Part shown: positions 1-64,000 of the stretch, one piece after another
Layout of the letters: each line of letters opens with the position of its first letter
Position numbering within the stretch: the first letter of the stretch is position 1
DNA from: a virus
Length of the DNA stretch: 64,000 nucleotides
Virus record (IMG/VR): IMGVR_UViG_3300032020_001000
Span: 19,862 to 83,861 of that record
Reading direction: 5' to 3' (one strand)
Translations under genes and position numbers: made by a program
The notes under the pieces: model-generated
Databases searched by the model: none
Seen by the model: only the letters and a program-made list of their open reading frames with translations
What the model was told of the DNA's origin: nothing

Positions 1-106
1 GTGGATCGAATGTGACACGATGCTGGATGCGGATGATGCCCGGCGGCTGACGATTGTGCAGATCCACCCACTGGTAGCCGAGGGCGGGATGGAGGGTAAG
101 GTATGA
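1..106 (+). CDS. 3' end of an upstream gene (partial)
   Basis: Open frame WIECDTMLD...MEGKV* whose TGA overlaps the ATG at 103 (ATGA). Confidence 0.5.
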   Translation, partial: WIECDTMLDADDARRLTIVQIHPLVAEGGMEGKV

Positions 107-1359
107 AGGTCATCTGTACGGGAGATTGGCATATCGGGGACGCCCGAACCTTGCGCGATGCCCAAGGACGCAACCAGCGCCTCATGGACTTTGCGCGATG
201 TGCCCGCTTCGTGATTGAGGACGGGATCGCGCGGGGCGCCGAACTGATCCTGCACGCTGGCGACATTTGGAATGGCCCACGCCCGACACCGCTAGAGACG
301 CGACTAGCCAAGGACGCATTCGATGTGGCGCTGGCGGCGGGCGTGCCTGTGCTCGCGATTGTGGGCAACCATGACATGCCGCGCTCGCCGGCGGAATATC
401 ATGCGCTCGACCATCTGCGCGACACCCCCGGGCTGACCATTGTTGACCGGCCCTGCCTATTAGGGTTTGCGCTTGGTGATGCTGAACCCATGCTGAGCCA
501 AGTGGCGGCCATCGAGGCATGGGAGGGCCCTGCCTTTGGCGCATTGTCGCTCCAGATCGCTTGCCTGCCTTGGCCCAACAAGTCGCTGCTGCTACAGGAT
601 GCCGACGTCCGCAAGCTCGGGCCGGGCGAGGTCAACCTGCTCGTGCGCGAGCGCATGATGGATGTCGCGCGCGCACTGGCCGGGCAGTTGCGGCCCGACG
701 TGCCCAGCATCCTGCTGGCCCACTGCAGCCTCGATGTGGCAGCGGCCGGGACGCAGGATCGGCTGATGATGCTCGGTGGCGACTGGACGCTGAATGCCGC
801 GGAGATCGCCGCGCTCGGTTTCACCTACGTCGCCCTCGGCCACATCCACAAGCCGCAGCAGATCGCAGGCAGTCTCTGGTACAGCGGCAGCCCCGAGGCC
901 TGCACATTCGGCGAGGAGGGCGAGGCCAAGCAGTACCTTCTCGTGGACATCGCGCCGGACGACCCCGAGGGCATCGAGATCGAGCAAGTCCCCACGCCGT
1001 ACCGCAACTTCATAACCATCGACGCGGCTGCGGGTTTCACGACATGCACTGAGGAGGTCGGCGGCGCCATCGTGCGGCTGCGCCTACCCGAGGCACAAAT
1101 GAATAACGCGAACACACTGCGCACGGCGCTACTTGGTGCAGGCGCGCTCGAGGTCAGCATCGAGATCGAGCGTGCCGAGTCGCAGCGGCGGGCAGGCGCG
1201 CTGGAGGTCTCGCACGGTATGGAGGTCGAGCCCGCGCTGCGGGCCTGGATCGCGCAGCGGCCCGACCTGGAGCCGCTTGCCGATGGCCTGGTGGCGGAGG
1301 GCCTTGCTATTGATCGCGGTCTGAGCGATCATCCTGAGCCGCGAGGAGCCGAGGCATGA
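103..1359 (+). CDS. sbcD: SbcD/Mre11-like metallophosphoesterase nuclease
   Basis: Motifs GDWH, AGD, GNHD, LAH, LGHIH, YSGS; near an SbcC-like gene. Confidence 0.92.
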   Translation: MKVICTGDWHIGDARTLRDAQGRNQRLMDFARCARFVIEDGIARGAELILHAGDIWNGPRPTPLETRLAKDAFDVALAAGVPVLAIVGNHDMPRSPAEYHALDHLRDTPGLTIVDRPCLLGFALGDAEPMLSQVAAIEAWEGPAFGALSLQIACLPWPNKSLLLQDADVRKLGPGEVNLLVRERMMDVARALAGQLRPDVPSILLAHCSLDVAAAGTQDRLMMLGGDWTLNAAEIAALGFTYVALGHIHKPQQIAGSLWYSGSPEACTFGEEGEAKQYLLVDIAPDDPEGIEIEQVPTPYRNFITIDAAAGFTTCTEEVGGAIVRLRLPEAQMNNANTLRTALLGAGALEVSIEIERAESQRRAGALEVSHGMEVEPALRAWIAQRPDLEPLADGLVAEGLAIDRGLSDHPEPRGAEA

Positions 1360-1652
1360 CCGATCTCGAGTTCTTTATGCACCGCGTGCGAGACACCGGC
1401 CGTGGTCATAATATCGGCGAGCTACGGAAGGCCATCTATCGCATTGCCAGCACCGATGATGCACAGCAGTTTTTCCGTGGTGAGGAGATTGCGAGATCAA
1501 ACATCGGCTACCTATTGGGATACCTCAACGGCGAAGAGCGGCGGCGCAAGGCGGCTTTCTGGGTATCGGCCTGTGGTGTAAGGCATCCCATCTTTGGCTC
1601 ACAAGCTCACCGCCGGAGCGATGATTCCGGCCCGCCCGAGGTGGGCGGATGA
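1356..1652 (+). CDS. hypothetical protein
   Basis: ATGA-coupled to sbcD, RBS-like GAGG. Confidence 0.6.
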   Translation: MTDLEFFMHRVRDTGRGHNIGELRKAIYRIASTDDAQQFFRGEEIARSNIGYLLGYLNGEERRRKAAFWVSACGVRHPIFGSQAHRRSDDSGPPEVGG

Positions 1653-1954
1653 GTTCCTTCCTCGATGATGTGGGTTTGTTGATTGCAGAGACGACACAGT
1701 GTGCCGAGTGCGGCACAGACAGGCCGCCGCAGGCGTGGACATCAGGCGGCGCGATCCACATCAACTATGGCGGCGGTCGCGGGAAGTGGCTGCGGTTCTG
1801 GAATGGGAGCCTGGGATGGGAGGCGCTGCCCGACCCCGAGGGTCCGCGCGCCTGGTGCCCAGAGTGCAGGCGCAAGCGCGCAGCGCAACTGGACCGGACG
1901 CGCCAACGAGCGGTCGCGGAACGAATGCGAAGGGAGAGCGAGCCACATGGCTGA
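1649..1954 (+). CDS. hypothetical protein, two CxxC pairs
   Basis: CAEC...CPEC; coupled ORF. Confidence 0.55.
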   Translation: MSSFLDDVGLLIAETTQCAECGTDRPPQAWTSGGAIHINYGGGRGKWLRFWNGSLGWEALPDPEGPRAWCPECRRKRAAQLDRTRQRAVAERMRRESEPHG

Positions 1955-2192
1955 GCGCACGATTCAGTGTTACATCCAGAGCATCGAGAATACTCTCCTC
2001 GAGGTTGGGGGCGCCCTGAACCTTGAGGACTGGAGTGGGGTCTGCCAGCTTCTGGAGGGCATCGAGGAGGACCTCGAGGCCGCTAGGCTCATCGCCGAGG
2101 GCCACGAGGAGGCGGGACAGCGAAAGGAGGGGGAAGGGCTTGATATTGAGCTGCCTTTGCGCGATGAATCATCACCAGGAGGCGCGGCATGA
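1947..2192 (+). CDS. hypothetical acidic protein
   Basis: ATG at 1947 (MAERTIQ) after GGAG; fills the gap in the operon. Confidence 0.55.
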   Translation: MAERTIQCYIQSIENTLLEVGGALNLEDWSGVCQLLEGIEEDLEAARLIAEGHEEAGQRKEGEGLDIELPLRDESSPGGAA

Positions 2193-2521
2193 GCGAACAC
2201 ACGCCCGGGCCGTGGCGCGTCGAACCGGGGCGGGAAACCCGCGTTGGGGCCGACATTGTGATTGTCTCTCGGAACGGATTGGTCGCAATCGCATGTACCA
2301 TCCATGAGGGGGCCGTCAACGCCGAGGCCAACGCTCGCCTGATCGCCGCCGCGCCGGAGATGCTGGCGGCGCTGGAGGCAGCCGAGGCACTGCTCAATGA
2401 GCACGAACATTGCCTGCGAGAGGACTGCACAAATCCAGGATGCGTAGTTTATCGTCAAGCGAGAGCCGCCATCGCCAAGGCGAGAGGCGGTGCAGAGGAC
2501 CCAGGAAAGGCAACGGGATGA
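2189..2521 (+). CDS. conserved phage protein (HTPGPW...ANARLIAAAPE type)
   Basis: Recognisable HTPGPW and NARLIAAAPEML motifs; AGGAGG RBS. Confidence 0.8.
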   Translation: MSEHTPGPWRVEPGRETRVGADIVIVSRNGLVAIACTIHEGAVNAEANARLIAAAPEMLAALEAAEALLNEHEHCLREDCTNPGCVVYRQARAAIAKARGGAEDPGKATG

Positions 2522-4947
2522 GACCGCTTAGTCTGAGGCTCGACAACTTCCAGAGCTATAGGGGCCCGCACGAGCTTGACCTGCACGGGATCAACCTCGC
2601 CATACTGAGCGGCCCCAACGGCGCGGGCAAGTCCTCGATCATCGATGCCATACGCTATGCCCTGTGGGGATATGCTCGCGCTGGCGCCGATAGCGTCGTC
2701 ACCGAGGGCGAGAACGTCGGGCGGGTGGAATTCGAGTTCGCGCTGGGGGCTGACCACTATCTGGTCAGCCGTCAGCGGAATCGCAAAGGGGGTGGCGGGA
2801 CAGCGCTGAGTTTCCAGAGCGTCATCGGCGACATCCTCCCACACGGGCGGCTCAACAACATAGTGCTCGATGGCAAAACGGTCGGGGAGACGCAGGCCAG
2901 CATCGAGCATGTCCTGCGCATGACCGATGATCTCTTCACCCAGACTGCCTGTGCCAACCAGGGGAATGCTGCCGCCTTCTCCCAGGCCCGGCCCGCCGAC
3001 CGCAAGCGCGTGCTTGGCGATATCCTCGACCTGGCGGCATGGGAGCGCCGGGCCGAGGCCGCGCGGCAGGCATCGCGGGAGGCGCAGGGTCGGATTGATC
3101 GGGCGAGCGCCGATATCCAGGCTGCCCAGACTGAGGCCGCAAAGCAGCCGGACATCGAGGCTCAGATCGCAACCAACGCCGAGCGCATCGCCTATGCCGA
3201 GCGCGACCAGCAAGGCATCCAGGCCGACCTAGCCACAGTGCAGGAGCAGCGGGTCGCCGCGATCGCACTGCGGGATGGCGCAGTGCGCAAGAGCGAGGAA
3301 CTGCAGGAGGCTCAGGGCCGGTGGCGGCTGATCGAGAGCCAGGTCAATGACCGTGCTGCGCGGCTGCGGAATCTCCAGCAGGTCACTGCTGACCGCGTCA
3401 ATGTCGAGCAGGCGCTGGCGCAGGCTATCGCAGCGGCGGAGCGCGCCGAGGAATTGGCGGACGCGCAGCGCCAGGCCCAAGAGATCGCGCATGAGGAAAA
3501 GCTAATTGTCGAACGAGCGGCCACCGCCAAGCGCGAGCATGAGGCAGAGATCGCCCGGGTCACCGAGGCACTCAGAGGTATCAAGCGGGACTATTCGCAC
3601 CAGGTGCAGGCGCTCGATACCGAGGTCGCGCACATCCGGGAGGTTCATCTCCATCGGGTCGCGCAACTCGACGACCAGCACGAGCGGCTCGCCAGGCAGG
3701 CGGAAGTGCTGGACGAGGTGCCGTGCGCCAACCCGGTTGACGAGGCCACGCGCCCTTCGTTCTTCGCCATCCGAGACAAATGCCCGCTGATCGCCCAGGC
3801 ACGCGAAGCCGTGGCGCAGATCGGCGCCGTGTACGCAGACCTTACGGCCGCCCGGGCAGCGGCTCCCTGGGCGGAGCGGCAGGCGGAGCTGGACGCCCTC
3901 CGCGGCCAGGCGAGCCAGATTGGGGCACCAGAGGCCGCCAGGCTCGCGCTGCTCGAGCGGGACGACCCACTGGCGCAGATCAGGGCCGACAGCGCCGCCC
4001 TGGCCGCCCGGCGCGCAGCGCTGGGCTACGTGGCGGGCACTTGGGAAGAGGCTCGTCGCGAGGCGGATAAGCGCCCGGCGCTTGAGATCCGCATGCGCGA
4101 GATCGAGGTCGCCGCGGCGCAGGCAGCGGAGCTGCAGGCTGCGCTGGATGAGGCGCGTCGGGCGGCAGCCGACCTGGGCGAGCGCGTCGCCCAAATCCAG
4201 TCGGAGATGCTCGACCCCGCCGCGATCCAGCGCAAGCTGAGCGATGTTGACGCGGAAATCCATCGCTGCGAGACAGCGCTGGTTGATCTGCGCACGACGA
4301 TCTCCCGCGCGCAAGCGCAGGCGGGTGCGCTGCACGAACGCCTCGAGGCGGCTCGCCGAGATGCCCGGCATGCAGACGAACTGCTGGAACTGCTGGAGAC
4401 GCTCGAGCGCCGGCGCCAACTGCTCGACCTGCTCGGCAACCCCCGTAGCGGCGCATTCTCACGGTCAGGCATCCCCGCACTCCTCATTGACCAGGCCGTG
4501 CCCGAGCTCGAGGCCGCGGCCAACGAGGTGCTGCGCGAGCTGAGCGATGGCCGGATGTCGGTGGCGCTGCACACGCAGCGCGAGACGCAGGCAAAGACTC
4601 TCAGCGAAACCCTCGAGATCATCGTCGCCGACGAGCGGGGAGAGCGGCCGTACGAGACGTTCTCCGGCGGCGAGGCAATGAGGGTTGACCTGGGCCTCCG
4701 CATTGGACTCTCGCGGCTGCTGGCAGCACGCGCGGGCGCGCGCTGCGAGATGCTGGTGATGGATGAGACCGCGGCCCCTCTCGATGCAGATGGCCGGCGC
4801 CTGTTCGTGCAGTGCCTGGGCCGGGTGGCGGAGCGCTTCGCATGCGTGCTGTGTATCAGCCACGTCGAGGAACTGAAGGACTTGTTCCCGGCGCAGATCG
4901 CTGTGAGCAAAGGCGATGGCGGCAGCCGCCTGGAGGTGTTGCGGTGA
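2518..4947 (+). CDS. sbcC: SbcC/Rad50 SMC-like ATPase
   Basis: Walker A GPNGAGKS, long coiled coil, signature FSGGE, Walker B LVMDE, ISH; start moved to the coupled ATG at 2518. Confidence 0.92.
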   Translation: MRPLSLRLDNFQSYRGPHELDLHGINLAILSGPNGAGKSSIIDAIRYALWGYARAGADSVVTEGENVGRVEFEFALGADHYLVSRQRNRKGGGGTALSFQSVIGDILPHGRLNNIVLDGKTVGETQASIEHVLRMTDDLFTQTACANQGNAAAFSQARPADRKRVLGDILDLAAWERRAEAARQASREAQGRIDRASADIQAAQTEAAKQPDIEAQIATNAERIAYAERDQQGIQADLATVQEQRVAAIALRDGAVRKSEELQEAQGRWRLIESQVNDRAARLRNLQQVTADRVNVEQALAQAIAAAERAEELADAQRQAQEIAHEEKLIVERAATAKREHEAEIARVTEALRGIKRDYSHQVQALDTEVAHIREVHLHRVAQLDDQHERLARQAEVLDEVPCANPVDEATRPSFFAIRDKCPLIAQAREAVAQIGAVYADLTAARAAAPWAERQAELDALRGQASQIGAPEAARLALLERDDPLAQIRADSAALAARRAALGYVAGTWEEARREADKRPALEIRMREIEVAAAQAAELQAALDEARRAAADLGERVAQIQSEMLDPAAIQRKLSDVDAEIHRCETALVDLRTTISRAQAQAGALHERLEAARRDARHADELLELLETLERRRQLLDLLGNPRSGAFSRSGIPALLIDQAVPELEAAANEVLRELSDGRMSVALHTQRETQAKTLSETLEIIVADERGERPYETFSGGEAMRVDLGLRIGLSRLLAARAGARCEMLVMDETAAPLDADGRRLFVQCLGRVAERFACVLCISHVEELKDLFPAQIAVSKGDGGSRLEVLR

Positions 4948-5171
4948 GGACGATCATTGGCATCGGCGGATGGTGGTTGGCGGGGTGGTGGGTGCTGGAC
5001 GGCCCACTGATGTGGCGGGTCGTGTGGATGGCGGTGGGATTCGCCATCATCCTGTGCATCGGCGGCTGGGAGGAGAATGCGAGCGTGCGCAGACGAGCCG
5101 CGCGATCCCTGCGCCGGAATGCGCACAAGGTCCTGGGCCAGGACATCAGCGTCAAGTTGGGCGGCGGGTAG
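4944..5171 (+). CDS. small membrane protein
   Basis: GTG coupled to the sbcC stop; two hydrophobic Trp-rich segments. Confidence 0.5.
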   Translation: MRTIIGIGGWWLAGWWVLDGPLMWRVVWMAVGFAIILCIGGWEENASVRRRAARSLRRNAHKVLGQDISVKLGGG

Positions 5172-5257
5172 TGTATGCGTTAGCGATTGGCGCATGCCTC
5201 CATCGGCGCCGGAAGACGCCGCCGGGCGAATACGGTGCCGATTGCTGCCCGCCGCCC
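5156..5257 (+). ncRNA. structured intergenic element, copy 1
   Basis: 97/102 identical to 13105-13206; 13-bp closing stem plus two inner hairpins. Confidence 0.55.
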
Positions 5258-5285
5258 GCAATGAAAATCGAGAGGAGCCGACAGC

Positions 5286-5624
5286 ATGAAGATCGACATT
5301 AACAAACTGAGTCCCACCGAATTGAGCGACGTGGCCGAGGCCGCGCGTGAGCGGCTGGGCGCGGTGACCGAGGCGCAGAAGAACCTCGTCATAGCGAGGG
5401 AGGGTCTGCGGCGATCCATTGTGGAGAGGGATGGAGCCCGGGGCGATGTCCGCATCTACCGGGCGGAGATTGCGGAACTGGAGCAGATCATCAGCCCGAA
5501 GCGGCGACGCAAGGCGAAGGGGGCGCCGGATGAGGAGTGCGCCACGACGGTTGAGAGCGATGGCGCTGGCGCGGTTCCTGCGACAGTCGCGCCCAGATCG
5601 CGGAAGCAGCGGAGCCAGCCTTAA
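5286..5624 (+). CDS. small coiled-coil protein with basic tail (paralog of 12601-12885)
   Basis: MKIDINKLSPTEL...PKRRRKA; GAGGAG RBS. Confidence 0.75.
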   Translation: MKIDINKLSPTELSDVAEAARERLGAVTEAQKNLVIAREGLRRSIVERDGARGDVRIYRAEIAELEQIISPKRRRKAKGAPDEECATTVESDGAGAVPATVAPRSRKQRSQP

Positions 5625-5715
5625 CAGGGCGGCGGGCGTGATCTCGCCGCTTGACTTTTCTGCCGACCGGAGTGACAGATAACAGCCCGCGCTGCGGATG
5701 AAAGGAGTCGATGGG

Positions 5716-6012
5716 ATGCCAGCATTTATGGGCACGGTCAAGGGCACGAAGCTTGTCTACGTGGACGAGAAAGAGGAGGGGCAGATCATCAGTACCCATC
5801 CCGAGTGTATCGTCGGGCTGATCGCGCAGGACGAGAATCCACATGAGCTCGCGGACGCTCTCGGCGCGCTGCATGGCCGGCGCGTGCGCGTGCAGATCAC
5901 GCTGGAGCAGCCGGAGCTCTTCCCGGAGCGCGCCGCCGAGCAGACGGGAGCGCGGACCGCCGCGGAGATGGCAGAGCATGCAGCAGATCTGGAGCCGATG
6001 CAGGAGGAGTAG
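5716..6012 (+). CDS. hypothetical protein
   Basis: AAGGAG RBS before MPAFMGT. Confidence 0.65.
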   Translation: MPAFMGTVKGTKLVYVDEKEEGQIISTHPECIVGLIAQDENPHELADALGALHGRRVRVQITLEQPELFPERAAEQTGARTAAEMAEHAADLEPMQEE

Positions 6013-6023
6013 CAGCAACGGCA

Positions 6024-6977
6024 ATGGAGGGCAGCGTGGCCGGTCGCACGATTTACAGCAGCATCTGGGATGAGCCCTGGTTTCACACATTCACTCCCGA
6101 CGCCAAGTTGCTGTTCCTCTATTTCGTCACCTCTCCGTTGGCGAACCCATCGGGAATCTACAGCATATTGCCGGGCCTCATCGCCGCGCACACGGGCTTG
6201 CGTGGCGTCCGCCTGGATCGCGCCCTAGATGGCATCACGGAGCGTTGCTGCTACGACCCCGACGATGGGGTGGTCTGGGTCAAGAACTTCCTGCGCGTCC
6301 AGGCCGGCGAAGTCAAGGCCGGATCGAAGTTCCTTATCTCGGCACTCAACCATGCCCTGCGCGGGCCGAAGCGGTTTTTGCGCGACTTTCTGGAGCACAA
6401 TCGGGACCTCCTCGGGGGGCTGCCAGCATACCCTACGGATACCCTATCGGTAGGGTATCGAGAGGGTATCGATACCCCCAAGAGAGAGGGACTAGTCCCT
6501 CCCCCTCTCTCAGGCTCAGGCTCAGTCCCTCCCTCAGGCTTAGTCACAGACCCAGGCTCAGAGGGAGGGAGGGGAGGCGCGAAACCGCTCCGCGTTTCCG
6601 CGCGGTCGCCCGAGCAAATCGCCGCCGACATCGAGGCCATCCTCGCAGCCACCGGATTCCGGGATAGTTACCAGGCCCTGGCAGATATACTGGCGGCCGA
6701 AAACAAGCGCGGGAAAGTGGCCGCTTCGCGGTTGCTCACAACCCTGCTGCAGCCGCTATGGCACGAGGAGCAGCAACGAGCCGGGGATGAGGCTGGTCGC
6801 ATCGCCTTCGAGTACGGGCTGCAGGCGGCGATACAAGCCGGCGCCCCAAACGTCAACTACGTCAAGCGCGCGACGGAAGGCGCGCTGAAGCGAGGAACCC
6901 GTGCAGAGACTCGGGCGGGTGTTGGAATCCGGCGCAGTGATGCCGGCCCCAGGGAGAAGGATTGGCATGAGGTCTGA
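6024..6977 (+). CDS. phage replication initiator-like protein
   Basis: N-terminal IWDEPWF...AKLLFLYF wHTH-like segment, low-complexity linker with iteron-like repeats, followed by a DnaC-like gene. Confidence 0.75.
   Translation: MEGSVAGRTIYSSIWDEPWFHTFTPDAKLLFLYFVTSPLANPSGIYSILPGLIAAHTGLRGVRLDRALDGITERCCYDPDDGVVWVKNFLRVQAGEVKAGSKFLISALNHALRGPKRFLRDFLEHNRDLLGGLPAYPTDTLSVGYREGIDTPKREGLVPPPLSGSGSVPPSGLVTDPGSEGGRGGAKPLRVSARSPEQIAADIEAILAATGFRDSYQALADILAAENKRGKVAASRLLTTLLQPLWHEEQQRAGDEAGRIAFEYGLQAAIQAGAPNVNYVKRATEGALKRGTRAETRAGVGIRRSDAGPREKDWHEV
6428..6478. repeat. iteron-like GATACCC/GGGTATC direct and inverted repeats (candidate origin)
   Basis: Five copies at 6428, 6438, 6451(rc), 6462(rc) and 6471 inside the initiator gene. 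Confidence 0.55.
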
Positions 6978-7914
6978 CTTCGTTGCCGCCGATCCGAAAT
7001 GCCCGGCGTGTGGCGCGTCGGCGAAGCTGGTGCAGGACCCGGTGCTCGATGAGATCGCGGCATTCCTGGCTTGCGACTGCTATGGGCCAGGCGACTATCC
7101 ATTGGCCGAGGCGACGCCGCCCCCGCGGCCAGCCAGCGGGCCTTGCACTGACTGTGGCGCTGCGGAGACGCGGACCTGGGTTGCGGCTATCCGGCGTTGG
7201 CGCTATATGCGTGATTGCACGACCGAATGCGCCTGCGCCGCTTGCGAAGAGCGCAGGGACCGGGAGACACATGCTGCCGCCCAGGCCGAGATGGCCCAGC
7301 GACTGGTGGCCATATTGGACTGCGAGCGGCGCCTGCGGGCGGCCGGCATCCCCCGCGCCTACGGGCGCTGCGAGATCGCCACGTACCAGGCGCTCCCCGA
7401 GGTTGCGACAGCGAAGCAGCGGGTGATTGAGTTTGCGGGGCGTCTGAGTGATCACCTGAACGCCGGCCGCGGCCTCTGGTTCATCGGGCCGACCGGGACC
7501 GGCAAAACCCACTTGGCGGTGGCGGTGCTCAAGCTGGCGATTGATGCGGGCTGGGGTGGCCTCTACTGCTGGACGCGGGATTACCTGCGTGACTTGCGCG
7601 CGTCCTACGACGACCGCCAACTCGACCCGCTGCCCCGCCTCTTGGGGGCATCTGTTCTGCTGCTCGACGACGTGGGAGAGGCGCGCCTGGACCGCAACCC
7701 CGAGTGGGTGCGCGAGGCCCTGATTGATGTACTGGGTCACCGCCACATGGACCTGCGGCCAACATTGGTGACCAGCAACCGCAGTCGCCGAGAGCTGCGC
7801 GAGGACCTCGACGAGCGGATCACCAGTCGGCTGGCAGAGATGTGCGAAGTGGTGGTCCTGGAGGGTCCGGATTATCGGCTGCGCGAGGGCGCGGGAGACA
7901 GGAGTGCCGGGTGA
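6967..7914 (+). CDS. DnaC/IstB-like AAA+ helicase loader with N-terminal Zn fingers
   Basis: GPTGTGKT, LLLDDVG, TSN, RITSRL; several CxxC. Confidence 0.88.
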   Translation: MRSDFVAADPKCPACGASAKLVQDPVLDEIAAFLACDCYGPGDYPLAEATPPPRPASGPCTDCGAAETRTWVAAIRRWRYMRDCTTECACAACEERRDRETHAAAQAEMAQRLVAILDCERRLRAAGIPRAYGRCEIATYQALPEVATAKQRVIEFAGRLSDHLNAGRGLWFIGPTGTGKTHLAVAVLKLAIDAGWGGLYCWTRDYLRDLRASYDDRQLDPLPRLLGASVLLLDDVGEARLDRNPEWVREALIDVLGHRHMDLRPTLVTSNRSRRELREDLDERITSRLAEMCEVVVLEGPDYRLREGAGDRSAG

Positions 7915-8243
7915 CTGAGGCAATGCCGACCCTGAGCCAGAAATGCGGGCTGTGTGGTCGGGCATTCGAGCAGGGCGAGGAGCGGCAGGGCGCCGGCGAC
8001 ATCGGGGCGCAGGCTATCAATGTCCGCTGCTCAGTGCCGGCGGCAATCTGCATCGTCGGCTGCGTGCTTCTCGCATTGCGCCATCCCGACAACGAGGGCC
8101 CATGCTCGATGCCAGCGCGCGTCTTTGCGCGAGGCCTAGCCGAGGCGATTATCCGGAGCGGTCTCATTCCGGTGCCACAGGCAGTGTACCAAGAATGGGC
8201 GCGGGAGCTGGGGATCGCTGGGCCGCAGCGAGGCAATGCATGA
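7911..8243 (+). CDS. hypothetical Cys-containing protein
   Basis: GTGA-coupled; CGLC...CVGC. Confidence 0.5.
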   Translation: MTEAMPTLSQKCGLCGRAFEQGEERQGAGDIGAQAINVRCSVPAAICIVGCVLLALRHPDNEGPCSMPARVFARGLAEAIIRSGLIPVPQAVYQEWARELGIAGPQRGNA

Positions 8244-8554
8244 GCGACGGCGAGGAGATCATCGTCATCTGCCTGCCAACATCCTGCGGCGCGCCGCGCG
8301 CGCCCTCCGAGCGGCGCGAGTGCGCGAACTGCGGGCGGGCAATCTGGCTGCACACCGAGATGGTTCCTGTGGCCACGCGTTGTATCTGCATGGCCTGCGC
8401 CGCGCGGCTGCCCGTCCCGCCTGCCGTAGTGCATTCGGTAACGCGGAGTTACCTGCATTCGCGCCGATACTCCGATGCACTCATCGACCGCATCCTGGGC
8501 GCATTCAACCGAGCCATCGCGGAAGCGGGGCAACCGCCAGAAGGAAAGCCCTGA
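8240..8554 (+). CDS. hypothetical Zn-finger-like protein
   Basis: ATGA-coupled; CANC...CMAC. Confidence 0.55.
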   Translation: MSDGEEIIVICLPTSCGAPRAPSERRECANCGRAIWLHTEMVPVATRCICMACAARLPVPPAVVHSVTRSYLHSRRYSDALIDRILGAFNRAIAEAGQPPEGKP

Positions 8555-8763
8555 TGCCCTGGAAGCGCCTGCGATGCAAAGGCTGCGGGGCGGTGCAGCG
8601 CATCTATCGCCGTCCCAGCCGGAACAAACCGGCCGGTCACATCAAGCACCTGTGGTACTACCAGTGCAAGGCGCGTATCCATCATGTCGAGCTGAGCCCG
8701 CACGAGGCAAATGACGGGCGCGTGGGGCCGCGACCTATCGGCGCAAAGATCGGAGGGAAGTGA
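8554..8763 (+). CDS. small ribosomal protein L33-like zinc-ribbon protein
   Basis: RLRCKGCG...GHIKHLWYYQCKARIHHVE pattern; AAGGA RBS. Confidence 0.5.
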   Translation: MPWKRLRCKGCGAVQRIYRRPSRNKPAGHIKHLWYYQCKARIHHVELSPHEANDGRVGPRPIGAKIGGK

Positions 8764-9005
8764 TGGGAGCATTCGACGGATTCAAGGTCGGCAGCCGGTT
8801 GATCCTGACGCATGATGCGCGGGATTTTGCCGCCGCGGGCGATGAGGTCGAGGTGGTGGCCATGCTGCAGCCGGGCGATTGCGACGGCGCGATCCGGGTG
8901 CCCGACGATGGCATCCGGGTCAAGCGAGTGGGCGGCCGGATTAGCGAGCTCCACCCCGAGGAAATGGAGTTCGTCTGGGCCTGCGGCCGGCGGTATTTTG
9001 AGTGA
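8760..9005 (+). CDS. hypothetical protein
   Basis: Coupled ORF with GGAGG RBS. Confidence 0.55.
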   Translation: MMGAFDGFKVGSRLILTHDARDFAAAGDEVEVVAMLQPGDCDGAIRVPDDGIRVKRVGGRISELHPEEMEFVWACGRRYFE

Positions 9006-9018
9006 ATGGGGTGATGCC

Positions 9019-9225
9019 ATGAGCCGACGGATTCCGCCATGCAAGTTCTGCGGCCGCGATCTGCGCCGTCTCAAACCGCGTATGCTGGTGAGCGAGGGCG
9101 GCCGGGGCAAACAGAAGCACTGGGCACTGTGCGCCGATCCGGACTGCATGAGAAAGTTCCGCGAGGAGACCAGGCAGGGCTTGCACGCATTGAGCCGAGG
9201 CGAAGAGCCAGGAGCGAGCACATGA
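9019..9225 (+). CDS. small Zn-finger-like protein
   Basis: CKFC...CADPDC. Confidence 0.5.
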   Translation: MSRRIPPCKFCGRDLRRLKPRMLVSEGGRGKQKHWALCADPDCMRKFREETRQGLHALSRGEEPGAST

Positions 9226-9521
9226 CCACCTACCCCGAGCACGAAAAGATGCAGGCGGTGCAGGAGAAGAGCCAGGCGTGCGGCGAGTTCGTCGAGTGGT
9301 TTCAGCAGCGTGGGATTCATCTCGCCGAATACACAACTTTCACCCACACGTACAAGGCGCTCAACGGTCAGACACGTGAGATCAAGCGCGTGGAGCTGGC
9401 GCTCAGCCGGCGCTTGTTGCAAGACCTGCTTGCCGAGTTCTTCGGCATTGACCTCCAGCGCCTTGAAGCGGAAAAGCGCGCGATGCTGGCGGCGGCGCGG
9501 CTCGAGAGAGGAGGCGCTTGA
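9222..9521 (+). CDS. conserved phage hypothetical protein (YPEHEK type)
   Basis: MTTYPEHEK...SQACGEFVEW...LLAEFFGID; AGGAG RBS. Confidence 0.7.
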   Translation: MTTYPEHEKMQAVQEKSQACGEFVEWFQQRGIHLAEYTTFTHTYKALNGQTREIKRVELALSRRLLQDLLAEFFGIDLQRLEAEKRAMLAAARLERGGA

Positions 9522-9790
9522 TGGCTCAGGAGATCCTGCGCGCAGCGATCATCCTCGCCATGTGCGACCTGGAATATCCGCTGCCTGCTGAGCGACCGTG
9601 GCAGAGTGAACATGCCCGTCAGGCATTGGCGACGGACCGCGAGCAGATCGACCTGGAGCGCCAGCAGTTCGGCATGAGCTTCGCCGACAGCACGGTCGGC
9701 GAGCTGATCGAATGGCTGCTCGCGGCGATCGGCGATGGGCGGGTGCGGCTTGTGGCGCGGGGGCAGAGTGATGGCGGCTACGGTCTATGA
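9521..9790 (+). CDS. hypothetical protein
   Basis: GAGGAGG RBS; coupled to the previous stop. Confidence 0.6.
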   Translation: MAQEILRAAIILAMCDLEYPLPAERPWQSEHARQALATDREQIDLERQQFGMSFADSTVGELIEWLLAAIGDGRVRLVARGQSDGGYGL

Positions 9791-9820
9791 CCTCGAGATC
9801 TTCTTGGAGGGACCGAACTG

Positions 9821-10198
9821 ATGAGCAGCAATCCGACACTAGCGCAAGTAACACACCAACTGCGCCAAGCGCACGCCAGCTATGATGCCGTCGTGCTGCG
9901 CGAACGCATCATCTGGGAGCAAGCCCTCCGCCATGCCGAGACCGCCTATAACGCTGAACTCACCGCCCATGATGCCTTATACGCGCGCGCCATAGAGGCG
10001 GCCGCCGAACGAATGAGAGTCATTGTCAAGCCCACCTGGGAGCAATACCGCACCGCGATGCACGACGCGGATATGGATCTCCAGGCAGCCATTCGGAAGT
10101 TCGAAGAGACGGCAGCGAGCTTACGCGGCGAAAGAGAACGGAAGCCGAGCAAAGCCAAGGGCCAGATGGTTAGTAAAGACACAGAGGCAAAGTCATGA
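9821..10198 (+). CDS. helical hypothetical protein
   Basis: GGAGG RBS; Ala-rich helical sequence. Confidence 0.6.
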   Translation: MSSNPTLAQVTHQLRQAHASYDAVVLRERIIWEQALRHAETAYNAELTAHDALYARAIEAAAERMRVIVKPTWEQYRTAMHDADMDLQAAIRKFEETAASLRGERERKPSKAKGQMVSKDTEAKS

Positions 10199-10217
10199 CG
10201 GCTAGCGTGCGCACGCG

Positions 10218-10466
10218 ATGACGACAAAGCAGCGGCTTGAGGAAGTCCTGCGGGCAGCCGGCCTGCATGAGATGGCCGCGAATGCGCTGCTCGGTGGCTA
10301 CGATGATTTCGAGACCACGAGTCCGACACCAATCCATGACCTGGTGCGGGATCTCAATGCTGCGGGCCGGCCCGATCTGGCGCAGCGGGCTATCAATGGG
10401 GAATGGGATGCAAGCCCCGATGAGGCGCGCGAATGGTTTAAACGCGAAGGCAGATATCTCCGATGA
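10218..10466 (+). CDS. hypothetical protein
   Basis: Globular-looking 82-aa ORF (GYDDFE...INGEWDA). Confidence 0.65.
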   Translation: MTTKQRLEEVLRAAGLHEMAANALLGGYDDFETTSPTPIHDLVRDLNAAGRPDLAQRAINGEWDASPDEAREWFKREGRYLR

Positions 10467-10545
10467 TGTGGGCGGCGGGAGGCACAGGGCGTGGCGCGGC
10501 CGAGAACCGCCTGCGCCAGAGTCAGGAGGATTGGGGGTGCGAGGA

Positions 10546-11031
10546 ATGAGTAGGAGGGACCAGGGACTGACGCCGGAGGAGTTGGAGCAGGCAGTTCATC
10601 ATGCGTTGCTGGCATTCAGCAACGAGCAGTTGGTGAGGGAACTGGAGCGGCGTTATGAGCACAATCACCCTCGCTACGCTCGATGGAAGCTACGACCTTC
10701 AGAGCTTGCGTTGGCGGCGCTGGACATGACTGGCGTGATCCGTAGCAAGACCCATGAATTGCTAAAGGCGGAGATGAAGCTGCTTAAGCTGACCAAAAAG
10801 GACATGCTCCAGCAAGCGGCGATAGCGGAAGCCCAGGCAGAGGTGGGGGGAGACATTATCGAACTGGTCAAGCAACGCGACAACGAGATGCCAGCGTGGG
10901 ACGGTTTACTCGCCGCCCTGAAGGAAAGACAAACGACGATCAGTCGGATAGTAGAGCGCTACAGATTGCCCGCGCGCGCGAGGACGGATGAGCTGGCAAG
11001 CACCGAAGAGGCAGAGGGCAGCGTCCATTAA
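10546..11031 (+). CDS. hypothetical protein directly upstream of the Cas12-like gene
   Basis: GAGG before MSRRDQG; helical composition. Confidence 0.6.
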   Translation: MSRRDQGLTPEELEQAVHHALLAFSNEQLVRELERRYEHNHPRYARWKLRPSELALAALDMTGVIRSKTHELLKAEMKLLKLTKKDMLQQAAIAEAQAEVGGDIIELVKQRDNEMPAWDGLLAALKERQTTISRIVERYRLPARARTDELASTEEAEGSVH

Positions 11032-11049
11032 GACTAGAGGGAAGTACCA

Positions 11050-12405
11050 ATGGCATTCCGGCGGGGAAAAGCGAAGGCCGAAGGACGGATAATTGGGATT
11101 CGCTTCAAGGTGAGCGACCCGAAGCCGGCCGACCTGGCGATGCTGAAGACGCTGGCAGCGCGCTGCCGCGAGTTGCGTTATCACCTCTTTGATTGGGCAG
11201 TCGCAAACGATGGTTCCGGGCCAGAGCACCTGCGCGCCATGTATTACGAGGCCGCCCGCTTGGCGCCCGATCTGTCGGCAGACATGAGAGGCACGATTGC
11301 CGGGGAAATACGCACGGCGATCAAGCAGTATCGCAAAGTGCAGCGCCAGGACCCGCTGGCGCGCCCCTTCGAGTTCAAGCGCGTCATCATTCCGGTCAAG
11401 GTCTCAAGCATCTATGAGTTGGCGCCAGAAGGGGCGAATGGTTATTGGCGGCTGCGTGTCGGACTATGGGCGAGGGGCGGCACTGAAGAAACCACGGCCA
11501 GTCTCCGTCTAGCCGCGGACACTAATCGCAACGGGGATGGCTATCAATTGGCGCACTACAATGCTGCGGTGGCCTGGGGACTGGAGGCAGGCTCCTCGCC
11601 GATAGGGGACGGTAAGATTGTGCTCCAACGCGGGAAGTGGCTCTACATTCAGGCCTTATCCTTGGCTCCGGTTATGGCGGTCGAGGGCCTGCGGGTTGCG
11701 GGGGTTGATGTGGGGCGCCATCATCTGGCAGTGGTGGCGATGCCCGAGAACGGAAAGACGGAGTTCGTGGGGCGTTACAATTGGGTGCGCGACTTGATCG
11801 CCGACCGCTGGCGGAAGACTCGTCTCTATCGTGCGGGCCTGCGGAAGCGCGCCAATGCCGAAAGCGATAGGGCGGCTGACAAGACAAAGACAATCTGTCA
11901 GCAGGTGGCGGCTCGCGTCGCGGATGTGCTCGTGCAGTGGGAGGCCACGCACGTGGCGATGGAAGACCTGACCGGCATGAGGGAGAGACTCGCGGAAAAG
12001 TTCGGCGAGGGCACCGAGGGAGCCGTCGTCAATGCGCGCTTCCCCTACTATAGATTGCAGGCGGCGATTGAGTATGCTTGCGGGAAGGTTGGGATTGCCA
12101 CCGTCAAGGTGGAGGCCAAATACAGTTCGCAGACGTGTTGGCGCTGCGGAGAAAGGGGCAAGCGGGATGGGCTAGAGTTTAGATGCGACGAGTGCGGCAA
12201 GGAGCATGCTGATGCAAATGCGGCCCGCGTGATAGCTCAGCGAGGTCGCGAAGAGGTGATGGCACAGATGGATCAAGCAAGGCCAGCGGTTCCGGCTGCT
12301 GGACCCCGGGCGCCTGTACGCCCGCACGCCGACGAAGCACAGGAGAGGCGGGAATCCTGTGCCGGTCTCGGCAATTGGCCGGAGAAAAATGAGGCTACGG
12401 TCTAG
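11050..12405 (+). CDS. TnpB/Cas12f-like RNA-guided nuclease (451 aa), CRISPR-adjacent
   Basis: RuvC-I GVDVG, RuvC-II AMEDL, Zn ribbon SQTCWRCG...FRCDECG, RuvC-III HADANAA; all three acidic catalytic residues present. Confidence 0.9.
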   Translation: MAFRRGKAKAEGRIIGIRFKVSDPKPADLAMLKTLAARCRELRYHLFDWAVANDGSGPEHLRAMYYEAARLAPDLSADMRGTIAGEIRTAIKQYRKVQRQDPLARPFEFKRVIIPVKVSSIYELAPEGANGYWRLRVGLWARGGTEETTASLRLAADTNRNGDGYQLAHYNAAVAWGLEAGSSPIGDGKIVLQRGKWLYIQALSLAPVMAVEGLRVAGVDVGRHHLAVVAMPENGKTEFVGRYNWVRDLIADRWRKTRLYRAGLRKRANAESDRAADKTKTICQQVAARVADVLVQWEATHVAMEDLTGMRERLAEKFGEGTEGAVVNARFPYYRLQAAIEYACGKVGIATVKVEAKYSSQTCWRCGERGKRDGLEFRCDECGKEHADANAARVIAQRGREEVMAQMDQARPAVPAAGPRAPVRPHADEAQERRESCAGLGNWPEKNEATV

Positions 12406-12566
12406 TGGGGCGCGCATTCACGGCCAACTACAGGCAGGCGGCCCCTGTGCGCTCGTGCCCCTGGGGTGTAGTGGGGCGCGCATTCACGGCCAACTACAGG
12501 CGCTCGCTCGCATAGGACGCGTTCTCAACCGCTGTAGTGGGGCGCGCATTCACGGCCAACTACAGG
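12399..12566 (+). CRISPR. CRISPR mini-array: three 36-bp repeats, two 30-bp spacers
   Basis: Repeat GSTSTAGTGGGGCGCGCATTCACGGCCAACTACAGG at 12399, 12465 and 12531; unique spacers 12435-12464 and 12501-12530; orientation inferred. Confidence 0.9.
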
Positions 12567-12600
12567 ACAGGGGAATAGGCAGACAGGAGAGGAGGATACG

Positions 12601-12885
12601 GTGATGCGAGTTAACGTTGGCAGGCTTAACCCGGACGAGTTGGCGGCACTGGTGACGGCGGGCGAGCAGCGCCTCGAGGACATGCGGAGGGCGGCGTCGC
12701 GTCTGCCGGAAGCGCAGCGGAACCTCGAGGAGGCCCTCGGGGAGCGCGATCGTATCAGCGCGGAGATCCGCGCACTGCGCGCAGAGATCGAGGGGCTGCA
12801 GAATACGATCAAGCCGAAGCGGCGGCGCAAGGCGACGCCCGAGGCCGCCGCAGAGGCCCCGGATGATGCCATTGCCGCCGAATGA
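12601..12885 (+). CDS. small coiled-coil protein (paralog of 5286-5624)
   Basis: MRVNVGRLNPDEL...PKRRRKA; GAGGAGG RBS. Confidence 0.75.
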   Translation: MMRVNVGRLNPDELAALVTAGEQRLEDMRRAASRLPEAQRNLEEALGERDRISAEIRALRAEIEGLQNTIKPKRRRKATPEAAAEAPDDAIAAE

Positions 12886-12907
12886 GCCCGTTCGGGGAGG
12901 GCAGAGC

Positions 12908-13102
12908 ATGGCATCGAGCGAGAAGGAGTGGCCGTCCGGCTACTGCGTGAGCGTGCCGCTGTACACGGCGGTGACGCGCGCGCTGATCCGCGACCGCGGA
13001 GATCGGCTCATAGACCAGGCGGGTCACAATGAGCTGATTCGCCTGCTGGCCGAGGTGCAAGAGTTCTTCGATGGACTGCCTCGCGCCGGGAGGGCAAGAT
13101 GA
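12908..13102 (+). CDS. hypothetical protein
   Basis: GGAGG RBS before MASSEK. Confidence 0.5.
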   Translation: MASSEKEWPSGYCVSVPLYTAVTRALIRDRGDRLIDQAGHNELIRLLAEVQEFFDGLPRAGRAR

Positions 13103-13104
13103 AT

Positions 13105-13206
13105 GTTGGGCGGCGGGTAGTGTATGCGTTGGCGATTGGCGCATGCCTCCATCGGCGCCGGAAGAAGCCGCCGGGCGAGTACGGTGCCGCTTCCTGCCCG
13201 CCGCCC
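13105..13206 (+). ncRNA. structured intergenic element, copy 2
   Basis: Near-identical to 5156-5257. Confidence 0.55.
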
Positions 13207-13229
13207 CATGTCCGGGAAAGGAGTCAATC

Positions 13230-13430
13230 GTGAGTGAGCGCCACACGGAGTCTGAACTGCGGGGGATGATCACCGCCCGCCAGAACGAGATCGAGGAGAT
13301 CATGTACCGGTGCGAGCGGTCGGGGTTTCCCCAGGCCGCAGAAGAACTGCAGGATGCCATGGTTGACCTGACGGCGGCGAAGCATGCCCTGGTGCGCGAG
13401 GCGAAGGCGCGGGAGGTCCAGGGGGAATGA
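13230..13430 (+). CDS. hypothetical protein
   Basis: AAGGAG RBS, GTG start, coupled to the next gene. Confidence 0.55.
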   Translation: MSERHTESELRGMITARQNEIEEIMYRCERSGFPQAAEELQDAMVDLTAAKHALVREAKAREVQGE

Positions 13431-14425
13431 CCCGTCGCATCGGGCGCTTTCAGTCCAAGCCGGGCATAGTCTGCGCTGGGTTCTGGCGCTTGCCCTACAT
13501 TGCTGCATGCCCGCATCAGTGCGCCTACTGCTACCTCGCGGGGACATACTGGCGCGGCCTCCCGCGGGATTTGACCGAGGCCGATCTGCCGGAGATGCAG
13601 CATGAAGTAGAGCGCTGGATGGAACGCACACGCTGCGAGGTCTGCGATGGCAGCGGCGAGTGGTGTCGGGCCTGTGATGCGCCCAGTCATGGCCCGGTGC
13701 AGGATGATGCAACGGGGGGACCCTGTCCAGTCTGCAAGGGCACCGGCGGAGCGATCCTCAACGCCGGCGAGCTGTCTGATTCCTTCGCCCCGGCGATCTC
13801 GGCGGAGCTGAGCCTGCGTCTCATCGAGATGTTCCGGGCTCAGGATAGGCACACGCTGCTGCTGCTCACCAAGGCCCTGCCGCATAGAGTGCTTCGCAAG
13901 ACCGAGCCGACGCCGCAGGTAATCCTGAGCTTCTCGCTGGGCCAGCAGCGGTTCTGCGGCCAACCGCTTGCGGGGCGCGGCCCCACCGGCGAGGCTCTGA
14001 TTGCGGCGGCGGGGGAGCTGCGCGCGATGGGATGGCGGGTTCGGCTGCGGATCGATCCCATCATCGACCGCCAAGGCCCGGAGCAGATCGAGCGGCTGCT
14101 GGAGAAGACACCTGGGCCGTGGGAGCGGATCACGCTCGGCTCGTTGAGATTCACCGAGGCGACCCACCGCCTGATGGTTCTCGGCACGCCCCTGCAGCAT
14201 GCCTTGGCCGGGCACCTAGTAGCCCGGATGGAGCCGGACTTTGGCCACCATCCGTGGCGGCTGGGCACGCATGAGCGGGTGCGGCTCTACCGCGACATCC
14301 GGGAGCGCCTGGCCGGCTGCACGGATTCCTGGGCGCTGTGCAAGGAGACGCCTGACATCTGGCGCCTGACCTTTGGCGCGGACTGGCCCGGGCATGAGTC
14401 GGTGCGGTGTAACTGTACGCCGTAG
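13427..14425 (+). CDS. radical SAM protein, spore-photoproduct-lyase-like
   Basis: CPHQCAYCYL (CxxxCxxC), GELSDS, LLTK, RIDPII, LCKE. Confidence 0.8.
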   Translation: MTRRIGRFQSKPGIVCAGFWRLPYIAACPHQCAYCYLAGTYWRGLPRDLTEADLPEMQHEVERWMERTRCEVCDGSGEWCRACDAPSHGPVQDDATGGPCPVCKGTGGAILNAGELSDSFAPAISAELSLRLIEMFRAQDRHTLLLLTKALPHRVLRKTEPTPQVILSFSLGQQRFCGQPLAGRGPTGEALIAAAGELRAMGWRVRLRIDPIIDRQGPEQIERLLEKTPGPWERITLGSLRFTEATHRLMVLGTPLQHALAGHLVARMEPDFGHHPWRLGTHERVRLYRDIRERLAGCTDSWALCKETPDIWRLTFGADWPGHESVRCNCTP

Positions 14426-14474
14426 GAAGCGGCCGACATCACCGCCATCCATGACAACACGAGGAGGCGACCGA

Positions 14475-16115
14475 GTGACCGACCAGACGGCTATTACCTA
14501 CGTCGAGGCGCGGAGCCTGCATGAGTCCGCGACCAACCCGCGCCGGCACTTCGACGAGCGCGGGCTCGAGGAGCTCGCGGCCAGCATCCGCGAGCAGGGC
14601 ATCATCAACGCGCTGCTGGTGCGCCCCATTCGTGACGACCGCGGCGAGCAGGTGATGGAGCGCGGGCCCAAGGATGATCGCAAGCCTCGGCCATCATACG
14701 AGGTGATCTGCGGCGCCCGCCGGCTGCGGGCCGCCCGGGCGGCGGGGCTGGAGTCCATCCCGATCGTGATCCGCGACCTCAACGACGCCCAGGCGCTGGA
14801 AACACAGGTCGTGGAGAACCTGCAGCGCGAGGACGTGCATCCCCTGGACGAGGCCCATGGTTTCCGCGCGCTCATGGAGAGCTGCCGCTACGACGTCACG
14901 GCGGTGGCAGCCAAGGTTGGGCGCTCGCAGTCCTACATCTACCAGCGCCTCAAACTGTGCGAACTCATCGAGCCGGTGCAGACCGCGCTGTGGGAGGAAA
15001 AGATCACCGCCGCCCATGCCATCCTGATCGCCCGCCTCCAGCCCCACGATCAGGCCGAGGCGCTGAAGCAGGCCACGCCCCGTTATCTCCAGGGCGACCA
15101 TGTCAGCGCCGCTCATCTCGACGACTGGATTAGAAGCAACATCCTGCTCGACCTGCACGCCGCGCCATTCGCCAAGGCGGATGCGCCGGACCTGGTGCCA
15201 TCCGCGAGCGTTTGCAAAGATTGCAAAAAGCGGACGGGGTACACGCCGGCGCTGTGGAGTGACCTGGCGAAGCGGGACCTGTGCGCCGACCGTGCCTGCT
15301 ACCACGCGAAGACCACCGCCCACGTCGAGCGCGCACTCGCGGCGGCGAAGACGAAGGGCGAGCGGCTGCTGCGGCTCAGCAGGCATTATGGGGCGACGGA
15401 TAAGGGCATCCTCTCGCGCAATGACTACTCCCAGCTAAAATCCGGCCTCAAGCATTGTGAAGCGGCGGGCAAGGGCATCATCGTCGGCGGCGAGGACGAC
15501 CTGGGGCAGATCATCACCGTGTGCCCGCGCTCCTCGAAGTGCAAAGAGCACTGGGGATCGAGTTCGTCGGCGCGCGCGCCGTCTGAGATCGCGGCGGAGA
15601 AGAAGCGCAAGGAGGCGAAGCGCGCCGCCCAGCGCGCGGGCCAACTGGTGCTCGAGCGGATCATGGAACGCGCGCGGGCGGAACCATTCGGCGCGCCGGC
15701 GATGCGGCTGCTTTATGCCGCCCAGACGCGGCACCTGGATCATAACGCGGCGAAACGCATGAGCGAGCAGCTCGGGCTGGAGCCGTCGAAGAACAACTGG
15801 GGCGGTACCGATTATCGAGGGGCAATCGTCAGCGTTTTCGATAATGAAGGGTCGCCCGAAAAGATCGCAACCGCGACCATCGAGTTGGCGCTGCAGGCGG
15901 AACTGGCAAGCGATCTCAACAACCACCAATTCGACGGCAAGTACGAGCACCTGCGGCAGCGCGGAAAAGACTGGGGCGTCAATGTCGCCGGCGCCGAGCG
16001 CCAGGTGGCGGCCGAGGAAAAGCAGCGCGCGGACGCGGCGGCCGCCCGGGCCAAGAAGCCGGCGCCCACCGGGAAGAAGCAAGCCAAGGCTAAGGGCAAG
16101 GCCGAGGGCAAATGA
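14475..16115 (+). CDS. ParB/RepB/Spo0J-family protein
   Basis: NPRRHF, LAASIREQG, GARRLRAA, ENLQRED, HTH; GTG start after GAGGAGG. Confidence 0.88.
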   Translation: MTDQTAITYVEARSLHESATNPRRHFDERGLEELAASIREQGIINALLVRPIRDDRGEQVMERGPKDDRKPRPSYEVICGARRLRAARAAGLESIPIVIRDLNDAQALETQVVENLQREDVHPLDEAHGFRALMESCRYDVTAVAAKVGRSQSYIYQRLKLCELIEPVQTALWEEKITAAHAILIARLQPHDQAEALKQATPRYLQGDHVSAAHLDDWIRSNILLDLHAAPFAKADAPDLVPSASVCKDCKKRTGYTPALWSDLAKRDLCADRACYHAKTTAHVERALAAAKTKGERLLRLSRHYGATDKGILSRNDYSQLKSGLKHCEAAGKGIIVGGEDDLGQIITVCPRSSKCKEHWGSSSSARAPSEIAAEKKRKEAKRAAQRAGQLVLERIMERARAEPFGAPAMRLLYAAQTRHLDHNAAKRMSEQLGLEPSKNNWGGTDYRGAIVSVFDNEGSPEKIATATIELALQAELASDLNNHQFDGKYEHLRQRGKDWGVNVAGAERQVAAEEKQRADAAAARAKKPAPTGKKQAKAKGKAEGK

Positions 16116-17911
16116 GAAGCAGCCCGCGAATCGAGTTGGGCCGCACAGTCGAGGATGCCCGGCCATTCTATCTCGACATGGAGACCCTCCTTCCGACGCG
16201 CCTGCTGCTGCAGGCGACGAGCGGCGGGGGCAAGTCATGGGCACTCCGCCGCATCCTGGAACAATCCCACGGGAGCATTCAGCAGATCGTGATTGACCCC
16301 GAGGGCGAGTTCCCCAGCCTGCGCGAGAAGTATGACTATGTCCTGGTGGGCAAGGGCGGCGACATTGCGGCCGAGCCGCGGTTGGCAGAGATGCTGGCGC
16401 ATCGGCTGCTCGAGTTGGGCGTCAGCGCCGTCTGCGATCTCTACGAGATGCGCGCCCGCGAGCGGCCGCACTTTGTGAAGGTTTTCCTCGAGGGCTTGAT
16501 CAACGCACCGCGCAAACTTTGGCATCCGGTTCTGATCGTTGTCGATGAGGCACATGCGTACTGCCCTGAAAAGGCCGACTCCGAATCAACCGATGCAGTA
16601 TGCGACCTCTGCACGCGCGGACGCAAGCGCGGCTTCTGCGCGATCCTGGCAACGCAGCGACTGAGCAACCTGAACAAGCAGGCGGCCGCGCAATGCTTTA
16701 ACGTCATGGTCGGCCCGACCAGCCTGGACATTGATCGCAAGCGCGCGGTCGAGGCCCTGGGTCTGAGCGGCGCCGAGCAGAAGCGCGTCCAGAACCTGCT
16801 GATGACGCGCGAGCCGGGCGAGTTCTACTGCATCGGTCGGGCGATGTCCAAGTCGCTCGCGTTGGTGAAGGTCGGCGGCGTGCAGACACATCACCCGGAG
16901 ATCGCGCGGGGTGCTCGAGCGGTGCAAGGGCCTCCCCCACCCCCGGAACGGGTCAAGGCTATGCTGGCGAAGCTGGCCGACCTGCCGCGGGCCGCAGAAG
17001 AAGACATTCAAGAGCGCGCCGGTTTACAGCGCCGGGTGCGCGAGTTGACCGGCGAGTTGGCGGCGGCGAAGCGGGTGGCACCGGGGCGGATAGATGACAA
17101 GCAAGAATTGGAGCTGCGCGCCGAGGTGCGCGCGGCCAAGGGGGCGCTGGCCGGCGCGGAGGTTCTGCACCGGCAGCGGATTGCGGAGGCGCGCAAGGCC
17201 GGCGACGAACTCAAGGGCATACTGAGCCGCGTGGCAGATCTGGCGGCGAAAGCGGCTGCGATCACGTTGCCAGACCCCGCGGTGAGCCTGATCGAATGGG
17301 ACAAAGCCGCAGGCGGGGCAGGTGGGCCGCCGATCGTCGGGACGCAACCTCCAGAACCTAGCATGCGAAGGCTGGATGGACGCCGGCGAGTTCCCGGCCC
17401 CCCGCCCGCAGGCCTTGATACCGCAGAGCCGTTGCTGCGCGCCGGTGCGCTGCGGATGCTGCGCACCCTTGCGCAGCACCACCCGATGGTTATGACGCGC
17501 AGCCAGCTCGGCACGCTCAGCGGCTTCACCCCGAGCGGCGAGACATTCGGTACCTACCTCGGCGACCTGCGTCGTGGCGGGTACATCGCTCTGGAAGGCC
17601 GCGAAGTAGAGATTACCGAGGCCGGCCTTGAACGCGCGGGCCGCGTACCGCCCACGCCGACCACGCTCGATGAACGGCTCGATGTCTGGCGGGGGGCCCT
17701 CCGCGCCGGCGAGCGGAAGATGCTCGATATCCTGGTCGAAGTTTACCCCGATACCCTCAGTCGCCAGGACCTCGCGGAGCGCACGGGTTTCGAGGCCAGC
17801 GGCGGCACATTCGGCACCTACCTCGGCGTGCTGCGGCGCAACGGACTGATCGAGGTGCGCGGCCCGGAAGTGCGCGCATCAGACACGCTGTTCATGGGGG
17901 ACGGAGCATGA
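16112..17911 (+). CDS. HerA/FtsK-like (DUF87) ATPase with two C-terminal wHTH-like repeats
   Basis: ATSGGGKS, IDPEGE, VVDEAH, GRKRG, LATQR; duplicated SG.TFGTYLG.LRR.G motif. Confidence 0.82.
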   Translation: MRSSPRIELGRTVEDARPFYLDMETLLPTRLLLQATSGGGKSWALRRILEQSHGSIQQIVIDPEGEFPSLREKYDYVLVGKGGDIAAEPRLAEMLAHRLLELGVSAVCDLYEMRARERPHFVKVFLEGLINAPRKLWHPVLIVVDEAHAYCPEKADSESTDAVCDLCTRGRKRGFCAILATQRLSNLNKQAAAQCFNVMVGPTSLDIDRKRAVEALGLSGAEQKRVQNLLMTREPGEFYCIGRAMSKSLALVKVGGVQTHHPEIARGARAVQGPPPPPERVKAMLAKLADLPRAAEEDIQERAGLQRRVRELTGELAAAKRVAPGRIDDKQELELRAEVRAAKGALAGAEVLHRQRIAEARKAGDELKGILSRVADLAAKAAAITLPDPAVSLIEWDKAAGGAGGPPIVGTQPPEPSMRRLDGRRRVPGPPPAGLDTAEPLLRAGALRMLRTLAQHHPMVMTRSQLGTLSGFTPSGETFGTYLGDLRRGGYIALEGREVEITEAGLERAGRVPPTPTTLDERLDVWRGALRAGERKMLDILVEVYPDTLSRQDLAERTGFEASGGTFGTYLGVLRRNGLIEVRGPEVRASDTLFMGDGA

Positions 17912-18591
17912 GGTGCTGGCCGGAAAATGAAGAACAACTCGCCGCCCCTATCCTGCCGTGGCTGGAGCAGCAGCACTGGGACGTGTACCAGGAAGTTCAG
18001 ATCCTAGCCTACGAGAGTGTTGCCGACATCGTGGCAATCCAGGGGCCCCTCATCTGGGTCATCGAGGTAAAGCGCAGCCTCGGGTTCCGGGTATGCGAGC
18101 AGGCGATTCGATGGCAGCAGATAGCCCACCTCGTCTCGGTGGCGGTGCCGGCCACCGAGCGGGGCGGCCGCGGGCCATTCGTCACCCACATGCTCCATCA
18201 TATCGGCCTCGGAGTTATCACGGCGCGAGAGCATGGCAGTCCACACGAGTTGCTGTCGGCGCGTCTGTGTCGGCGCACCGTGCCGGTGCTGACCGCCCGC
18301 CTGCGCAAAGCCTGCACCGAGGAGCGCAAGCACTTCGCGCGGGCCGGCAATGCGGAAGGCTTGCGCTACACGCCTTTTAGCGCCACCTGTCGAGCCGTGC
18401 TGGACTATGCGACGAAGCATCCCGGTGCCACCCTCAAGGAGGTGGTGGAGGGGATTGACCATCACTACCGCAGCGACACGACGGCGCGATCCTGCCTGGC
18501 CCAGTGGATTCGGGCTGGCAAGGTGCGCGGAGTAGTGGCGCGGCACGAGGGCCGGCTAATGCGGGTCTATGTGGCCCAGGAGAACACGTGA
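17908..18591 (+). CDS. PD-(D/E)XK nuclease-like protein with C-terminal HTH
   Basis: YQEV...ADIVA...IEVK...EQA pattern. Confidence 0.65.
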   Translation: MRCWPENEEQLAAPILPWLEQQHWDVYQEVQILAYESVADIVAIQGPLIWVIEVKRSLGFRVCEQAIRWQQIAHLVSVAVPATERGGRGPFVTHMLHHIGLGVITAREHGSPHELLSARLCRRTVPVLTARLRKACTEERKHFARAGNAEGLRYTPFSATCRAVLDYATKHPGATLKEVVEGIDHHYRSDTTARSCLAQWIRAGKVRGVVARHEGRLMRVYVAQENT

Positions 18592-18794
18592 TCGCTAATG
18601 ACCAGAGAGTGATGCGTTGCGGCAGCGGCTGGCCAACGGAAACCGGTAGATGCCTTCTGCGGGAGGGAGACATGTGTCGCAAGTGGCTGAGGATTGGTCG
18701 CCGCAGCAGCGATGGCGCGGTCTGCCTGCTGTCTCCAGGGGAGGTACGGGCGGTGCTGGCCTTCGCCGATGCCTACCGGAAAGGAGCGGACTAA
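18588..18794 (+). CDS. small Cys-rich hypothetical protein
   Basis: GTG coupled, AGGAG RBS. Confidence 0.45.
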   Translation: MIANDQRVMRCGSGWPTETGRCLLREGDMCRKWLRIGRRSSDGAVCLLSPGEVRAVLAFADAYRKGAD

Positions 18795-19276
18795 TGCTGA
18801 CCCTGACGCCCCGACAGATGGAGGCGCTGCGTGCTATCCGCGATCTGACGCGGCGGCGCGGCCCCACCATCCGAGAGCTGGGGAGAGCGCTCGGATTGTT
18901 GTCCACATGCACCACCTGGCGGCATGTGGATCGGCTCGTGGATAAGGGGATGGTGTGCAAAGGGGAGAGGGAGAACCGCGGCATCGAGCTGACGGCAGCA
19001 GGGATGGCTGAGCTGAATCCGGCCCCAGCCCCGGCAGTAGACGGCAACTTGTCGGTAGCAAGTTGCGGCGAGATGACGGCGGTCATGCGGATGCAGCGCT
19101 GGGATGGTTGGCGGATCGACCGCCTGGGAGACGTTGCCGTCAACGGCCCCGGCATCGGGTTTATCCCCGTGTATGCGACCGAGGAAGAGGCGCTGCGCGA
19201 TTTCCCGGACGGGCCGTTTGCGCGGATGCGCCTGTGCGAGAGTGATGGCGCGGCAGCAGAGGACTGTGCGGACTGA
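18794..19276 (+). CDS. LexA-like DNA-binding domain protein
   Basis: LTPRQ...PTIRELG..LGL.S..T...HV..L..KG...RGIEL; no peptidase domain. Confidence 0.75.
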   Translation: MLTLTPRQMEALRAIRDLTRRRGPTIRELGRALGLLSTCTTWRHVDRLVDKGMVCKGERENRGIELTAAGMAELNPAPAPAVDGNLSVASCGEMTAVMRMQRWDGWRIDRLGDVAVNGPGIGFIPVYATEEEALRDFPDGPFARMRLCESDGAAAEDCAD

Positions 19277-19323
19277 GGGGCGGGGCATTCTCGCCCTAGA
19301 AAGTGTTCCTGAGGGAGGGAGAC

Positions 19324-20001
19324 ATGCCGAAAAGAAAGGCAGCAAAAGGCGAGGTGGATGCGCGGGCATGGGCCTTACCGCAGAACTTCGTGCTCCACCG
19401 CAACCCGCGCAAGACATTGCGGGTGCGGATTATCGGCAAAGGGCCGCTCCTGGAGCAGAACCCGGCGCGAATGCGGGATGCGCATATCAAAACGAAAGAG
19501 CAGACGGGGCAGACCAAGAAGCGCCAGGCTTGGGATGCTGAGGCCGAATGCAAGGCCCATGTCCACCGACTGATGGATGGACGGCCGGGCGTACCCTGCA
19601 TTGCGCTCAAGAAGGCGATGGCCGCGACTGTTAGCGGGAAGGGCCAAGAGTGGTATGGGCGCCGAAAGGAACTCTACAGCGCCTTCTGGATTCGGGGCGA
19701 AGCCAATCAGGAGCAGGGCGGCATGGAATTGTTGCCCATTATCTCGCCCAACGGTGACTACGTGGTGGATCGTTCCTGGGTGCGCAACAGTGGCATCGGC
19801 CGCCCCATTGACGTGCGAGCCAGGCCGCGATGGGACAAGTGGGCGCTCGACGTAGAGATCGAGTTCAAGACTAGCGCCGGACTGACGGAGCAGACCCTGC
19901 TCGATATGCTCGATGAGGCTGGAGACCGGGGGATCGTCTCCCGCCGGCAGGAGAACAGCGGAGAGAACTATGGCACCTTCGAGGTGGCGGTGGAGGCATA
20001 A
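19324..20001 (+). CDS. RAMP/Cas7-like protein, candidate effector of the pentamer array
   Basis: VRIIGKGPLL, PCIALKKAM, RPRWDKWALDVEIEF and C-terminal Gly loop AGDRGIVSRR...GENYGTFEV resemble the RAMP motif order. Confidence 0.65.
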   Translation: MPKRKAAKGEVDARAWALPQNFVLHRNPRKTLRVRIIGKGPLLEQNPARMRDAHIKTKEQTGQTKKRQAWDAEAECKAHVHRLMDGRPGVPCIALKKAMAATVSGKGQEWYGRRKELYSAFWIRGEANQEQGGMELLPIISPNGDYVVDRSWVRNSGIGRPIDVRARPRWDKWALDVEIEFKTSAGLTEQTLLDMLDEAGDRGIVSRRQENSGENYGTFEVAVEA

Positions 20002-20006
20002 ACAGC

Positions 20007-20531
20007 ATGGTCAGGGAGAGCGGGGCGCAACTCGAAATCGGGGTTCGGCCAGGCTTCCATCTCAGCCAGGAGCAGGCCGAGCGATATGGGGCGCGGCTCT
20101 ACGAACTGATCCGGACGAAGCGCGGCATTCCCATCTCCGCCCGTGAGATCGTCGAAGCTGCCCGTTCATCGAGATCGGCGCTCCATGACTGGTTCACTTG
20201 GGACGACGGCGAGGCCGCCGAGCGTTGGCGCGAGGAGCAGGCCCGCAACTTGGCGCGGGCCATCCAGATCAACATCGTGGTCGAAGGCGGTGGCCCGCCT
20301 GTACCCGTGCGCGCCTTTGTCTATGTTGAGGACCGCGATGCCGAGGGCGAGCAGGCAGGCTATGTGCCACTGGCGGAGGCGCTCGGCGATGAGGCCCGGT
20401 ATGCCTATATCCTGGAGCGCGCATACCGGGAATATCGGGCACTTGCAATGAAACATCGGCACCTCAAGGAACTCAGCCGACTCTTCCCGGCGCGGGAGAT
20501 GGCGCGTTGGGATAAGCGGTTTCGAGGATAA
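20007..20531 (+). CDS. conserved phage protein between the RAMP-like gene and the array
   Basis: IVEAAR...LHDWFTWDD.EAAE.WR..QARNL motif; GGAGG RBS. Confidence 0.7.
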   Translation: MVRESGAQLEIGVRPGFHLSQEQAERYGARLYELIRTKRGIPISAREIVEAARSSRSALHDWFTWDDGEAAERWREEQARNLARAIQINIVVEGGGPPVPVRAFVYVEDRDAEGEQAGYVPLAEALGDEARYAYILERAYREYRALAMKHRHLKELSRLFPAREMARWDKRFRG

Positions 20532-20533
20532 GA

Positions 20534-20807
20534 TGCAGGAGAGCATGAGGCCAGGTGGAGCTGGGCCGGGCGCAGTCCGGCATGGCACGGTAGGGTTCCA
20601 AATTGCACGAGAGTATGCAGTTAGGCTGGGCGAGGCCAGGACTGGCACAGCCCAGTGCGGCAAGGTTCTGAATTGCAGGAGAGCATAGGGAGCGGCGTGG
20701 CCGGGCGGGGACTGATACGGCATGGATCAGTGAGCTAAGGTTTCCGAATTCCAGGAGAGCATGAGGCTTGGCTTGGCACGGCGAGGCAAGGCGAGGTCGA
20801 GTAAGGA
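20534..20807 (+). repeat. array of four units: header TTGCAGGAGAGCAT plus 9-11 NN-(G/A)G(Y) pentamers (candidate guide RNAs)
   Basis: Pentamer tracts 20547-20596, 20617-20666, 20687-20741 and 20763-20807; periods 70, 70 and 76 bp. Confidence 0.85.
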
Positions 20808-20814
20808 TTGCCGC

Positions 20815-21306
20815 ATGAGAATCATGGGTATTGACCTCGGCAATCCGGGCGCGCTGGCCATCCTGAGCGATGATCAGCCCGGCAAGCCGCGGGTCGTGGC
20901 AACCGCCTCCTGGGGGCACACGACCGGCCTGCACCTCCAGGAGATGATCCTTGCCCTGGGACGCGAGCACGGCGTGGAGCTGGTGGCGACCGAGCGACCA
21001 GGGAGCTGGGGCAGGCGATCGGTGGGAATGTCGCAGCGGGGCAAGCAGGAGGTGGTGCGGGCGGCCTGCCAGGCGCTGCGAGTACACCTTGTGGATTACC
21101 AACCACGGACGATCCGGGCGGCGCTCGGAGTCAGGGCTCAGGCCGCGGAGGGGAAACGGCAGGTCGGGCGCTGTGTTAAACTGCTGGTCAAGATTGACAG
21201 CGACAATGAGCATGTGCTCGACGCCTGCGCTCTGGCCCTGGTAGCGCTGAACCGGGAGGGGTCGCGGCGGAGGATGCTCGCCGCAAAGGTACGGAGCCAA
21301 TTATGA
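20815..21306 (+). CDS. RuvC-like Holliday junction resolvase
   Basis: MRIMGIDLG, ATERP, P.TIR, EHVLDACALA. Confidence 0.75.
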   Translation: MRIMGIDLGNPGALAILSDDQPGKPRVVATASWGHTTGLHLQEMILALGREHGVELVATERPGSWGRRSVGMSQRGKQEVVRAACQALRVHLVDYQPRTIRAALGVRAQAAEGKRQVGRCVKLLVKIDSDNEHVLDACALALVALNREGSRRRMLAAKVRSQL

Positions 21307-22193
21307 TCGATCCATCCTCGATGCGACTGTGGCTGCCGCACGTTGAGCGGCTGGGGATTCCAAGTCCGCGCACGATTCTCGTGGTGGAGCCGGAGCCCGG
21401 ATTCCTGGATCGCCTTCTCTTGGCGGCAATCGATGCAGTGGAGGGCGGCGGCGAACCTCTGGATGCCCGGGCCGCAGAGTTCGTGGGCGACGTTACGAAG
21501 GCTGTGGATGGCGTGGGCTATCCAGCATTCCTACGCACGGACCTCTGCAGCGGGAAGCATCAGTGGAGGGACACCTGCTTCGTCGCGGCGCCAGGGCACG
21601 TCTACTCGCATGTGCTGGCCCTGATTGAGTTCGGGATGAACGCTGATATGCTGGGGCTGCAGCATACAGCGATCGCCGCGCGCCAGTACCTCTACCTTGA
21701 CGCCCCATTCGCCGCCTACCGCGGGTTACCGATTGCGGCGGAGCGCCGATATTTCGTGCGCGAGGGCCGGGTGCTGTGTCACCATCCATACTGGGAACGC
21801 GAGGCAGTGGCGGCAGGCTATCCGTGGTGCGCCGAATGGGAACGGCACCTGGAGCGTCTCAACCGGGAGGAGGACGACGAGGTTGCCACGCTCACCGGAT
21901 TCGCGGCGGCAGTAGGGGGAGCGCTTGGCGGCTTCTGGAGCATCGACTTCGCGCGCGATGCGGGGGGCAAGTGGTGGTTGATCGATATGGCGGTGGGCGG
22001 AGAGTCCTGGCATCCCAGAGGCCCATGTCCAGAGGTTACAGTATGCGCCATATGCAGCGGCGTCATCGACGAGGAATATCCATCGAGGCACGCAGGATGC
22101 GCGGCCGCTGGCCGACGACCGAAGGCCGCTGCTGCTGATGATGCTGATGATGATGCTGATGATGATGCTGATGATACGGAGCCGCGCAAGTGA
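21303..22193 (+). CDS. ATP-grasp-fold protein
   Basis: FLRTD..SGKH, ERRYFV, WSIDF...WWLIDM; acidic tail. Confidence 0.65.
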   Translation: MIDPSSMRLWLPHVERLGIPSPRTILVVEPEPGFLDRLLLAAIDAVEGGGEPLDARAAEFVGDVTKAVDGVGYPAFLRTDLCSGKHQWRDTCFVAAPGHVYSHVLALIEFGMNADMLGLQHTAIAARQYLYLDAPFAAYRGLPIAAERRYFVREGRVLCHHPYWEREAVAAGYPWCAEWERHLERLNREEDDEVATLTGFAAAVGGALGGFWSIDFARDAGGKWWLIDMAVGGESWHPRGPCPEVTVCAICSGVIDEEYPSRHAGCAAAGRRPKAAAADDADDDADDDADDTEPRK

Positions 22194-22426
22194 CGGTGGC
22201 CACGGACGGAGTGCACCTGGTGGCAGACGACCTGGACGAGCTGCACGCTTTCGCCCGGCGCGTGGGATTGCGGCGCGAATGGTTCCAGGATGGGCCGCGC
22301 CCGCACTACGATCTGACAACGCATCGGGCGCTCGAGCGGGCGCTGCATGCGGGCGCGAAGCGCGTGTCGCGGCGAGCCGCTGTGAGGCTCGCGAGGGAGG
22401 CGGCTGATGCCCTGGCGCGGATTTGA
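22190..22426 (+). CDS. DUF4031-like protein
   Basis: HLVADDLDELHAFARRVGLRREWFQ...HYDLT. Confidence 0.8.
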   Translation: MTVATDGVHLVADDLDELHAFARRVGLRREWFQDGPRPHYDLTTHRALERALHAGAKRVSRRAAVRLAREAADALARI

Positions 22427-23468
22427 GGCCCTGCCCCCATACTTTGGCGGGAAGCGAAAGCTCTGCCCGCGCATCTTCCGTGAGATCTCGCGGGCGCTGC
22501 CGCAAGGGCGGTGGGGTTCGGCGCGCCTGGTGGACCCTTTCCTGGGCGGCGGCGCCGTGGGACTGTATGCGAAGGCGAGGGGCTTCGCCGTGCAGTGCTC
22601 GGATATCGCCGAGCGCAGCGCGCTGATCGGGCGCGCGCTCATCGCCAACGATTCGGTGAGGATCGAGCACGAGGATATTGCGCGTCTGTTCGTGCCGCAG
22701 GATGATGCTGGCGACCATATGCAGACGCATGCCGCGCCCGACAACATGACGCCCGAGGCGGCGCGGTTCCTCGACAACGCATGGACGGCGGCGGCGCGAT
22801 TCGCGGACGATACAAAGCGCGCCTTGGCCCGCCTGCTGCTGGTGAAGTATCTATTCTCGCTGCGGCCGATGGCGCAGTTCTCCAGCCCGAATGCTTTCAA
22901 CCGGCCGTTCGTCGAGGGCCGGTTCGATGATATCAAGGCGATCTACAAGGATGCAATAGCGGCGAATGCCGCGCACCCATCCGTAGCGCTCGAGCGCCTG
23001 CGCGGCAGGATCAACGCTGCGGTGTTCCGGGGAGCACAGGCATGCTCGGTGTGGCAGGGCGATGCACGCGAGGCCGTGGCGATGGCGCCGGGCGCTGTCG
23101 CAGGACAGCGCGGCGCGGACGCGCTCTACCTCGATCCGCCATACGCCGGCACGCTCTCCTACGAGAAGGAGTACTCCTTGCTGGATCACTGGCTCGGAGA
23201 CACGCTGGAGCCGAGTCCCTACTCGACCGATCGTGGCCTGGCGGAGTTCGGGCAGTTCCTGGGCGCCTGCGAGAGCCACCGGCTGTGGGTGATTTCCTAT
23301 GGCAATGCCGTGGCATCGCTCGAGCAGGTGCGGGCAGTGATCGAGCGGTACCGGCCCACGCGCGCCGTCGAACTGGCGTATGCGCATCTGGGTGCCGTGG
23401 CCACGGCGGAGAAAAGCGCACGCAATCGAGAGTTCATAATCCTGGCGGGAGAAGGAGTGGAGGCATGA
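22407..23468 (+). CDS. DNA adenine methyltransferase (D12/Dam-like)
   Basis: PYFGGKRKL, DPFLGGG, YLDPPY. Confidence 0.88.
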   Translation: MPWRGFEALPPYFGGKRKLCPRIFREISRALPQGRWGSARLVDPFLGGGAVGLYAKARGFAVQCSDIAERSALIGRALIANDSVRIEHEDIARLFVPQDDAGDHMQTHAAPDNMTPEAARFLDNAWTAAARFADDTKRALARLLLVKYLFSLRPMAQFSSPNAFNRPFVEGRFDDIKAIYKDAIAANAAHPSVALERLRGRINAAVFRGAQACSVWQGDAREAVAMAPGAVAGQRGADALYLDPPYAGTLSYEKEYSLLDHWLGDTLEPSPYSTDRGLAEFGQFLGACESHRLWVISYGNAVASLEQVRAVIERYRPTRAVELAYAHLGAVATAEKSARNREFIILAGEGVEA

Positions 23469-24052
23469 TCAGTGGAGGCATGATCAATTGGCATGCGGTG
23501 CTGGCGCTGGGACCGCAGGACCGGCCCGAACTGCTGACGTTTCAGGGGCGGCCCATTGTGTATAATCCGGCGAGCGCGGAGGACAGCGAGATCATGGGTC
23601 CCTTGCTCGACCGCGGCCTGGTGTGGGTGGGAGAAAGTATCATCGGCATCCGGGCGAGCGAATGGGCGCGACGCGACCGGCATGCAGGGGATGCCGCGCC
23701 CGAGCCGATCGATAGGCGCGGTGAATACCTGGCGGAGGCGGAGGTTCGCGCAGAGGCAGCCGTGAAGCGGGCGATAGACCAGCGGTATGATCAGCGGCCG
23801 CTCTCATGGTACGCGGCAGCGCGGCCGCTTCCCGCCGATCCGTTCCGGGCGCTATCGCTCTTCCAGTTCGAGGGCCGCCCCATATTGTTTGCCGACAGTC
23901 ATGTGCGCGAGCAGGAGATGCTCGCGCAGCTGCAGGGAGGATGGACGCCCATCCGCTGGGGCTATTTCCCCCTGGCTCTGCCCGGGACCCAGTGGGATAC
24001 GCTGGTGCGGGGCGGCGGCGTATCCTGGTCACGGAGGCGCGAGGATGGATGA
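23465..24052 (+). CDS. hypothetical protein with an internal duplication
   Basis: LLTFQGRPIVY and LFQFEGRPILF; ATGA-coupled. Confidence 0.55.
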   Translation: MISGGMINWHAVLALGPQDRPELLTFQGRPIVYNPASAEDSEIMGPLLDRGLVWVGESIIGIRASEWARRDRHAGDAAPEPIDRRGEYLAEAEVRAEAAVKRAIDQRYDQRPLSWYAAARPLPADPFRALSLFQFEGRPILFADSHVREQEMLAQLQGGWTPIRWGYFPLALPGTQWDTLVRGGGVSWSRRREDG

Positions 24053-24374
24053 GATCGAGCAGATCGCACAGCTGGTGGGGGAACTGGAGGCTGCGCTGGC
24101 GATCGAGCAGGAGGCGGGCTGCGACCTGGCGCGATGGGGCGAATGGTCGCACCACTGGAATCGCCGGCGCCAGGCGCTGCTCAATGCCGTATTGGAGTGC
24201 CGCGACACGAGCCTGCCGCATCGCCGGGCGCTCCTGGCCTGTGTGCACCTATTTGACGCCTGGCAGCGCATTCACTACAGGATCACCCAGCACAAGCCCC
24301 CAGATGTGCTTGGCCTCGAGGAGGTCAAGCGGCGGCTGCGGGAAGCGGCGGAGGCAAAAGCGAGGAGTATATGA
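24045..24374 (+). CDS. hypothetical protein
   Basis: GGAGG/GAGG RBS before MDEIEQ. Confidence 0.55.
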   Translation: MDEIEQIAQLVGELEAALAIEQEAGCDLARWGEWSHHWNRRRQALLNAVLECRDTSLPHRRALLACVHLFDAWQRIHYRITQHKPPDVLGLEEVKRRLREAAEAKARSI

Positions 24375-24619
24375 GGATGACCAATTTCTTTTGCCCAAAG
24401 TGCAAGGAGGCATTTTCGGACGAGAACAAGGCGAAATCGCATCGGTGTGATATTGCGAGGTTATGTACCCTCGACCTAGCGCCCTTTACCGAAAGACAAA
24501 TGCAGATGGATGGACGTCAGCGGCGCGGAGCAGTCGAGCTTGCATTTTGGCGAGGGCATCAAGCGGGCCAGGAAGATGAGGCGCGGCGCCATCGGAAATC
24601 GGCCCGCAAGCCGCGGTGA
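24371..24619 (+). CDS. small Zn-finger-like protein
   Basis: CPKC...HRC; GAGGAG RBS. Confidence 0.55.
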   Translation: MRMTNFFCPKCKEAFSDENKAKSHRCDIARLCTLDLAPFTERQMQMDGRQRRGAVELAFWRGHQAGQEDEARRHRKSARKPR

Positions 24620-24623
24620 ATGT

Positions 24624-24760
24624 GGGGCGGCGGTACGCTGACGAGCTTACGCGAGGGAGGCCACCCGAACGGGCGACATCCCTACTGGGGACGCCAGACT
24701 CTGAGGCGTGGAGTGGAGTGGCCGCACGGCATACTGGCACCGAACCTTGCCCGCCGCCCC
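24624..24760 (+). ncRNA. multi-branch structured intergenic element
   Basis: 10-bp closing stem GGGGCGGCGG/CCGCCGCCCC enclosing GGCCAC/GTGGCC and three inner hairpins. Confidence 0.4.
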
Positions 24761-24857
24761 CGCGGATGACTGATCCCGCCAGGCAGACCGGGCTTGACTG
24801 CGGTCGAGATATGAGCAATGAATGACAACCGGGAACAGGACGACTAGAGGAGGAGCG

Positions 24858-25799
24858 ATGTTCATGAAGTGGAGAGCAATCTATTCGCATGCCGCCGATC
24901 TCGACGGCCTGGTGGCCGGGCTGCACCTCGAGTTCCTGACCGGGGCGCCGCTGCACTTCCTCGATTATGGGCAGGAGGACCGGATTGCCGCGGCCCCCTG
25001 CATCATCGCCGACCTCAACCTGGCGAACGACCACCCGGCCCTCGCCGATGAACGCAACCTCATCATCGACCACCACGCCGACCGGCGCGGCCCGGTCAAG
25101 GCGGAAGTTATTTACCGCGAGGGCGAGTGTGCGGCATTGATGGTCGTCAATGCCGGCGGGAAACTTGGGCGGCGCGACCGCGGCGCGCTACACCCCTACT
25201 CGGCGCGCGCTATGTTGGCCTGGGCGAAGCTGGCGCAGGCCGCGGACTACATGCTCACCGACGCGAAGGATTATCGCTATGCGCGTGACCTAACCAGTTT
25301 CATGCGCATCGTGGGCGTCGAGACGGCGCGCACCTATCTGCAGGGCGGCAGTAATGGACTGACGATGTGGCCGTACAATCCGACGCTGGCACATGTGCGT
25401 TGCGCTGCGGCGATTGCCGGTGCGGTTAATGCGCGCGAGCGCGAGCGGGGCAGGGCGGCAGCGCAGCAGAGCCTGAGCGTCTATAGAGTCGGCAGCCTGG
25501 GCGAAATGGGCGAGCCGGATGTGGTAGTCGAGTGCATGATGGGTGTGCTTCCCTGCGGCAGCGTCTCGGAGATCGCGGGCGACTTGAGCGAGCGCCTCGG
25601 CAAGCCGGTGGCGCTTGTGCTGTTGGGGACAGCGGGCAACGAGGCGGGCACAATTCAGGTGGGCATCCGGGGAGAGGGAGCGCGAGAGATCGCACAGCGC
25701 TTCGGTGGCGGCGGGCATCCGACAGCGGCGGGCTGGACGGTGAAGTGGCGGGACGTGGGGAGCGCGATCACAGCGGCAGCGACAGAGCGGGAGGCATGA
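24858..25799 (+). CDS. DHH/DHHA1-family phosphoesterase
   Basis: HAADLDG, IADL, IIDHH, GGGGHPTAAG. Confidence 0.8.
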   Translation: MFMKWRAIYSHAADLDGLVAGLHLEFLTGAPLHFLDYGQEDRIAAAPCIIADLNLANDHPALADERNLIIDHHADRRGPVKAEVIYREGECAALMVVNAGGKLGRRDRGALHPYSARAMLAWAKLAQAADYMLTDAKDYRYARDLTSFMRIVGVETARTYLQGGSNGLTMWPYNPTLAHVRCAAAIAGAVNARERERGRAAAQQSLSVYRVGSLGEMGEPDVVVECMMGVLPCGSVSEIAGDLSERLGKPVALVLLGTAGNEAGTIQVGIRGEGAREIAQRFGGGGHPTAAGWTVKWRDVGSAITAAATEREA

Positions 25800-25841
25800 G
25801 GAAAAGGCGAAGGGGGAGCAACCAGGCCCGGGAGGCCAACG

Positions 25842-26126
25842 ATGGGGACATTGATCGTCAAGCAGCCTAACGGCAAACTCGCGCTGTTCTCGACCGTCGT
25901 GGATCAGTTCGTGCTGATGGATGCCAGCCGTGAGGATGTGGTCGCAAAGTTCAGCCGGGATGCCATCACGCGAGTCCAGAAGCGAGTGGCGCAAGCGATG
26001 CTGGACCCGCTTGGCGAAGTGAGTTGGGAGCAGGCATTGGGTGACATCGAGGTCCGGCATGGCAGGCGCGCGGCGGAAAAGGAGCGGCGCCACGGCATGA
26101 TGCCGGTTTCCGAGGGCAGCCGATGA
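25842..26126 (+). CDS. hypothetical protein
   Basis: GGAGG RBS; IVKQPNGK..FSTVVD. Confidence 0.65.
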   Translation: MGTLIVKQPNGKLALFSTVVDQFVLMDASREDVVAKFSRDAITRVQKRVAQAMLDPLGEVSWEQALGDIEVRHGRRAAEKERRHGMMPVSEGSR

Positions 26127-26614
26127 CCAAGCATCTACGCTATGCCTGGTATGTGCTGCGGCACAAGTGGTTCGTGCTCATCGAGTGCTGCCGGCGGGGG
26201 ATGTGGTGGCGGGCCTTCACGCATGATCTCTCCAAGTTCTCTGCCGCCGAGTGGTTCCCCTATGCCGAGCACTTCTACGGCCAGCCGCGCGCCGAGCAGC
26301 GGGATGCCACCGGGTACTACAAGCCGTACGACACCGGCGATCTCGCGTTCGACCGCGCGTGGCTGCACCATCAACATGCGAATGACCATCACTGGCAGTG
26401 GTGGATATTGCCCTGCGACGAGGAGGGGACGCGGGTGTTGGAGATGAGTGAGGGCGCCCGTCTGGAGATGCTATGCGACTGGATCGGCGCCGGCCGCGCG
26501 CAGGGCACCCTGGATATCTGCGCCTGGTATGAGAAGAACCGGCAGAAGATGCAACTGCACCCACAGACTCGACTGTGGTTGGAGCAACAAATGCGCCAGA
26601 ACGGGGGAAGATGA
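26123..26614 (+). CDS. HD-domain (DUF5662-like) protein
   Basis: RHKWFV, HDLSKF, HHQHANDHHW, EMLCDW. Confidence 0.8.
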   Translation: MTKHLRYAWYVLRHKWFVLIECCRRGMWWRAFTHDLSKFSAAEWFPYAEHFYGQPRAEQRDATGYYKPYDTGDLAFDRAWLHHQHANDHHWQWWILPCDEEGTRVLEMSEGARLEMLCDWIGAGRAQGTLDICAWYEKNRQKMQLHPQTRLWLEQQMRQNGGR

Positions 26615-26755
26615 GAGCGAGGAAAAGGAGAGGGGGCCCCTACCCATTCATCGAGCGCGGTACGCCGCCGGCATCGCCGCGGCTGCTGGTTCTCCCGCAA
26701 GATGCCCTGACGATACCGTGACGAAATAGCGTGACGCACTCAGCGAGGCTAAGCC

Positions 26756-27478
26756 ATGCAGATGATCCCGCGCAACCGCATCCGTGAGAACCCCTGGAAC
26801 CCCAATGCCTTCGACCCCGAGAACTATGCGAAGCTGGTCGAAAGCATCCGGGAGAAGGGCTTCCTCGAGCCGCTGAAGGTGATGATCGATCCCGCCTCCG
26901 CAATGGCGCGGGGCGGCGATGGCAATCTGGACGACGTCGAGTACCTGCTCATCGATGGTTACCATCGCTGGATGGCGGCCGGAGACCTCGGCATCGATGG
27001 AGTGCCCTGCGATGTGTGGGACATCACCATCGAGGAGGCCAAGATCCGCGGCCTGCAGTTGAACTATCTGCGCGGGCAGCCGGTGCCGCAGCGCCTGGCG
27101 GGGCTCGTGCACGAGCTCAATGCGGCATACTCGATGGAGGACCTCGCTGGCATGCTGCCGTGGTCGGTGTCGGAGCTCGAGGACTCGATGGAGCTGCTGC
27201 GGTTGCCGGCGGACCTCGAGAGGCAGATGCGCGCCGCCGCCGCGGCGCAAGAAGCAGTGGCGCCGGTGCCGGTGACCGTGGTGCTGCTGGGCGCGGAGCA
27301 CGAGACATTCCAACGGGCGATGGCGGCGGCGAAGGCGGCGCTGGGCCGGAGCGCCCGGCGCGGGCAATGCCTGGCCGAGATCTGCGGGCGCTACCTAGAG
27401 GCGGCGGGACTGAGCGACTTTGAGGGGCCGCCTGCGCAGGCCGAGGCAGAGGAGGACGCGGCACATGCGCCAGGATGA
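26756..27478 (+). CDS. ParB N-terminal-domain protein
   Basis: NPWNPN, LVESIREKG, IDGYHRW. Confidence 0.82.
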   Translation: MQMIPRNRIRENPWNPNAFDPENYAKLVESIREKGFLEPLKVMIDPASAMARGGDGNLDDVEYLLIDGYHRWMAAGDLGIDGVPCDVWDITIEEAKIRGLQLNYLRGQPVPQRLAGLVHELNAAYSMEDLAGMLPWSVSELEDSMELLRLPADLERQMRAAAAAQEAVAPVPVTVVLLGAEHETFQRAMAAAKAALGRSARRGQCLAEICGRYLEAAGLSDFEGPPAQAEAEEDAAHAPG

Positions 27479-27854
27479 TATCGAGAAACGGCGCGAGAGG
27501 GCCGAGCATGCGCGGCAGCAGATTGCCCGCTTCCTGGCTGACCTGCGGGGAGCCATCGAGCGGCGCATAGCCGATTTGCATCGGTATGTCCGCCTCGCCG
27601 AGATAGTGGCGCTGATCGCGGAGCAGGCATGCCGGCATCCCGGGCAGCCCATTGATCTGACTGCGGAATTGGCGCCGCAGATCAGAACGTTTGCCATGTG
27701 GGCTCGGCAGAAAGCGGTGCAGGAACTCCATGAGTGGGAGACGGAGGCTAGGCGGCAAGGCCTATCATCTGCAGATATCAATCCCATGGCGGCATGGGAT
27801 AAGCCGCCCGCTGCGGCTGAGGCGGAAGCGGAGACCGGCGAGGGCGCGGGCTGA
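27465..27854 (+). CDS. hypothetical protein
   Basis: GAGGAGG RBS before MRQDD. Confidence 0.55.
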   Translation: MRQDDIEKRRERAEHARQQIARFLADLRGAIERRIADLHRYVRLAEIVALIAEQACRHPGQPIDLTAELAPQIRTFAMWARQKAVQELHEWETEARRQGLSSADINPMAAWDKPPAAAEAEAETGEGAG

Positions 27855-28132
27855 CGCGGCGAGCCGGGAGAGTGAGTGGCAGGGCATGGGGACGGCAGCG
27901 CGCGCTGCCGTTTCGCATTGATGGGTCGGGGTCCGGGTCCGGTGGCCCAGAGGCCAGCAGCGCGCACCAGGGCAGCCGTGTGGGGCACTGGGGATGGGAA
28001 TGGTGGGCAGCCAGGGGCAGGGCGGCGGGCGGGACACACGGGGGCATGTGGGGGCAGTTTCTGGGGCATGGAGCGCACGTCCGTTCGCTGTTTGAGGTCG
28101 AAAAGAAATCTGGCCCCAGGGCCCCGGGGCGG

Positions 28133-28160
28133 TTGACTTTGGCCGCCGGTGTGGTAACAT
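28133..28160 (+). promoter_or_regulatory. sigma70-like promoter of the small-gene cluster
   Basis: TTGACT-16 bp-TAACAT with extended TG, in a 350-bp intergenic gap. Confidence 0.6.
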
Positions 28161-28211
28161 CGGACTGTCAGACGCAGGCAAGCAGGGGCACAGCCCCGGA
28201 AGGGAACGGAG

Positions 28212-28514
28212 ATGACGGAGAAGACACGGATCGAGAAGCTGGAGAACCCGCAGGACCTGCTGACGCTGCTGAAGCTGCCGCGCACCTTCGAGTGGGACGG
28301 GAGCACCTGGGAGCATGGCAGCTCGAGCGCCGAGAGCATGGCGGCGATGCTCGGTCTGCACGGACCCGAGAGAGTATACGCGCCGACCATCGAGTGGATG
28401 GCGCACGACAAGGATGCGCACGGGAACTTCACTCGCCATCAGCGGATTCAGATGGTGTTCGAGGTTGACGGCACGACCATCAGCGCCGACCGCGTGGAGG
28501 TGATGAAGTACTGA
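28212..28514 (+). CDS. hypothetical early protein
   Basis: First ORF after the promoter. Confidence 0.65.
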   Translation: MTEKTRIEKLENPQDLLTLLKLPRTFEWDGSTWEHGSSSAESMAAMLGLHGPERVYAPTIEWMAHDKDAHGNFTRHQRIQMVFEVDGTTISADRVEVMKY

Positions 28515-28576
28515 GCGAAACGGGGCTGCGGCCCCGTCCGCCGGGGATGGCCGCCCGGCGCTGAAGAGCCAGGCCA
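28511..28576 (+). ncRNA. type II hammerhead ribozyme
   Basis: GAAA 28517, stem III, GTC 28536-28538, stem I, CTGAAGA 28561, pseudoknot TGGCC/GGCCA. Confidence 0.88.
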
Positions 28577-28583
28577 GAGAGGA

Positions 28584-28784
28584 ATGGAGATGAGAAGCGG
28601 ATGCACCTGCGAGGGCAGAGCGAGGATAGACTGCCCGGAGCATGGGCCAGCTGAGAATCAGCGGCGGCTGGAGTGCGCCAAGCGCGAGCTGGAACTGCTG
28701 ATGGAGAAGCGGCGGCAGGGCAAGCGCCTGACCCTGGCCGCGCGGCGGCAGACGCACGCCGAGGCTTGGAGCAAGAGGGTCTGA
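28584..28784 (+). CDS. hypothetical protein
   Basis: GAGG/GGAG RBS; CTC...CPEH. Confidence 0.5.
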   Translation: MEMRSGCTCEGRARIDCPEHGPAENQRRLECAKRELELLMEKRRQGKRLTLAARRQTHAEAWSKRV

Positions 28785-29176
28785 TGATGAGAGTCGCGAT
28801 TAAGTACTCGCCCTACAATGGGCGGCGCTACGGGAAGCCCTGGATTGGCATCATCAGCGGCTGGCCAGTGGGAGGCAAGCCGGAGCTGGAGTGGGGGGGA
28901 TACGTCGGCGACGCCGGCGGGGGAGAGGCGGAGGTGGATGCTGCGGTGGGGGACGTCAGCCGCAGCGGACAGAAAGACCAGCGAGGGACTCGCTCCCTCA
29001 GCAGCTGGCATATCGTGGGCAGCGATGGGGAGCTGGTACAGGTCGGCCCCGTCGAGGCGCGAGAGGCCTGGGACAAGCGCCAGGCGGAGATGGCGCAGGG
29101 AGCGGACAACCCGTTACTGGCATTCACCGACGAGCAGTTGATGGCGGAGATGGAGCGGCGGGAACTGAGCGCGTAG
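28784..29176 (+). CDS. conserved phage hypothetical protein
   Basis: YNGRRYGKPWIG...GQKDQRG; coupled start. Confidence 0.65.
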   Translation: MMRVAIKYSPYNGRRYGKPWIGIISGWPVGGKPELEWGGYVGDAGGGEAEVDAAVGDVSRSGQKDQRGTRSLSSWHIVGSDGELVQVGPVEAREAWDKRQAEMAQGADNPLLAFTDEQLMAEMERRELSA

Positions 29177-29207
29177 GGCCCGGCAAGGGCAGAAAGGAAC
29201 AGAGCAG

Positions 29208-29420
29208 ATGAGGGACATTCTGCGAGTGATGAAGCTGGGCGATGGTGATGATGAAATTGGCATCACCATCGGGACGGGCGCGGTCTACCGCGTCGAGATG
29301 GACTGGTCAGGCAGCGAGGTCAACGTGACGGCCTACGATGAGCGCGACCAGAAACTGCCGCACGGGCACCTGGCCGCGCGACTGACACTGGCGCTCATAG
29401 ACCTGGGAATCGTGCCGTGA
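29208..29420 (+). CDS. hypothetical protein
   Basis: AAGGA RBS. Confidence 0.55.
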   Translation: MRDILRVMKLGDGDDEIGITIGTGAVYRVEMDWSGSEVNVTAYDERDQKLPHGHLAARLTLALIDLGIVP

Positions 29421-29671
29421 ACATCGTGGCGCACTATACCCGCAAGCTCGGCGCCCCCGGGGCCGGCATCTACCGCTGCGGATACTGGGATACCAATTCG
29501 GGGACGACCCACGCGGCGAAGGACGGATACACGCTGTGCGGCCACCCCGTCCGCGGCGCCGAGCGGGGCTGGGAGGACCTGGGGCTGAGGCATACCGGAC
29601 TGCCGCTCGACGACGGCCGCAACGGGGTAGGATGCAAAGGCTGTCTGCGCGCGGCGCGGAGGGCGCGATGA
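29417..29671 (+). CDS. hypothetical protein
   Basis: Coupled; TH...TLCG...CKGC. Confidence 0.55.
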   Translation: MNIVAHYTRKLGAPGAGIYRCGYWDTNSGTTHAAKDGYTLCGHPVRGAERGWEDLGLRHTGLPLDDGRNGVGCKGCLRAARRAR

Positions 29672-29871
29672 GAGTGACCATCTACGTGAACCCATTGGGA
29701 TACTTCACCGCCGGGCCTGTGCTGCGTCGGCCAGTGACGCCGGGGACCTGGCGCCCACTGCTAACGTGGAAGCACCGGCGCCACCGCGGGGAGCCTGCCG
29801 CAGCCATCCGCCGGATGTACGGGGAGTTGCTCATGCGGATGAAGCAGAGCAGAGAGGAGAGAGGGTCATGA
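29668..29871 (+). CDS. hypothetical protein
   Basis: ATGA-coupled, GGAGG RBS. Confidence 0.45.
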   Translation: MRVTIYVNPLGYFTAGPVLRRPVTPGTWRPLLTWKHRRHRGEPAAAIRRMYGELLMRMKQSREERGS

Positions 29872-30146
29872 GCGAAGCCAAGGTGAGTCTGCTGGAGGGG
29901 ATGCAGTGTCCGGGCTGCGGGTTTGAGGCTGGCGATGAGGGGGAGCACCTGCATATCGAGGTCACACTGGTCGCGGACGTGTTTCCGAGCGGCGTGAGCT
30001 TCGAGGGCAGCGAGGAGGGTGCGCGCTGGGAGGATCAGGACTACTGCCAGTGCTGCGAGTGCGGGCATGAGGGGACGGTAGGGGAGTTCCTCGCGGCCGG
30101 AGCAGCGGGGGAAGGAGCTAAGGACGGCAGCGGGACACCTGCCTGA
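29868..30146 (+). CDS. small Zn-ribbon protein
   Basis: CPGCG...CCECGH. Confidence 0.6.
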   Translation: MSEAKVSLLEGMQCPGCGFEAGDEGEHLHIEVTLVADVFPSGVSFEGSEEGARWEDQDYCQCCECGHEGTVGEFLAAGAAGEGAKDGSGTPA

Positions 30147-30330
30147 GCCAGGCAGATCGACAGAGCGCGGTCGACGCGCTCGTGGCCGAGGGACTGGCCT
30201 ACCGCGACGCCTCGGCGTTCGTCGACTTCATGTTCGGCACAGTCGCCGTGATCCGCGACTGCGAGCCGGACGAGCACCTGGACGAGGAGCTGCGGCGGAG
30301 ACTGACCATGATGGCCGAGGAGGCGTGGCG

Positions 30331-30747
30331 ATGACCAATGAGTCGGATCGAATCAGTGCGTGGGTGCCGCAGGAGATCATTGCGGCGCTGACGGCGCGCG
30401 GCATTCTGAGCGAGGCGCTGCGCGAGGTGCTGGCGCGATACTTCGCGCTGCTCGAGGCAGCGCGGGCGGACCTGCGGGAGCGATTCGCGGCGGCCGAACT
30501 CGGCCTGCTCGTGGACATCTGCCAGGGCACGCTGTGGGAGGCGCACACCCTGTGCATGGTGGGGCAGCAGGCGGCAGACGCCGAGGATGCGCACTACGAG
30601 AGATGGGGACTGGAGCGCAGGGACCTGCTGAAAAAGATGCGGGGGCTCAATCTCCTGCAGCGCGCAGCCCTGGTCGATGCCATCGAGCGCTACTGGCGGG
30701 CGTCCGCAACTGGCATGCGGATCAGCCATGAGGGGATATTGGGCTGA
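30331..30747 (+). CDS. hypothetical protein, possible regulator
   Basis: GAGGAGG RBS; RHH-like N-terminus (RISAWVPQEII). Confidence 0.65.
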   Translation: MTNESDRISAWVPQEIIAALTARGILSEALREVLARYFALLEAARADLRERFAAAELGLLVDICQGTLWEAHTLCMVGQQAADAEDAHYERWGLERRDLLKKMRGLNLLQRAALVDAIERYWRASATGMRISHEGILG

Positions 30748-30870
30748 CGAGACAGCATGTGCGGCGCCGGCGATGTGGGCGGCGAGAAGGGCACGGGCCT
30801 CTGGCGCGCGCCATAGATTCGCCGGCGCTGGCGCTGCGGCCGGCGAAGCGAGAGCGGCAAGGCAGCGAGG

Positions 30871-31774
30871 GCTGCTCAAATAGATTGCAGGAAGGAGAAA
30901 GCGCGCCAAGCATCGGCGTGAGAAAGGGCGAGGAGGGCAGGAAGATGGTCAAGGCAAAGTGGCTGGTTAAGGACAGGAGGTTTGTTCCGATGAAGTGGCT
31001 GCGCGTCCTAGGCATCATCGCATTAGTCATGTACCTCACGCCGCCAGCGGCGGCCGTGGACTGGGTGGGAACACTGCCCGAGGCGGTGGCGGCCCTGAAG
31101 CCACCTCCGCCGGCAGAACTGCCGGTGGCCGTGCTGCCTGTCTGGGCGCCAAGCCCGCGCGTCGCCGCCCTGGCCCGGGCCTGCATCCTGCTCAATCTTG
31201 AACGCAGGGGCTTCGCCCTGGCTCCATCCGGCAAACTCCGGCCTTCTGCCGAGACGCGCGATCGCGCCCCCCAGGCGCCCAGCCCCGAGTCCGTGGCGAT
31301 CCATGCCGCGAAGGTGGACATCCTGGTCAAGGTGGCCCGCGCCCGCGACCCGACCGCGCGCCTGGAGCGCGAGGATGCGCTGGGCCTTGGGGAGAGAGCG
31401 AAGGCGCGATGGGTCATATTCGGCGAAGTGGAAAACCTCAATACCGCGATTCACAAGCGGATATTGTTCACTCGCAAGGTCGGCTCTATTGACATGCGCC
31501 TATCGCTGCTGGACGTTCCGACCGGGGAGGTTGTCTACTGGGCGTATATCCGCGACACGGGCACTGGCGGAGTCGGGTTCTGGATGGCGCCAGCCCAGGA
31601 GATCGAGCGACACCTGCTGACCCGCACCATCAACCGCATCATGGACGACATAGCGAAGGCGCTTCCGCCCCACAAAGTGGGCAGCGAGGTCACCGAGGCC
31701 CAAGTGCAGCGCCTGGCTGAAACCATAGGGTTCGAGTTGGTGATGGAGTAGCGCTGCTCAAATACATTGCAGGA
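30871..31774 (+). repeat. 22-bp direct repeat GCTGCTCAAATASATTGCAGGA (two copies)
   Basis: 30871-30892 and 31753-31774, 21/22 identical, each upstream of an envelope-protein gene. Confidence 0.75.
30990..31751 (+). CDS. exported protein, CsgG/LpoB-like alpha-beta fold
   Basis: Signal peptide MKWLRVLGIIALV...AAA; VAVLP...LG...ARWVIFGEV...LLDVPTGEVVY. Confidence 0.6.
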   Translation: MKWLRVLGIIALVMYLTPPAAAVDWVGTLPEAVAALKPPPPAELPVAVLPVWAPSPRVAALARACILLNLERRGFALAPSGKLRPSAETRDRAPQAPSPESVAIHAAKVDILVKVARARDPTARLEREDALGLGERAKARWVIFGEVENLNTAIHKRILFTRKVGSIDMRLSLLDVPTGEVVYWAYIRDTGTGGVGFWMAPAQEIERHLLTRTINRIMDDIAKALPPHKVGSEVTEAQVQRLAETIGFELVME

Positions 31775-31784
31775 GGGATTGACC

Positions 31785-32318
31785 ATGAGATGGGTAGTCG
31801 TTGTGGCGGTGCTGTTGCTGATAGCAGGAATTGGCTGGAGCGCAGGCGATGAAGCAGGACGCGACCTTTCGGTGGCAGTCCTTTACGGTCAGGGCTCCAG
31901 CGGCGGTGATGCAGCGTTTGGTATGGAACTGATCGGGGGTCGCGGCGCAGATTGGGATGGAGTGGCGCTGTGGCTTTCGGGCAAGCCCTTCCAGGGAGAG
32001 GATGTGATTGACACATCCATTCCGCATGGCGACTATCGCGTCCGCGAGGAGCACGGATCGATTGGGCTGCAGTACCTGCATGGATCGGGAACTCCGCGCG
32101 CGCTGGCCATCGTCGGTGTCGGCTTCATCATGGATGAGACCCGCTACATTCAAGTTTCCAACGTCACGGGCTGGGAGTGGGCCGGCGGATCTGATACGCA
32201 TTACGAGGTGACCGCACAGGTCGGCGGCCGCCTGCAGCTTGCGCCCGGGCTCAGCTTGCGCGCGGGCTATGATAGCCATTACCGCGCCTTTGGCGGCCTG
32301 GCCTTTCAATCGCGGTAG
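31785..32318 (+). CDS. outer-membrane beta-barrel-like protein
   Basis: Signal peptide; alternating Gly/aromatic strands; C-terminal GGLAFQSR. Confidence 0.6.
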   Translation: MRWVVVVAVLLLIAGIGWSAGDEAGRDLSVAVLYGQGSSGGDAAFGMELIGGRGADWDGVALWLSGKPFQGEDVIDTSIPHGDYRVREEHGSIGLQYLHGSGTPRALAIVGVGFIMDETRYIQVSNVTGWEWAGGSDTHYEVTAQVGGRLQLAPGLSLRAGYDSHYRAFGGLAFQSR

Positions 32319-32408
32319 GGGCTATAACGACACCAGGCAGGGGAGACCGGGGCACACGCGGGCAGCTGCGGGGCAACCGCAAGGGCTGTGTGTGGACCCG
32401 CCCTCGTG

Positions 32409-32417
32409 TGGTATAAT
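32409..32417 (+). promoter_or_regulatory. extended -10 promoter upstream of the methylase/terminase operon
   Basis: TGGTATAAT followed by a GC hairpin; no consensus -35. Confidence 0.5.
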
Positions 32418-32481
32418 CGAGACGGGCCGCCTGCGGGAAAACTGTGGGCGGCCCGGCTTGTGGCCCTGCCTGGAGAGTGCA

Positions 32482-33948
32482 TTGACTGAACCGACCGACT
32501 GGTTGCGCCTGCCGCTCGAGCGGCTGCTGGCGAATCCGCGCAACTACCGCAGGCATCCCGAGGCGCAGATCGCGGCGCTCCGCGCCAACCTCAGTCGTCA
32601 TGGGCAGCAGAAGCCCGTGGTGATCCGCTCGGACGACACGATCCTGGCCGGCCACGCGCTGGTGGAGGCGGCGCGGCAGTCGGGCTGGAGCGAGATCGGC
32701 ATACGCGTCTACGACGGCACCGCCCCCGACGCATTCCTGGTCGACGATAACGAGTCGGTGCGCCTGGCAGAGGATGATGACCAGGCACTCGCCGGGCTGC
32801 TGCGAGAGCGCATGGAGGCGGGGACGCTGGACTCCACGGGCTGGGGAGAGGATGAGGTGCGGGCGCTGCTCGAGCGCATCGAGGCGGAGCAGCACCAGGT
32901 GCAGGGCGAAGATCCGGGGCCGGGGGAGGCGCCGGCGGAGCCGGTAACGCGCCCGGGCGACTTATGGCTGCTGGGCGAGCACCGGCTGCTGTGCGGTGAC
33001 TGCATGGTCGAGGGCGACATCGACCGCCTCATGGCCGGCGAGAAGGCCGGGTGCTGCGTGACGTCGCCGCCCTACGCCATGCAGCGAGAATCGACGTACG
33101 GCGGCACCCCCGCCTCCGATTATCCCGCCTGGTTCCGGCGCGTGGCAGCCCAGGTGTGGAGCGCGCTCGATGAGGCCGGCAGTTTCTTTCTGAACCTCAA
33201 AGAACACGTCGAGGATGGCCAGCGCAGCCTCTACGTCATGCGTACGGTGATCGCTCTCGTCGAGGCGGGTTGGCGCTACGTGGATCAGCTGATCTGGGTG
33301 AAGCCCGGGCTGCCGGGCGAGCACTACCCGCGCTTGAAGAATGACTTCGAGCCGATTCATTTCTTCGCGCGGCAGGACGCCGTCAACTGGCAAGTGCGGG
33401 TTGTGGACATGAACCGCGACTGGCTGGCGGAGACCGACTTCAACCTGGCGGAGATGTATGAGGACATCTTCCAGTTCTCCAAGCAGTTCCGGATCAGGTT
33501 CCGACCGCGCGCAGTGGGGCACCGAAGCACGGGCGTTCCTGAGTATCAAGGGCCCGGCGGCTCCTACGGCCCCAGCGGGAACATCAGCCTGAACGATGAT
33601 GTGCGAGTCTCAGGCATCGCGCGCCCGGGCAACGTGCAGCATTTTGGACTAAATCGTGAATCCTTCGATCATCCGGCGGTGTTCCCGGTGGCGCTGCCGG
33701 CCTTCTTCATGCGCTTGACCACCGAGGAAGGCGGGCTGACCTTCGAACCCTTCTCCGGCGCGGGCACGACCATCATCGCCGCGGAGCAGAACCAGCGCCG
33801 ATGCGTCGCCGTGGAACTGGTGCCGGCCTACTGCGACGTCGCTATCGAGCGCTGGCAGCGCATGACCGGACGCCCAGTGTCCCATGCGGAGACAGGCAGA
33901 ACCTTCGCCGAGTACACTCAGGAGCGTGCTCAGGGCGGCGCAGAGTGA
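32482..33948 (+). CDS. ParB-domain fused N4/N6 DNA methyltransferase
   Basis: NPRNYRRH, AGH, HRLLCGD, TSPPY, HPAVFP, EPFSGAGTT; TTG start after GGAGA. Confidence 0.88.
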   Translation: MTEPTDWLRLPLERLLANPRNYRRHPEAQIAALRANLSRHGQQKPVVIRSDDTILAGHALVEAARQSGWSEIGIRVYDGTAPDAFLVDDNESVRLAEDDDQALAGLLRERMEAGTLDSTGWGEDEVRALLERIEAEQHQVQGEDPGPGEAPAEPVTRPGDLWLLGEHRLLCGDCMVEGDIDRLMAGEKAGCCVTSPPYAMQRESTYGGTPASDYPAWFRRVAAQVWSALDEAGSFFLNLKEHVEDGQRSLYVMRTVIALVEAGWRYVDQLIWVKPGLPGEHYPRLKNDFEPIHFFARQDAVNWQVRVVDMNRDWLAETDFNLAEMYEDIFQFSKQFRIRFRPRAVGHRSTGVPEYQGPGGSYGPSGNISLNDDVRVSGIARPGNVQHFGLNRESFDHPAVFPVALPAFFMRLTTEEGGLTFEPFSGAGTTIIAAEQNQRRCVAVELVPAYCDVAIERWQRMTGRPVSHAETGRTFAEYTQERAQGGAE

Positions 33949-33994
33949 CACAGATCGGGACAGTCATCGCGCGCGCGCGCGAGGCGGCAGACGC

Positions 33995-34768
33995 ATGAGC
34001 GCCGATCGGCAACCGCTGCAGCCGGCCGGGAATGGGGCAGACGGGAGCCCCGGCGGGGAGCAACGTGGAGGGACGGGACCAGATCACCAGCCGCCGGGCA
34101 ATGTAGGCACACAGGGGCACACAGGGGCAACTCCGGGGCAACCTGGGCGGCGACGGCGCGGCGGTGGGGCCCGGGCGGAGCGGATCGCTATCCTCGAGGA
34201 GCGGCGTACGCGGGTGTGGATGCTGGCACTCGTCCGCAAGCTCAGCGTCCGCGAGATCGCCCAGGTCGTGGGCGTTGGGAAGAGCACGGTCGACCGGGAT
34301 CTGCTGACGGTCCGCAGGCGCACACATGCAGTGATACGCGCGACCGGCCGCATGGAGCAAGCCGTCCTGCAGATGGCGGCGCAGATTATCGAGACCTGCG
34401 ACGCGGTGGCGCGGCAGGCCTGGGCCGACCTGATGGAGGCGCCAAAGGGCTCGTCGACGCGGGCGCGGTTCCTGCGGATCATCCTGGGAGCCGTCGCAGA
34501 GCAGGTCAAGTTGCTGCAATCCCTCGGGGTAATGAAGCGGGTACCGGAGGAGGTGGTGATCGGTGGATTCGAGCTTGAGCAGCGTCTCCAGCGACTCAGC
34601 GACGAGGATGCGGCCGCAGCTATCGCGCTCCTCGATCAAATCTGTCCCCCTATTGAGGGAGCCACTGGCGGCAATGGTGGCCGCGCGCAGCGACCCGCGA
34701 GCGTGGATCGAGAGCCACCTTTGGATACGCGACAAGCGCCGCCGCCTGATACCACTGCACCTGAATGA
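33995..34768 (+). CDS. terminase small subunit-like HTH protein
   Basis: LSVREIAQVVGVGKSTVDRDL; immediately before the large terminase. Confidence 0.7.
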   Translation: MSADRQPLQPAGNGADGSPGGEQRGGTGPDHQPPGNVGTQGHTGATPGQPGRRRRGGGARAERIAILEERRTRVWMLALVRKLSVREIAQVVGVGKSTVDRDLLTVRRRTHAVIRATGRMEQAVLQMAAQIIETCDAVARQAWADLMEAPKGSSTRARFLRIILGAVAEQVKLLQSLGVMKRVPEEVVIGGFELEQRLQRLSDEDAAAAIALLDQICPPIEGATGGNGGRAQRPASVDREPPLDTRQAPPPDTTAPE

Positions 34769-36263
34769 GTGCCAGGCCGATTACCATGCCCACGCGACGC
34801 AGTGGGACGTGATCCTCAAGGCGCGGCAGATCGGGTTCACCACGCTCATCTGCGCCCGCTACTTCGCTGACTGCCTGCTGCGGCGCAATACCGTGTCGGT
34901 CATCGTGGCGCATGATGCCGACTCGGCGGAGAAGATCTTCCGCATCGTGCAGCTCTACTGGGAGCGGCTACCGGCGTGGCTGCACGTGATGGCGGGCAAG
35001 CCGCGCTTCTCCAACCGCCGCGAGTTCTTCTGGCCGCAGATCAACAGCCAGTTCTATGTCGGCACCGCCGGCGCCCTGACCTTTGGACGCGGCCAGACCA
35101 TCAACAACCTGCACTGCAGCGAGTTCGCGTTCTGGCCCAAGCCCGAGGAGGCGCTGGTTGCCCTCAGCGAGGCAGTGCCTGCGGATGGGCGGATGGTGAT
35201 CGAGAGCACGGCCAACGGCATGGGCAATTACTTCCACCGCCTGTGGCGGGCGGCGATGGATCAGGAGAACCGCTTTACGCCGCACTGGTATCGGTGGTTT
35301 GACTCCAGCGAGTATGCAGCGGCGCCGACCGCCGCCGAGGAAGCGGCATGGGCCGCACAACTGGTTTCGGCGGACGCTGGCCAGCTCGGGGCGAGGGATG
35401 GGGTAGCTGGCCTCAGCCAGGATGAACTGCGCCTCATTCGCGGCCACGGGCTGTCCTTTGCACAGATCAAGTGGCGGCGGGAGAAGGTGCGCGACCTCGG
35501 CCAGCGCTTCAGGCAGGAATACCCCGAGAATGACCTGGACTGCTTCCTGGCGAGCACGCGCGGGGTGTTCGAGCCGGATGCGCTGGAGCGAGCGGTGGCG
35601 CGGATCGCCGCCGAGCCGCGGGCGCAGCGCCTTGATATCCTGCGCGGCAAGGACAGCCAGATCGCGGTCGCGCCGGCAACGCTGCTGGTATGGGAGGAGC
35701 CGGTCGCGGAGCGCATCTACGTGATCGGCGCCGACGTTGGCGAGGGGCTTGCTGGCGGCGATGCATCCGCGGCCTGCGTGCTGGACCGCAACAGCGGGGC
35801 GCAGGCGGCAGAGCTGCACGGACGGGTGGCGCCCGACCGCTTCGCGCAGCAACTGAACCTCCTGGGCCGCTGGTATAACCGGGCGCTGCTGGCGGTGGAG
35901 CGCAACAACCACGGGCACTCGACGCTCAACACGCTACGCAATGTCCTGCGCTACCCGCGCCTCTACTACCACGTGCGCTACGATGCGATGAGGCAGGCTA
36001 CTCCTATGCTGGGCTGGCCGACCGACCAGGCGACGAAGCCGATCCTGGTGGACGATATGGCGGCAGCGATATCGCAGGATGCGTTAATCATGCGCTCATC
36101 CGGGCTGGCGGACGAATGCCGGACGTTCGTGGTTCACAATGATGGATCGCAGGGGGCGGAGGTCGGCCAGTTTGATGATCGGGTGATTGCTGCGGGTATT
36201 GCATGGCAGGCGCGCAAGCGGATGGTGCCGCGGCCCATTGCCAAGCGGCCAGAGGGATGGTGA
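34674..36263 (+). CDS. terL: terminase large subunit
   Basis: LKARQIGFTT, LHCSE, ESTANG, GADVGEG, VERNNHG, DDRVIA; start uncertain. Confidence 0.92.
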   Translation: MVAARSDPRAWIESHLWIRDKRRRLIPLHLNECQADYHAHATQWDVILKARQIGFTTLICARYFADCLLRRNTVSVIVAHDADSAEKIFRIVQLYWERLPAWLHVMAGKPRFSNRREFFWPQINSQFYVGTAGALTFGRGQTINNLHCSEFAFWPKPEEALVALSEAVPADGRMVIESTANGMGNYFHRLWRAAMDQENRFTPHWYRWFDSSEYAAAPTAAEEAAWAAQLVSADAGQLGARDGVAGLSQDELRLIRGHGLSFAQIKWRREKVRDLGQRFRQEYPENDLDCFLASTRGVFEPDALERAVARIAAEPRAQRLDILRGKDSQIAVAPATLLVWEEPVAERIYVIGADVGEGLAGGDASAACVLDRNSGAQAAELHGRVAPDRFAQQLNLLGRWYNRALLAVERNNHGHSTLNTLRNVLRYPRLYYHVRYDAMRQATPMLGWPTDQATKPILVDDMAAAISQDALIMRSSGLADECRTFVVHNDGSQGAEVGQFDDRVIAAGIAWQARKRMVPRPIAKRPEGW

Positions 36264-36484
36264 TGGGGGCTCAGCGCCACTGGGATAATCTGGTGGCGGC
36301 CGTCTATGCCTATGGCCAGCAGGTAGGCGGCTTCGGATCGGTGACCGTGCGCATCGGTTTTCACGAGGGCCTGCCCGTGCAACTGGATGTCCTGAATCGC
36401 GAGGAGCGGTGCCGGCTGGATGGCGGCGGCATCGTGTTGACACCGAAGCCCGGCCCGGTTACACTGCCTACAGATAACCAGTAG
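36257..36484 (+). CDS. small DUF2292/YezD-like protein
   Basis: FGSVTVRIGFHEGLPVQLDV...ERCRLD. Confidence 0.45.
   Translation: MVMGAQRHWDNLVAAVYAYGQQVGGFGSVTVRIGFHEGLPVQLDVLNREERCRLDGGGIVLTPKPGPVTLPTDNQ
36437..36465 (+). promoter_or_regulatory. sigma70 promoter upstream of the portal gene
   Basis: TTGACA-17 bp-TACACT. Confidence 0.7.
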
Positions 36485-36507
36485 CACCCGCCGACATCTC
36501 GCAGATT

Positions 36508-36551
36508 AGGCGGCCTCGATTCCCGATGGTCATCGGGCGAGGCCGCCTTTT
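36508..36551 (+). terminator. terminator-like leader hairpin
   Basis: AGGCGGCCTCG...CGAGGCCGCCT followed by TTT. Confidence 0.6.
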
Positions 36552-36567
36552 GCATTAGGAGGAGAGC

Positions 36568-37932
36568 ATGGCCATTGATTTCCGCGTCTACCCGCCCGAG
36601 CGAGAGAAAACGCGCATCGAAGGGTACGTCCGCTACGAGAAGCTGTTTCTGGGGCAGCACCGGGAATTGTATGCGGCGCGGCCGGGCCGATACCAGCTAG
36701 CTCGCTACATCGCGGTCAACATGCCGGGCATGATCTCGCGGCTATGTGCCGACCTGCTGTTTGGCGAGCAGCCCGACTTCACAGCCACTGAGGATGCGAC
36801 GCAGGAGGCGCTGGATGATCTGGTACAGCGCAACAACCTGCACACCCTCAACTATGAGTCCGCCTTGGCGAACTCCTTCCGCGGCGACGCGGTGTACAAG
36901 GTGCGCTGGGGCAAGCGCACCCCGCAGGCGGAGCTACCGGAGGCCATCATCGAGGAGGTGCCGCCCGCCATCTACTTCCCTGAGATCGATGAGGACGATG
37001 TGAGGAGAGTGAGGAGGGTGACCCTGGCTTGGCTCAAGATCGATCCGGCCAACCCTCAGTTGCGCTACCTGCGGATGGAGGAGCATGAACCCGGCGTGGT
37101 CCGGAATCGGCTGCTGCGCTTCGCCGACAGAGGGGCGACGCAGGAGGAGATGCCGCTCACGATCTTCTCGGCCTATGAGGGACTCGAGCCTGAGGTGGCA
37201 ACGGGGCTGAGTGTGATCCCAATCTTCCACATCCCGAACTTCGTGTATGGGAGCCGCTTCTGGGGGATCAGCGACTACGAGGGGTTGGAGACCCTGTTCG
37301 AGGCGCTCAATGACCGGGTGACGCAGTGCGACGATGTGCTCAGCAAGCACGTGGCGCCGAAGCTGGTGGTGCCGCCGCGCTTCGTCGACGAGGAGGGGAA
37401 GGTCAAACTGGGCGAGCTGGAGGTCGTGCAGCTCGACCCCGGAGAGCCGGCGCCGACCTACGTCACGTGGGATGCGCACCTGACCGCAGCGATGGCACAC
37501 TTGGACCGCTTGATGGACTTCATCTTCATCATCTCCGAGACAGCGCCTGCCGCGTTCGGGCTGGACAAATATGGCGTGGCCGAGTCGGGCAGGGCATTGC
37601 GGCTGCGCCTGCTGCGTACGCTCGCCAAGGTCAATCGCAAGCGGTTGTACTATGATCGCGCCCTGAAAGCGGCCCTGCTATGCGCGCAGCAGCTCGAGGT
37701 GGTGCACGGCGGCGCGTCCTATGAACCCCAGGAGCCCGTCATTGGCTGGGCGGACGGCCTGCCGGAGGACATGTTCGAGCTGGTGCAGATGGAGGCCCAG
37801 CGGCTGACGGCCGGCAACACGAGCCTCGAGTCCAGCATCCGCCGCCTGGATGGCCCCGATGCGGTCGAGGCTGAGATGGAGAGGATCGCCGAGGACCTGG
37901 GGCAGGCGACGACGCTGACGGGGCAGGGATAA
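36568..37932 (+). CDS. portal protein (SPP1-like)
   Basis: ADLLFGE, WGISDY, YVTWD, SGRALR, W.DGLP.D; position after terL. Confidence 0.9.
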   Translation: MAIDFRVYPPEREKTRIEGYVRYEKLFLGQHRELYAARPGRYQLARYIAVNMPGMISRLCADLLFGEQPDFTATEDATQEALDDLVQRNNLHTLNYESALANSFRGDAVYKVRWGKRTPQAELPEAIIEEVPPAIYFPEIDEDDVRRVRRVTLAWLKIDPANPQLRYLRMEEHEPGVVRNRLLRFADRGATQEEMPLTIFSAYEGLEPEVATGLSVIPIFHIPNFVYGSRFWGISDYEGLETLFEALNDRVTQCDDVLSKHVAPKLVVPPRFVDEEGKVKLGELEVVQLDPGEPAPTYVTWDAHLTAAMAHLDRLMDFIFIISETAPAAFGLDKYGVAESGRALRLRLLRTLAKVNRKRLYYDRALKAALLCAQQLEVVHGGASYEPQEPVIGWADGLPEDMFELVQMEAQRLTAGNTSLESSIRRLDGPDAVEAEMERIAEDLGQATTLTGQG

Positions 37933-37950
37933 CATCCCAGGGGTGCGACG

Positions 37951-38493
37951 GTGTCGCGCTGTGGGTGGATACGGGCGGTCGGCTACGAGGAGTATGAGTG
38001 CGGGATCACCGGCGTGTCTGTGGTTGCCGAGTGCGCGAACGCGGCGCGATGCATTCCGCGCATGGCGCGCATGTACGTGCGGGGAATGCTGCCCGCTTTC
38101 GACCGACTAGATGAGGAGACGAGGGAAGCGATCATGCAGGTGGCCAAGGAGTTCGGTGGGCTTGGCGGAGCATCGGTCAAGGGGATGAGCGAGGGCGAGC
38201 TGACGGCACTCATGGAACAGGTGCGCTCCGAGCGTCAGGCGCGGGCGAGGGGCAAACGGCAACTGCCTGCCTACAACAAACGCCTCCGGCGCCTGGTCGA
38301 GCGGCGCCACCAGATCGATGAGCAGATCAAGGCGGTGCAGGCCGCGATCGTGGCTATTGAGGAGGGGAGGGGAGAGCCGGAGGCCCCGCGCCGGCGGAAC
38401 CTCAGCGAGCAGGGTAGGCGCCGCATCGCCGAGGCGGCTCGCCAGCGGGCCGTTCGTCAGCGGGCTGCTCGCGAGGAGAGCAAGCCCAAGTGA
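37951..38493 (+). CDS. coiled-coil protein with basic C-terminus (start uncertain)
   Basis: MSEGELTAL...RRRNLSEQGRRRIAEAARQR. Confidence 0.55.
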   Translation: MSRCGWIRAVGYEEYECGITGVSVVAECANAARCIPRMARMYVRGMLPAFDRLDEETREAIMQVAKEFGGLGGASVKGMSEGELTALMEQVRSERQARARGKRQLPAYNKRLRRLVERRHQIDEQIKAVQAAIVAIEEGRGEPEAPRRRNLSEQGRRRIAEAARQRAVRQRAAREESKPK

Positions 38494-38910
38494 CGCTGTT
38501 CCACTCCCGCATCTATGGCGCGATGAACAAGCGCCGGCGCAAGCAGCTCGGACTGGCCAGGCATCGCCGCGAGGCGGTGTGGCGACTCATGGCCGCAGAG
38601 GAGGCTGGGCTGGCCGCAACTGCGCGCTTCCGTCTGGCACCGTGGTGGCGTCGGGTTCTGCACCGGCTGCTGTGGCTGGCTGGGAGGCTATGGTCAGGCC
38701 GGCGATCAGCAGATCGAGCCAGGCTATCGAGAACCGCCAGAGCAGCGCCACGGCGTTCTGGGCGGTGAGGGCGGCAGTGCCGTGCCCACTGTCGATAGTT
38801 GCGGCGGCGCTTCGAAACGCCGCCATACCCTGTTGGCGCAGCGCAGCCACATCGGCATCACTGATCATGGCCAACCTCCGTGCCGATAAGATTCGATGCA
38901 GGCGGGCGCG

Positions 38911-41900
38911 ATGCCTGCACTGATCGGGCGTCGCAAGGTTGATGATTTCCGCCGCGCGTTCGGCGGGCCGCTGGATTCCCTGGCTGCCGTCTATCGCCGG
39001 GGAATGGCGGATGCGATGGAAGTCCTCAGCAATGCCGCCTCTACCCTCGCGCAGCGCCGCTATGCCCTATCCCACCTGCGTCAATACAACGTTGTGCTGA
39101 GCAATCTCCGGGATGAGACCGCGGCCTGGGCGCAACTCCACATGCCGGCCTCATACCGCCTCGGCATGGAGTTCGCGGATGATGGCATCCGCAGCGTGCG
39201 TCGCGCCGGCATCAACCTCGGAAAGCCGCAGTATGAAGTCTTCAGCCAGGTGCATCGGCAGGCAGCCGAAAGTGCCACTACGGAGTTGCTGCGGACGACC
39301 GATTTCGCAATCGCGCAGATCGGCCGGCGGGTGGATGATGTGTTCCGCCGGGTCGGCATGGAGGAGGTCACGAAGGGCATCGTCGAGGGGGCGACGCGGC
39401 TGGATGTCAGCAAGGCGATCAAGGAGCGATTGATTGATGAGGGCCGGCCATTCTTCCTGGACCGCGCCGGCCGCAAGTGGGACCTCGACCGCTACAGCGA
39501 GATGGTCGCCCGCACCACGACGCGCGAGGCGGCGACGACGGGGACGATCAACCGGCTGAGCGAACACAATATCTGGCTGGCGCAGGTGTCGGCGCACAAC
39601 GCGGGAGATTTCTGTCTTTACTATGAGAATGTCATCGTCTTCATCGGCGACGATCCGAATCCTACACCCTACCCACCGATCAGCGCCATCGAGGGCGGCC
39701 CGCCTTTCCACCCGCAGTGCCTCATTCGCGGCAGCCGGGTCCTGACATCGAGCGGGTGGCGGGCAATCGAGTGCATTCGGCGCGGCGACCTGGTGATGAC
39801 ACACCGCGGCCGTTGGCGACGAGTGACGGCGATGATGCAGCGTGAGTACGAAGGGGAACTCGTGCAACTCGGCGCGCTCCGTGTGACACCTGAGCACCCA
39901 GTATTGACTCAACACGGATGGGTGACTGCGGGCAGTTTATCCGGTGCCGAGAAGGTGGCGATCCTGCAAGCAAGCGACGACCGCATCGGCGGTCAATTCG
40001 GGCCGCTTGCGGTAGCGAATCCGAACGACCTCATAGCCCAAGGCGCGAACAGCGGCATCGCGGGATTCACGCTTGGCAACGCGTTTCGGCTCGCGCCAGT
40101 GGTCGATCTCGATGGTCATATTGCTGCCGTGGCCAGGGAAGAAGAAGTCTGCGATGTAGCGCCCGATGGGATGCTGGAAAGAATATTCGATGCCGGCTGC
40201 GGTGAGCGCGGCACAGACCGCGGATTCGTGGGGATGCGGTTTGCGGCGATAGGAGCCAGCTCGCGTGATCGACATTTTGCGCGCGAGAGTTTCGTCGCGG
40301 CTGGGGTTACCGGGCCCGCGCATGCGACTCCGATTGCGAGTGAACGCGGGACCGTTAGGGTCAGTGATGCTGTCTCGCTTCGCCCCGCCCCTGGGGCGGG
40401 TCTGGATGCCGTAGCGGGGGAACCAGATACGCAGCAACTGTGTGGCATCGCGGCCGATCTCTACTCCCAGCTGCTTCAGCGTGGTGCCTTCGGCATATCG
40501 GCGGCGAAGAAACTGCTTCAGCGGTTCGCCCACTGCTTGTCCGAGGCGCTTTTCAGTGATGCGGCGCCGAAGCTCCTCCCGGCAACCGAAGGAGCAAGTC
40601 GGGCTGCCCAAAACCCGGTCGCGGCGGGAGACGCTCAGAGTGAAGGGCTGGTGACAAACAGGACAGCTAGTCATCGCGACCCCATTATACCATTGCCCAG
40701 ACGTGCTTGCAACTACAGCGGCGTTGTCTACAACCTCTCGGTCGCGGAGGACGAGAGTTATATCGCCGAAAGGATCGTCGTCCACAACTGTGTCCATGTC
40801 CTCACCCCCTTCGTCGAGCGCCTGGCAACTGAGGCGGAGAAGCAGGCGGGCAAGATCGATGCCGACCTGCTCAACAAGTCGCCGGCGGAACTGCAGCGCC
40901 GGTTCCGCGCAGAGTTCCCCGAGCGCGCCCGGGCGGAGGGGAAACGGCTGCGGGAGCAGGCGGCGCGGGGGCGTGGGGCGATCATGCGGCGCGCAGAGAG
41001 AAGGGCACTAGCGGGGCCACCACCGATGAAGGTGCCGGCCCTCCGCGAGATGCCGGTTGGCACCGTGCTGCGGCGCACCTACAAAGGCCGCGAGTATGTC
41101 GCCGAGGTACTGCACGACGGCAGGATCATGTGTAATGGCCAAGTTTATCGGTCGCTCACCGAACTCGCGAAGAATATCACGGGCCAAACCGCGATCAGCG
41201 GACCGCGGTTCTTCGGAGTGGCCGAGCGCGGGAAGCGGGGAGTGGCCATCGCCCCCACCCCCACCCGAGCAGCCCCCGGCGAGGTTGCCGCACCACGTCC
41301 GCCGCGCCTGCCGCCGCGCGACGAGTTGCAGATGGCGAGGTACATCGCCGATGACCTTGCAACGTTGATGGACACGAAGGTAGGATGGAATGGCAAGCTC
41401 ACGATAGAAAAGATACCCGACGCTGTCGGGCTGAAGCAGTGGAATTGTTCTATTGTCCTGGATCAGGCGACCCGCGAGCGTCTAACGGAACTTATGCAGT
41501 TGAATGCAGAGTCCTGGGCGCATAAGTATGAATGGCACCGGCGGCAGATAGCGGACGCATTCCAAACGCTCGTGCACGAAATGACGCATGCTGCTGGGCC
41601 ACAGGGATCATGCACCCAATTCGATTTTGTAACGGCCGCGCAGCGGTGGATCGAGGAGGCGGTGACAAGCGCAGCGTCTGAGCGCATGGCGCCAGTGCTG
41701 TTCAAGCAGATCATGGGGTTTGAAGCCGGGCTAGCGCCAGAGGCTTTTGGACCCGCCTCATATGCATCCTATCAGCAGGCATTGGCGAAGGCGCTGGGCG
41801 GACCGCAATATGGCCGCACGCTGAAAGAGCCAATGCGGGGCATCGCCACCGACCTGCAACTCGACCTAGCTTACAAGACGCCCCGCAAGGATCGACTGTT

Positions 41901-42717
41901 CCGAGTGGCCACGGAAATGAGCAAGGCCGTCAAGGGACAGATGACCGCTGTGGAGATTGAGGCGGCGCTGGAGGCCGGCGCCGACCAGGCAGTGAGGGCG
42001 ACGTATGCGAGCGCTCGGGCAGCCGGCGCCCGCGCCCGGGCGGCAGGCAAGGCGGCTGGCGCTCGCGCGCCGGCGATAACGAGGGCTCCAGCGGCGGCGC
42101 GGGCCCTGGAAATCGGGGTAGAACCTGGTGCCGCACGTGCTGCCCCACGAGGCGCGGCCATTATCGAGAAGCCAATCAAAGCGAAGGTGGGTGCAGTGCG
42201 GATAACTGCCAGCGCGGGGATCAGAACCGAGGGGTGGGATGGTGTAGTCGCCATCGCCCGCGGGATACCGTCTGGCCACATGAAGGGCGTCAAGGGAATT
42301 GACCTGCTGGCAGAGGTCGGGCCATTGGCGAGGGCCGGTAAGGCGTCGGGTAACGTGGTCGGCACCTGGTACATGCAGCGGATCACGATGTATGACCTCG
42401 GTACGCGCGGCGTGGCGAAGAAAACGGGCGCGCACTTCGCGCACGAAGTGGGGCATAACTTGGCGATGCGCGCCGAACTGAAGGGATTGTTGGGGCGGGA
42501 CAAAGTGGCCAGGGCATGGAACGAGCTGCATGATATCTGGAAGAAAGAGGATGGCGTGAGTCCATATGCGCGGGCCTGGTGGAAGCGGGGTAAGGGCAAA
42601 GTGTCGGAGACGATAGCCGAGATGTACCGCCTGCGCATGACGCAGCCCGCAGCCTATAGGCGGCTGCCGGAGGCCCTGCGGAAGCCCTTTGAGGTGATCT
42701 ACAATGGCCTCGCCTGA
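38911..42717 (+). CDS. minor capsid/MuF-like head protein with an intein, a DUF2924-like domain and two HExxH domains
   Basis: DRAGRKW...YSEMVART...PPFHPQ/CVH; GTVLRRTYKG...SGPRFFG; HEMTH; HEVGH...SPYA...ETIAE. Confidence 0.85.
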   Translation: MPALIGRRKVDDFRRAFGGPLDSLAAVYRRGMADAMEVLSNAASTLAQRRYALSHLRQYNVVLSNLRDETAAWAQLHMPASYRLGMEFADDGIRSVRRAGINLGKPQYEVFSQVHRQAAESATTELLRTTDFAIAQIGRRVDDVFRRVGMEEVTKGIVEGATRLDVSKAIKERLIDEGRPFFLDRAGRKWDLDRYSEMVARTTTREAATTGTINRLSEHNIWLAQVSAHNAGDFCLYYENVIVFIGDDPNPTPYPPISAIEGGPPFHPQCLIRGSRVLTSSGWRAIECIRRGDLVMTHRGRWRRVTAMMQREYEGELVQLGALRVTPEHPVLTQHGWVTAGSLSGAEKVAILQASDDRIGGQFGPLAVANPNDLIAQGANSGIAGFTLGNAFRLAPVVDLDGHIAAVAREEEVCDVAPDGMLERIFDAGCGERGTDRGFVGMRFAAIGASSRDRHFARESFVAAGVTGPAHATPIASERGTVRVSDAVSLRPAPGAGLDAVAGEPDTQQLCGIAADLYSQLLQRGAFGISAAKKLLQRFAHCLSEALFSDAAPKLLPATEGASRAAQNPVAAGDAQSEGLVTNRTASHRDPIIPLPRRACNYSGVVYNLSVAEDESYIAERIVVHNCVHVLTPFVERLATEAEKQAGKIDADLLNKSPAELQRRFRAEFPERARAEGKRLREQAARGRGAIMRRAERRALAGPPPMKVPALREMPVGTVLRRTYKGREYVAEVLHDGRIMCNGQVYRSLTELAKNITGQTAISGPRFFGVAERGKRGVAIAPTPTRAAPGEVAAPRPPRLPPRDELQMARYIADDLATLMDTKVGWNGKLTIEKIPDAVGLKQWNCSIVLDQATRERLTELMQLNAESWAHKYEWHRRQIADAFQTLVHEMTHAAGPQGSCTQFDFVTAAQRWIEEAVTSAASERMAPVLFKQIMGFEAGLAPEAFGPASYASYQQALAKALGGPQYGRTLKEPMRGIATDLQLDLAYKTPRKDRLFRVATEMSKAVKGQMTAVEIEAALEAGADQAVRATYASARAAGARARAAGKAAGARAPAITRAPAAARALEIGVEPGAARAAPRGAAIIEKPIKAKVGAVRITASAGIRTEGWDGVVAIARGIPSGHMKGVKGIDLLAEVGPLARAGKASGNVVGTWYMQRITMYDLGTRGVAKKTGAHFAHEVGHNLAMRAELKGLLGRDKVARAWNELHDIWKKEDGVSPYARAWWKRGKGKVSETIAEMYRLRMTQPAAYRRLPEALRKPFEVIYNGLA
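39937..40674 (-). CDS. DUF559/Vsr-like endonuclease with Zn finger and HTH, antisense inside the intein
   Basis: CPVC...CSFGC; ESAVCAAL...FQHPIGRYIADF...IEID...RD...LGYEVVRI. Confidence 0.8.
   Translation of the reverse strand: MTSCPVCHQPFTLSVSRRDRVLGSPTCSFGCREELRRRITEKRLGQAVGEPLKQFLRRRYAEGTTLKQLGVEIGRDATQLLRIWFPRYGIQTRPRGGAKRDSITDPNGPAFTRNRSRMRGPGNPSRDETLARKMSITRAGSYRRKPHPHESAVCAALTAAGIEYSFQHPIGRYIADFFFPGHGSNMTIEIDHWREPKRVAKRESRDAAVRALGYEVVRIRYRKRPELTADAVVACLQDRHLLGTG
40684..40712 (-). promoter_or_regulatory. sigma70 promoter for the antisense endonuclease
   Basis: Minus strand TTGCAA-17 bp-TATAAT with extended TG, 9 nt before the ATG. Confidence 0.75.
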
Positions 42718-42889
42718 GACAGAGGAGATTATCGTCTACGCGGATGATGAGGGCAACGAGGTGCCGCCGGAGAAAGCGACACTGGCGGAGCGCCGACTGT
42801 ACCGGGATGGGCGGTTGGTGGAGCGCGCGCAGATCCGGATCACCCATGTCGAGGGCAAGCCGACAAGCCGCGCGGGGACAGCGGCATGA
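42704..42889 (+). CDS. small hypothetical protein
   Basis: GAGGTG RBS; overlaps the MuF-like stop. Confidence 0.55.
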   Translation: MASPETEEIIVYADDEGNEVPPEKATLAERRLYRDGRLVERAQIRITHVEGKPTSRAGTAA

Positions 42890-43074
42890 GAGAGGAGTTC
42901 ATCCACGCAGCGCACGATGCCATCACCACGGCCCTTACCCCCCAAGCCGCCCGCCGCCAACTGAAACACTACCTACGGCTGGCCAGAGACGAGGACGAGC
43001 GCACCCAGATCGAGCGGTACGAGGAGATGCTCCACATGTGGGAGACTATTCCCCGGAGGGTTCGGGGGGATTGA
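42886..43074 (+). CDS. small hypothetical protein
   Basis: ATGA-coupled. Confidence 0.5.
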   Translation: MREEFIHAAHDAITTALTPQAARRQLKHYLRLARDEDERTQIERYEEMLHMWETIPRRVRGD

Positions 43075-43099
43075 CAGCACGCCCCGCGCGGGCTATACT
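43071..43099 (+). promoter_or_regulatory. sigma70 promoter upstream of the head operon
   Basis: TTGACA-17 bp-TATACT. Confidence 0.75.
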
Positions 43100-43178
43100 C
43101 GATGCAGAGTAGGAGCCGGGCCAGGACCGGCCCTGCGCCGATAACCGAATAGAGTAACCTGCCGTCATCACGCAGATT

Positions 43179-43232
43179 AGGCGGGCTTCCCTGAGTGCCG
43201 AGAGATCGGGATTCGGGGGAGCCCGCTTTTTT
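43179..43232 (+). terminator. terminator-like leader hairpin
   Basis: GCGGGCTTCCC...GGGGAGCCCGC followed by TTTTTT. Confidence 0.7.
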
Positions 43233-43261
43233 CGTGCCCGGGAGGAGAGCGGGCGCGCCCG

Positions 43262-43525
43262 ATGCCATCCGAACTGGGCGAGGTAGTGCTCCACGTGAGG
43301 GTCAGCGACCCGCATGGGTTGCTCGACGAGATCAAGCGGTTCGGGAATGCGATGGGCGCGCTGAGCAAGGCGCTCAACGCCGGCTGCCGCCAGCAACAGG
43401 CGGTTGCCCGGGTGGAGCGCGCGCTCGAATCACTGGCCGCCAAAGTGCAGACGGCCCTCGGCGCCGAGCAGCGCGCCGCCGACTCCGGGTGCCCCGGAAG
43501 GTGTGCCGGCATCGCTGCGAACTGA
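43262..43525 (+). CDS. hypothetical protein
   Basis: GGAGGAG upstream. Confidence 0.45.
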   Translation: MPSELGEVVLHVRVSDPHGLLDEIKRFGNAMGALSKALNAGCRQQQAVARVERALESLAAKVQTALGAEQRAADSGCPGRCAGIAAN

Positions 43526-43534
43526 GGCAGAGAC

Positions 43535-43792
43535 ATGGCAGTCGTAGTGACCAAGTTGGATGGCCTGATGATCGCCAAGGATGCGCGGACCCGCAGGTTT
43601 GGGGTGGTGGCCCCACCGCCCAGTTGCTTCACCAAGGGATTCAGCATCCTCGAGTTCGATGCCAACGGCGAGGTCGGAGTGATTGGCTGGGCGAGCACGC
43701 AGGTAGAGGCGCGGGCATTCGTGCAGGGTTTTGACCACGGAGTGCGGCGCGCCGATGAGACGAGGGACGCCGATGCTCCTGATCGACAATGA
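43535..43792 (+). CDS. hypothetical protein
   Basis: GAGG RBS. Confidence 0.55.
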   Translation: MAVVVTKLDGLMIAKDARTRRFGVVAPPPSCFTKGFSILEFDANGEVGVIGWASTQVEARAFVQGFDHGVRRADETRDADAPDRQ

Positions 43793-44114
43793 GCGGGTCA
43801 GTGATCTCCCCTGGCATGATGATCGCGCGGCGGATATGAGCGAGGCGCTGGACGGCGCCGATGCGGGCGTGATGGCCGAGGCATATGCCTACGTAGGGGC
43901 AGATGGGAATCCCGTGGGCCTCCACCACGAGGTGCGCGACGATGTGCTGATTATCAACCGCCAGGGCGTGTGGCGAGCGGTGGGGGGCATAGATTTCCCC
44001 TCCGCCCCCGATGGGACGCCAGCACCGGAGATCCCGCTTGCGCTGAGATGCGAAGCACGAGACCACCTGCGGCAGCATATGCGGACAATGGACAACGTGC
44101 CAATCGGCGAGTGA
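43773..44114 (+). CDS. head-region protein, paralog of 44305-44676
   Basis: IDN..S...W...E.YAYV...HHE..DD.L..NR.GV...H.R.H. Confidence 0.65.
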   Translation: MLLIDNERVSDLPWHDDRAADMSEALDGADAGVMAEAYAYVGADGNPVGLHHEVRDDVLIINRQGVWRAVGGIDFPSAPDGTPAPEIPLALRCEARDHLRQHMRTMDNVPIGE

Positions 44115-44118
44115 TCCC

Positions 44119-44301
44119 ATGCCTGTGCGCAAAGTGGCTGGCGGATGGCGGTGGGGACGCCACGGCAAGGTCTATCCGACGAAAGAGCAGGCCGAGGAGC
44201 AGGGCCGGGCCGCATATGCTAGCGGGTACGGCGAGCGCAAGCCGACCCGGAGACGGAAACCGACGCGGCGGTTCCGGGTTGGCAGGCGACCGGGGAGGTG
44301 A
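44119..44301 (+). CDS. small basic phage protein
   Basis: MPVRKV.GGWRWG..GKVY.T..QA..QGRA. Confidence 0.65.
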   Translation: MPVRKVAGGWRWGRHGKVYPTKEQAEEQGRAAYASGYGERKPTRRRKPTRRFRVGRRPGR

Positions 44302-44304
44302 GGC

Positions 44305-44676
44305 ATGGCGATTAAGATTGACAACACCGAGATCTCGGATGGTGCTTGGGGGGACGTGGACAAGACGGCGCTGGCTCGCAAGCTGGCGGCCGCGCACGAA
44401 GAGGGCGTGGCCGGAGCGGATGCAGCCATCCGCGAGTGTTTCGCCTATGTCCCGGACCTTGATAACCGTTCGGAGTGGGGTGGCCCGCACCACGAGTTGA
44501 AAGATGACATGCTCGTGGTCAACCGCGCGGGCGTGCATGCGCTGGCAGGCGTGCTGGCGGGGGCCCGGGGCGGCGTCAAGTGGCCGCGCGCCGCGCGCGT
44601 GGCGGCGGGCGCACACGTGCGCAAGCACTACCGCGCACTCGAGGAGGAGCCGCCGGAAGGCCTGAGTGGGGACTAA
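44305..44676 (+). CDS. head-region protein
   Basis: GPHHE...NRAGVHALAGVLAGARGG...HVRKHY; GGAGGT RBS. Confidence 0.7.
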   Translation: MAIKIDNTEISDGAWGDVDKTALARKLAAAHEEGVAGADAAIRECFAYVPDLDNRSEWGGPHHELKDDMLVVNRAGVHALAGVLAGARGGVKWPRAARVAAGAHVRKHYRALEEEPPEGLSGD

Positions 44677-44791
44677 CCTGCCCGCGCGGGCAGGAGCCAT
44701 ACATCCGCTAGCCGGGGCGATGCGGTTTGACCATGAGTCGGGCCGCAACCGGCAGACCCGCCGCGGGGCGTAAAACCGGAGGGAGATCATT

Positions 44792-45613
44792 ATGGCCGAG
44801 ACGACCGAGACCAAGAAGACTGAGGACGAAGAGGGCAAGCCTGGCGCCGGTGGCACCACGCAAGGCGGCGCTGTGGAAGCACAGCGCGGCGAGGGCGGGC
44901 AGAAGACCGACCAGCCCGCTGCCGGTGATGCCGCCAAGCCCCCAGCGAGCGCAACCGACCAACAGGCGCCCAAGGGTCAGGAAACCGAGAAGCCCAAAGA
45001 GACGCAACCGCCGGCGACACAGGCGAAGGGCATCGAGGTTAAGTTGACTCAGACGCAGGTGGACCGGCTGGTCAAGGATGGCGTCCTGGAGTTGGGCGCG
45101 GAGCAATATACCGGCGCGGTGCAGGAACGCATGGCGACGCTGACCACGCGCGCGAAAACCGCGGAGCGACAATTGAAAGCGATCGCCGACGCCCAGGAAG
45201 AGGTCGACCGCAAAGCGCTCGTGGAGCAGGAGAAGTACAAGGAGCTCTACGAGAAGGAGCGCAAGGCGCGCGAGAAAGGGGAGGCCGCCCGCAAGGACGA
45301 CGCCATCCGCGCGCGCTTCCTGCTCGCCGCCCAGACCAAGGGGATCGTGGACCCCGACGTCGCCTGGGTCATCGCCAAGGGTCTGCCGGCCTTCAAGGCC
45401 GTGGAGGCCGACGATGAAGGCGCAATCGCGGGTCTGGACGAGGTCGTCGAGGCGCTGATCAGCGCCAAGCCATATCTGATCTCCCAGCAGGCGCCGAAGC
45501 CGCAGACCGTTGGGGCGGTGAGTAATCCGGCTCAGCAAGTGCCGGTGCCGCCCAAGAATCTCGCCGAGGCTGGGGATGCCCTGGAGCGGGCTCTACGCAC
45601 CGGCGTCACTTAG
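44792..45613 (+). CDS. capsid scaffolding protein
   Basis: Low-complexity N-terminus, coiled coil, KPYL; directly before the capsid gene. Confidence 0.75.
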   Translation: MAETTETKKTEDEEGKPGAGGTTQGGAVEAQRGEGGQKTDQPAAGDAAKPPASATDQQAPKGQETEKPKETQPPATQAKGIEVKLTQTQVDRLVKDGVLELGAEQYTGAVQERMATLTTRAKTAERQLKAIADAQEEVDRKALVEQEKYKELYEKERKAREKGEAARKDDAIRARFLLAAQTKGIVDPDVAWVIAKGLPAFKAVEADDEGAIAGLDEVVEALISAKPYLISQQAPKPQTVGAVSNPAQQVPVPPKNLAEAGDALERALRTGVT

Positions 45614-45635
45614 TCGCGGCAGCGAGGAGTAACAG

Positions 45636-46547
45636 ATGCCCGCAACGATGACTACGCTGGCCGATCTGATCGTCCAGCTGTACAAAGGGCCATGGGTAGA
45701 GGCCCTGTTCACGAACACCTTCCTGCTCACCCGCATCCAGCGCAAGCAAGGGGTGGGTGACGGCATCCGCTGGCCGGTGCGTTACGCCGGCAACGCCTCC
45801 GCTGGCTCCTACGCCGAGGCCGACAGCGCGCTCGGAAGCGGGAACCAGGGGTTCAAGAAAGCCTACCTCGCCTGGAAGCTCAACAAGGTCGAGGTGGAGG
45901 TATCCGGCCTGGCGCAGGCCGTCGGTGATGCTGGCGGCATGATCGTGCCCGCGCTGCGCACCGAGCTTGATCTGGGCCTGGCAGACCTGCGGGGCAACAT
46001 CAACACGCAACTGATGGGCGATGGGACCGGCAACTCGAACAAGGATATCACCGGCCTGCTGGCCGCGATCTCCGATGCCGGCACCACCTATGCCGGCATC
46101 GACCGCGCTTCCTTCACCTGGTGGAAAGCATACGTCAACGCCAACGGCGGCACCCCGCGGAACGTGAGCGAGGCGCTGATCCGCACTGTCAAGTCGACGG
46201 TGGAGGGGCGAGGAGGCCGCGTGACCGCGATCTACACTGGCTCCGCCCAGTGGTACAAGTATGGCGACTTGCTGCGCAGCGAGCGACGCCAGCAGACCCC
46301 AGGCACCCTGACCGGCGGATACCAGACCCTCGACTTCGAGGGGGCCCCCATGATCAAGGTGCCCGGATATCCGGCCGGCCGCATGGATTTCGTGGACGAG
46401 GAATTGCTTGAGTACGACGTCCTCACCGACTTTGCCGCGAAGCCCATGGCGAAGGTCAAGGACTCCGACCAGATCTGGATCACCCACTACAGCCAGCTGG
46501 TCTGCCGGAATCCCTACCGCATGGGCAGCCTGCAAGACCTGGCCTAG
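45636..46547 (+). CDS. major capsid protein
   Basis: 303 aa; GDGTGN..KDITGL, YAGIDR...WW, GYQTLDFEG; position. Confidence 0.85.
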   Translation: MPATMTTLADLIVQLYKGPWVEALFTNTFLLTRIQRKQGVGDGIRWPVRYAGNASAGSYAEADSALGSGNQGFKKAYLAWKLNKVEVEVSGLAQAVGDAGGMIVPALRTELDLGLADLRGNINTQLMGDGTGNSNKDITGLLAAISDAGTTYAGIDRASFTWWKAYVNANGGTPRNVSEALIRTVKSTVEGRGGRVTAIYTGSAQWYKYGDLLRSERRQQTPGTLTGGYQTLDFEGAPMIKVPGYPAGRMDFVDEELLEYDVLTDFAAKPMAKVKDSDQIWITHYSQLVCRNPYRMGSLQDLA

Positions 46548-46588
46548 TCGGCTGGCTGGCCGATCGGCTTAGAAGGAGGAGAATCACC

Positions 46589-47323
46589 ATGCCAATCGAC
46601 GAGGCAACAAAGGCGAGGCTGAACACCCTCACCTGTCCCAACCTCACGGACGTGGCGCTGGGCACCATCGTCCAGGACCTGCAGAATGGCATCGTCGCCG
46701 GCCACGTGGACAATGTCGGCATCGAGATCGGGGCCGGCAACACGGTGCAGCTCAAGAATGGCGGCGTGGCCATCGCGAAGATCGCAGATGACGCGGTGAC
46801 GAAGGCCAAGGTGGCGGCTGACGTGGCCGGCGCCGGGCTGGGTCAGAATGTCGACGGCTCCCTCGAAGCGAAGGTCGATGCCTCGACCATTGAGATCGCC
46901 ACCGATACTCTGCAGGTCAAGGCCGGCGGCATTGCGCCAGCGCATCTGGCAGCCGACATTGCCCTGACCATTCGCCATCGGGTGACCGTCGCCGAGGTGA
47001 ACGCCGGCCACACTCTGGTCACCCCACCGACTGGCCGCGCACTCCGCCTGGTGGATGTGGCACTGATCGCGATCGGCGGCGGCGCCGCCGGCGCGACCAC
47101 GGTGGACATCCTGGACGGCGCGACCAAGCTGTTGGCGGCGGCCGTGGCCGGGCTCACTCAGTCGGCTCTCCTGCGTGCAGGGGCGACCAATGCCGCCATC
47201 CTCGCGGATGGGGCTTCGTTTGTCGCGCTCGCTGCCAATGCCCCAATTACCATCGGCAAGACCGGGGGCGACCTTTCGGGCTGCACCAACATCGACGTGA
47301 TCCTGACCTACAGCCTCACCTAA
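46589..47323 (+). CDS. head decoration/fibre-like protein
   Basis: IADDAVTKAK and VDASTIEI...LQVK repeats; follows the capsid gene. Confidence 0.6.
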   Translation: MPIDEATKARLNTLTCPNLTDVALGTIVQDLQNGIVAGHVDNVGIEIGAGNTVQLKNGGVAIAKIADDAVTKAKVAADVAGAGLGQNVDGSLEAKVDASTIEIATDTLQVKAGGIAPAHLAADIALTIRHRVTVAEVNAGHTLVTPPTGRALRLVDVALIAIGGGAAGATTVDILDGATKLLAAAVAGLTQSALLRAGATNAAILADGASFVALAANAPITIGKTGGDLSGCTNIDVILTYSLT

Positions 47324-47472
47324 TCGGAGGGCGGAGGATGTAGGCGGCGCTGTGCATGCACAGCGCGGGGTCTGGATCGCGATCGGCACATACGCGCGAT
47401 TCGGGGCCGGCCCTGATCTCGATCAAGGTAAGCCGCGGGCCGGCCCCCCAAATACAGCCACAGGAGGCTGAG

Positions 47473-47856
47473 ATGCGCAGAGAGACTGATGGTGAGGTCC
47501 GAGATGCGGCCGCGACAGAGGACACAGAGGCGACAGCGCAGTCACAGGCAGCACCACCCCAACTGGAGCAGATCCCGCCGGGACATCCAGTAACGCAGCC
47601 ACCCGCGCCGGCGGGACCCGGGAGCCGCCCGTTGACGGCGATGATGGCTCTGCCCGAGCCGCAGCGGACCGACGAGATGGAGCAGGCCGTCCAGGCCGGG
47701 AGAGCCTATACCATCCGCAGCACGACTGGCGATCTGGTCCGAGTGAGCTATGGCCAGCACGTGCTCGAGGTGCCACCCGAGGGCCGGCAGTTCATGGCGC
47801 CGCATGCCATCCATCTGCTGTGGGTGGCGCCCGACCGGGTGGAGGAAGTGGGCTAG
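47473..47856 (+). CDS. hypothetical protein
   Basis: AGGAGG RBS. Confidence 0.6.
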   Translation: MRRETDGEVRDAAATEDTEATAQSQAAPPQLEQIPPGHPVTQPPAPAGPGSRPLTAMMALPEPQRTDEMEQAVQAGRAYTIRSTTGDLVRVSYGQHVLEVPPEGRQFMAPHAIHLLWVAPDRVEEVG

Positions 47857-48456
47857 GTGCCGACTGATCCCATTGAGGCAGAGGTTGGTGGAGCGAGCAG
47901 CAACTCCTACGTGACGTTGGAGGAGGCGGCAGCCTATTTCGCGGCGGGGCTCAACGCCGATGCGTGGGATGCCGCCACCAAGACGAACCAGGAGAAGGCG
48001 CTGCTAACCGCATGCCGGCGCATCGAGGCCTGCCGCATTTCCATCAACCGGCCGCGCTACGAGTATGCCTCCTATGGCGGGCTAGACTACGATCCGCTGG
48101 CGCCATATCAGGCGACGCAGCGGTTGAGCTTTCCCCGCCAGCGCGACCGGGATATGGCCGGCGCCTACATCATCCCGCAAGCCGCGCGGGATGCCCAGTG
48201 CGAGGAGGCGATCGCTCTGCTGGAGCTCGGAAATCAGGATGCGCGTCGGGCGGCGCTGCGGGCTGAGGGAGTGCGTTCGTTCTCCGTTGACGGGCTGAGC
48301 GAGACATACGTCGACGTCGAGCCCGCTAACAGTGGACTGTCCAGTCCAGAGGCGCGAGAGATGATCGCTCCCTACTTGCGGCGCGGCGCCATGATTGCCA
48401 CCAGCGACAGCCCGCAGGGGGAATGGACGCCGGGCACTCGGGGTGGCGCGGGGTGA
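47857..48456 (+). CDS. head-tail adaptor (DnaT-like family)
   Basis: NSYVTLEEAAAYF...QRLSFPR...AQCEEA...SFSV..LSETY. Confidence 0.75.
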   Translation: MPTDPIEAEVGGASSNSYVTLEEAAAYFAAGLNADAWDAATKTNQEKALLTACRRIEACRISINRPRYEYASYGGLDYDPLAPYQATQRLSFPRQRDRDMAGAYIIPQAARDAQCEEAIALLELGNQDARRAALRAEGVRSFSVDGLSETYVDVEPANSGLSSPEAREMIAPYLRRGAMIATSDSPQGEWTPGTRGGAG

Positions 48457-48758
48457 TCAACGATTACCTGGCACAGGATATCTGGCGCAAATCGAGGACG
48501 GGCGTTGACAGTTATGGCCAAGCGACCTTTGGCGCGGTAGTTCAGACGACCGGTCGCTGGTTGGAGAAGCGACGGCTGGTGCGCAACGCCGAGGGCGAGC
48601 AGGTGATCTCGGAAGTCACTGTGACCCTGGGACCTGAGGAAACCTTGGCGGTGGGTGATCAACTCTCCGCTGATGGCGCGGCTTACCTGGATGTCATCGC
48701 TGCCTCCGTCTCTCGTGGGTTGGGCGGCGAGGCGGAGCTGAAGCGGGCCTATCTGTAG
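48453..48758 (+). CDS. head closure protein
   Basis: DSYGQ...LVRNAEGEQVIS; position. Confidence 0.65.
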   Translation: MINDYLAQDIWRKSRTGVDSYGQATFGAVVQTTGRWLEKRRLVRNAEGEQVISEVTVTLGPEETLAVGDQLSADGAAYLDVIAASVSRGLGGEAELKRAYL

Positions 48759-48777
48759 GCCCAGGGAGGACGAGGAG

Positions 48778-48963
48778 ATGAATTGGGGATTGACGCTGAC
48801 GAAGGGCCTGGTGATCGGATGCCTGGCCGCGATTGGCGTGGTGGCCGCCGACATCCAGACCATAGCCCCCTGGTGGGCAGGTCTGGCAGCGCTGGCCGTG
48901 GAGGCCATCCGCGATGTGATCAAGACCCGCTTCGGATCATTCGCGGTCTCAGAATCAGAATGA
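48778..48963 (+). CDS. small two-helix membrane protein (holin-like)
   Basis: Two hydrophobic segments; GAGGAG RBS. Confidence 0.5.
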   Translation: MNWGLTLTKGLVIGCLAAIGVVAADIQTIAPWWAGLAALAVEAIRDVIKTRFGSFAVSESE

Positions 48964-49445
48964 TGAAAGTCAGCATGAGGCTGCGTGGGCTCGAGGAAAC
49001 CTTGCGCGCGATCGGCGTGGGCGGCACGCTCTGGCGGCATGTGATGACGCACGCCACGCAGGGCATGATCGAAAACACCGAGGACCTGCTCGGTCGCGCC
49101 ATGCGCGATGCCCCACTAGACGAGGGAACGCTGCGAGGCAGCGGAAACGCCGCGGTCTACATTCAGGGCAAGGCTGTGGCTCGGAGTGGATTCGCCGAAG
49201 TGGGCGATGAAGCTATCGGCCCTGAGATTCGCCAGATCATTGAGGGCGGCGGCGGCCATAACATCGTTGGCGTGGTGGGATTTAACACGCCATATGCATT
49301 GGCGCAGCACGAGCGCCTGGACTATCAGCATCCGAAGGGGGGCAAGGCCAAGTACCTCGAGGATAACCTGAAAGAGCATGAACGCCAATATCAGGGGAAT
49401 CTCGACAAGCACGTGGCCAAGGCACTGCTCAGATGGCATTACTGA
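48960..49445 (+). CDS. neck protein (HK97 gp10-like)
   Basis: APLDEGTLRGS, FNTPYA..QHE, AKYLE. Confidence 0.75.
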   Translation: MMKVSMRLRGLEETLRAIGVGGTLWRHVMTHATQGMIENTEDLLGRAMRDAPLDEGTLRGSGNAAVYIQGKAVARSGFAEVGDEAIGPEIRQIIEGGGGHNIVGVVGFNTPYALAQHERLDYQHPKGGKAKYLEDNLKEHERQYQGNLDKHVAKALLRWHY

Positions 49446-49831
49446 TCGACGAGCTAGCGCAGTGGCTGGAGGAGATGGAGCAAGGACTGGTTGGGCAGAC
49501 CATCTTCAAGGTGCGACGCCCCCCAGCGCCGGTTGAGTGCATTAGCCTCCATGCAACAGGAGGCTATGCGCCTGACCGTTACACCGAACGCGAGCATCCG
49601 ACGATTATGCTGCAGACCCGCGCGGCATCGCCGGATGGCGCGCTGCAGATGGCCTATCAGCTATTTGCGCTGCTACACCGGAGGCAAGGGGTGGATCTGG
49701 GCGATCTGCACGCGCTGACGATAGAGGCGGCAGGCAGCCCTGGCTACATTGGCACCGAGCAGGCTGCGAATCAGGTGACACATCTGGCGTCGCTGAATAT
49801 CAGGTTCGACCTGCGACAGCCATCCAGTTGA
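49433..49831 (+). CDS. tail terminator/completion protein
   Basis: TGG..P...P.I.L..R, PGYIG; position. Confidence 0.7.
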   Translation: MALLIDELAQWLEEMEQGLVGQTIFKVRRPPAPVECISLHATGGYAPDRYTEREHPTIMLQTRAASPDGALQMAYQLFALLHRRQGVDLGDLHALTIEAAGSPGYIGTEQAANQVTHLASLNIRFDLRQPSS

Positions 49832-49844
49832 GAAAGGAACGAGC

Positions 49845-50984
49845 ATGCCGGCGACAATCGCGAGCGTTGACCCGACCCATGCAAAAGCCGGGGACGCGGG
49901 CATCACCATCATCGGCACGGGGTTCGCGGATGACCCGACCCTGAGCACCGTGTGGTTCCGGCTGCACGGCGAGCAGGCCTGGCTGGATGTGGCGCCAGCC
50001 CGCGTCACTTATGTGTCCGCGACCGAGATCAGCTTCGCCATCGATGCAGCCAACACCGATGGATGGACAGTCGGTGTGCAGGATATTGGGGTCGGCGATT
50101 TCGGGGACACGGAGCCTGACGCCTACCTGGCATCCGCCCTGCTGTACTACGAGGAGGAAGACATGGCAACGACCATCACAGACGTGTACCCAAGCGACGC
50201 GAAAGCCGGGGACGCGGGCATCAGCATCATCGGCACGGGATTTCTGGAGGCGCCGAGCAAATCGGTCGTCCTGTTTCGCGCGCCAGCGGCCGAGACCTGG
50301 GAACTGGTGGCGCCGGCCCGCGTGACCTATGTGTCGGCGACCAAGCTGACCATCGCGATCGATGTGGCCAACACCGATGGATGGAACCTTGGCCTGAACG
50401 ACGTGGGCGTAGCCGATTACACCGAGAGCGTGCCCGATGCCTACCTGGAGGGGGCACTGTTTTTCTACGTCCCCGCCGCGTTCTCGCCTGACGATGTGAT
50501 GAAGGGCGCGCCCGACGCTCTGTACATCGAGGGCCGATTCATGGGCCACACCCACGGCGGACTGACGCTTGCGCACGGGGTCGACACCTCAGAGGTCGAG
50601 GTTGACCAGTCATTGATGCCGCTGCGCATCCTGAAGGCTGGCGAGACATTCGGAGTATCCGTGCCGCTGGCCGAAGTGACGCTCGAGAACATCCGGGCGC
50701 TCTGGGGCATCTCGGCTGCCATCGAGGAATTGGACGCTGACCGCCGCCGGCTGACTTTCGGCGGGGATACCGAGATAGCCGAGGTCCCTGTGATGATCGT
50801 GGTGCCGGCCGGCGCTGGCAAGAAGTGGGCCATCACATTGTACCGCTGCGCCGTGACGAGTCCTGGAGATCTGGTCTGGTCGCGCGATGATCAGGTAGAT
50901 CTGCCGCTCACAATTCAGGTGATGGCGGATACCAGTCGGCCCGCCGGCGACCAAGTCGGCCGCTTCGAAGAGTACGCGGTGTAG
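49845..50984 (+). CDS. major tail tube protein with two N-terminal IPT/Ig-like domains
   Basis: Duplicated AKAGDAGI.IIGTGF...ARVTYVSAT; tube domain GHTHGG...VPLAEVTLEN. Confidence 0.75.
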   Translation: MPATIASVDPTHAKAGDAGITIIGTGFADDPTLSTVWFRLHGEQAWLDVAPARVTYVSATEISFAIDAANTDGWTVGVQDIGVGDFGDTEPDAYLASALLYYEEEDMATTITDVYPSDAKAGDAGISIIGTGFLEAPSKSVVLFRAPAAETWELVAPARVTYVSATKLTIAIDVANTDGWNLGLNDVGVADYTESVPDAYLEGALFFYVPAAFSPDDVMKGAPDALYIEGRFMGHTHGGLTLAHGVDTSEVEVDQSLMPLRILKAGETFGVSVPLAEVTLENIRALWGISAAIEELDADRRRLTFGGDTEIAEVPVMIVVPAGAGKKWAITLYRCAVTSPGDLVWSRDDQVDLPLTIQVMADTSRPAGDQVGRFEEYAV

Positions 50985-51074
50985 CGCGGGGGTGTCCTTG
51001 CGGGCCGGGGGCGCGCCGGCACAGGCGGCCGCTCACGCAGCCGAGATGCGGCCCCGGCCCCGGGGAACGCGACA

Positions 51075-52271
51075 ATGCGACTGTACCTGCGCGATATCGC
51101 CAGCGAGCTCGTTACCGCGCCTGCCGCCAGCGCCACCGAGGATGAGGATGAGGGGCACGCGGGGGATGCGCGCCTGGTCTGCCTCACCTCGTCACGCAGC
51201 AAGGGCGCAGCCGCCGTTCCGGCCGATGCGGTCTGCGCGGCACATCCCGGCGGCGCGCTCGACATGCTGCGTATCTTCCTGTCGCCGGCGCTGGCGGGGC
51301 AGACGTTGGAGGCAGGCGAGCAGTTCACCCTGGCGGGCAGCTTCGATTCGTGCTTCGGTGAGGGCCAGGGCGGCGGCGAGTACGAAGAGGTCTACCTACG
51401 CGTCTTCGCCTACCTATGGCGGCCCGGCCTGGGGTACGTCTGCTCGCTGTTCGGCAACGGGACGAGCCGCAGCGGCATCAATGACCCCAACCCGCAGTGG
51501 GTGGAGCCGTTCGGCCCGACCTGGCAGATAGTCGCGCTGCCTGTGCTCACGGCCGATGTTGAAGTAAGCTTGCGGGACCGCATCGTCGTTGAGGTGTGGT
51601 TTGAGCGCACCGTTACGACCACGACCCAGGCGCGCTTCGCCTTCAATGGGACTAAGGACGACTACGCGGATGGCGAGAATACGCAAGGGACTTCCGCCGG
51701 ATCGTATATCGCGTTCTCGACGGATCTGGCGTTCGCGCCGCTAGGCATCGATCCCGACAATCTCCTGGTTGGCGCGCGCGAACTGCTGGTCGATGGGCTG
51801 AATGTGGGTGCGGTCGTCGGCGGCACGCGGCTGGAGATTCTCGAGCAGGCGGTCGAGCAGCAGCCGGACATGCAGATATCGCCCGAGCGGGTGGACGTGA
51901 TCGGTCGCCGCCTCGTGCTGGTCTGCCAGATGGAGGAGCCCACCATCGAGAACCTGTGCCTGGCATGGGGGCTGCCAGCGGAAGCGGTGGAGATCGACGG
52001 AGATGCCGTGCGGCTGGCCGTTGGCGCGCAGACCGAGCGGCGTGCGCACGAAGTAGTGGTCCGGGGGAATGCGCCCGGCGAGGATTATACGCGCACGATC
52101 AGGCTGCGGCGGGCGACGATCATCGCGCCATCCGGCCATTTCTATTCGCGCCAGGATGCTACCACGTTTGCAGTGCGCTTCCTGGCGCTGGCGGAGCCGG
52201 GGGCCGCGGAACAAATCTTTGTGGAGGTATGGGATGAGCCAGGTCGATTCGAGTTCGAACTCCGGGGGTGA
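51075..52271 (+). CDS. tail protein with C-terminal tube-like domain
   Basis: C-terminal GAVVGG...MEEPTIENL..AWG resembles the preceding tube domain. Confidence 0.6.
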   Translation: MRLYLRDIASELVTAPAASATEDEDEGHAGDARLVCLTSSRSKGAAAVPADAVCAAHPGGALDMLRIFLSPALAGQTLEAGEQFTLAGSFDSCFGEGQGGGEYEEVYLRVFAYLWRPGLGYVCSLFGNGTSRSGINDPNPQWVEPFGPTWQIVALPVLTADVEVSLRDRIVVEVWFERTVTTTTQARFAFNGTKDDYADGENTQGTSAGSYIAFSTDLAFAPLGIDPDNLLVGARELLVDGLNVGAVVGGTRLEILEQAVEQQPDMQISPERVDVIGRRLVLVCQMEEPTIENLCLAWGLPAEAVEIDGDAVRLAVGAQTERRAHEVVVRGNAPGEDYTRTIRLRRATIIAPSGHFYSRQDATTFAVRFLALAEPGAAEQIFVEVWDEPGRFEFELRG

Positions 52272-52791
52272 GAGAGACGAGGCAGCGCTAGACCTCGAGG
52301 TGCTGATGGCCCGCGGCGAGCGCCTGCAGATCGGGCGTCGCACACTGACCATATGCCCCGCCGTGCTGGGGGTTTGGGCCGAACTGGCCGCGCGCTGGGA
52401 GACCGTAGTCACCGGCTGGCTGCGCACGGAGTTTGCCACGCTGGTTCAGGCGGCAATGCAATCGCCGGATATGTTAGAGGCGGCGCTGCCATCCATCGGG
52501 AGGGCGATCAGCCAGGCGCTGGTGTCGGCCCCGGCACAGGCAGCGGACCTGTTTGAGCTGGTCGCCCGGGCAGAGGACGGCACCCCGGTTCCGGCGGACT
52601 GGTTTCTGCGCAATGCGGCGCCGCAAGATGTGATGAGCATGATCGAGATTATCGCGCGTGTCAACCGGTTCGACGATTTTTTCGAGCGAGGAAGGGCCCT
52701 GCCCGGGATGGTGGGCGTTGGGCGGATCTTTGCGATGCCATCCTCAGCGAGTATGGCGGCTACACCCACGAGTCCGTCATCTGGCGCATGA
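52234..52791 (+). CDS. tail assembly chaperone (gpG-like)
   Basis: GGAGGT RBS; before the tape measure gene; contains a slippery heptamer. Confidence 0.7.
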   Translation: MSQVDSSSNSGGERDEAALDLEVLMARGERLQIGRRTLTICPAVLGVWAELAARWETVVTGWLRTEFATLVQAAMQSPDMLEAALPSIGRAISQALVSAPAQAADLFELVARAEDGTPVPADWFLRNAAPQDVMSMIEIIARVNRFDDFFERGRALPGMVGVGRIFAMPSSASMAATPTSPSSGA

Positions 52792-53018
52792 CGCCGATGC
52801 AGATCGAGTTGCTGGTGGGTGCAATCGGCCGGCGGAGGCGGCGCGAAACTCACGAGCAGGCGGTCCTTCTGCGGATGGCGCAGGTGGATGGCAGAGCATT
52901 CGCGCGATTCCTGCGGCAACTCGATCCCGATCATGCGCCTGGTCGGGTGCGGGACATGACCGCAGAGCAGTGGCAAGCCATGGGAGTGAAGATTCGGAGA
53001 GCACCGAGCGATGACTGA
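52677..53018 (+). CDS. -1 frameshift extension of the tail chaperone (gpGT-like)
   Basis: T TTT TTC at 52677-52683; -1 frame open as RARKG...YTHESVIWRMTPMQIELL to 53018. Confidence 0.75.
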   Translation, partial: FFRARKGPARDGGRWADLCDAILSEYGGYTHESVIWRMTPMQIELLVGAIGRRRRRETHEQAVLLRMAQVDGRAFARFLRQLDPDHAPGRVRDMTAEQWQAMGVKIRRAPSDD

Positions 53019-56000
53019 AGTCGGGCGAGTAGAAGTTGCGATCGTAGGCAATGTGCAGGGGCTGGCCGCCTCCTTGAAGACAGTTCAGGGCAAGCTGCTG
53101 GCATTTGGGGGATGGGTGCGGCAGCGTGAGGGCGAGCTGCGGCAGTTAGGGATGATCGCCATGGCCGCCGGCGGGGCGATCAGCGCCGCCATGATTATTG
53201 CGGTACGGGGTGCCACCGAGTTCGAAGCCGAGATGCGCAACGTCAACTCGATCCTCAAAGCGAGCGACACCGCTTTGCGCGACCTCGGGAAATCGGCGCT
53301 AAATCTTGCCGGTAAGACCGGCCAGGCGCCAGCAGTGCTTGCCCGTGGCCTCTACGACATTGCATCCTCCGGCTTCGAAGGCGCGGCGGCCCTCAAAGTG
53401 CTGGAGGCCTCGGCAGTGGCTGCCACCGCCGGAATCAGCGACACCGCCACCGCCAGCCGAGCGATCACCGCCGTGCTCAATGCCTATGGCCTGAGCGCGG
53501 AGAAGGCGACCTGGGTCTCCGACATCCTGTTCAAGACCGTCGAGCGCGGCGTCATTACGTTCCCCGAGCTCGCACAGCAGATCGGCGATGTGATCTCGAC
53601 CGCCGCGCAGGCGAAGATTCCCTTGGAGGAGGTGGGCGCGGCAATCGCCACGCTGACCAGGGCCGGCGTGCAGCCGGCCGAAGCGGTGACCTCGCTCAAC
53701 CAGGTATTGCTGAGCTTCATCCGCCCCAGCGACGAGGCGAAGAAACTCGCCAAAGCCCTGGGCATCGAGCTGAGCGCGACCGCGCTCGCCAGCACAGGGC
53801 TGTCGGGCGTGATGGCAGACCTGGGGCAGGCGCTCGGCACGACGGTTACCGAGTTGGATGCTGCGACGGCGGCGGGCAAGAGCGAGGCCGAGGTCATGGA
53901 GGAGGTGGCCCGCAACGCCGGCACCACCACCGAGCGACTCGCTGAACTGTTCCCCAATGTGCGCGCCTTGCGTGGCGCTCTGGTGCTAGCTGCCGGGGGC
54001 GGGCGCGCCTTCGCTGGCGACGTGACACTCATGGCCAATGCCACCGGCGCCGCTGCCGCCGCGTTCGAGGAGCAGAGCAAAGCGTTTGCGCGAGTATGGG
54101 ATAAACTGAAGGCGAGCCTGCAGGCCCTGGCCATCGAGGTAGGCGATACGTTCCTGCCGATGCTTACCAAATCTACTGCCTCGCTGCGCGATCATGTTCA
54201 GGCGCTACGCGAATGGCGCGAGGGACATGTAGGCGTCAGCGGAGCGATTACGAAAGTGATCGCCGCGATCGGAGCATTCCTGTTCGGCGCAGGCGGCATT
54301 ACGATGCTGCTGATTTGGCTGGCGCGCGCCAAGGAAGCCTTCACGGCGTTGGGTATAGCCGCCTCGACGGCGGGCACGATAATCGCGACCATCAAATTCG
54401 GTGCGGTGGCCGCCGCCGTCTGGTTGCTTATCTATGCCATCCAGCAACTGCGCAAAGATTTCGACCAGTCGGCCCAGGCAGCTCGTGGAGCCGAGCAGGC
54501 ATACATCGACGCGTTCGAGGCGGGCCGCCTAAAGAAGCCGCCGCCAAAAGTCGGAAAGCTTACGCTTGCCGAAGAGAGCCTACTGCCGTTTGCGCGCGTC
54601 ACCCCCAAACGGATGCGCAGCGAAGCGCAGCAGCGGCTTATCGAGAAGGCCGATCGCATCATCGCGCAGCGCAAGGCTCTCGAAGAGTTCCGGCCAGAAC
54701 TTGCGCCGGGATATAAGCCTCCTCCAGGGCCGCCAAAGATACCACCAGCGCCGCCCACACGACGGCCACCGGCACCGGGCGAGGGCAAGGGCGCGGCCGA
54801 AAAGCCTCCCACGCGCGAAGAGGCCGCACAGGCATGGCTCGAGCGCGTCCGCCTCGAAATTGCGGCTGCCGATGCAATCGCAGAGCAGGTCAAGTGGGAG
54901 CGGACGCTTCAGGATACGCTGGCCCGTATCGCTGCCGACGAAAAGTTCTCGCTGGAATTCCGGCTCCGCGCGCAGGGCGAACTGAAGGACATGCGCGAGG
55001 AGGATGCGCGCCGCCAAAAGGAGTTCGCCGAGGGGATGACCGCGGCGTTCGCGCAGATGTGGGAAAATGCGATTCAGACCGATGAGCGGCGCCGCCAAAC
55101 CCTGGGAGAGTTGTTGGCGCAGCAATATGAAATCGCCGCGACAGACGAGATGCGCACGAAGGCCGCAGCGGCCCTGAAGGGCTATCTGGCCGATGAGTTG
55201 CGCCTGGCCGAGGCTGTTGCAGCGCGCACCGCCGAGGGCGACCAGGAACACAGCCTCGCTCTGCTGCGGATATACGACATCAAGAACCAGATCGTCGCTT
55301 TGACCAGCGCCGAATACGAGCGGACGCACCAAATCGTGCAGAACTGGGATGCGGTGCTGGCCAAGCTGGGCAATCTGCGCGATGCCCTGATTGGCGCACA
55401 AAGGGCAGTGGCGGCGGAGGGATCGCTTGCCGCCAGCATGATCGGCGCCCGCAAGCCGCAAGCGCCGACGACGGAAGTCCAGATCAAGCCCAGCGCTTAC
55501 GGCCTGACGACCGAGCCGACAGCGGAAGACGTGGCGATGCGCGAGCGCCTGCTCACGGTGCAATATGAGCTGGCGCAGGGGACGGAACGCGAGGCGAGAG
55601 CGCGGGCCGAGCTGATTGGCCATTTGCAGGGGCAGTTGGCTTATTGGGAGCGCATGGAGGGATACAGCCGGACGGAGGGTGAGCGCGCCGAGGCCCTCGA
55701 ACGGCAAGTGGAGATTCGGCGCCGGCTCGAGAGCATGCAGGTGCGTGAGGTCTCGCTCTGGGACCGCTTGAAAGCGACGGCACAGGCAGCGCTCGATAGC
55801 ATCCGCCAGGGCTTTGAGGACTCGCTTTTCCAGATCATCAGGTATGGCGGGAACCTCAAGGATTTCTGGCAGAGCCTTTGGGACACATTCCTGAAGCTTG
55901 CCATCCATGCGCTCGTGCAATGGGTGATCGAGGAATGGGCCGCGGCGGCGAAGGTGAGGGCGGCAAGGGCATCTGCTGGTGGCGCTGGAGGCGGTGGCAA

Positions 56001-56355
56001 GAAAGAGTGGTGGGAATACATTCCTGACATTCTCCCCTTCCTGCAGCGCGGCGGCTCGGTTCGCAAAGGCCAACCAACAGTTGTCGGTGAGCGGAGGCGG
56101 GAACTCTTCGTCCCCGAAACGGCCGGCTACATCCTGCCGGATGCGCAGGCTGCTTTCCAGCGGTTCGCCGAGATAGCGCTCGCCGGGGCGGGGGCTCTTG
56201 GGGGCAACGTGGGCGGAGGCGTCACCATAGGGCCGGGCGCTGTCGTCATCAACGCCCAGACGCTCGACGAGCGCACCGTGCGCGATGCGGGTGCACTGCT
56301 CGCCGACGAGGTAAACCGGCGACTGGGCTGGACCGACCGGCGGGCAGGAGTCTGA
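53011..56355 (+). CDS. tape measure protein (TP901 family)
   Basis: FEAEMRNV, GLYDIASSG, TAVLNAYG; helical; C-terminal GG.V...VGERRRELFVP. Confidence 0.92.
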   Translation: MTEVGRVEVAIVGNVQGLAASLKTVQGKLLAFGGWVRQREGELRQLGMIAMAAGGAISAAMIIAVRGATEFEAEMRNVNSILKASDTALRDLGKSALNLAGKTGQAPAVLARGLYDIASSGFEGAAALKVLEASAVAATAGISDTATASRAITAVLNAYGLSAEKATWVSDILFKTVERGVITFPELAQQIGDVISTAAQAKIPLEEVGAAIATLTRAGVQPAEAVTSLNQVLLSFIRPSDEAKKLAKALGIELSATALASTGLSGVMADLGQALGTTVTELDAATAAGKSEAEVMEEVARNAGTTTERLAELFPNVRALRGALVLAAGGGRAFAGDVTLMANATGAAAAAFEEQSKAFARVWDKLKASLQALAIEVGDTFLPMLTKSTASLRDHVQALREWREGHVGVSGAITKVIAAIGAFLFGAGGITMLLIWLARAKEAFTALGIAASTAGTIIATIKFGAVAAAVWLLIYAIQQLRKDFDQSAQAARGAEQAYIDAFEAGRLKKPPPKVGKLTLAEESLLPFARVTPKRMRSEAQQRLIEKADRIIAQRKALEEFRPELAPGYKPPPGPPKIPPAPPTRRPPAPGEGKGAAEKPPTREEAAQAWLERVRLEIAAADAIAEQVKWERTLQDTLARIAADEKFSLEFRLRAQGELKDMREEDARRQKEFAEGMTAAFAQMWENAIQTDERRRQTLGELLAQQYEIAATDEMRTKAAAALKGYLADELRLAEAVAARTAEGDQEHSLALLRIYDIKNQIVALTSAEYERTHQIVQNWDAVLAKLGNLRDALIGAQRAVAAEGSLAASMIGARKPQAPTTEVQIKPSAYGLTTEPTAEDVAMRERLLTVQYELAQGTEREARARAELIGHLQGQLAYWERMEGYSRTEGERAEALERQVEIRRRLESMQVREVSLWDRLKATAQAALDSIRQGFEDSLFQIIRYGGNLKDFWQSLWDTFLKLAIHALVQWVIEEWAAAAKVRAARASAGGAGGGGKKEWWEYIPDILPFLQRGGSVRKGQPTVVGERRRELFVPETAGYILPDAQAAFQRFAEIALAGAGALGGNVGGGVTIGPGAVVINAQTLDERTVRDAGALLADEVNRRLGWTDRRAGV

Positions 56356-56415
56356 GGGCGGCTAGCATGACTCTCGGTTCCTATGCTCTACCGATTGATG
56401 GAAAGGAAGATTCCA

Positions 56416-56967
56416 ATGAGAAAGACGATTCACGGTCATGCTGATGTGCGGTGTTTTGACAAGGATGGGAAACTCAAGTGGGAAGAGCTGGGCATCCATA
56501 ATGTCTGGCACGATGAGGGAGAGCAGTACCTCCTCAGCCTGGCCTTTGCCACGGCCTATTCGGGCTATGGGTCACCCACGGTCGCCACGATGTATATCGG
56601 CCTCGACAGCCGAGCCTCGCTGGCTGAGGGCGACACGCTGGCGACGATCAACGGCATTGAGCCGAACGTAGCCTACGGATATGCTCGTCTGGGTTGCGTG
56701 ACCAGCGGTACTGGAGTAGCGGGGCAGGACTTCGTACTTTCGCAGCCAGTGGCTGCTTGGCAGGCGCTGACCAAGGAAGTCACATTCCTGGCGGCGGGCG
56801 GCGCGTGGGCGCAGATGAAGAACTGTTTCCTCTGCACGCACCTGACTGCCGTTACTTCCGCGCAGGGCCAGCGGCTGATAATGTCGTTGGCGCTCTCACA
56901 GCCGCGCACGTTGGCCGATGGCGAGAGCGTCAAAGTGAGCATGTACGTCCAGATCAGCGAGCCCTAG
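56416..56967 (+). CDS. virion structural protein
   Basis: HNVWHDEGE...YIGL...GYAR...RTLADGES; AAGGA RBS. Confidence 0.6.
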   Translation: MRKTIHGHADVRCFDKDGKLKWEELGIHNVWHDEGEQYLLSLAFATAYSGYGSPTVATMYIGLDSRASLAEGDTLATINGIEPNVAYGYARLGCVTSGTGVAGQDFVLSQPVAAWQALTKEVTFLAAGGAWAQMKNCFLCTHLTAVTSAQGQRLIMSLALSQPRTLADGESVKVSMYVQISEP

Positions 56968-56984
56968 TAGTCTGGTAATCGAGC

Positions 56985-58838
56985 ATGGCACTAGCTTACG
57001 GCACATACGGGCAAGTCAAGGCCGCGACCAACCCAGTCACGTTGTCCTTCACCTGCCCCGCCAACACGCGGGTGCTGGTGGTAGGTCTTGCGGTCGGCAG
57101 CGTTACCGCCAGGGGTGGCGGGAACCCCACTTACAATGCCCTGCCGATGACGCAGGCCTATGCGCGCCAACAGGCGGCGACCGAGGTGGCGGCGGAGATG
57201 TGGTATATCATCAACCCGCCCACCGGCGCTGCCTACAACATCAGCGTGCCGAACAGCGGTGTACTCAGCGTCAGGATCATCGCCTCGGCCTACACCAGCA
57301 CGGTTGCGAGCAGTGCGGCCCTCGATGTTGCGAATGGCCAGGTGGGGACGGTTCTCAACCCATCTACCGCCGTTACGACCACCAAAAACGGGGATGCCAT
57401 CGTTGACATTATGGCGAACTCGCTAAACACCGTCGAGACTGGCCGTAACAATACCCTGTTGTATTGCCTTGACGAGGGCACGTGGAACTCCTCGGCGCAG
57501 TATGAACTCCAGGCAGCATATGGAACCACGACCTTCAGCCACACCATCGCTGCGGCGAACTGGGGTCATATCGTTGCTTCGTTCAAGGAAGTGACAATCT
57601 ACGATGAGACTAATCGCAGCCAGGCGCTGCTACTCACACAGGCGCGAACCGACCGCCAGACTTACAGAGAGGCAGCCCGCAGCCAGGTGGTCCTGCTGGC
57701 GCAGGCCCGCAGCGATTGGCAGGCCTACCGCGAGGTCAACCGCAGTCAGGTGGTATTGCTCGCCCAGGCGCGAACTGACCGACAGACTTACCAAGAAGCC
57801 AGTCGTGCGCAGACGCTCCTGCTGCTTCAGGGCCGCACAGACGGGATTATCTATGGCGAACTGAATCGCGCTCAGGTCATGCTCGTCGCGCAAGGGCTCG
57901 CGGATCGCCAAAGCTATGCTGAGGTCGCGCGGGGGCAGGCAATCCTTCTCGGTCAGGTTGTGACCGACAAGCAGGACTACCGAGAGACGGATCGTGGCCA
58001 AGCGCTGATGTTGGCTCACGGCCAGAGCGCGTGGCAGACCTACGCCGAAGTTGGTCGCGCCCAGGCGCTCGCGTTCCTTCAAGGCGAGGCGGATCGCCAG
58101 GCATACAGCGAACTTGCCCGCGGGCAAATCGTCAGACTTACGCAGGGAAGCGCCACCTTCCAAACCTACGCCGAGGTGAATCGGCCGCAGGGTCTCCTCA
58201 TCGTCCAGGGCGCGACCGATGAATATATTCCGCTGGCCGTAGTCTATGACGAGACCGGACTGGCCCAGGCGCTGCTCCTGGTGCAGGCTCGCACGGATAA
58301 GCAGAATTATCGCGAGGTCAATCGCAGCCAGCCATTGGACTTGTCGCACGGTGCCGGCGATTGGCAGTCCTACCACGAGTTGAATCGCGCATCCGTTCTG
58401 ATACTGGTACATGACCGTATGGATCGCCAAGTCTATGTTGACCGAGAGTGCGGTCAATCCCTGTTGCTCGCACACGGGCAGACGGATCGCCAGACGTACA
58501 GTGAACTCTTGCGCGAGCAGGTTGTGGTCCTGGTCCTCGGCGCAACCGATGAATACCTGCCGATAGGGGAATATGACGAGACCGGCCTGGTTCAGATGCT
58601 TTTGCTTCAGCATGGCGGAAGCGATCTCCAGCATTACAGCGAGGTTGACCTGTCGCAGATTCTCATGCTTCTGCATGGGGCTAGCGTTGTCTATCTGCGG
58701 GCCGCAGGCGCGCTTCCTATACTCATCGCCGCAGACCTGTCGCATGGCGCGCTATTCACTGCGGAACTGATCCCGTCCCCCCAACAACTAGACGGCCGGC
58801 TCTCCGAAGGCGCGCCCGAGGACGCCGAATTCGTTTGA
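56985..58838 (+). CDS. structural protein with about 17 copies of a 21-aa repeat
   Basis: Y.E..R.Q.LLL.Q...D.Q. repeats at about 57600-58700. Confidence 0.75.
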   Translation: MALAYGTYGQVKAATNPVTLSFTCPANTRVLVVGLAVGSVTARGGGNPTYNALPMTQAYARQQAATEVAAEMWYIINPPTGAAYNISVPNSGVLSVRIIASAYTSTVASSAALDVANGQVGTVLNPSTAVTTTKNGDAIVDIMANSLNTVETGRNNTLLYCLDEGTWNSSAQYELQAAYGTTTFSHTIAAANWGHIVASFKEVTIYDETNRSQALLLTQARTDRQTYREAARSQVVLLAQARSDWQAYREVNRSQVVLLAQARTDRQTYQEASRAQTLLLLQGRTDGIIYGELNRAQVMLVAQGLADRQSYAEVARGQAILLGQVVTDKQDYRETDRGQALMLAHGQSAWQTYAEVGRAQALAFLQGEADRQAYSELARGQIVRLTQGSATFQTYAEVNRPQGLLIVQGATDEYIPLAVVYDETGLAQALLLVQARTDKQNYREVNRSQPLDLSHGAGDWQSYHELNRASVLILVHDRMDRQVYVDRECGQSLLLAHGQTDRQTYSELLREQVVVLVLGATDEYLPIGEYDETGLVQMLLLQHGGSDLQHYSEVDLSQILMLLHGASVVYLRAAGALPILIAADLSHGALFTAELIPSPQQLDGRLSEGAPEDAEFV

Positions 58839-58865
58839 TAGGATTGATCTCATAGGATTGATCTC
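58838..58865 (+). repeat. 14-bp perfect tandem duplication
   Basis: ATAGGATTGATCTC twice, spanning the intergenic gap. Confidence 0.8.
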
Positions 58866-59174
58866 ATGGCAAACATCCTCTACGTCGGAGATTATGGGTT
58901 TCCGATACCGGGGCCGGCCCGACTGATCCTGGACGATGCGCCATATGACCCCGCCGGCGATTCCGTGACCTTCATCTATCACAAGCCCGACCGTAGCATG
59001 GTCTCGGTTACTCCGGCGATTGAGGGCACGATTGCGAGTTATGCGCCCGAGGAAGGGTTTATAAATCAAGCTGGCCCGTGGAAACTACGCATCGTCGTCA
59101 TCACGCCACCCGATCCTCCGCTGCCAGTCCGACGATGCATGGCTCTAATCCGATTCAGGGTGCTCGCGGGATGA
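58866..59174 (+). CDS. BppU-like baseplate domain protein
   Basis: YVGDYG...KPD...INQAGPWKL. Confidence 0.55.
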   Translation: MANILYVGDYGFPIPGPARLILDDAPYDPAGDSVTFIYHKPDRSMVSVTPAIEGTIASYAPEEGFINQAGPWKLRIVVITPPDPPLPVRRCMALIRFRVLAG

Positions 59175-59198
59175 TTCACCACTGCAAGGAACAGCTAC

Positions 59199-59558
59199 AT
59201 GGCTAACATGGTTCTCGGCTCCTATACCTTTGAGCTCGACCCGGCGCGGGTGACCGGGCTTGATGCGGATTCGCTGCTCAAGTCCAAGGTCACGGCGGCG
59301 CTGGATACGCTCACCGCGCAGGTGCTCTTCCAATGGGCGGGGGTGGCCGCCGGCCAGGAGATCGTGTTGGAGTGGGAACGCATGGACACGGCGATGTGGG
59401 AGGAGCTCCAGGCGATGGCCGAAGCGGTGAATACCTACACCTTTGACCCGCAGATCGGCGGGCCGAACTTCACCGTCGCCGTAATATTCCTGGAGGCGCA
59501 GGGCCGCGACCCCGGCGGCATGTCGCGGGTACGGCTGACGCTGAATGTGAGGGCATGA
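59199..59558 (+). CDS. distal tail-like protein
   Basis: AAGGA RBS; size and position. Confidence 0.5.
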   Translation: MANMVLGSYTFELDPARVTGLDADSLLKSKVTAALDTLTAQVLFQWAGVAAGQEIVLEWERMDTAMWEELQAMAEAVNTYTFDPQIGGPNFTVAVIFLEAQGRDPGGMSRVRLTLNVRA

Positions 59559-61061
59559 GTGCCTCGTAACCTTCCCCAGAACTACCTCGATACGCTGGCG
59601 GCGACCTCGCTGGAGAGGTGGCCGAGCTGCAAGGTGGAGGTCTACTTCGGCGGCGACTGGCAGGACATCAGCGCCTTCGTCGCCGGCGTGTCCGTGACGC
59701 ACACGATGGAGCAGCGCGGCGGGGAGGCGCGGGTGCGCGTTGCCGACCCCAACCTCGACTACCAGCGGTTCCTGGGCGATGTTGACTTCTGGAGCGCGGG
59801 CAGCGCGGACTCGCCGCTGCGCGAGGGGCACCGGATTCGCATCTCCATCACCAACGCGCCAGCATCACTCATCCAGGTCTTCCAGGGCTACATCCGCGAG
59901 ACCTCGGAGACCATCGAGCGCGGCGCGGCGCGCGTCATCGAGCTTGGCTGCGTTGACGCCGGCTGGAAGGCCTACGAGCAGGAGATCACGATGGGAGCGC
60001 GGGTCTATACAGACCCCGCCTACGGCGACGCGGTGACCCGTCAGGTCAACACCATCATCCGCGCAATCCTCAAGCACCCCAACGTGGGCTTCGCCGACGA
60101 GGACATCATCCTCGTAGACGATGGCGCCTACGCCCTGCTGGAGTGGAAGCCGAGCACCTTCACGCCGACGCAGGCCATCGGCAACCTGTTGGACTGCATC
60201 GGCGCGCGGCTGCGCTTCGACCATGCGGGCAAGGCGGTCTCCTGCCTATGGAATCCAGTGGGCGCTCCCGCCTGGACATACGGCAGCCTGAGCGAGCAGA
60301 ACCTCATCGCGTCGTTCGAGATCCGCTCGCGGCCGCCGCGCGAGCTGGCAAACAGGGTGACGGCCATAGGGCGCAAGTGGGGTACCGGCGCGGACGTGAT
60401 CGAGGAGGTATGCATCGGAACCTTCATGTGCCAATATCAGGGATGGGACTACGGGCCGCGAGAGCGCAACCTCTACCTGTTTGCCCCAAAAGACAACCGC
60501 CTACCGGATGACTACATCGAATTGTATACGGACGTGCGTTGCGAACAGGTAGGCGGGCATGTAGAGGATTCCACTGGCGCCTATTACATCGGGGTCTATG
60601 GCGGCATGCCTCCGCCCCGAGCCGGTCTCGTACATATCGGCTGGCAGGGTCAATGTTATTACCCCGAGGACTATGTGGATGTCAGGGCTTGGGGCAAACC
60701 GATACAGCCAACTGCGGGTGCCTTTACCGCGACCAAGACCGTCTCACAGCTCTCCGCGCACGGCTATATCGGCGAGGTCACCGTCGAGAACGACCTGTTC
60801 AAGGACAACGCCGCCTGCGAGGCCGCCGCGACGCGCGCCGCGACGTGGCTCATGAACGAGATGTTCCCTTGCTCGCTGACCGTGCCGTGCAATTTGTGCC
60901 ACGAGCCGGGCGACAAGATTCGGGTGTACCTGCCGAAGGGCAGCACCGCCGACGACTACGTGGACTTCATCCTGGTAACGCACCGCATCGAGTACGAGCG
61001 CGGCAAGCCCAATGTCTCGGTGCTGGAACTGGTGCCCGACTTCGCGCCGACGATAACCTGA
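59559..61061 (+). CDS. tail hub/baseplate protein
   Basis: WQDIS...VFQGYI...LANRVTAIG...EPGDKI. Confidence 0.65.
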   Translation: MPRNLPQNYLDTLAATSLERWPSCKVEVYFGGDWQDISAFVAGVSVTHTMEQRGGEARVRVADPNLDYQRFLGDVDFWSAGSADSPLREGHRIRISITNAPASLIQVFQGYIRETSETIERGAARVIELGCVDAGWKAYEQEITMGARVYTDPAYGDAVTRQVNTIIRAILKHPNVGFADEDIILVDDGAYALLEWKPSTFTPTQAIGNLLDCIGARLRFDHAGKAVSCLWNPVGAPAWTYGSLSEQNLIASFEIRSRPPRELANRVTAIGRKWGTGADVIEEVCIGTFMCQYQGWDYGPRERNLYLFAPKDNRLPDDYIELYTDVRCEQVGGHVEDSTGAYYIGVYGGMPPPRAGLVHIGWQGQCYYPEDYVDVRAWGKPIQPTAGAFTATKTVSQLSAHGYIGEVTVENDLFKDNAACEAAATRAATWLMNEMFPCSLTVPCNLCHEPGDKIRVYLPKGSTADDYVDFILVTHRIEYERGKPNVSVLELVPDFAPTIT

Positions 61062-61062
61062 A

Positions 61063-63726
61063 ATGCTACCTTCCCGCGATGACTTCTGGATAGAGCGTGT
61101 CCGCCGCGAGCGGCAATACCACCGCTCCACCTTCGCGGCCGTCGTGACGCTCATCCACGACGACGGCACGGTGGATGTGCGCATGGTGGCGAGTGGCGGC
61201 GCCGCGTTCTACCGCGTACCAATTTTGGGCCAACTGACGGTGAGCGTTGGCAGCATCGTGACCGTGCAGCGCATCGGCGACTATCGCGGCAACAACTACC
61301 AGGTAACCGGCCATCTGGCCTCTAGCGCGCCGCCAGGCGGTGGATATGACCCCACCATTCCTGCCGCAACAAGCGAGGAGGTCGTCGCGGCGCGGGACTC
61401 CGAGGTATATGGCGCGCACGACACCCTCGACGAGCGCCTCGAGGCCGGAGATGATGCCGGCCTGGGCGACGGCAAGGTGAAGGCGGTGCACCTGGCGCCG
61501 GGAACCTTCCCGCGCGTCCACGACCCGCGCAGCCTGGTGCCGGACGGCGCCTTCGAGGTTGTGCAGGACGCCGCGCTGGCCTGGTGGATGGGATCTTATG
61601 GTCCCGCCACCATCGCCCGCGTCGCTGGCGATGGGACGGCCGGCGGGGCCTGCCTGGAGTTCTCGGCGCGCACGGAGGCCAATACCGCGGCCGGTATCTA
61701 TGTGCGATTCCGGACGCACAGCACCAACGCCGCCCTCGCCCCGCTTGATGAGGGAGGGATATTCGCGGTTGGGATAAGTGCCAAGCGCGTGGGGGCGGCG
61801 GATGGCAACGTCATCGGCCTGGTCATCGAGTGCTACGACCGCGATCTCGCACTCCTGGGCACCCTTACGCCGATAACTTTCGCCCCGCCAACCGACGCGT
61901 GGCTGAGGCAGGCCCCCATATTCATCGGGCCCGATCAGGATTACACCTGGCCAGCCGGCACGCGTTATATCCGCGTGCAAGTGCGTGACACCTCTAGCGG
62001 CATGGGCGCAGTCAACCGCGTGGACATGGTGGTGGTGCGGCGGGGGATACAGATCGCCGACATCGCCGACTTCGAGGGCGGCGGGGGCGACCATGCTGCG
62101 CTGAGCAACCTCGATTTCCCCTCCGCCGGGCACACCGGCAACCTGGGGATCACTAAGGCCGACCCGGAAGTGCGGCTCACCGACACCGGCGATTCCGAAT
62201 ACACGCGCGTCACCCGCGCCGACACCGACGCCCTCGCGGCGCGCTACAACCGCGTCTATAAGCCGGGGGCGGCGGGGTACGCGATAGACCTCGACGGCGC
62301 GCAGGACTACATCACTCTCGGCACGGATGCCGCCTTCAATCTCACCGGCGACCACAGCATCGAGATGTGGGTGAAAACGTCGTCGGCGGCCAGAAGGGGG
62401 CTTTTTCATAGGCTTGAAAACGGCGGGGCATATCCGGGTTATAACTTCGAGTTGGGCGGTTTTGCCGGCGCGGCGGGCCAGTTGGCCTACTACAATGGCA
62501 ACACGGGCTGGAAGTACGGCACTTCTACCAACGTCATCAACAACGGCAGTTGGCACCATATCGTGATCGTGGTTGACGCCGATGTGGGCGGCACGTTCTA
62601 CAAGGATGGAGTGGCCGATGGCGACTGGGCTGACACCACTTCGGGGCCTCCCAGCGCCGGTGCAATCGCTGCTGAAATCGGCAGGTCTTATGCGGGCGGC
62701 AACTTCTTCCTCGGCGCGTTGGACGAAGTGCGCGTTTACAGCAAGGCACTGAGCGCAGGCGAGGTCACGGCGCACTACAACGCTGGCGCGGGGCAGTACG
62801 GTGCGCCAGAAGCGAACCTGGTGGCTGGCTGGCACCTCGACGAGGGCAGCGGCGTCACGGTCGCGGACTACAGCGGCAACGCCCACACGGGGACGCTGAA
62901 GCCGACCGGCAACGAGCCGGGCTTCGTCGCGGGCAAGTTCAATATCCCCGGCGGGGAAACCGAAGTCACCGTCTGGCAGTCGCAGGACGGCGTTGACCCA
63001 AACGAGAAGGGGATTCAGCGTTTCGGTGATCCAGACGGCAGGACGGAGCTTAGGGGCGTGCTCGAAATACAGCAGCGGCTGACGCCTGCGAACCCCGCTA
63101 GCGGCAAGCGGCGGCTGTTTGTGGACAGCGCGGACGGCAAGCTCAGGGTGCTGACCTCCTCCGGCAAGAATATCAGCCTCGAAGAGCGTGCGGGCTTCCG
63201 CGTCATAGACGCCAAGAACCTGCTGCCGGACGGCGCTTTCGAGGTAGACGATGATGCCGACGGCGTGCCCGACTGGTGGACTTGGCCCGCTTCGAGCGGC
63301 GGTACGCGGACACTCATCACAACTGATAGCGTATCCGGCCGGCAGTGCGTGCAGTTCGACCGCACCGTAGCCAGTGTGGGGATTGATATGTACGCACAGG
63401 CGAACCGCGGCCTCGTTGATGGCAGGTACATCCCGATCAACCGGGCGTTCACCTACTCGGTCGCCATCTGGATGAGAGCCGTCTGGGCGCAAGCGCAAAA
63501 TGTAATCCAGGTCTGGGTCTATCAGGCTGACCGCAGCGGCGGGTACCTGACGGCCACTATGGTCATAAACATCACGCCCGATGTCGACTGGGTACAACAG
63601 GTCGCCACCATCGGCCCTGCGGCCTGGCACGCCGACGCCGTGTATGCCTATATCCTGGTGCGGGACGCAAGCACCAGCGTGGCCGCGGTGACCCGCGTAG
63701 ACTGCGTGCGGTTCTGGCTGCCGTGA
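61063..63726 (+). CDS. tail fibre/receptor-binding protein with LamG and two carbohydrate-binding-like domains
   Basis: SIEMWVK, WHHIV, GALDEVRVYSKAL; duplicated L.PDGAFEV...VRD.S...RVD. Confidence 0.75.
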   Translation: MLPSRDDFWIERVRRERQYHRSTFAAVVTLIHDDGTVDVRMVASGGAAFYRVPILGQLTVSVGSIVTVQRIGDYRGNNYQVTGHLASSAPPGGGYDPTIPAATSEEVVAARDSEVYGAHDTLDERLEAGDDAGLGDGKVKAVHLAPGTFPRVHDPRSLVPDGAFEVVQDAALAWWMGSYGPATIARVAGDGTAGGACLEFSARTEANTAAGIYVRFRTHSTNAALAPLDEGGIFAVGISAKRVGAADGNVIGLVIECYDRDLALLGTLTPITFAPPTDAWLRQAPIFIGPDQDYTWPAGTRYIRVQVRDTSSGMGAVNRVDMVVVRRGIQIADIADFEGGGGDHAALSNLDFPSAGHTGNLGITKADPEVRLTDTGDSEYTRVTRADTDALAARYNRVYKPGAAGYAIDLDGAQDYITLGTDAAFNLTGDHSIEMWVKTSSAARRGLFHRLENGGAYPGYNFELGGFAGAAGQLAYYNGNTGWKYGTSTNVINNGSWHHIVIVVDADVGGTFYKDGVADGDWADTTSGPPSAGAIAAEIGRSYAGGNFFLGALDEVRVYSKALSAGEVTAHYNAGAGQYGAPEANLVAGWHLDEGSGVTVADYSGNAHTGTLKPTGNEPGFVAGKFNIPGGETEVTVWQSQDGVDPNEKGIQRFGDPDGRTELRGVLEIQQRLTPANPASGKRRLFVDSADGKLRVLTSSGKNISLEERAGFRVIDAKNLLPDGAFEVDDDADGVPDWWTWPASSGGTRTLITTDSVSGRQCVQFDRTVASVGIDMYAQANRGLVDGRYIPINRAFTYSVAIWMRAVWAQAQNVIQVWVYQADRSGGYLTATMVINITPDVDWVQQVATIGPAAWHADAVYAYILVRDASTSVAAVTRVDCVRFWLP

Positions 63727-63764
63727 GATAGGGAGTAGGAAGTAGGGAGCAGGGAGTAGGGAGG
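63727..63764 (+). repeat. heptamer tandem repeat (AGTAGGG-like, about 5 copies)
   Basis: GATAGGG AGTAGGA AGTAGGG AGCAGGG AGTAGGG AGG, running into the next RBS. Confidence 0.7.
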
Positions 63765-63772
63765 AATCATAC

Positions 63773-64000
63773 ATGGCTCTGACCGAGCAGGAAAAGCAGG
63801 CGCTCTACAGCCGGTTCAGCCGTCTGACCGGCCTTGACATCGCATACATTCTGGTCGAGGCCAACGAGGCGGGGCTGATTGACGATGCCCGTGTGCGCGG
63901 GTTCGCGCAGCGGGTGTGGCGGGCTTTCTGCAATCAGCGCAAGGCGATCATCGCCGCGCAGATAGCGGAGTTGCAAGCGGAGAAGGACACGCTAGAATGA
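63773..64000 (+). CDS. hypothetical protein
   Basis: GGAGG RBS; complete 75-aa ORF. Confidence 0.6.
   Translation: MALTEQEKQALYSRFSRLTGLDIAYILVEANEAGLIDDARVRGFAQRVWRAFCNQRKAIIAAQIAELQAEKDTLE

What the first reader, a model, noticed from the sequence alone, without database searches (positions are those of the whole stretch)
11050..12566. Phage-encoded miniature type V-like system: 451-aa TnpB/Cas12f-like nuclease running into a CRISPR mini-array
Seen: the RuvC D/E/D motifs and Zn ribbon are intact. The TAG stop (12403-12405) lies inside repeat 1. There are three 36-bp repeats and two 30-bp spacers (CAGGCGGCCCCTGTGCGCTCGTGCCCCTGG; CGCTCGCTCGCATAGGACGCGTTCTCAACC). No tnpA, cas1 or cas2 was seen, and the array sits within an operon 34 bp before the next gene. 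The repeat ends are self-complementary (CTGTAGT...ACTACAG). Established: 36/30 geometry with GYTGTAG-like ends is typical of type II and VI-B arrays, and TnpB has associated with CRISPR arrays several times. Inference: this may be an independent TnpB-to-Cas12 transition that borrows host adaptation machinery and acts against competing elements.
Basis: partly seen in the sequence, partly recalled or inferred. Interest (0 to 1): 0.85.

Follow-up and report, generated by a model that had tools for sequence, protein, structure and literature searches.

The report
Phage TnpB-like nuclease with mini-array
A temperate phage carries a transposon-sized RNA-guided DNA cutter whose gene tail appears to encode a guide-RNA scaffold that runs straight into a three-repeat CRISPR-like array; this is a rare new lineage of a kind of system that has already been described, and its targets are unknown.

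Summary
ORF 11050-12405 encodes a 451-aa TnpB/Cas12f-like protein with an intact RuvC triad and zinc ribbon. Its TAG stop lies inside the first of three 36-nt repeats (period 66, two 30-nt spacers).

New here:
- The last ~170 nt of the gene behave like an RNA scaffold. They are hyper-conserved, lack the coding GC3 signal, have stems kept by compensatory changes, and carry a two-part anti-repeat to the repeat's 3' end.
- A gene-less copy of scaffold plus array, with identical spacers, lies 15 kb upstream, outside the window, 422 nt after the integrase gene.
- The 83.9-kb provirus record has no TnpA, Cas1 or Cas2.

No target was found for either spacer. No other array with this repeat was found, and no RNA data exist. 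The claims of borrowed host adaptation and action against competitors therefore remain unsupported.

The protein is isolated: one 76% fragment, all else 38% identity or less. Its nearest solved relatives are miniature Cas12f.

The architecture matches the described TnpB-to-CRISPR intermediates (TranC, Cas12n, phage Cas12r). This scan has noted similar phage loci on other DNA.

Verdict: real, and a new variant of a known kind. Interest is moderate and function is unproven.

The parts
11050..12405 (+). TnpB/Cas12f-like nuclease gene, 451 aa (P0001). Codons: RuvC-I D220 at 11707-11709, RuvC-II E305 at 11962-11964, RuvC-III D388 at 12211-12213. Zn ribbon C363/C366/C379/C382 at 12136-12195.
   Evidence: ORF and translation. 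Pfam PF07282 59.6 bits. NCBIfam guided_TnpB 85.3 bits, below the 100-bit cut-off. PADLOC Cas12u3 70 bits and Cas12f 66 bits. Conserved columns. Atlas structure neighbours are TnpB-like clusters, TM 0.67-0.71 over residues 13-404.
12230..12398 (+). Putative guide-RNA scaffold (omegaRNA/tracrRNA-like) lying under the C-terminal tail codons (residues ~394-450).
   Evidence: 97.6% identical in the gene-less copy, whose homology starts exactly at 12230. Tail is 49/52 identical to P0002 against 141/195 for the body, Fisher p 3.9e-4. GC by codon position is 0.79/0.55/0.57 against 0.64/0.48/0.72 in the body. The Atlas fold alignment ends at about residue 404.
12281..12305 (+). Scaffold hairpin A.
   Evidence: Predicted. 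Four of the eight differences between the two copies lie in it and all keep pairing: A:U to G:C on both sides, G:U to A:U, U:G to U:A.
12307..12324 (+). Scaffold hairpin B (CGGGCG/CGCCCG). Its loop CCTGTA (12313-12318) is the first half of the anti-repeat, complementary to the repeat's last 6 nt.
12328..12372 (+). Scaffold hairpin C.
   Evidence: Two differences between the copies (12335, 12339) change A:U to G:U and keep the pairs.
12375..12381 (+). Second half of the anti-repeat, TTGGCCG, complementary to CGGCCAA in each repeat.
   Evidence: Collinear 6+7 nt match to 13 of the last 14 nt of the repeat. 4 of 2000 shuffled tails score as high. 9 of 992 record windows score as high, including the arrays' and tails' own windows. 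The minimum-energy and centroid folds pair it with repeat 1.
12399..12434 (+). Repeat 1. It contains the TAG stop at 12403-12405, and its 5' end is degenerate (GGTCTAG).
12435..12464 (+). Spacer 1 (30 nt).
   Evidence: No target found.
12465..12500 (+). Repeat 2.
12501..12530 (+). Spacer 2 (30 nt).
   Evidence: No target found.
12531..12566 (+). Repeat 3, with the best self-complementary ends. The 34 nt that follow could give a run-off guide.
   Evidence: The run-off guide is an analogy with Cas12r (paper read), an inference.

Best explanation
This is a domesticated, non-mobile TnpB-derived RNA-guided nuclease of a temperate phage, with its own guide-RNA module.

Proposed mechanism:
- The last ~170 nt of the gene, under a disordered protein tail, are transcribed with the operon and fold into three hairpins.
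- A two-part anti-repeat (CCUGUA and UUGGCCG) pairs with the last 14 nt of each 36-nt repeat.
- For repeat 1 this pairing is in cis, so scaffold, repeat 1 and spacer 1 form a natural single guide like a transposon omegaRNA.
- Repeats 2 and 3 would pair with a scaffold in trans, like crRNA with tracrRNA.
- The nuclease loaded with these guides would cut DNA that matches the 30-nt spacers next to an unknown PAM/TAM. The likely targets are rival mobile elements, as shown for phage Cas12r.
- A second scaffold-plus-array cassette without the gene, beside the integrase gene, supplies the same two guides.

Shown here: the protein family, the intact catalytic motifs, the array, the duplicate cassette, the unusual conservation and composition of the tail, the pair-preserving changes and the anti-repeat.

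Inferred: transcription, processing, guide loading, cleavage, the targets and the biological role.
For: - Protein: TNB domain, conserved D/E/D and CxxC...CxxC, TnpB-like predicted fold over residues 13-404. Best solved relatives by sequence are miniature Cas12f: OsCas12f 9nzq at E 9.5e-11 (identified in PMC13186708).
- Array: three repeats directly at the stop codon. This is the position where omegaRNA and nearly all Cas12 arrays lie (PMC10691335 passages).
- Scaffold conservation: the gene-less copy starts just after RuvC-III. All 8 of its differences fall in the first 110 nt and none in the next 227 nt (p 1.1e-4).
- Scaffold structure: 6 of the 8 differences lie in predicted stems and none breaks a pair.
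- Scaffold against relative: the tail is 94% identical to P0002 and the body 72%. GC3 drops to 0.57 in the tail.
- Anti-repeat: significant against shuffles, 4 of 2000, and recovered by the MFE and centroid fold.
- Not mobile: no TnpA or serine recombinase. Only one TnpB-like frame in the record. Tight operon packing, with no promoter-like or terminator-like site in 11800-12900.
- Both contexts of the cassette occur in contigs of a public run.
- Relatives: 24 of 80 IMG/VR loci encoding TnpB relatives have CRISPR-like repeats beside the gene. The two nearest in the tree, L008 and L010, both do.
Against: - There is no expression or processing data. The only run that holds the stretch is DNA.
- No target was found for either spacer.
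- The spacers are identical in the two copies, so nothing shows that they turn over like CRISPR spacers.
- The fold of the scaffold is no more stable than shuffles (z -0.86, 43 of 200; z +0.34 for 371 nt).
- An energy-based duplex scan of +-2 kb found no anti-repeat better than shuffled repeats. The anti-repeat rests on a 6+7 nt match.
- The covariation comes from only two sequences. All changes are transitions, which keep pairs about half the time by chance.
- The identity of the 3' 227 nt could come from gene conversion rather than selection.
- The same anti-repeat test on 15 relatives with downstream arrays was clear in only 2: 0 and 7 of 500 shuffles. It gave 17-46 of 500 in 9 and more than 100 of 500 in 4.
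- The placement beside L008/L010 has SH-aLRT 91 on a 2.05 branch, which is unsafe.
Confidence: 0.6

Rival explanations
1. It is a relic. A once-active TnpB/omegaRNA or mini-CRISPR locus is decaying in the phage, and the gene-less copy is the stump of a second gene lost by deletion. The repeats and 'spacers' no longer guide anything.
For: Only three repeats and two spacers, identical in both copies. No targets found. The gene-less copy is truncated exactly inside a former gene, and 6 of its 8 differences are at third codon positions, as if they arose while it was still coding. It shares two residues with P0002.
Against: The nuclease gene is intact, with all catalytic and zinc ligands. The 227 nt that hold anti-repeat half 2, the three repeats and the spacers show no change at all, while the adjacent 110 nt differ at 7%. 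The stem changes keep pairing.
Confidence: 0.17
2. It is a still-mobile IS200/IS605- or IS607-type element. The repeats are part of its right end, and the second copy is a remnant of transposition (a PATE-like solo end).
For: There is a second partial copy of the 3' end in the same genome. A 12-nt duplication of the repeat end follows repeat 3 of that copy. OmegaRNAs overlap the tnpB 3' end (PMC10691335 passages).
Against: No Y1 or serine TnpA in the record. Only one TnpB-like frame. There is no room for a left end, with 18 nt to the previous ORF. No similarity between the two copies outside the 337 nt. No copies in other collections.
Confidence: 0.08
3. The array is a host-type viral mini-array that is read by a host Cas system and merely lies beside the TnpB-like gene.
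For: A 36-nt repeat with 30-nt spacers is a common host geometry (recalled, not tested). The nearest viral relatives, L008 and L010, carry 29-30-nt repeats with period 60-61, a geometry I recall as typical of type I-E.
Against: The stop codon lies in repeat 1 and the anti-repeat lies in the gene tail. Scaffold and array are duplicated together as one unit. The repeat was not found in 185,579 species genomes, JGI metagenomes or IMG/VR, by exact 21- or 32-mers only.
Confidence: 0.07
4. The repeats act as DNA, not RNA, for example as binding sites for the integrase, a ParB-like protein or the terminase. Alternatively they encode a repeat peptide in the +1 frame (ORF 12359-12604).
For: One copy lies 422 nt after the integrase gene and the other 1.8 kb before a ParB-like gene. 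The 66-nt period is a multiple of 3, and an 81-codon frame is open through the array in both copies.
Against: The duplicated unit includes 170 nt of the nuclease gene, with pair-preserving changes. The spacers are unrelated to each other. GC3 of the +1 frame over the array is 0.62, with no coding signal, and a frame open for about 114 codons is expected at roughly 5-10% in 65% GC DNA (my estimate).
Confidence: 0.05

Closest known systems
TranC (transposon-CRISPR intermediates; Jin et al., Cell 2025). I did not read that paper. I know it only through PMC13565253 (passages) and bioRxiv 10.64898/2026.03.27.714800 (passages), which also describes the 414-aa phage CauTranC9.
   Same: TnpB-sized nuclease, no other cas genes, and a short downstream array (published clades: 32-38-nt repeats, 3-20 repeats). 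The guide is derived from the transposon right-end RNA, split into a scaffold and a crRNA. Examples occur in phages.
   Different: P0001 alone does not hit the LaTranC chains at E<=1. Only the family profile does, at 6e-22. Clade membership cannot be tested because the sequences are in supplements, which are closed. In this locus repeat 1 is still fused to the scaffold and holds the stop codon, and a gene-less scaffold-array cassette exists.
Cas12n (type V-N, formerly V-U4), as described in bioRxiv 10.64898/2026.03.27.714800 (passages).
   Same: An unstructured C-terminal tail after the last RuvC residue whose DNA encodes the tracrRNA, with an anti-repeat 100-200 nt after the catalytic residue and the array downstream.
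   Different: No sequence hit of P0001 to the Cas12n chain 9j09 at E<=1. Smaller protein: 451 aa, against an average of 544 aa reported there. The anti-repeat is two-part and short.
Miniature Cas12f (type V-F): OsCas12f 9nzq, AsCas12f 7wju/8dzj and the 432-aa chains 8j1j/8j12/8j3r.
   Same: These are the best solved relatives by sequence. Similar size (415-433 aa). Downstream array plus a long scaffold RNA (129-156-nt guides, PMC13186708 passages).
   Different: Only the RuvC/TNB half aligns (residues 177-406). NCBIfam Cas12f2 scores 63.8 bits against a cut-off of 450. The N-terminal 190 aa have almost no sequence relatives. The scaffold lies inside the gene rather than between gene and array.
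Cas12r-CRISPR of Thermus Lalka phages (bioRxiv 10.64898/2026.04.20.719267; abstract, sections 23 and 25, and passages read).
   Same: A temperate phage with an integrase, a TnpB-derived effector followed by a short array, and no cas1/cas2. Shown there to interfere with phages and plasmids and to target rival integrative elements. A guide is also made from the sequence after the last repeat.
   Different: Cas12r is 564 aa with 29-bp repeats and 31-33-nt spacers, and it works with crRNA only. Its spacers vary between phages and 18 of 25 have matches. Here the spacers are fixed in both copies and unmatched. Sequence relationship was not tested, because I had no Cas12r sequence.
IS200/IS605 TnpB with omegaRNA (for example ISDra2, 8h1j/8bf8).
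   Same: Protein size and fold. The guide scaffold overlaps the 3' end of the gene and the guide follows it directly.
   Different: No TnpA, no IS ends and a single gene copy. The terminal 36 nt of the scaffold are triplicated with 30-nt spacers. NCBIfam IS200_TnpB scores 24.7 bits against a cut-off of 425.

Membership tests
TnpB/Cas12 superfamily | TNB (zinc-ribbon) domain above Pfam's gathering score | tested here: met
   PF07282 scores 59.6 bits against 26.3, residues 333-395.
TnpB/Cas12 superfamily | RuvC D-E-D triad present | tested here: met
   D220 is invariant. E305 and D388 are >=90% conserved columns in 90 sequences.
TnpB/Cas12 superfamily | NCBIfam guided_TnpB above its curated cut-off | tested here: not met
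   85.3 bits against 100. Only profile positions 171-389 match.
Mobile IS200/IS605 or IS607 TnpB (OMEGA) | Partner transposase TnpA (Y1 or serine) nearby | tested here: not met
   PF01797 and PF00239 give 0 matches in the 83.9-kb record, and the controls ring.
Mobile IS200/IS605 or IS607 TnpB (OMEGA) | Several full copies, or defined left and right ends | tested here: not met
   One TnpB-like frame only. 18 nt to the upstream ORF. The second copy lacks the gene and any shared left flank.
Mobile IS200/IS605 or IS607 TnpB (OMEGA) | Guide scaffold overlaps the 3' end of the gene | tested here: inconclusive
   Conservation, composition, pair-preserving changes and an anti-repeat support it. There are no RNA data.
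Type V CRISPR-Cas (any subtype) | CRISPR array next to the effector gene | tested here: met
   Three 36-nt repeats and two 30-nt spacers, starting at the stop codon.
Type V CRISPR-Cas (any subtype) | Spacers vary between relatives and/or match mobile elements | tested here: not met
   Spacers are identical in the two copies. No matches in the record, in phages, IMG/VR or plasmids. No other locus of this lineage could be fetched.
Cas12f (V-F) | Curated family model above its cut-off | tested here: not met
   NCBIfam Cas12f2 scores 63.8 bits against 450. PADLOC Cas12f and Cas12u3 models score 66-70 bits on the C-terminal half only.
Cas12f (V-F) | tracrRNA with an anti-repeat to the repeat's 3' part | tested here: inconclusive
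   A 6+7 nt collinear anti-repeat in the tail, matched by 4 of 2000 shuffles. It meets the '6 of 10 bases within the final 16' rule quoted. An energy scan was negative.
Cas12n (V-N) | Sequence kinship to Cas12n | tested here: not met
   9j09 is not among P0001's PDB hits at E<=1.
Cas12n (V-N) | Disordered tail after RuvC-III that holds the tracrRNA | tested here: met
   Fold alignments stop at about residue 404. This is a likeness of architecture, not kinship.
TranC | Membership in a published TranC clade | not testable with these tools
   Clade sequences are in supplements, which are closed. LaTranC chains (9jfq, 9jfo) are not hit by P0001 at E<=1, only by the family profile.
Cas12r | Sequence kinship to LalCas12r; 29-bp repeats; crRNA-only | not tested
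   No Cas12r sequence was available. The repeat length differs (36 against 29). tblastn against 50,697 phage records gave only TnpB 'transposase' hits at 35% identity or less.

The most novel reading that the evidence does not exclude
This may be a very young, independent omegaRNA-to-CRISPR transition caught midway. Repeat 1 would still be the fused 3' end of a transposon-type single guide. Repeats 2 and 3 would be serial duplications of that 36-nt end working in trans. The phage would keep a second, gene-less scaffold-array cassette beside its integrase, so that two fixed guides are made in another expression context (for example lysogeny). Those guides would police a rival integrative element or an attachment site rather than give adaptive immunity.
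Probability: 0.15. Interest if true: 0.7.

Novelty: new variant of a known kind. Interest (0 to 1): 0.45.

Why it matters
How CRISPR arrays arose from transposon guide RNAs is usually inferred from trees. Altae-Tran et al. 2023 proposed 'serial duplication of omegaRNA segments' (PMC10691335 passages), and the TranC work proposed splitting of the right-end RNA (as cited).

This locus shows both states in one transcript. The scaffold is fused to the first repeat and two more repeats follow, next to a nuclease with a core of about 400 aa. A gene-less copy of the RNA module also exists.

If active, it would be among the smallest array-linked nucleases. It would also be a natural test case for whether one scaffold can serve guides both in cis and in trans.

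It adds one more temperate phage that carries such a weapon, in line with Cas12r. Without targets or RNA data it remains a well-described candidate, not a demonstrated system.

Tried and rejected
Relatives
- The protein and the P0001+P0002 alignment found no locus in IMG/VR, JGI metagenomes or species genomes.
- Exact scans gave 0 hits: the 32-nt repeat core in IMG/VR, a 21-nt repeat end in metagenomes and in genomes, and a degenerate pattern for the conserved tail peptide in IMG/VR.
- The ParB-like neighbour found no sibling phage. I could therefore not compare arrays or empty sites in relatives.

Spacer targets
- Self-BLAST found only chance matches (best 17/19, E 0.33).
- Cultured phages gave E>=2. 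IMG/VR 22-mers gave 0. Plasmids gave no match.

RNA evidence
- No RNA holder was listed.
- Contigs of the one DNA run only confirm both contexts of the cassette (52).
- Rfam gave nothing in 11900-12750 at E<=10.
- No sigma-70-like promoter or intrinsic terminator was found at either copy (58, 59).
- Folding energy is not better than shuffles.
- The energy-based anti-repeat scan was negative.
- No degenerate extra repeat was found up- or downstream.

Rejected ideas
- +1-frame repeat peptide: no coding composition (96-98).
- TnpB pseudogene upstream of the gene-less copy: none by tblastn or HMM.
- Cas-delta (PMC12721324, abstract only): an unrelated large effector.

Structure
I relied on the Atlas neighbours.
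Full report
WHAT IS THERE

The window is bases 19862-83861 of an 83,861-bp IMG/VR record classed as a provirus. It is a tailed temperate phage.
- Structural genes: portal (36568-37932), large terminase (34563-36263), tape measure (53011-56355), and head and tail proteins.
- Replication genes lie upstream: SbcC-like and DnaD-like.
- A tyrosine integrase lies at record 15187-16476.
- GC content is 65.5%.

ORF 11050-12405 (+) gives a 451-aa protein, P0001.
- It starts 18 nt after the previous ORF.
- The next ORF starts 34 nt after the array.
- No promoter-like or terminator-like site lies in between.

- Repeats start at 12399, 12465 and 12531, each 36-37 nt, with period 66 and two 30-nt spacers.
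- The TAG stop at 12403-12405 lies inside repeat 1.
- The core occurs 3 times against 0 expected by chance.
- Only repeat 3 has perfectly pairing ends.

THE PROTEIN

Family scans give these scores:
- Pfam TNB domain: 59.6 bits.
- NCBIfam guided_TnpB: 85.3 bits, under the 100-bit cut-off. Cas12f2: 63.8 bits against 450.
- PADLOC Cas12u3: 70 bits. Cas12f: 66 bits.
- All of these match only residues ~190-405.

D220, E305, D388 and the four cysteines sit on conserved columns of a 90-sequence alignment.

An exhaustive HMMER search of 1.84 billion representatives gave 1718 hits at E<=1e-3, but only one at E<=1e-30. That hit is P0002, a 256-aa fragment from a 1048-nt JGI contig, 76% identical. Everything else is 38% identical or less and aligns almost only to the C-terminal half.

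The Atlas's own model of this protein (pTM 0.61) aligns over residues 13-404 with TnpB-like clusters of 384-418 aa, several of them viral (TM 0.67-0.71). So it is a TnpB-sized core of about 400 aa plus a tail of about 50 aa.

Among solved structures P0001 best matches OsCas12f (9nzq, E 9.5e-11) and other miniature Cas12f. The profile of its neighbours scores:
- Cas12f: 1e-73 to 1e-44
- ISDra2 TnpB: 4e-28
- Cas12n: 3e-26
- LaTranC: 6e-22

THE TAIL LOOKS LIKE AN RNA SCAFFOLD

Five independent observations point the same way.

(i) Against P0002 the body is 141/195 identical and the tail 49/52 (Fisher p 3.9e-4).

(ii) GC by codon position is 0.64/0.48/0.72 in the body but 0.79/0.55/0.57 in the tail. 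The usual third-position signal of this genome is lost.

(iii) A second copy of exactly 12230-12566 lies at record 16899-17235, 97.6% identical over 337 nt.
- Its homology begins just after the RuvC-III motif.
- No TnpB body lies upstream, by tblastn or by a family HMM on all six frames.
- All 8 differences lie in the first 110 nt and none in the remaining 227 nt, which include both spacers (p 1.1e-4).

(iv) In the consensus fold of the two copies, 6 of the 8 differences lie in stems and none breaks a pair. One A:U becomes G:C by changes on both sides. The others are G:U/A:U-type changes.

(v) The tail holds CCTGTA (12313-12318, the loop of hairpin B) and TTGGCCG (12375-12381, just after hairpin C).
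- They are collinear and complementary to 13 of the last 14 nt of every repeat (CGGCCAA-C-TACAGG).
- 4 of 2000 shuffled tails score as high. 9 of 992 record windows do, a count that includes the arrays' and tails' own windows.
- The minimum-energy and centroid folds of 12275-12436 pair TTGGCCG with repeat 1.

Caveats:
- Folding energies are not better than shuffles.
- A duplex-energy scan found nothing.
- Two sequences give little covariation power.
- The same anti-repeat test was clear in only 2 of 15 relatives with downstream arrays.

WHAT IT IS NOT
- No Y1 or serine TnpA, and no Cas1 or Cas2, in the record.
- No other arrays in the record.
- No IS ends.
- The +1 frame that stays open through the array in both copies has no coding composition (GC3 0.62).
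- Both contexts of the cassette appear in independently built contigs of a sediment metagenome run at similar depth. That run is probably the source sample.

TARGETS AND RELATIVES

No protospacer was found for either spacer:
- in the record;
- in cultured phages;
- in IMG/VR by exact 22-mers;
- in plasmids.

The repeat was not found in IMG/VR, JGI metagenomes or 185,579 species genomes, by exact 32- or 21-mers. Nothing therefore supports a host array with this repeat, borrowed adaptation, or any particular target.

A looser alignment fetched 80 IMG/VR loci of TnpB relatives.
- By a crude exact-repeat finder, 24 of the 80 have CRISPR-like repeats next to the gene, 15 downstream and 9 upstream.
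- For the tree I used 67 loci plus P0001. 13 short or interrupted loci were left out.
- In that tree P0001 is a long branch (2.05) beside L008 and L010 (SH-aLRT 91, not safe).
- L008 and L010 both carry arrays, with 29-30-nt repeats and period 60-61.
- Array-bearing loci are concentrated in P0001's half of the tree.

COMPARISON WITH WHAT IS KNOWN
- Altae-Tran et al. 2023 (passages) showed that Cas12 arose from TnpB many times. They found that arrays lie downstream, like omegaRNA, and proposed that arrays arise by serial duplication of omegaRNA segments.
- TranC intermediates are described as TnpB-like proteins whose right-end RNA split into tracrRNA and crRNA (passages). The original Cell 2025 paper is not in the library and I did not read it.
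- The same preprint reports that Cas12n carries its tracrRNA under a disordered tail after the last RuvC residue. It also reports a 414-aa phage TranC9.
- Cas12r of Thermus Lalka phages is a temperate-phage TnpB-derived effector with a short array. It was shown to interfere, and it aims at rival integrative elements.

This locus fits that family of systems in architecture. It fails every curated subtype model tested and has almost no sequence kin.

Its particular features are:
- the array begins inside the gene, so repeat 1 is fused to the scaffold;
- a gene-less scaffold-array cassette sits beside the integrase;
- the spacers are fixed.

Earlier notes of this scan list several similar phage loci on other DNA. 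They are unchecked leads. They gave me the Cas12r and TranC references, which I then read.

VERDICT

The interpretation as a phage-borne TnpB-derived type V-like system is the best reading (about 0.6). The claims about host adaptation machinery and anti-competitor action are untested. It is a new variant of a known kind, of moderate interest.

Paper supplements were also closed.

Noticed in passing
record G000:C1:16899-17235 (outside the window, 2.6-3.0 kb before its first base); L007:16899-17235: A gene-less copy of the nuclease gene's last 170 nt plus the whole three-repeat array with the same spacers. It lies 422 nt after a tyrosine integrase gene (L007:15187-16476) and 28 nt before ORF 17264-18436. 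A 12-nt duplicate of the repeat end follows repeat 3.
   Followed up: yes
window 28513-28578 (+): Type II hammerhead ribozyme, Rfam RF02276, 53.3 bits against a gathering score of 37, E 3.7e-08.
   Followed up: no
window 5156-5257 and 13105-13206: A 102-nt element present twice at 95% identity with unrelated flanks. The second copy lies about 540 nt after the array.
   Followed up: partly
record 1-324 and 83513-83836 (window 63652-63975): The two ends of the provirus record share a 324-nt direct repeat at 90.5% identity. This could be att-flanking duplication or a repeated gene segment.
   Followed up: no
L008:3174-3385 and L010:868-1095: The two nearest viral relatives of the protein carry four-repeat arrays with 29-34-nt repeats and period 54-79, mostly 60-61. 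One array is 29 nt after the gene and the other just upstream in the opposite sense. I recall this geometry as typical of type I-E.
   Followed up: partly
loci L008-L087 (IMG/VR): 24 of 80 phage loci that encode TnpB relatives have CRISPR-like interspaced repeats beside the gene, 15 downstream and 9 upstream. They cluster in one half of the tree.
   Followed up: partly
window 10227-10408: The public run holds a second, lower-depth contig (8.4 against 43) with 27 differences in 182 nt, so a related phage strain is present in the same sample.
   Followed up: no
window 60090-60184 (-): ARAGORN calls a 95-nt tRNA-Gly (tcc), unusually long for a tRNA.
   Followed up: no
window 14373-16115 and 32239-33948: Two ParB-like genes. 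The second is fused to a DNA methyltransferase (PHROG 498, 8e-75). ORF 16112-17911 matches only part of a terminase model, while the full large terminase is at 34563-36263.
   Followed up: no
window 12359-12604 (+1 frame): An 81-codon frame stays open through the whole array in both copies and would give three SGARIHGQLQ units. Its composition argues against coding.
   Followed up: yes

What the first reader, a model, noticed from the sequence alone, without database searches (positions are those of the whole stretch)
19324..20807. Candidate non-CRISPR RNA-guided system: RAMP/Cas7-like gene, partner gene and an NN-GGY pentamer array
Seen: right after the stop of 20007-20531 lie four units. Each has a conserved header (consensus AATTGCAGGAGAGCAT) and then 10, 10, 11 and 9 pentamers in strict register. 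Each pentamer is a variable dinucleotide followed by a near-constant triplet (mostly GGC/GGT, sometimes AGY or GGA). Unit 1 reads GA-GGC CA-GGT GG-AGC TG-GGC CG-GGC GC-AGT CC-GGC AT-GGC AC-GGT AG-GGT. Variation is concentrated in the dinucleotides, and a 5-nt period does not fit protein coding. The upstream 225-aa protein has the motif order of a RAMP fold, including a C-terminal Gly loop (AG..G...R...G.YG.F.V). Established: RAMP/Cas7 proteins polymerise along guide RNAs with a fixed nucleotide step. Inference: each unit is a ~70-nt guide coated by one subunit per pentamer, with the constant triplet bound by protein and the NN presented for target pairing. No cas1, cas2, cas3 or cas10 was seen. 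I recall a similar GGY/NN phage architecture being reported recently under the name VIPR; I cannot verify that here, so novelty must be checked.
Basis: partly seen in the sequence, partly recalled or inferred. Interest (0 to 1): 0.95.

Follow-up and report, generated by a model that had tools for sequence, protein, structure and literature searches.

The report
VIPR guide-RNA system in a provirus
This is a new example of the recently described phage-borne VIPR system, in which a small Cas7-like protein uses guide RNAs built of GGY/NN five-base repeats, and one of its four guides matches a gene at the head of the packaging genes of rival phages.

Summary
Between the stop of 20007-20531 and the start of the next gene lie four tracts of in-register NN-GGY pentamers, separated by a conserved block of about 25 nt. 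No other array like it occurs in the window on either strand.

VIPR (Viral Interference Programmable Repeat) was published in three 2026 bioRxiv preprints.

- **Protein:** a profile of the 225-aa protein's family hits the solved SUSP1 Vipr structure (PDB 36pp, E 6.3e-16; hhalign 98.8%).
- **Partner gene:** it is homologous to the gene that follows Vipr homologues in cluster-F mycobacteriophages, but not to SUSP1 vap1.
- **Relatives:** homologous loci elsewhere also carry pentamer arrays.
- **Targets:** under the published 1-nt-skip code, guide 1 has 36 exact hits in IMG/VR. All fall in one ParB_N(-methylase) gene, in frame, with the skipped bases at wobble positions. Three control patterns gave 1, 1 and 0 hits. 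Guides 2-4 have no identified target.
- **Setting:** a tailed provirus from a sediment metagenome.

Verdict: a new member of a known kind. RNA expression and the protein fold could not be tested. The published VIPR type could not be assigned because the supplements were closed.

The parts
19324..20001 (+). vipr: 225-aa Vipr (minimal RAMP) homologue
   Evidence: No Pfam match. phrog_4652, E 1.8e-11. 298 cluster representatives at E<=1e-3. A profile of 98 family members (A1) hits PDB 36pp_D 'SUSP1 Vipr protein' at E 6.3e-16, covering chain residues 3-190 of 202. hhalign of A1 against the SUSP1 vipr ORF gives probability 98.8%, E 8.8e-17, over 171 columns. R167 (equivalent to SUSP1 R138), G203 and G217 are invariant in 98 of 98 members, and R208 (equivalent to R179) in 97 of 98.
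20007..20531 (+). vap-like accessory gene, 174 aa, function unknown
   Evidence: phrog_15946, E 5.7e-14, with no Pfam match. It is 27% identical (E 3e-8) to gp52, the gene that follows the Vipr homologue in mycobacteriophage Saal. It has 7 other homologues sharing the motif PLHxxFxWDDxxAAxxxRxxQA. It shows no similarity to SUSP1 vap1 (hhalign probability 0.1%) and no PDB hit. Atlas neighbours are viral hypothetical proteins.
20518..20546 (+). constant block B0; carries a 5-6 nt insertion and overlaps the vap stop codon
   Evidence: Alignment of the five blocks; header match at 20532.
20547..20591 (+). guide tract 1 (vr1): 9 variable NN-GGY units
   Evidence: Pentamer layout. Under the 1-nt-skip pattern it has 36 exact hits in IMG/VR, all in one ParB_N-family gene and in frame. 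Controls gave 1, 1 and 0 hits.
20592..20616 (+). constant block B1 (25 nt)
20617..20661 (+). guide tract 2 (vr2): 9 variable units
   Evidence: Layout. No target found: 0 exact hits in IMG/VR and 7 unrelated hits in metagenome contigs.
20662..20686 (+). constant block B2 (25 nt)
20687..20736 (+). guide tract 3 (vr3): 10 variable units, the most degenerate tract
   Evidence: Layout. No exact hits in IMG/VR or in metagenome contigs. No hits at <=2 mismatches in 401 Verrucomicrobiota genomes.
20737..20762 (+). constant block B3 (26 nt)
20763..20802 (+). guide tract 4 (vr4): 8 variable units
   Evidence: Layout. Its 41 IMG/VR hits for 16 specified bases fall into 25 nucleotide-context clusters whose flanking peptides look unrelated, mostly in AT-rich contigs, which is the level expected by chance.
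20803..20826 (+). degenerate terminal block B4; overlaps the RBS-like AAGGA and the ATG (20815) of the RuvC-like gene
   Evidence: Alignment; sequence. RuvC-like gene 20815-21306: PF02075 E 4.5e-4 and phrog_159 E 6.4e-11.
32239..33948 (+). context: the provirus's own ParB_N + DNA methyltransferase gene, a diverged homologue of the vr1 target; vr1 does not match it
   Evidence: tblastn of the target ORFs hits here at 26-38% identity. phrog_498, E 8e-75, plus ParB-like families. The best self-score of vr1 anywhere in the record is 13 of 18.

Best explanation
The locus 19324-20826 is a VIPR (Viral Interference Programmable Repeat) system carried by a tailed provirus.

**Proposed mechanism.**
- The 225-aa Vipr protein is a minimal RAMP related to Cas7. 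By homology to SUSP1 Vipr it would polymerise, one protomer per pentamer, along each of four vrRNAs.
- The array has no sigma-70-like promoters or terminators of its own. It is probably transcribed with vipr, vap and the downstream RuvC-like gene and then cut within the five constant blocks.
- Each protomer pair would sequester the GGY triplet and present the NN dinucleotide. The concatenated NNs read double-stranded DNA with one target base skipped between pairs, and binding blocks transcription.

**Predicted target.** Guide 1 (9 units, 18 informative bases) is predicted to bind the coding strand's complement about 120-310 nt (codons 40-104) from the preceding in-frame stop, in the ORFs not cut at their 5' end, of a ParB_N(-DNA methylase) gene. 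In the two target loci examined this gene sits directly upstream of the terminase and portal genes of other phages. The named genomes that carry it are Verrucomicrobiota. Because the skipped bases fall on wobble positions, synonymous drift in the rival does not break the match.

**What is shown and what is inferred.**
- Shown here: the array, the homology to Vipr, the conserved partner gene, arrays at homologous loci, and the in-silico match pattern.
- Inferred: RNA expression and processing, filament formation, repression, and the biological role in competition between phages.
- Unknown: the targets of guides 2-4 and the function of the partner protein.
For: **The array is real and unique in the window**.

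**The protein is a Vipr.**
- The family profile hits the solved SUSP1 Vipr at E 6.3e-16, and hhalign gives 98.8% probability.
- The thumb Arg (R167) and the G-loop residues G200, G203, R208 and G217 are conserved.

**The layout matches SUSP1.** The gene order vipr, vap, array is the same as in phage SUSP1 (KT454805.2). There my relaxed caller recovers the one upstream and three downstream vrRNAs that the paper reports (paper read).

**Related loci carry arrays too.**
- The partner gene is homologous to the gene after the Vipr homologue in mycobacteriophage Saal.
- The 2 mycobacteriophage loci examined, out of 27 phage records with a match, both have NNGGC arrays of about 250 nt directly upstream of the homologue.
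- 3 of the 5 Verrucomicrobiota loci have arrays within 1.5 kb.

**Guide 1 behaves as the 1-nt-skip code predicts.**
- It has 36 exact IMG/VR hits. These comprise 15 distinct 26-mers, 25 distinct 146-nt contexts and 12 nucleotide-level clusters.
- All 36 lie in one protein family, in the NNx codon frame, inside ORFs of 132-577 aa.
- The 0-nt skip, the 2-nt skip and the reversed unit order gave 1, 1 and 0 hits.
- The match begins and ends exactly with the 9 variable units. The conserved 10th unit does not match.

**The target makes biological sense.**
- It has a ParB_N domain, fused in some cases to an N6_N4 methylase.
- In 2 of 2 loci examined it lies just upstream of terminase small subunit, terminase large subunit and portal.
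- The provirus's own homologue (32239-33948, just upstream of its terminase large subunit gene) is diverged and unmatched.
- No self-target exists in the 83.9-kb record at skips of 0-2 nt (best 12-15 of 16-20). At 3 nt the only full scores are the guides' own loci. This agrees with the paper's finding of no self-targeting.

**The context is a phage.** IMG/VR classes the record as a provirus, and terminase, portal, MuF and tape-measure genes are present. No Cas1 was found.
Against: **No direct evidence of function.** No RNA data exist: the only run holding this DNA is the sediment metagenome it probably came from. The fold could not be predicted, so 'RAMP fold' rests on sequence homology to a solved Vipr.

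**The array and protein deviate from the type case.**
- 14 of 40 units depart from strict GGY: 7 AGY, 5 GGA, and one each of GAT and GCT.
- The protein has minority residues at positions that contact G1 and G2 in SUSP1. These are Q45 for H17, S206 for D177 and R207 for W178, plus V205 and Q209. Constant-triplet recognition may therefore differ or be weakened.
- The constant block has only a weak 3-bp hairpin with no covariation. It has no Rfam match and nothing like the SUSP1 pseudoknot tail.
- The partner gene is unrelated to SUSP1 vap1.

**The guide-1 target is a candidate, not proof.**
- An 18-base gapped pattern is expected to find roughly one independent exact hit in IMG/VR by chance (controls 1, 1 and 0; vr2 gave 0). 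By my own arithmetic on the collection size, about 17 are expected in the 596-Gb genome collection.
- Conserved genes multiply a single chance event. The same pattern hits a conserved Campylobacterota gene in 10 species and a conserved Gemmatimonadota/Latescibacterota element in 5.
- Among 30 loci with homologues of the target protein from 401 Verrucomicrobiota genomes, only the pre-selected one scores 18 of 18. At the other loci where the best-scoring site lies in the homologous motif, it scores 11-14.

**Guides 2-4 have no identified target**.
Confidence: 0.88

Rival explanations
1. A decaying or inactive VIPR remnant. The genes and array descend from a VIPR system but no longer work, because the G-loop has lost its G-contact residues and many units have drifted from GGY.
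For: 14 of 40 units are not strict GGY, and tract 3 has only 5 of 11. The protein has minority states at Q45, V205, S206, R207 and Q209. Three of the four guides have no detectable target.
Against: Both ORFs are intact with good ribosome-binding sites. The invariant family residues are all kept. The paper itself notes that vrRNAs often have internal degeneracy and that related consensus motifs exist. The SUSP1 arrays read also contain off-consensus units. Guide 1 keeps a perfect 18 of 18 match to a conserved phage gene.
Confidence: 0.07
2. The four 70-nt repeats act at the DNA level, for example as iterons or binding sites for a phage DNA-binding protein, or as a leader that regulates the RuvC-like gene. 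They are not guide RNAs.
For: The direct repeats have regular 70/70/76 spacing. The last block overlaps the RBS and start of the RuvC-like gene. ParB-like and LexA-like genes lie nearby.
Against: Iterons conserve their whole sequence. Here conservation has a strict 5-nt phase, with hypervariable NN and a constant triplet. The same kind of array accompanies Vipr homologues in unrelated phages at different positions: upstream in mycobacteriophages, downstream in SUSP1 and in L119/L122.
Confidence: 0.03
3. The pentamer phasing is a chance product of GC-rich, low-complexity sequence, or the region encodes a small protein.
For: The genome is 65% G+C. A 51-aa ORF (20533-20688) and a long antisense ORF cross the region.
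Against: The array is the only place in 64 kb on either strand that reaches the phasing score, and it exceeds all 30 Markov simulations. A 5-nt period is incompatible with a reading frame. The array is adjacent to a Vipr homologue.
Confidence: 0.01

Closest known systems
VIPR system of Escherichia phage SUSP1 (type II VIPR; bioRxiv 10.64898/2026.04.26.720920 and 10.64898/2026.04.26.720927; PDB 36pp)
   Same: - The Vipr proteins are homologous.
- The gene order is vipr, a small accessory gene, then a downstream array of vrRNAs on the same strand.
- The guides are GGY/NN pentamer tracts of 9-12 units.
- The setting is a phage, with no Cas1 gene.
- The guide-1 match obeys the 1-nt-skip rule, with skipped bases at wobble positions, as the paper reports for natural SUSP1 targets.
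   Different: - Identity is only about 21% across the profile alignment.
- The accessory gene is unrelated to vap1.
- SUSP1 vrRNA units are about 110-165 nt apart. Each has a long conserved leader, a ~40-nt tail described as a pseudoknot and a T-run (paper).
- Here the units are 70-76 nt apart, joined only by a 25-26-nt block, with no sigma-70-like promoter or terminator. The whole array is packed between a stop codon and the next start codon.
- The G-loop reads GIVSRRQ here, against GVGDWRP in SUSP1.
- SUSP1 guides target a satellite. Here the candidate target is a ParB_N(-methylase) gene of other phages.
Uncharacterised vipr/partner pairs of cluster-F mycobacteriophages (Cheoctovirus: Saal gp51/gp52, Brocalys gp45/gp46)
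   Same: Both genes are homologous to the window's pair: Vipr at 29% identity, E 1e-10, and the partner at 27%, E 3e-8. NNGGC pentamer arrays lie next to the pair.
   Different: The array is one continuous tract of about 250 nt upstream of vipr, not four spaced tracts downstream of the partner. It sits between the antirepressor and excisionase genes of the immunity region. GenBank annotates these genes as hypothetical proteins. The main text of the discovery paper does not mention Mycobacterium, and its supplements were not seen.
Class 1 CRISPR-Cas backbone (Cas7 filament on crRNA)
   Same: A RAMP protein with RRM, G-loop and thumb polymerises along a guide RNA at a fixed step and flips bases out at regular intervals. 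This comes from the VIPR papers. A set of N variable tracts flanked by N+1 constant blocks, with a degenerate last block, is laid out like a CRISPR array.
   Different: The step is 5 nt rather than 6. Only 2 of every 5 guide bases pair, and the target is read with a 1-nt gap. There is no Cas1, no other cas gene in the neighbouring ORFs scanned, and no palindromic CRISPR repeats. The Vipr family has no Pfam Cas7 match.

Membership tests
VIPR | A Vipr protein homologous to the founding Vipr/RAMP family | tested here: met
   A1 profile against PDB 36pp_D 'SUSP1 Vipr protein': E 6.3e-16. hhalign against the SUSP1 ORF: probability 98.8%, E 8.8e-17. The single sequence alone finds nothing in the PDB.
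VIPR | RAMP fold: RRM core, glycine-rich loop and thumb | not testable with these tools
Indirect evidence only: sequence homology to a solved Vipr, and a conserved G-loop (G200, G203, R208, G213, G217) and thumb Arg R167. Atlas structural neighbours are unnamed viral proteins.
VIPR | Residues that hold the GGY bases in SUSP1 (H17, R138, D177, W178, R179) | tested here: inconclusive
   R138 corresponds to R167 and R179 to R208, and both are kept. H17 becomes Q45, D177 becomes S206 and W178 becomes R207. All three are minority states that do occur in the family: Q in 7, S in 5 and R in 9 of 98 members.
VIPR | vrRNA locus: at least 4 tandem YNNGG units with a conserved GGY and a hypervariable NN | tested here: met
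   Four tracts of 9-11 units. 26 of 40 units are strict GGY and 33 of 40 are RGY. NN entropy is 1.94 and 1.96 bits, against 0.67 and 0.34 bits for the two G positions. The paper's criterion was read.
VIPR | An invariable, structured 3' tail after the repeat tract | tested here: inconclusive
   A conserved 25-26-nt block follows each tract, in degenerate form after the last one. It has only a 3-bp hairpin with no covariation and no Rfam match. Whether it lies at the 5' or 3' end of the mature RNA is unknown.
VIPR | A minimal locus of vipr plus one accessory (vap) gene with no cas genes, on a virus or provirus | tested here: met
   Two adjacent genes and the array. No Cas1 in the record. The record is an IMG/VR provirus with terminase, portal and tape-measure genes. 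Which of vap1-6 the partner is could not be decided because the supplements were closed. It is not vap1.
VIPR | Target recognition by the 1-nt-skip noncontiguous code | tested here: met
   In silico only. vr1 has 36 convergent exact hits with a 1-nt skip, against 1 (0-nt skip), 1 (2-nt skip) and 0 (reversed order). The caveat about amplification of a single chance event applies. Guides 2-4 gave nothing.
VIPR | vrRNAs are expressed and co-purify with Vipr, and binding represses transcription | not testable with these tools
   No RNA run holds this DNA. This needs bench work.
CRISPR-Cas (class 1) | A CRISPR repeat-spacer array with contiguous spacers, plus the cas1/cas2 adaptation genes | tested here: not met
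   The array is made of pentamer tracts, not spacers. Cas1 is absent. cas2 was not searched for. A separate three-repeat, 36-37-nt array lies 8 kb upstream, next to a TnpB-like gene. It is not part of this locus.

The most novel reading that the evidence does not exclude
This locus may represent a VIPR architecture not yet characterised. It would differ in four ways.
- A compact, CRISPR-like array of four guide tracts flanked by five short constant blocks, the last one degenerate. It is co-transcribed inside an operon and processed, rather than made of separate transcription units with pseudoknot tails.
- An accessory-protein family unrelated to SUSP1 vap1 but shared with mycobacteriophages.
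- A re-modelled G-loop (GIVSRRQ) that tolerates RGY and GGA triplets.
- A guide aimed at the first gene of rival phages' packaging operon, a new class of natural VIPR target.

The seven published types may already cover this. Their definitions are in supplements I could not read.
Probability: 0.2. Interest if true: 0.55.

Novelty: new member of a known kind. Interest (0 to 1): 0.36.

Why it matters
VIPR was first reported in 2026. All experimental work so far is on the E. coli phage SUSP1 and Pseudomonas fulva prophage systems (type II), plus small-RNA sequencing of representative type III and V loci.

This locus extends the family to an uncultivated sediment provirus. Its guide-1 target occurs in Verrucomicrobiota, which hints at the host but does not establish it. 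The Vipr is very divergent: the closest cluster representative is 38% identical.

The locus offers three testable things:
- a natural guide/target pair in which wobble-phased recognition of a conserved peptide motif (EQGWRAPIT) holds across at least 12 nucleotide-divergent lineages of rival phages;
- a compact array that looks processed rather than separately transcribed;
- natural variation at the residues that read the GGY triplet.

It also shows that the two-gene module is shared with well-studied cluster-F mycobacteriophages, where experiments would be easy. It does not change the picture of what VIPR is.

Tried and rejected
**Homologue searches**
- Single-sequence searches were uninformative. 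Pfam gave nothing. phmmer against the PDB gave only chance hits. The word-indexed homologue search found only the protein itself. The search for related loci with the single protein found nothing in viral contigs.
- Pfam on all 98 members of A1 gave no shared family.

**Partner protein**
- A profile of the partner found nothing in the PDB.
- hhalign against SUSP1 vap1 was negative.
- Atlas neighbours are unnamed viral proteins.

**The constant block**
- The idea that it is a ribozyme, as in the hammerhead-interspersed arrays the paper mentions, was rejected. Rfam at E<=10 gave only two sub-threshold, unrelated matches.
- TRF sees only a 22-nt stretch with a 10-nt period, so standard tandem-repeat finders miss the array.
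- No sigma-70-like promoter and no terminator within the locus was found in 18500-21500.
- The whole array folds only marginally better than shuffles (z = -1.98).

**Targets of guides 2-4**
- Exact 1-nt-skip patterns gave 0 hits for vr2 and 0 for vr3 in IMG/VR.
- In metagenome contigs, vr3 gave 0 hits and vr2 gave 7 unrelated hits, many with stops in frame.
- vr4 gave 41 scattered hits in AT-rich contigs.
- None of the three matched at 3 or fewer mismatches (scores at or above 15/18, 17/20, 13/16 were looked for) in the 231 kb fetched around vr1 hits, apart from one vr4 site at 13 of 16, which I read as chance.
- None of the three matched at <=3 mismatches in five whole target virus records.
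- vr3 gave 3 hits at 3 mismatches in 1 of 5 Verrucomicrobiota genomes, against 1 control hit. It gave 0 hits at <=2 mismatches in 401 genomes, against 1 control hit.
- Mismatch-tolerant scans of the big collections were not possible.

**Other checks**
- No self-target was found.
- The five target virus records examined have no Vipr homologue. The same profile does find G000 and SUSP1.
- Few genes are shared between G000 and the fetched target loci: 2 ORFs at 24-31% identity. The targets are therefore not close relatives.
- No RNA holder was listed for the locus.
- The VIPR type (I-VII) could not be assigned. Those files may also already list this kind of locus or the mycobacteriophage loci.
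- L120 and L123, two of the five Verrucomicrobiota Vipr loci, showed no array within the flanks held, with either the strict or the relaxed caller. I did not extend them.

**Papers: what I saw**
- 10.64898/2026.04.26.720920: abstract and outline, the whole Results, methods sections 18, 20, 26 and 27, and passages found by term.
- 10.64898/2026.04.26.720927: abstract and outline, sections 5 and 6.
- 10.64898/2026.10.15.759431: abstract and outline, methods section 17.
- The search listings showed no other group's report of such a system. One further preprint (10.64898/2026.10.21.760802) mentions vrRNA once and was not read.

Full report
**1. The observation**

The + strand carries a 225-aa ORF at 19324-20001 and, 5 nt later, a 174-aa ORF at 20007-20531. 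From the stop codon of the second ORF to the ATG of a RuvC-like gene at 20815 there are 283 bases.

These bases consist of four tracts of five-base units in strict register. Each tract is preceded by a near-identical 15/16-mer, with start-to-start spacings of 70, 70 and 76.

Across the 40 units:
- 26 triplets are strict GGY, 33 are RGY and 31 are GGN.
- The two N positions carry 1.94 and 1.96 bits of entropy.
- The two G positions carry 0.67 and 0.34 bits.

All 14 places in the 64-kb window, on either strand, where at least 6 of 10 in-register pentamers are NNGGY lie at 20537-20768. The maximum there is 8. Thirty Markov-simulated windows reached 4 to 6. Tandem Repeats Finder sees almost none of this.

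- The last units of each tract (AG/AA-GGT/GGA, then TC/TT) are conserved and belong to the constant part. The variable guides are therefore 9, 9, 10 and 8 units.
- There are five constant blocks around four tracts. The first carries an insertion and overlaps the stop codon of 20007-20531. The last is degenerate and overlaps the ribosome-binding site and ATG of the RuvC-like gene.

**2. What is already known**

The discovery preprint (10.64898/2026.04.26.720920; Results and four methods sections read) describes Viral Interference Programmable Repeat systems:
- A minimal RAMP protein, Vipr, usually comes with one accessory gene (vap).
- vrRNAs are made of 9-16 YNNGG repeats followed by a constant 3' tail.
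- The systems occur mostly on phages and proviruses.
- The NN dinucleotides read double-stranded DNA with one target base skipped between pairs, and binding represses transcription.
- Natural targets are competing mobile elements, and the skipped bases fall on codon wobble positions.

The structural preprint (10.64898/2026.04.26.720927, sections 5-6) shows one protomer per repeat. GGY is held by H17, R138, D177, W178 and R179 of SUSP1 Vipr, and the NN is presented for pairing.

A third preprint (10.64898/2026.10.15.759431, abstract and one methods section) shows phage-satellite competition. It argues that codon-phased recognition prevents escape by mutation.

**3. The protein**

The 225-aa protein has no Pfam match and only a PHROG of unknown function (phrog_4652, E 1.8e-11).
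- The exhaustive representative search found 298 cluster representatives at E<=1e-3. The closest was 38% identical.
- I aligned 98 full-length members (A1). Long repetitive hits and fragments were left out.
- The A1 profile hits one PDB sequence, 36pp chain D 'SUSP1 Vipr protein', at E 6.3e-16, covering chain residues 3-190 of 202. The next hit has E 1.4.

I then fetched phage SUSP1 (KT454805.2, an accession recalled and confirmed by its description) and located its vipr with the same profile. hhalign of A1 against it gives 98.8% probability, E 8.8e-17, over 171 columns.

Residue mapping from that alignment:
- The thumb arginine R138 corresponds to R167, invariant in 98 of 98 members.
- R179 corresponds to R208, kept in 97 of 98.
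- The G-loop glycines G200, G203, G213 and G217 are kept.
- The window's protein has minority residues at three SUSP1 base-contact positions: Q45 for H17, S206 for D177 and R207 for W178. The adjacent V205 and Q209 are also minority states. Its G-loop reads GIVSRRQ, where the family majority reads G[IVL]GEWRP.

Whether this relates to the many AGY and GGA units in the array is speculation.

**4. The partner gene and related loci**

The 174-aa partner matches phrog_15946 and seven other proteins sharing a PLHxxFxWDDxxAAxxxRxxQA motif. It has no PDB or Pfam relatives. It is not related to SUSP1 vap1.

It is, however, homologous to the gene that follows the Vipr homologue in mycobacteriophage Saal (27% identity, E 3e-8).

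tblastn of the Vipr protein against 50,697 phage records hit 27 records. All are Mycobacterium phages, at about 29% identity. In the two I examined (Saal and Brocalys), an intergenic stretch of about 250 nt directly upstream of the homologue is packed with NNGGC pentamers.

In a sample of 401 Verrucomicrobiota genomes, 5 have a family match.
- Three of the five have pentamer tracts within the 1.5-kb flanks held. In L119 and L122 these lie directly downstream of vipr with no accessory gene. In L121 they lie upstream.
- Two of the five, L120 and L123, showed none.

As a positive control, the relaxed caller recovers the one upstream and three downstream vrRNAs of SUSP1.

**5. Context**

The window is bases 19862-83861 of an 83,861-bp IMG/VR record. 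It is classed as a provirus and estimated complete. The only sequencing run that holds it is a sediment metagenome, probably its source.

The window encodes terminase large subunit, portal, MuF-like minor head protein, Ig-domain tail proteins and a tape measure. It is therefore a tailed phage.

No Cas1 is present in the record. No sigma-70-like promoter and no terminator within the locus was found in 18500-21500. SUSP1 differs: each vrRNA unit there has a long conserved leader and a tail ending in a T-run. The array here is thus probably co-transcribed with its neighbours and processed. This is inference.

The layout of N tracts flanked by N+1 blocks with a degenerate last block resembles a CRISPR array. 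The block has only a 3-bp hairpin without covariation and no Rfam match.

Its first half (ARGGTTYC..AATT) resembles what follows the tracts in L122 (CATGGTTYT.ATT).

**6. Targets**

I turned each variable tract into the published 1-nt-skip pattern and looked for matches.

*Self-targeting.* In the provirus itself, no guide scores above 15 of 20 at skips of 0-2 nt. At a 3-nt skip the only full scores are the guides' own loci.

*Exact scans of IMG/VR.*
- vr1 (18 specified bases): 36 hits.
- vr2 (18 bases): 0 hits.
- vr3 (20 bases): 0 hits.
- vr4 (16 bases): 41 hits.

*The vr1 hits.* All 36 lie in one protein family, in the frame where the skipped base is the third codon position. They read [DE][QH]GWRAPIT within ..LAxIIxEQGWRAPITVSxRSGxIVR, inside ORFs of 132-577 aa.
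- They comprise 15 distinct 26-mers, 25 distinct 146-nt contexts and 12 clusters that share few 9-mers.
- All eight skipped positions but one vary.
- The match starts at the first variable unit and ends at the ninth. The conserved tenth unit does not match.

*Controls with the same dinucleotides.* The 0-nt skip gave 1 hit, the 2-nt skip gave 1 hit and the reversed unit order gave 0 hits.

*The vr4 hits.* They fall into 25 nucleotide-context clusters whose flanking peptides look unrelated, mostly in AT-rich contigs. That is what chance predicts for 16 bases.

*The target gene.* It is a ParB_N-domain gene, fused in some contigs to an N6_N4 DNA methylase.
- In both loci I annotated, it lies directly upstream of, and co-directional with, terminase small subunit, terminase large subunit and portal.
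- The provirus has the same arrangement with its own ParB_N-methylase gene (32239-33948) ahead of its terminase large subunit gene (34563). That gene is only 26-38% identical to the targets, and vr1 does not match it.
- Five target virus records examined have no Vipr homologue.

*Host hint.* In the species-genome collection the vr1 pattern has 33 hits. Ten are in the same ParB-like gene. Nine of those ten are in MAGs named as Verrucomicrobiota lineages and one is in an unnamed 'bacterium'. This hints at the host phylum.

**7. How strong is the target claim?**

It is not proof, for three reasons.
- An 18-base gapped pattern should find about one independent exact match in IMG/VR by chance (controls 1, 1 and 0; vr2 gave 0). 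By my own arithmetic on the collection size, about 17 are expected in the 596-Gb genome collection.
- A single chance event in a conserved gene is multiplied by homologues. The same pattern hits a conserved Campylobacterota gene (FGxKEGCLFYEQGCRAPMTH) in 10 species and a conserved Gemmatimonadota/Latescibacterota element in 5.
- Among 30 loci holding homologues of the target protein from 401 Verrucomicrobiota genomes, only the pre-selected one scores 18 of 18. At the other loci where the best-scoring site lies in the homologous motif, it scores 11-14. vr1 is therefore specific to one sub-clade.

Several points favour a real target:
- It is the only event in the viral collection.
- It is far more amplified than any vr4 chance cluster: 36 hits and 15 variants, against at most 6 hits and 3 variants.
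- It is a phage gene in a plausible position for a transcriptional roadblock.
- The match boundaries coincide with the variable part of the guide.
- The provirus's own homologue is spared.

I put the target assignment at roughly 0.6.

Guides 2-4 remain without targets after further scans of metagenome contigs, five whole target viruses and Verrucomicrobiota genomes.

**8. Verdict**

The locus is a VIPR system. The protein is a Vipr homologue, the array fits the vrRNA definition, and the gene layout and viral setting fit. Related loci carry arrays, and one guide behaves as the published code predicts.

It is a new and divergent member of a known kind, not a new kind. Compared with the characterised SUSP1 system it differs in four respects:
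- a compact, apparently co-transcribed array with short constant blocks;
- an unrelated accessory gene, shared with cluster-F mycobacteriophages;
- an atypical G-loop;
- a relaxed constant triplet.

Whether these differences fall inside one of the seven published types cannot be decided without the paper's supplements, which were closed.

Untested here: RNA expression, processing, RNP formation, repression and the fold.

The scan's other notes on this genome include a first-reader note that the NN strings might spell gapped targets (e1-6123831). I tested that idea here and it agrees with my result.

Noticed in passing
window 11050-12567: A 451-aa TnpB-like ORF (phrog_506 'transposase', E 6.4e-19) ends inside the first of three 36-37-nt direct repeats spaced 66 nt apart, at 12399-12567. 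The same phage may therefore carry a second, unrelated RNA-guided system. Another first-reader note (e1-6122603) flagged this.
   Followed up: partly
L002 2576-2833 (Mycobacterium phage Saal, NC_023580.1 about 36566-36823) and L003 2590-2833 (phage Brocalys): Cluster-F mycobacteriophages (Cheoctovirus) carry a Vipr homologue (gp51 / gp45) and a homologue of the window's partner gene (gp52 / gp46). A continuous NNGGC pentamer array of about 250 nt lies upstream, between the antirepressor and excisionase genes. All are annotated as hypothetical proteins. The main text of the VIPR discovery paper does not mention Mycobacterium. These loci would be an easy experimental model.
   Followed up: partly
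L092, L095, L097, L099, L100, L104, L106, L109, L113, L115 (Campylobacterota genomes): The vr1 gapped pattern also matches, exactly and in frame, a conserved gene reading FGxKEGCLFYEQGCRAPMTH in 10 Sulfurimonas/Helicobacteraceae-type genomes. From memory it resembles a hydrogenase small subunit. I read this as a chance peptide resemblance multiplied by conservation. It shows how exact-hit counts can mislead.
   Followed up: no
L088, L091, L094, L101, L108 (Gemmatimonadota and Latescibacterota MAGs): Five vr1 pattern hits fall in a conserved element whose NNx frame contains stop codons (RIQIxAxLSPE[HQ]G[W*]RAP[MI]T[RL]GA*). It may be a conserved non-coding RNA or a gene in another frame. It was not identified.
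   Followed up: no
L122 1505-2200 and L119 940-2118 (Verrucomicrobiota genomes G115, G165): These Vipr homologues are followed directly by pentamer tracts with no accessory gene. They lie next to head-morphogenesis or terminase-like genes (my reading of the ORF translations and sequence, not checked by a family search) rather than in an early or immunity region.
   Followed up: partly
window 20803-20817: The last, degenerate constant block of the array supplies the AAGGA ribosome-binding site and the ATG of the downstream RuvC-like gene. Processing of the array RNA could therefore affect translation of that gene.
   Followed up: no
window 26756-27478: A second ParB_N-like ORF of 240 aa in the provirus is also weakly similar to some vr1 target proteins, at 25-30% identity.
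   Followed up: no

Follow-up and report, generated by a model that had tools for sequence, protein, structure and literature searches.

The head gene and its intein

Within the window, by which we mean the whole 64,000-nucleotide stretch of viral DNA analysed here (G+C content 65%), a single plus-strand reading frame (38896-42717) located in a provirus encodes a 1273-residue MuF/minor-capsid-like head protein with an intein inside it. The gene lies 3′ of those for the terminase (34563) and an SPP1-like portal protein (36568), and 5′ of those for the scaffold (44792) and the major capsid protein (45636). The following features define the locus.

38896-39717, plus strand: N-extein of a head protein resembling MuF/minor-capsid-2; its last residues are ...PPFHPQ
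39718-40788, plus strand: predicted class-1 intein of 357 amino acids, with Cys1, block B (TPEH), block F (VVYNLSVAEDESYIA) and block G (VVHN)
39937-40674, plus strand: middle of the intein as read in the sense frame; its ~245 codons are the nuclease codons reverse-complemented in register
40789-42717, plus strand: C-extein, beginning CVHVLTP and continuing into a long C-terminal extension
40712-40684, minus strand: match to a sigma-70-like promoter, TTGCAA (40712-40707), a 17-nt spacer and TATAAT (40689-40684), with the TG of an extended -10 element
40674-39937, minus strand: nuclease gene of 245 amino acids plus stop, with a Cys-pattern N-terminus, a possible helix-turn-helix (HTH) and a DUF559/Vsr-like PD-(D/E)xK domain
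40582-40665, minus strand: Cys4, Cys7, Cys27 and Cys31 (CxxC...CxxxC), a possible zinc ribbon, from direct reading
40012-40227, minus strand: predicted DUF559 catalytic core, residues ~150-221, from family alignments and Pfam

The N-extein matches the Pfam family Phage_min_cap2 (PF06152) over residues 82-235 with an E-value of 1.4e-13, and the C-terminal extension of the head protein carries DUF2924 at residues 656-775. Comparison of the whole head gene with phages by blastn returned no match. Two intein-less minor capsid proteins, those of Sporosarcina phage Lietuvens and Bacillus phage 035JT001, read contiguously across the corresponding site as FHPN-CKH and WHPN-CRH, which puts the insertion point of the intein precisely at the Q/C junction of FHPQ↓CVH (the arrow marks an intein boundary). 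No motif in the host protein is better conserved than the one at this position, HPN↓C(K/R)H. An earlier note on this DNA, made from the letters alone, had proposed that the intein splits the HPQ/CVH motif of a MuF-like protein, and both the intein-less homologues and the Pfam match confirm it.

The intein itself has an N-terminal Cys, a T-x-x-H block B, a C-terminal His-Asn and a Cys at the +1 position (40789), which directly follows VVHN, and its 357 codons contain no stop. Its ends match the Pfam families Vint (34.9 bits, cut-off 27) and Hint_2 (33.1 bits, cut-off 28.4), and its C-terminus matches TIGR01443, intein_Cterm (20.9 bits, cut-off 15.6). As judged from these motifs and profiles, positions 39718-40788 are a class-1 Hint-fold intein that is predicted to splice. 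The sense-frame middle of the element has no match in Pfam or NCBIfam; this, together with the reading of its open frame, bears out the earlier description of some 245 open codons with no recognisable domain. The segment is probably an unstructured linker.

A nuclease gene on the opposite strand

The minus-strand gene, which ends with a TAA at 39939-39937, encodes a protein that scores 28.8 bits against DUF559 (PF04480; cut-off 20.6) over residues 160-221. The same family is matched by 11 of 11 nuclease reading frames (that of the window and those of 10 aligned relatives), with a best E-value of 9.1e-19. In a profile-to-sequence search of the PDB, the family profile matched 3hrl_A (E 2.2e-11) and did not match 3R3P at E-values up to 1. 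The family alignment shows no variation at E150, Q167, D176, E189, D191, R198, D206 and R218, and the window nuclease keeps all 15 of the columns that are invariant across the family. Of the core residues typical of DUF559 (the D of the 'DF' motif, E-x-D, and a His three residues after D-G), D176, E189 and D191 are kept. D-H-W-R-E replaces D-G-R-G-H: the segment that is E-x-DGRGH in 10 of 10 relatives is EIDHWREP in the window. Since the DGRGH spacing is thereby missing, the enzyme may be inactive.

This substitution is one of several observations favouring an unlikely alternative, in which the locus is a relic whose nuclease is no longer active, whose intein is fixed and vertically inherited, and whose minus-strand frame is open through high G+C content. 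The window nuclease is also the most divergent member of its family (branch length 2.5; 19-28% identity to the others), and there are no near relatives to indicate recent movement. A relic would not be expected to score above the Pfam cut-off for DUF559 or to keep 15 of 15 invariant columns, however, and the Cys-pattern addition at the N-terminus, which is absent from all aligned relatives, looks like a gain and not like decay. On its sequence, the window copy is a divergent new member of the family, distinguished by its Cys-pattern N-terminus, its altered DGxxH motif and a near-leaderless start.

The earlier note had described this protein as a zinc finger, an HTH and a DUF559/Vsr-like nuclease. 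The nuclease assignment stands. The HTH is weak, with only sub-threshold matches (HTH_58, E 0.0048, below the cut-off; HTH proteins in the PDB, E 0.2-0.35), and the zinc finger reduces to a pattern of Cys residues for which the sole Pfam hint, at E 0.055, is not significant. A longer version of the reading frame, starting from an ATG at 40797, was rejected because blocks F and G read in reverse make up its first 41 codons, which also contain the promoter, and because the starts in relatives come after block F.

For the description of this gene as the only convincing one on the minus strand of the window, a partial check showed that six other long minus-strand reading frames have no Pfam match and that four stretches pass a crude filter on G+C at the third codon position. 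Long shadow frames do occur here, as exemplified by a 902-residue frame at 61066-63774 that has no family match and lies opposite a real 887-residue gene. Such frames lend some plausibility to the notion that the reversed nuclease frame is likewise an artefact of high G+C content, with the sense frame encoding an unrecognised in-frame domain. We consider this extremely improbable, given that it is the minus frame that scores above the DUF559 cut-off, with no match for the sense frame, and given the behaviour of the relatives described below.

Relatives and the double-coding constraint

With the window nuclease as query, no match was found among 5.8 billion proteins and none in viral contigs, and the window's intein region as a protein query against the same 5.8 billion proteins recovered only its own protein. 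A search with the nuclease of one relative (L005) recovered three called proteins on contigs of ~1 kb, one of which carries the JGI name 'very-short-patch-repair endonuclease', and about 40 full-length called proteins were matched in a representative protein search (proteins only). At the level of loci, 14 distinct contiguous examples, the window included, have an identical layout at an identical host site and range in G+C content from 37 to 66%. They derive from three cultured Vibrio phages, IMG/VR contigs, two metagenome-assembled genomes (MAGs) and metagenome contigs. In every case the host is a MuF-like protein and the insertion site reads H-x-N↓(C/A/S)...HN↓C. Annotation overlooks such reversed genes: in all three cultured Vibrio phage records the Hint protein is annotated and the nuclease is not.

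In a further eight lineages (L009-L012, L022, L025, L026 and L028), which we term broken-frame, the sense frame contains in-frame stops and the nuclease is intact, the host gene being split into two parts that flank the nuclease gene. Contiguous and broken-frame loci together amount to 22 distinct intein-associated loci, and all 22 have a MuF-like protein as host and H-x-N↓..HN↓C as insertion site, across the same range of G+C content, 37-66%. The nuclease is always found in an intein at one host site (3/3 cultured phages and 10/10 IMG/VR loci holding the nuclease). More remote relatives that lack Hint motifs (L039-L041) match only within the DUF559 core.

In most relatives the intein starts with Ala or Ser and not with Cys, and their splicing chemistry thus differs from that of the window's intein. 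Class-3 inteins carry a Cys at the fourth position of block F. This class was rejected for the Ala-start relatives, in which that position is Asn.

The nuclease frame and the sense frame are in exact codon register, and the stop codons TAA, TAG and TGA are absent from the sense frame because the nuclease gene contains no TTA, CTA or TCA codons. In the window alone, two open frames at 65% G+C are unremarkable: codon usage in the window gives a probability of 0.16 that both are open, and an in-register antisense stop is missing from 145 of 596 segments of 246 codons in plus-strand genes, for a range of P 0.16-0.24. This range leaves room for a relic held open by chance. The G+C content by codon position in the middle of the intein, by contrast, follows the minus strand (.72/.54/.63 in the plus frame, versus.66/.47/.79 in the N-extein), which argues against one.

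Since openness in the window is uninformative, the comparison of relatives is decisive. TTA, CTA and TCA codons number 0 in the nuclease genes of contiguous loci versus 7-13 in one set of homologous broken-frame loci and 5-13 in another, and for six contiguous loci of low G+C content the chance of finding none, calculated from their own codon usage, is 1.4e-9 to 3.0e-6. The sense frame of the relatives is kept stop-free far beyond chance. In 14 of 14 pairs compared, differences are most frequent at the third codon position of the nuclease (1, 1 and 8 at the three positions for L002/L003), and identity in the nuclease frame exceeds that in the sense frame in all pairs (for example,.55 vs.40). 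The nuclease frame of the relatives is under purifying selection, and it remains so in the broken-frame clade though the intein frame there is interrupted.

These observations bear on two points raised in the earlier note. The proposal that an inverted nuclease is maintained under double-coding constraint is supported, in the relatives, by 14 loci, by probabilities of 1e-6 to 1e-9 and by purifying selection; selection on the sense frame instead, which the note had raised against its own proposal, is not what the relatives exhibit, as differences among them spare the minus frame. The same pattern of substitution, together with retention of the nuclease frame in homologues at 37-47% G+C, weighs heavily against a shadow frame. 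Some 740 bases are thus read on both strands, one for a predicted enzyme and the other only for the passage of ribosomes, which is a rare coding solution; its signature, a nuclease gene that never uses TTA, CTA or TCA, is sharp and easily scored.

Signals for expression of the nuclease differ among the loci. In the window, the sequence TTGCAA-17-TATAAT pointed out in the earlier note is borne out as a match to 10 of 12 consensus positions, and a score this high is reached by only 1.6% of 890 control segments drawn from the 9 kb around it. By this consensus match, 40712-40684 on the minus strand is a putative promoter. It ends 9 nt from the nuclease ATG, ahead of which no Shine-Dalgarno sequence was seen, and the resulting mRNA would have almost no leader. 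Separate expression of this kind might, as the earlier note suggested, uncouple homing from late-gene expression and yield antisense RNA to the head gene; a search of sequencing runs listed one DNA run, probably of the source sample, and no RNA run. Both the match, with its TG, and its closeness to the ATG count against a relic.

GGAGG-like sites occur 5′ of the start codons in most relatives. When 12 contiguous relatives were scanned for promoters, only two (L001 and L016) reached 10/12 and seven scored no better than control segments, and a sigma-70 promoter is therefore not a trait of the family. Five of the eight broken-frame lineages have matches of 12/12 (L009 and L011) or 11/12 (L010, L012 and L028). 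In terms of sequence, a promoter match is a general feature of the broken-frame clade and not of the contiguous relatives.

Known systems and the proposed mobility of the element

The layout is not new, as anti-sense VSR-like and LAGLIDADG endonucleases within full inteins have been described among PhagesDB actinophages in a 2025 preprint (Gosselin, Arsenault and Gogarten, bioRxiv 10.1101/2025.01.02.630785), the only description that we found in the literature. The window has the arrangement by which those inteins are defined in the preprint's text, namely an intein frame that is open throughout and, between the splicing blocks, a complete nuclease ORF on the other strand. That text also reports a sense-frame middle with no recognisable structure, minor capsid proteins among the hosts, and a proposed origin in which a free-standing endonuclease gene invades an intein. 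Its Figure 3E and Supplemental Table 1 assign hosts by endonuclease type, and minor-capsid inteins with VSR-like anti-sense genes may be named there.

Our comparison with the preprint's set is by description. By tblastn, the window nuclease and its marine relatives matched no actinophage intein at E-values up to 10; only the three Vibrio phages were significant, and free-standing mycobacteriophage endonucleases appeared at E 0.2-1. The two sets differ in several respects, as far as the preprint's text goes. There, the enzyme is tied by HHpred to EDxHD/3R3P, whereas the profile of the window's family matches DUF559 and 3hrl_A; that text never uses the word 'promoter', whereas the window nuclease has a promoter match; and split forms lie outside its survey, with the anti-sense ORF expected to decay, whereas in the window's relatives it is the sense frame that breaks. 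Beyond that text, the present loci extend the layout far outside actinophages, to Vibrio phages, marine and sediment metagenomes and MAGs; they make the double-coding constraint quantifiable; and they include a sister clade in which the reversed nuclease is kept, mostly with a near-perfect promoter, and the host frame is broken.

A second point of comparison is provided by 'fractured genes', in which a free-standing Vsr-like or GIY-YIG gene lies between the halves of a split intein (Dassa et al., 2009, PMC2677866). Both these and our loci occur in phages and have, in the position normally taken by an endonuclease in an intein, a Vsr-like nuclease equipped with control elements of its own; for both, invasion of an intein by a free-standing gene has been put forward as a model. 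The host gene is in two pieces both there and in the eight broken-frame relatives, whereas the window itself has a single 1273-residue frame. In fractured genes, the endonuclease gene runs at its 3′ end into the beginning of the downstream half, and the two were proposed to be transcribed jointly, which places them on the same strand; in the window the nuclease is reversed. Moreover, the hosts reported there are enzymes of DNA synthesis and repair, and the host here is a head protein.

Classical large inteins, as reviewed in PMC8966425, contain an in-frame LAGLIDADG or HNH domain, and they resemble the window's element in having a Hint domain, a mobility function between blocks B and F and a conserved host motif. 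The window nuclease differs in being separate from the intein polypeptide: it has a start and a strand to itself and, putatively, a promoter too. An analogous case among self-splicing elements is that of group I introns in which the homing endonuclease gene runs antisense (Mob DNA 2022, PMC9548176), mobility being likewise encoded on the opposite strand. An intron need not keep the host frame open across the reversed gene, and an intein must, which is the source of the double-coding constraint.

Judging from sequence, the locus is probably a mobile-type intein in the H-P-N↓C motif of the head protein, with its homing endonuclease specified, instead of by an in-frame domain, by a reversed DUF559/Vsr-like gene of free-standing type set codon against codon with the sense frame. 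The head gene would be translated straight through the reversed gene into a foldless linker of ~245 residues, and the Hint domain would splice out the intein, linker included. The nuclease would be made from its own minus-strand promoter on a near-leaderless mRNA and would cut the conserved motif of intein-less head-gene alleles carried by phage genomes resident in the same cell, and both intein and nuclease would be copied into the cut allele during repair. Such an element is likely to have originated when a free-standing endonuclease gene invaded a mini-intein, an event that could yield either the read-through form seen in the window or two broken halves as in the sister clade.

Alternatively, the reversed nuclease might serve the phage or lysogen without homing, as a weapon against related superinfecting phages without the intein or as a DNA-binding regulator, and its minus-strand transcription might also damp the head gene. 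The location in a provirus and a host-type promoter match that could fire in lysogeny are consistent with this, as is the broken-frame clade, which keeps the nuclease under selection, with promoters of 11-12/12, despite its interrupted intein frame. We regard this as quite improbable, as a nuclease that is confined to a single intein and a single host site bears the mark of a homing pair. Because cutting intein-less alleles accomplishes homing and competition at once, such a function is better viewed as an added role of a homing endonuclease than as a true rival to it.

Candidate natural split inteins can be found in the broken-frame clade, which also allows the model of a free-standing gene invading an intein to be tested. 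We tentatively put forward one joint extension of the homing model, which as a whole is doubtful: that the broken-frame relatives are not decay products but working split inteins, with a promoter-bearing reversed endonuclease gene between the halves, that interconvert with the read-through form; and that in the read-through form of this prophage a near-leaderless nuclease gene of sigma-70 type is on in lysogeny and cuts superinfecting intein-less relatives, such that the intein doubles as an exclusion weapon and the antisense transcript tunes the head gene as well.

The head-gene intein and its reversed nuclease

The window has 65% G+C and belongs to an IMG/VR provirus record 83,861 bases long. 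It contains the following features.

34563, terminase gene, 5′ of the head-protein ORF
36568, SPP1-type portal gene, 5′ of the head-protein ORF
38896-42717, plus strand, head-protein ORF, 1273 aa
39718-40788, plus strand, intein, residues 275-631 of the head protein
40674-39937, minus strand, nuclease ORF, 245 codons
44792, scaffold protein gene, 3′ of the head-protein ORF
45636, major capsid protein gene, 3′ of the head-protein ORF
61063-63726, plus strand, Laminin_G_3 gene, 887 aa, E 2.4e-27

In Pfam, the head-protein ORF hits Phage_min_cap2 at E 1.4e-13 and gives a weak match to Phage_Mu_F. Its intein begins with Cys1, carries TPEH in block B and VVYNLSVAEDESYIA in block F, and terminates in VVHN before Cys+1; Vint, Hint_2 and TIGR01443 score above their cut-offs, with the matched region comprising only the two intein ends. 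Intein-less minor capsid proteins from two phages read straight across the insertion site (FHPN-CKH and WHPN-CRH), and thus the insert lies exactly in the host's conserved H-P-N/C motif, which bears out the earlier note's claim that an intein splits this head-protein motif. The C-extein (40789-42717) carries a long extension at its C-terminal end, where DUF2924 matches residues 656-775 (E 7.6e-14), RAMA matches weakly and reading by eye shows an HEMTH motif; this resembles MuF proteins with cargo domains. A 569-aa N6/N4 DNA methylase (E 4.2e-25; 32239-33948) adjoins the terminase gene on its upstream side.

The nuclease ORF matches DUF559 (28.8 bits versus a Pfam cut-off of 20.6) and shares codon boundaries with the sense frame, and codon-position G+C across this stretch follows the minus-strand rather than the host-gene pattern. 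The minus-strand nuclease described in the earlier note is upheld, as is the observation of an intein with a reversed nuclease gene. Of the additional domains proposed for it, the HTH scores below threshold, and the "Zn finger" consists only of a Cys pattern. In alignment, the protein keeps 15 of 15 invariant family columns; it reads EIDHWREP where all 10 relatives have E-x-DGRGH, bears an extra Cys-pattern N-terminus, and may have either kept or lost its activity.

Absence of TTA, CTA and TCA from the nuclease codons is equivalent to absence of stops in the sense frame. Given the codon usage of the window, the probability that a gene of 245 codons includes none of the three is 0.16, and the in-register antisense frame is open in 145 of 596 windows of 246 codons from plus-strand genes. 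Opposite the entire Laminin_G_3 gene lies a 902-aa minus-strand open frame (61066-63774) lacking a family match, which serves as an in-window control for chance antisense ORF length at 65% G+C. The two open frames in the window, taken alone, are not beyond chance, and the case rests on relatives.

Relatives and selection on the two frames

Searching 50,697 phage records with the nuclease (tblastn) revealed three Vibrio phages, in each of which the match lies downstream of portal, opposite an annotated "hint domain protein", as a 245-246-aa ORF within a 697-707-aa MuF-like ORF containing HN/CRS. The deposited annotation of these loci (L001-L003; GenBank MG592630, MG592631, MG592457) lists only a Hint or "coil containing" protein, and the reversed gene is unannotated in all of them. 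Profile-guided scans added 10 IMG/VR loci, 2 MAG contigs and 22 metagenome loci, and a profile search of 1.84 billion representative proteins returned 52 matches at E up to 1e-30. DUF559 matches all 11 nuclease ORFs scanned (best E 9.1e-19), and a profile of these ORFs hits 3hrl_A, an endonuclease-like protein, at E 2.2e-11. Every intein-associated locus has a MuF-like host protein and the same motif; three remote DUF559 relatives (L039-L041) lack Hint motifs.

Loci were sorted by script, near-copies being merged before distinct loci were counted; L023 and L038 were too short to class. A single sense frame is open over the full nuclease gene in 14 distinct contiguous loci, including the window (G+C 0.37 to 0.66), whereas 8 distinct broken-frame loci contain 5-13 in-frame sense stops, after which the same frame resumes with block F/G, HN/C and the conserved C-extein. 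One contiguous locus, L016, comes from a MAG labelled Mycoplasma sp. (G+C 0.37; contig assignment Mycoplasmataceae) and is open in both frames under table 11, which suggests either a phage contig binned with Mycoplasmataceae or a host not using TGA as Trp.

Nuclease genes of contiguous loci contain no TTA, CTA or TCA codons, versus 7-13 in broken-frame homologues, where their pooled frequencies are 0.265 among Leu and 0.275 among Ser. Computed from the codon usage of the individual locus, the probability of none is 1.4e-9 (L001), 2.2e-8 (L002), 8.4e-10 (L005), 7.5e-8 (L006), 3.0e-6 (L014) and 1.9e-8 (L016), and 0.15 and 0.057 in the two high-G+C loci. Differences are most numerous at nuclease codon position 3 and fewest at position 2 in 14 of 14 pairs, and in these pairs the nuclease frame is the better conserved of the two in amino-acid sequence; L008 and L015, for example, differ at 91, 72 and 129 sites by nuclease codon position, with identities of.55 (nuclease) and.40 (sense). 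The position-3 excess and higher nuclease-frame identity indicate that purifying selection acts on the nuclease protein, and that all it maintains in the sense frame is openness. Codon avoidance and substitution pattern in relatives thus agree with the double-coding constraint proposed earlier, rather than with selection on the sense frame. Comparison supports the reading of this element as a reversed nuclease gene within a read-through intein, probably under double coding.

A maximum-likelihood tree built from 25 nuclease rows needs a single change for the broken-frame state and two changes for the contiguous state, and none of 500 label shuffles gave so low a number. A single broken-frame clade is weakly supported (17/52), and the window nuclease sits on a long branch (2.5). 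From this pattern we conclude that the read-through state has been kept over deep divergence.

Expression signals, proposed mechanism and known systems

The promoter-like sequence claimed for the nuclease, TTGCAA-17-TATAAT, holds as a consensus match: it includes a TG, lies 9 nt before the ATG on the minus strand, and is equalled by 1.6% of 890 nearby control windows. No Shine-Dalgarno was seen before this ATG in the window sequence, and the message would therefore be near-leaderless; GGAGG-like sites precede the start codons of most relatives' nuclease ORFs. TTGACA-18-TATAAT or a one-off variant occurs in five of six broken-frame loci scanned (12/12 in L009 and L011; 11/12 in L010, L012 and L028), 34-43 nt upstream of the start within the reverse of block F, a position different from that in the window; the sixth, L026, has no such site. 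In the scan of 12 contiguous relatives, the best scores were 10/12 (L001 and L016) and 9 (L014), and the others did no better than control windows. These mixed scores suggest that a host-type promoter is recurrent, not universal.

In the proposed mechanism, the head gene would be translated through the reversed nuclease gene and the Hint domain would excise the linker from the head protein. Translated from a start codon of its own, the nuclease would cleave the conserved motif in alleles lacking the intein, and repair of the break would copy the element into them.

This kind of element is already known: Gosselin, Arsenault and Gogarten (bioRxiv 2025, 10.1101/2025.01.02.630785) describe full inteins of actinobacteriophages that contain LAGLIDADG or VSR-like endonucleases in anti-sense orientation, and their hosts include minor capsid proteins. 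For anti-sense LAGLIDADG cases they refer to Gorbalenya 1998 and Gogarten 2002. Dassa et al. 2009 (PMC2677866) described Vsr-like genes that lie on the same strand between the two halves of split inteins. The window nuclease has no link to actinophage inteins detectable by tblastn, and the window element is a divergent member of this kind outside actinophages. The preprint text, as far as it was accessible, contains no counterpart to three points: the statistics on codon avoidance, the occurrence in Vibrio phages, MAGs and metagenomes, and the clade that breaks the host frame instead of the nuclease.

Splice-site variants and split host genes

In contrast to the window's Cys, the inteins of most relatives start with Ala or Ser at the N-terminal splice site of the sense frame (L005, L006, L008, L014, L015, L016, L030, L031, L033, L034 and L035; compare intein-less H-P-N-C), as in HFN/AIAEG, HHN/ALATG and HPN/SVIKG. 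Their splicing may dispense with an N-terminal nucleophile. Cys occupies the second intein position in L001, L002 and most of the broken-frame clade.

In the broken-frame loci L009-L012, L022, L025, L026 and L028, the host gene forms two same-frame pieces flanking an intact reversed nuclease (2648-3967 and 1886-2389 in L009). About 110 codons of the N piece lie antisense to the nuclease gene, and Met codons occur within the C piece ahead of block F. Such head-protein genes are candidates for naturally split inteins.
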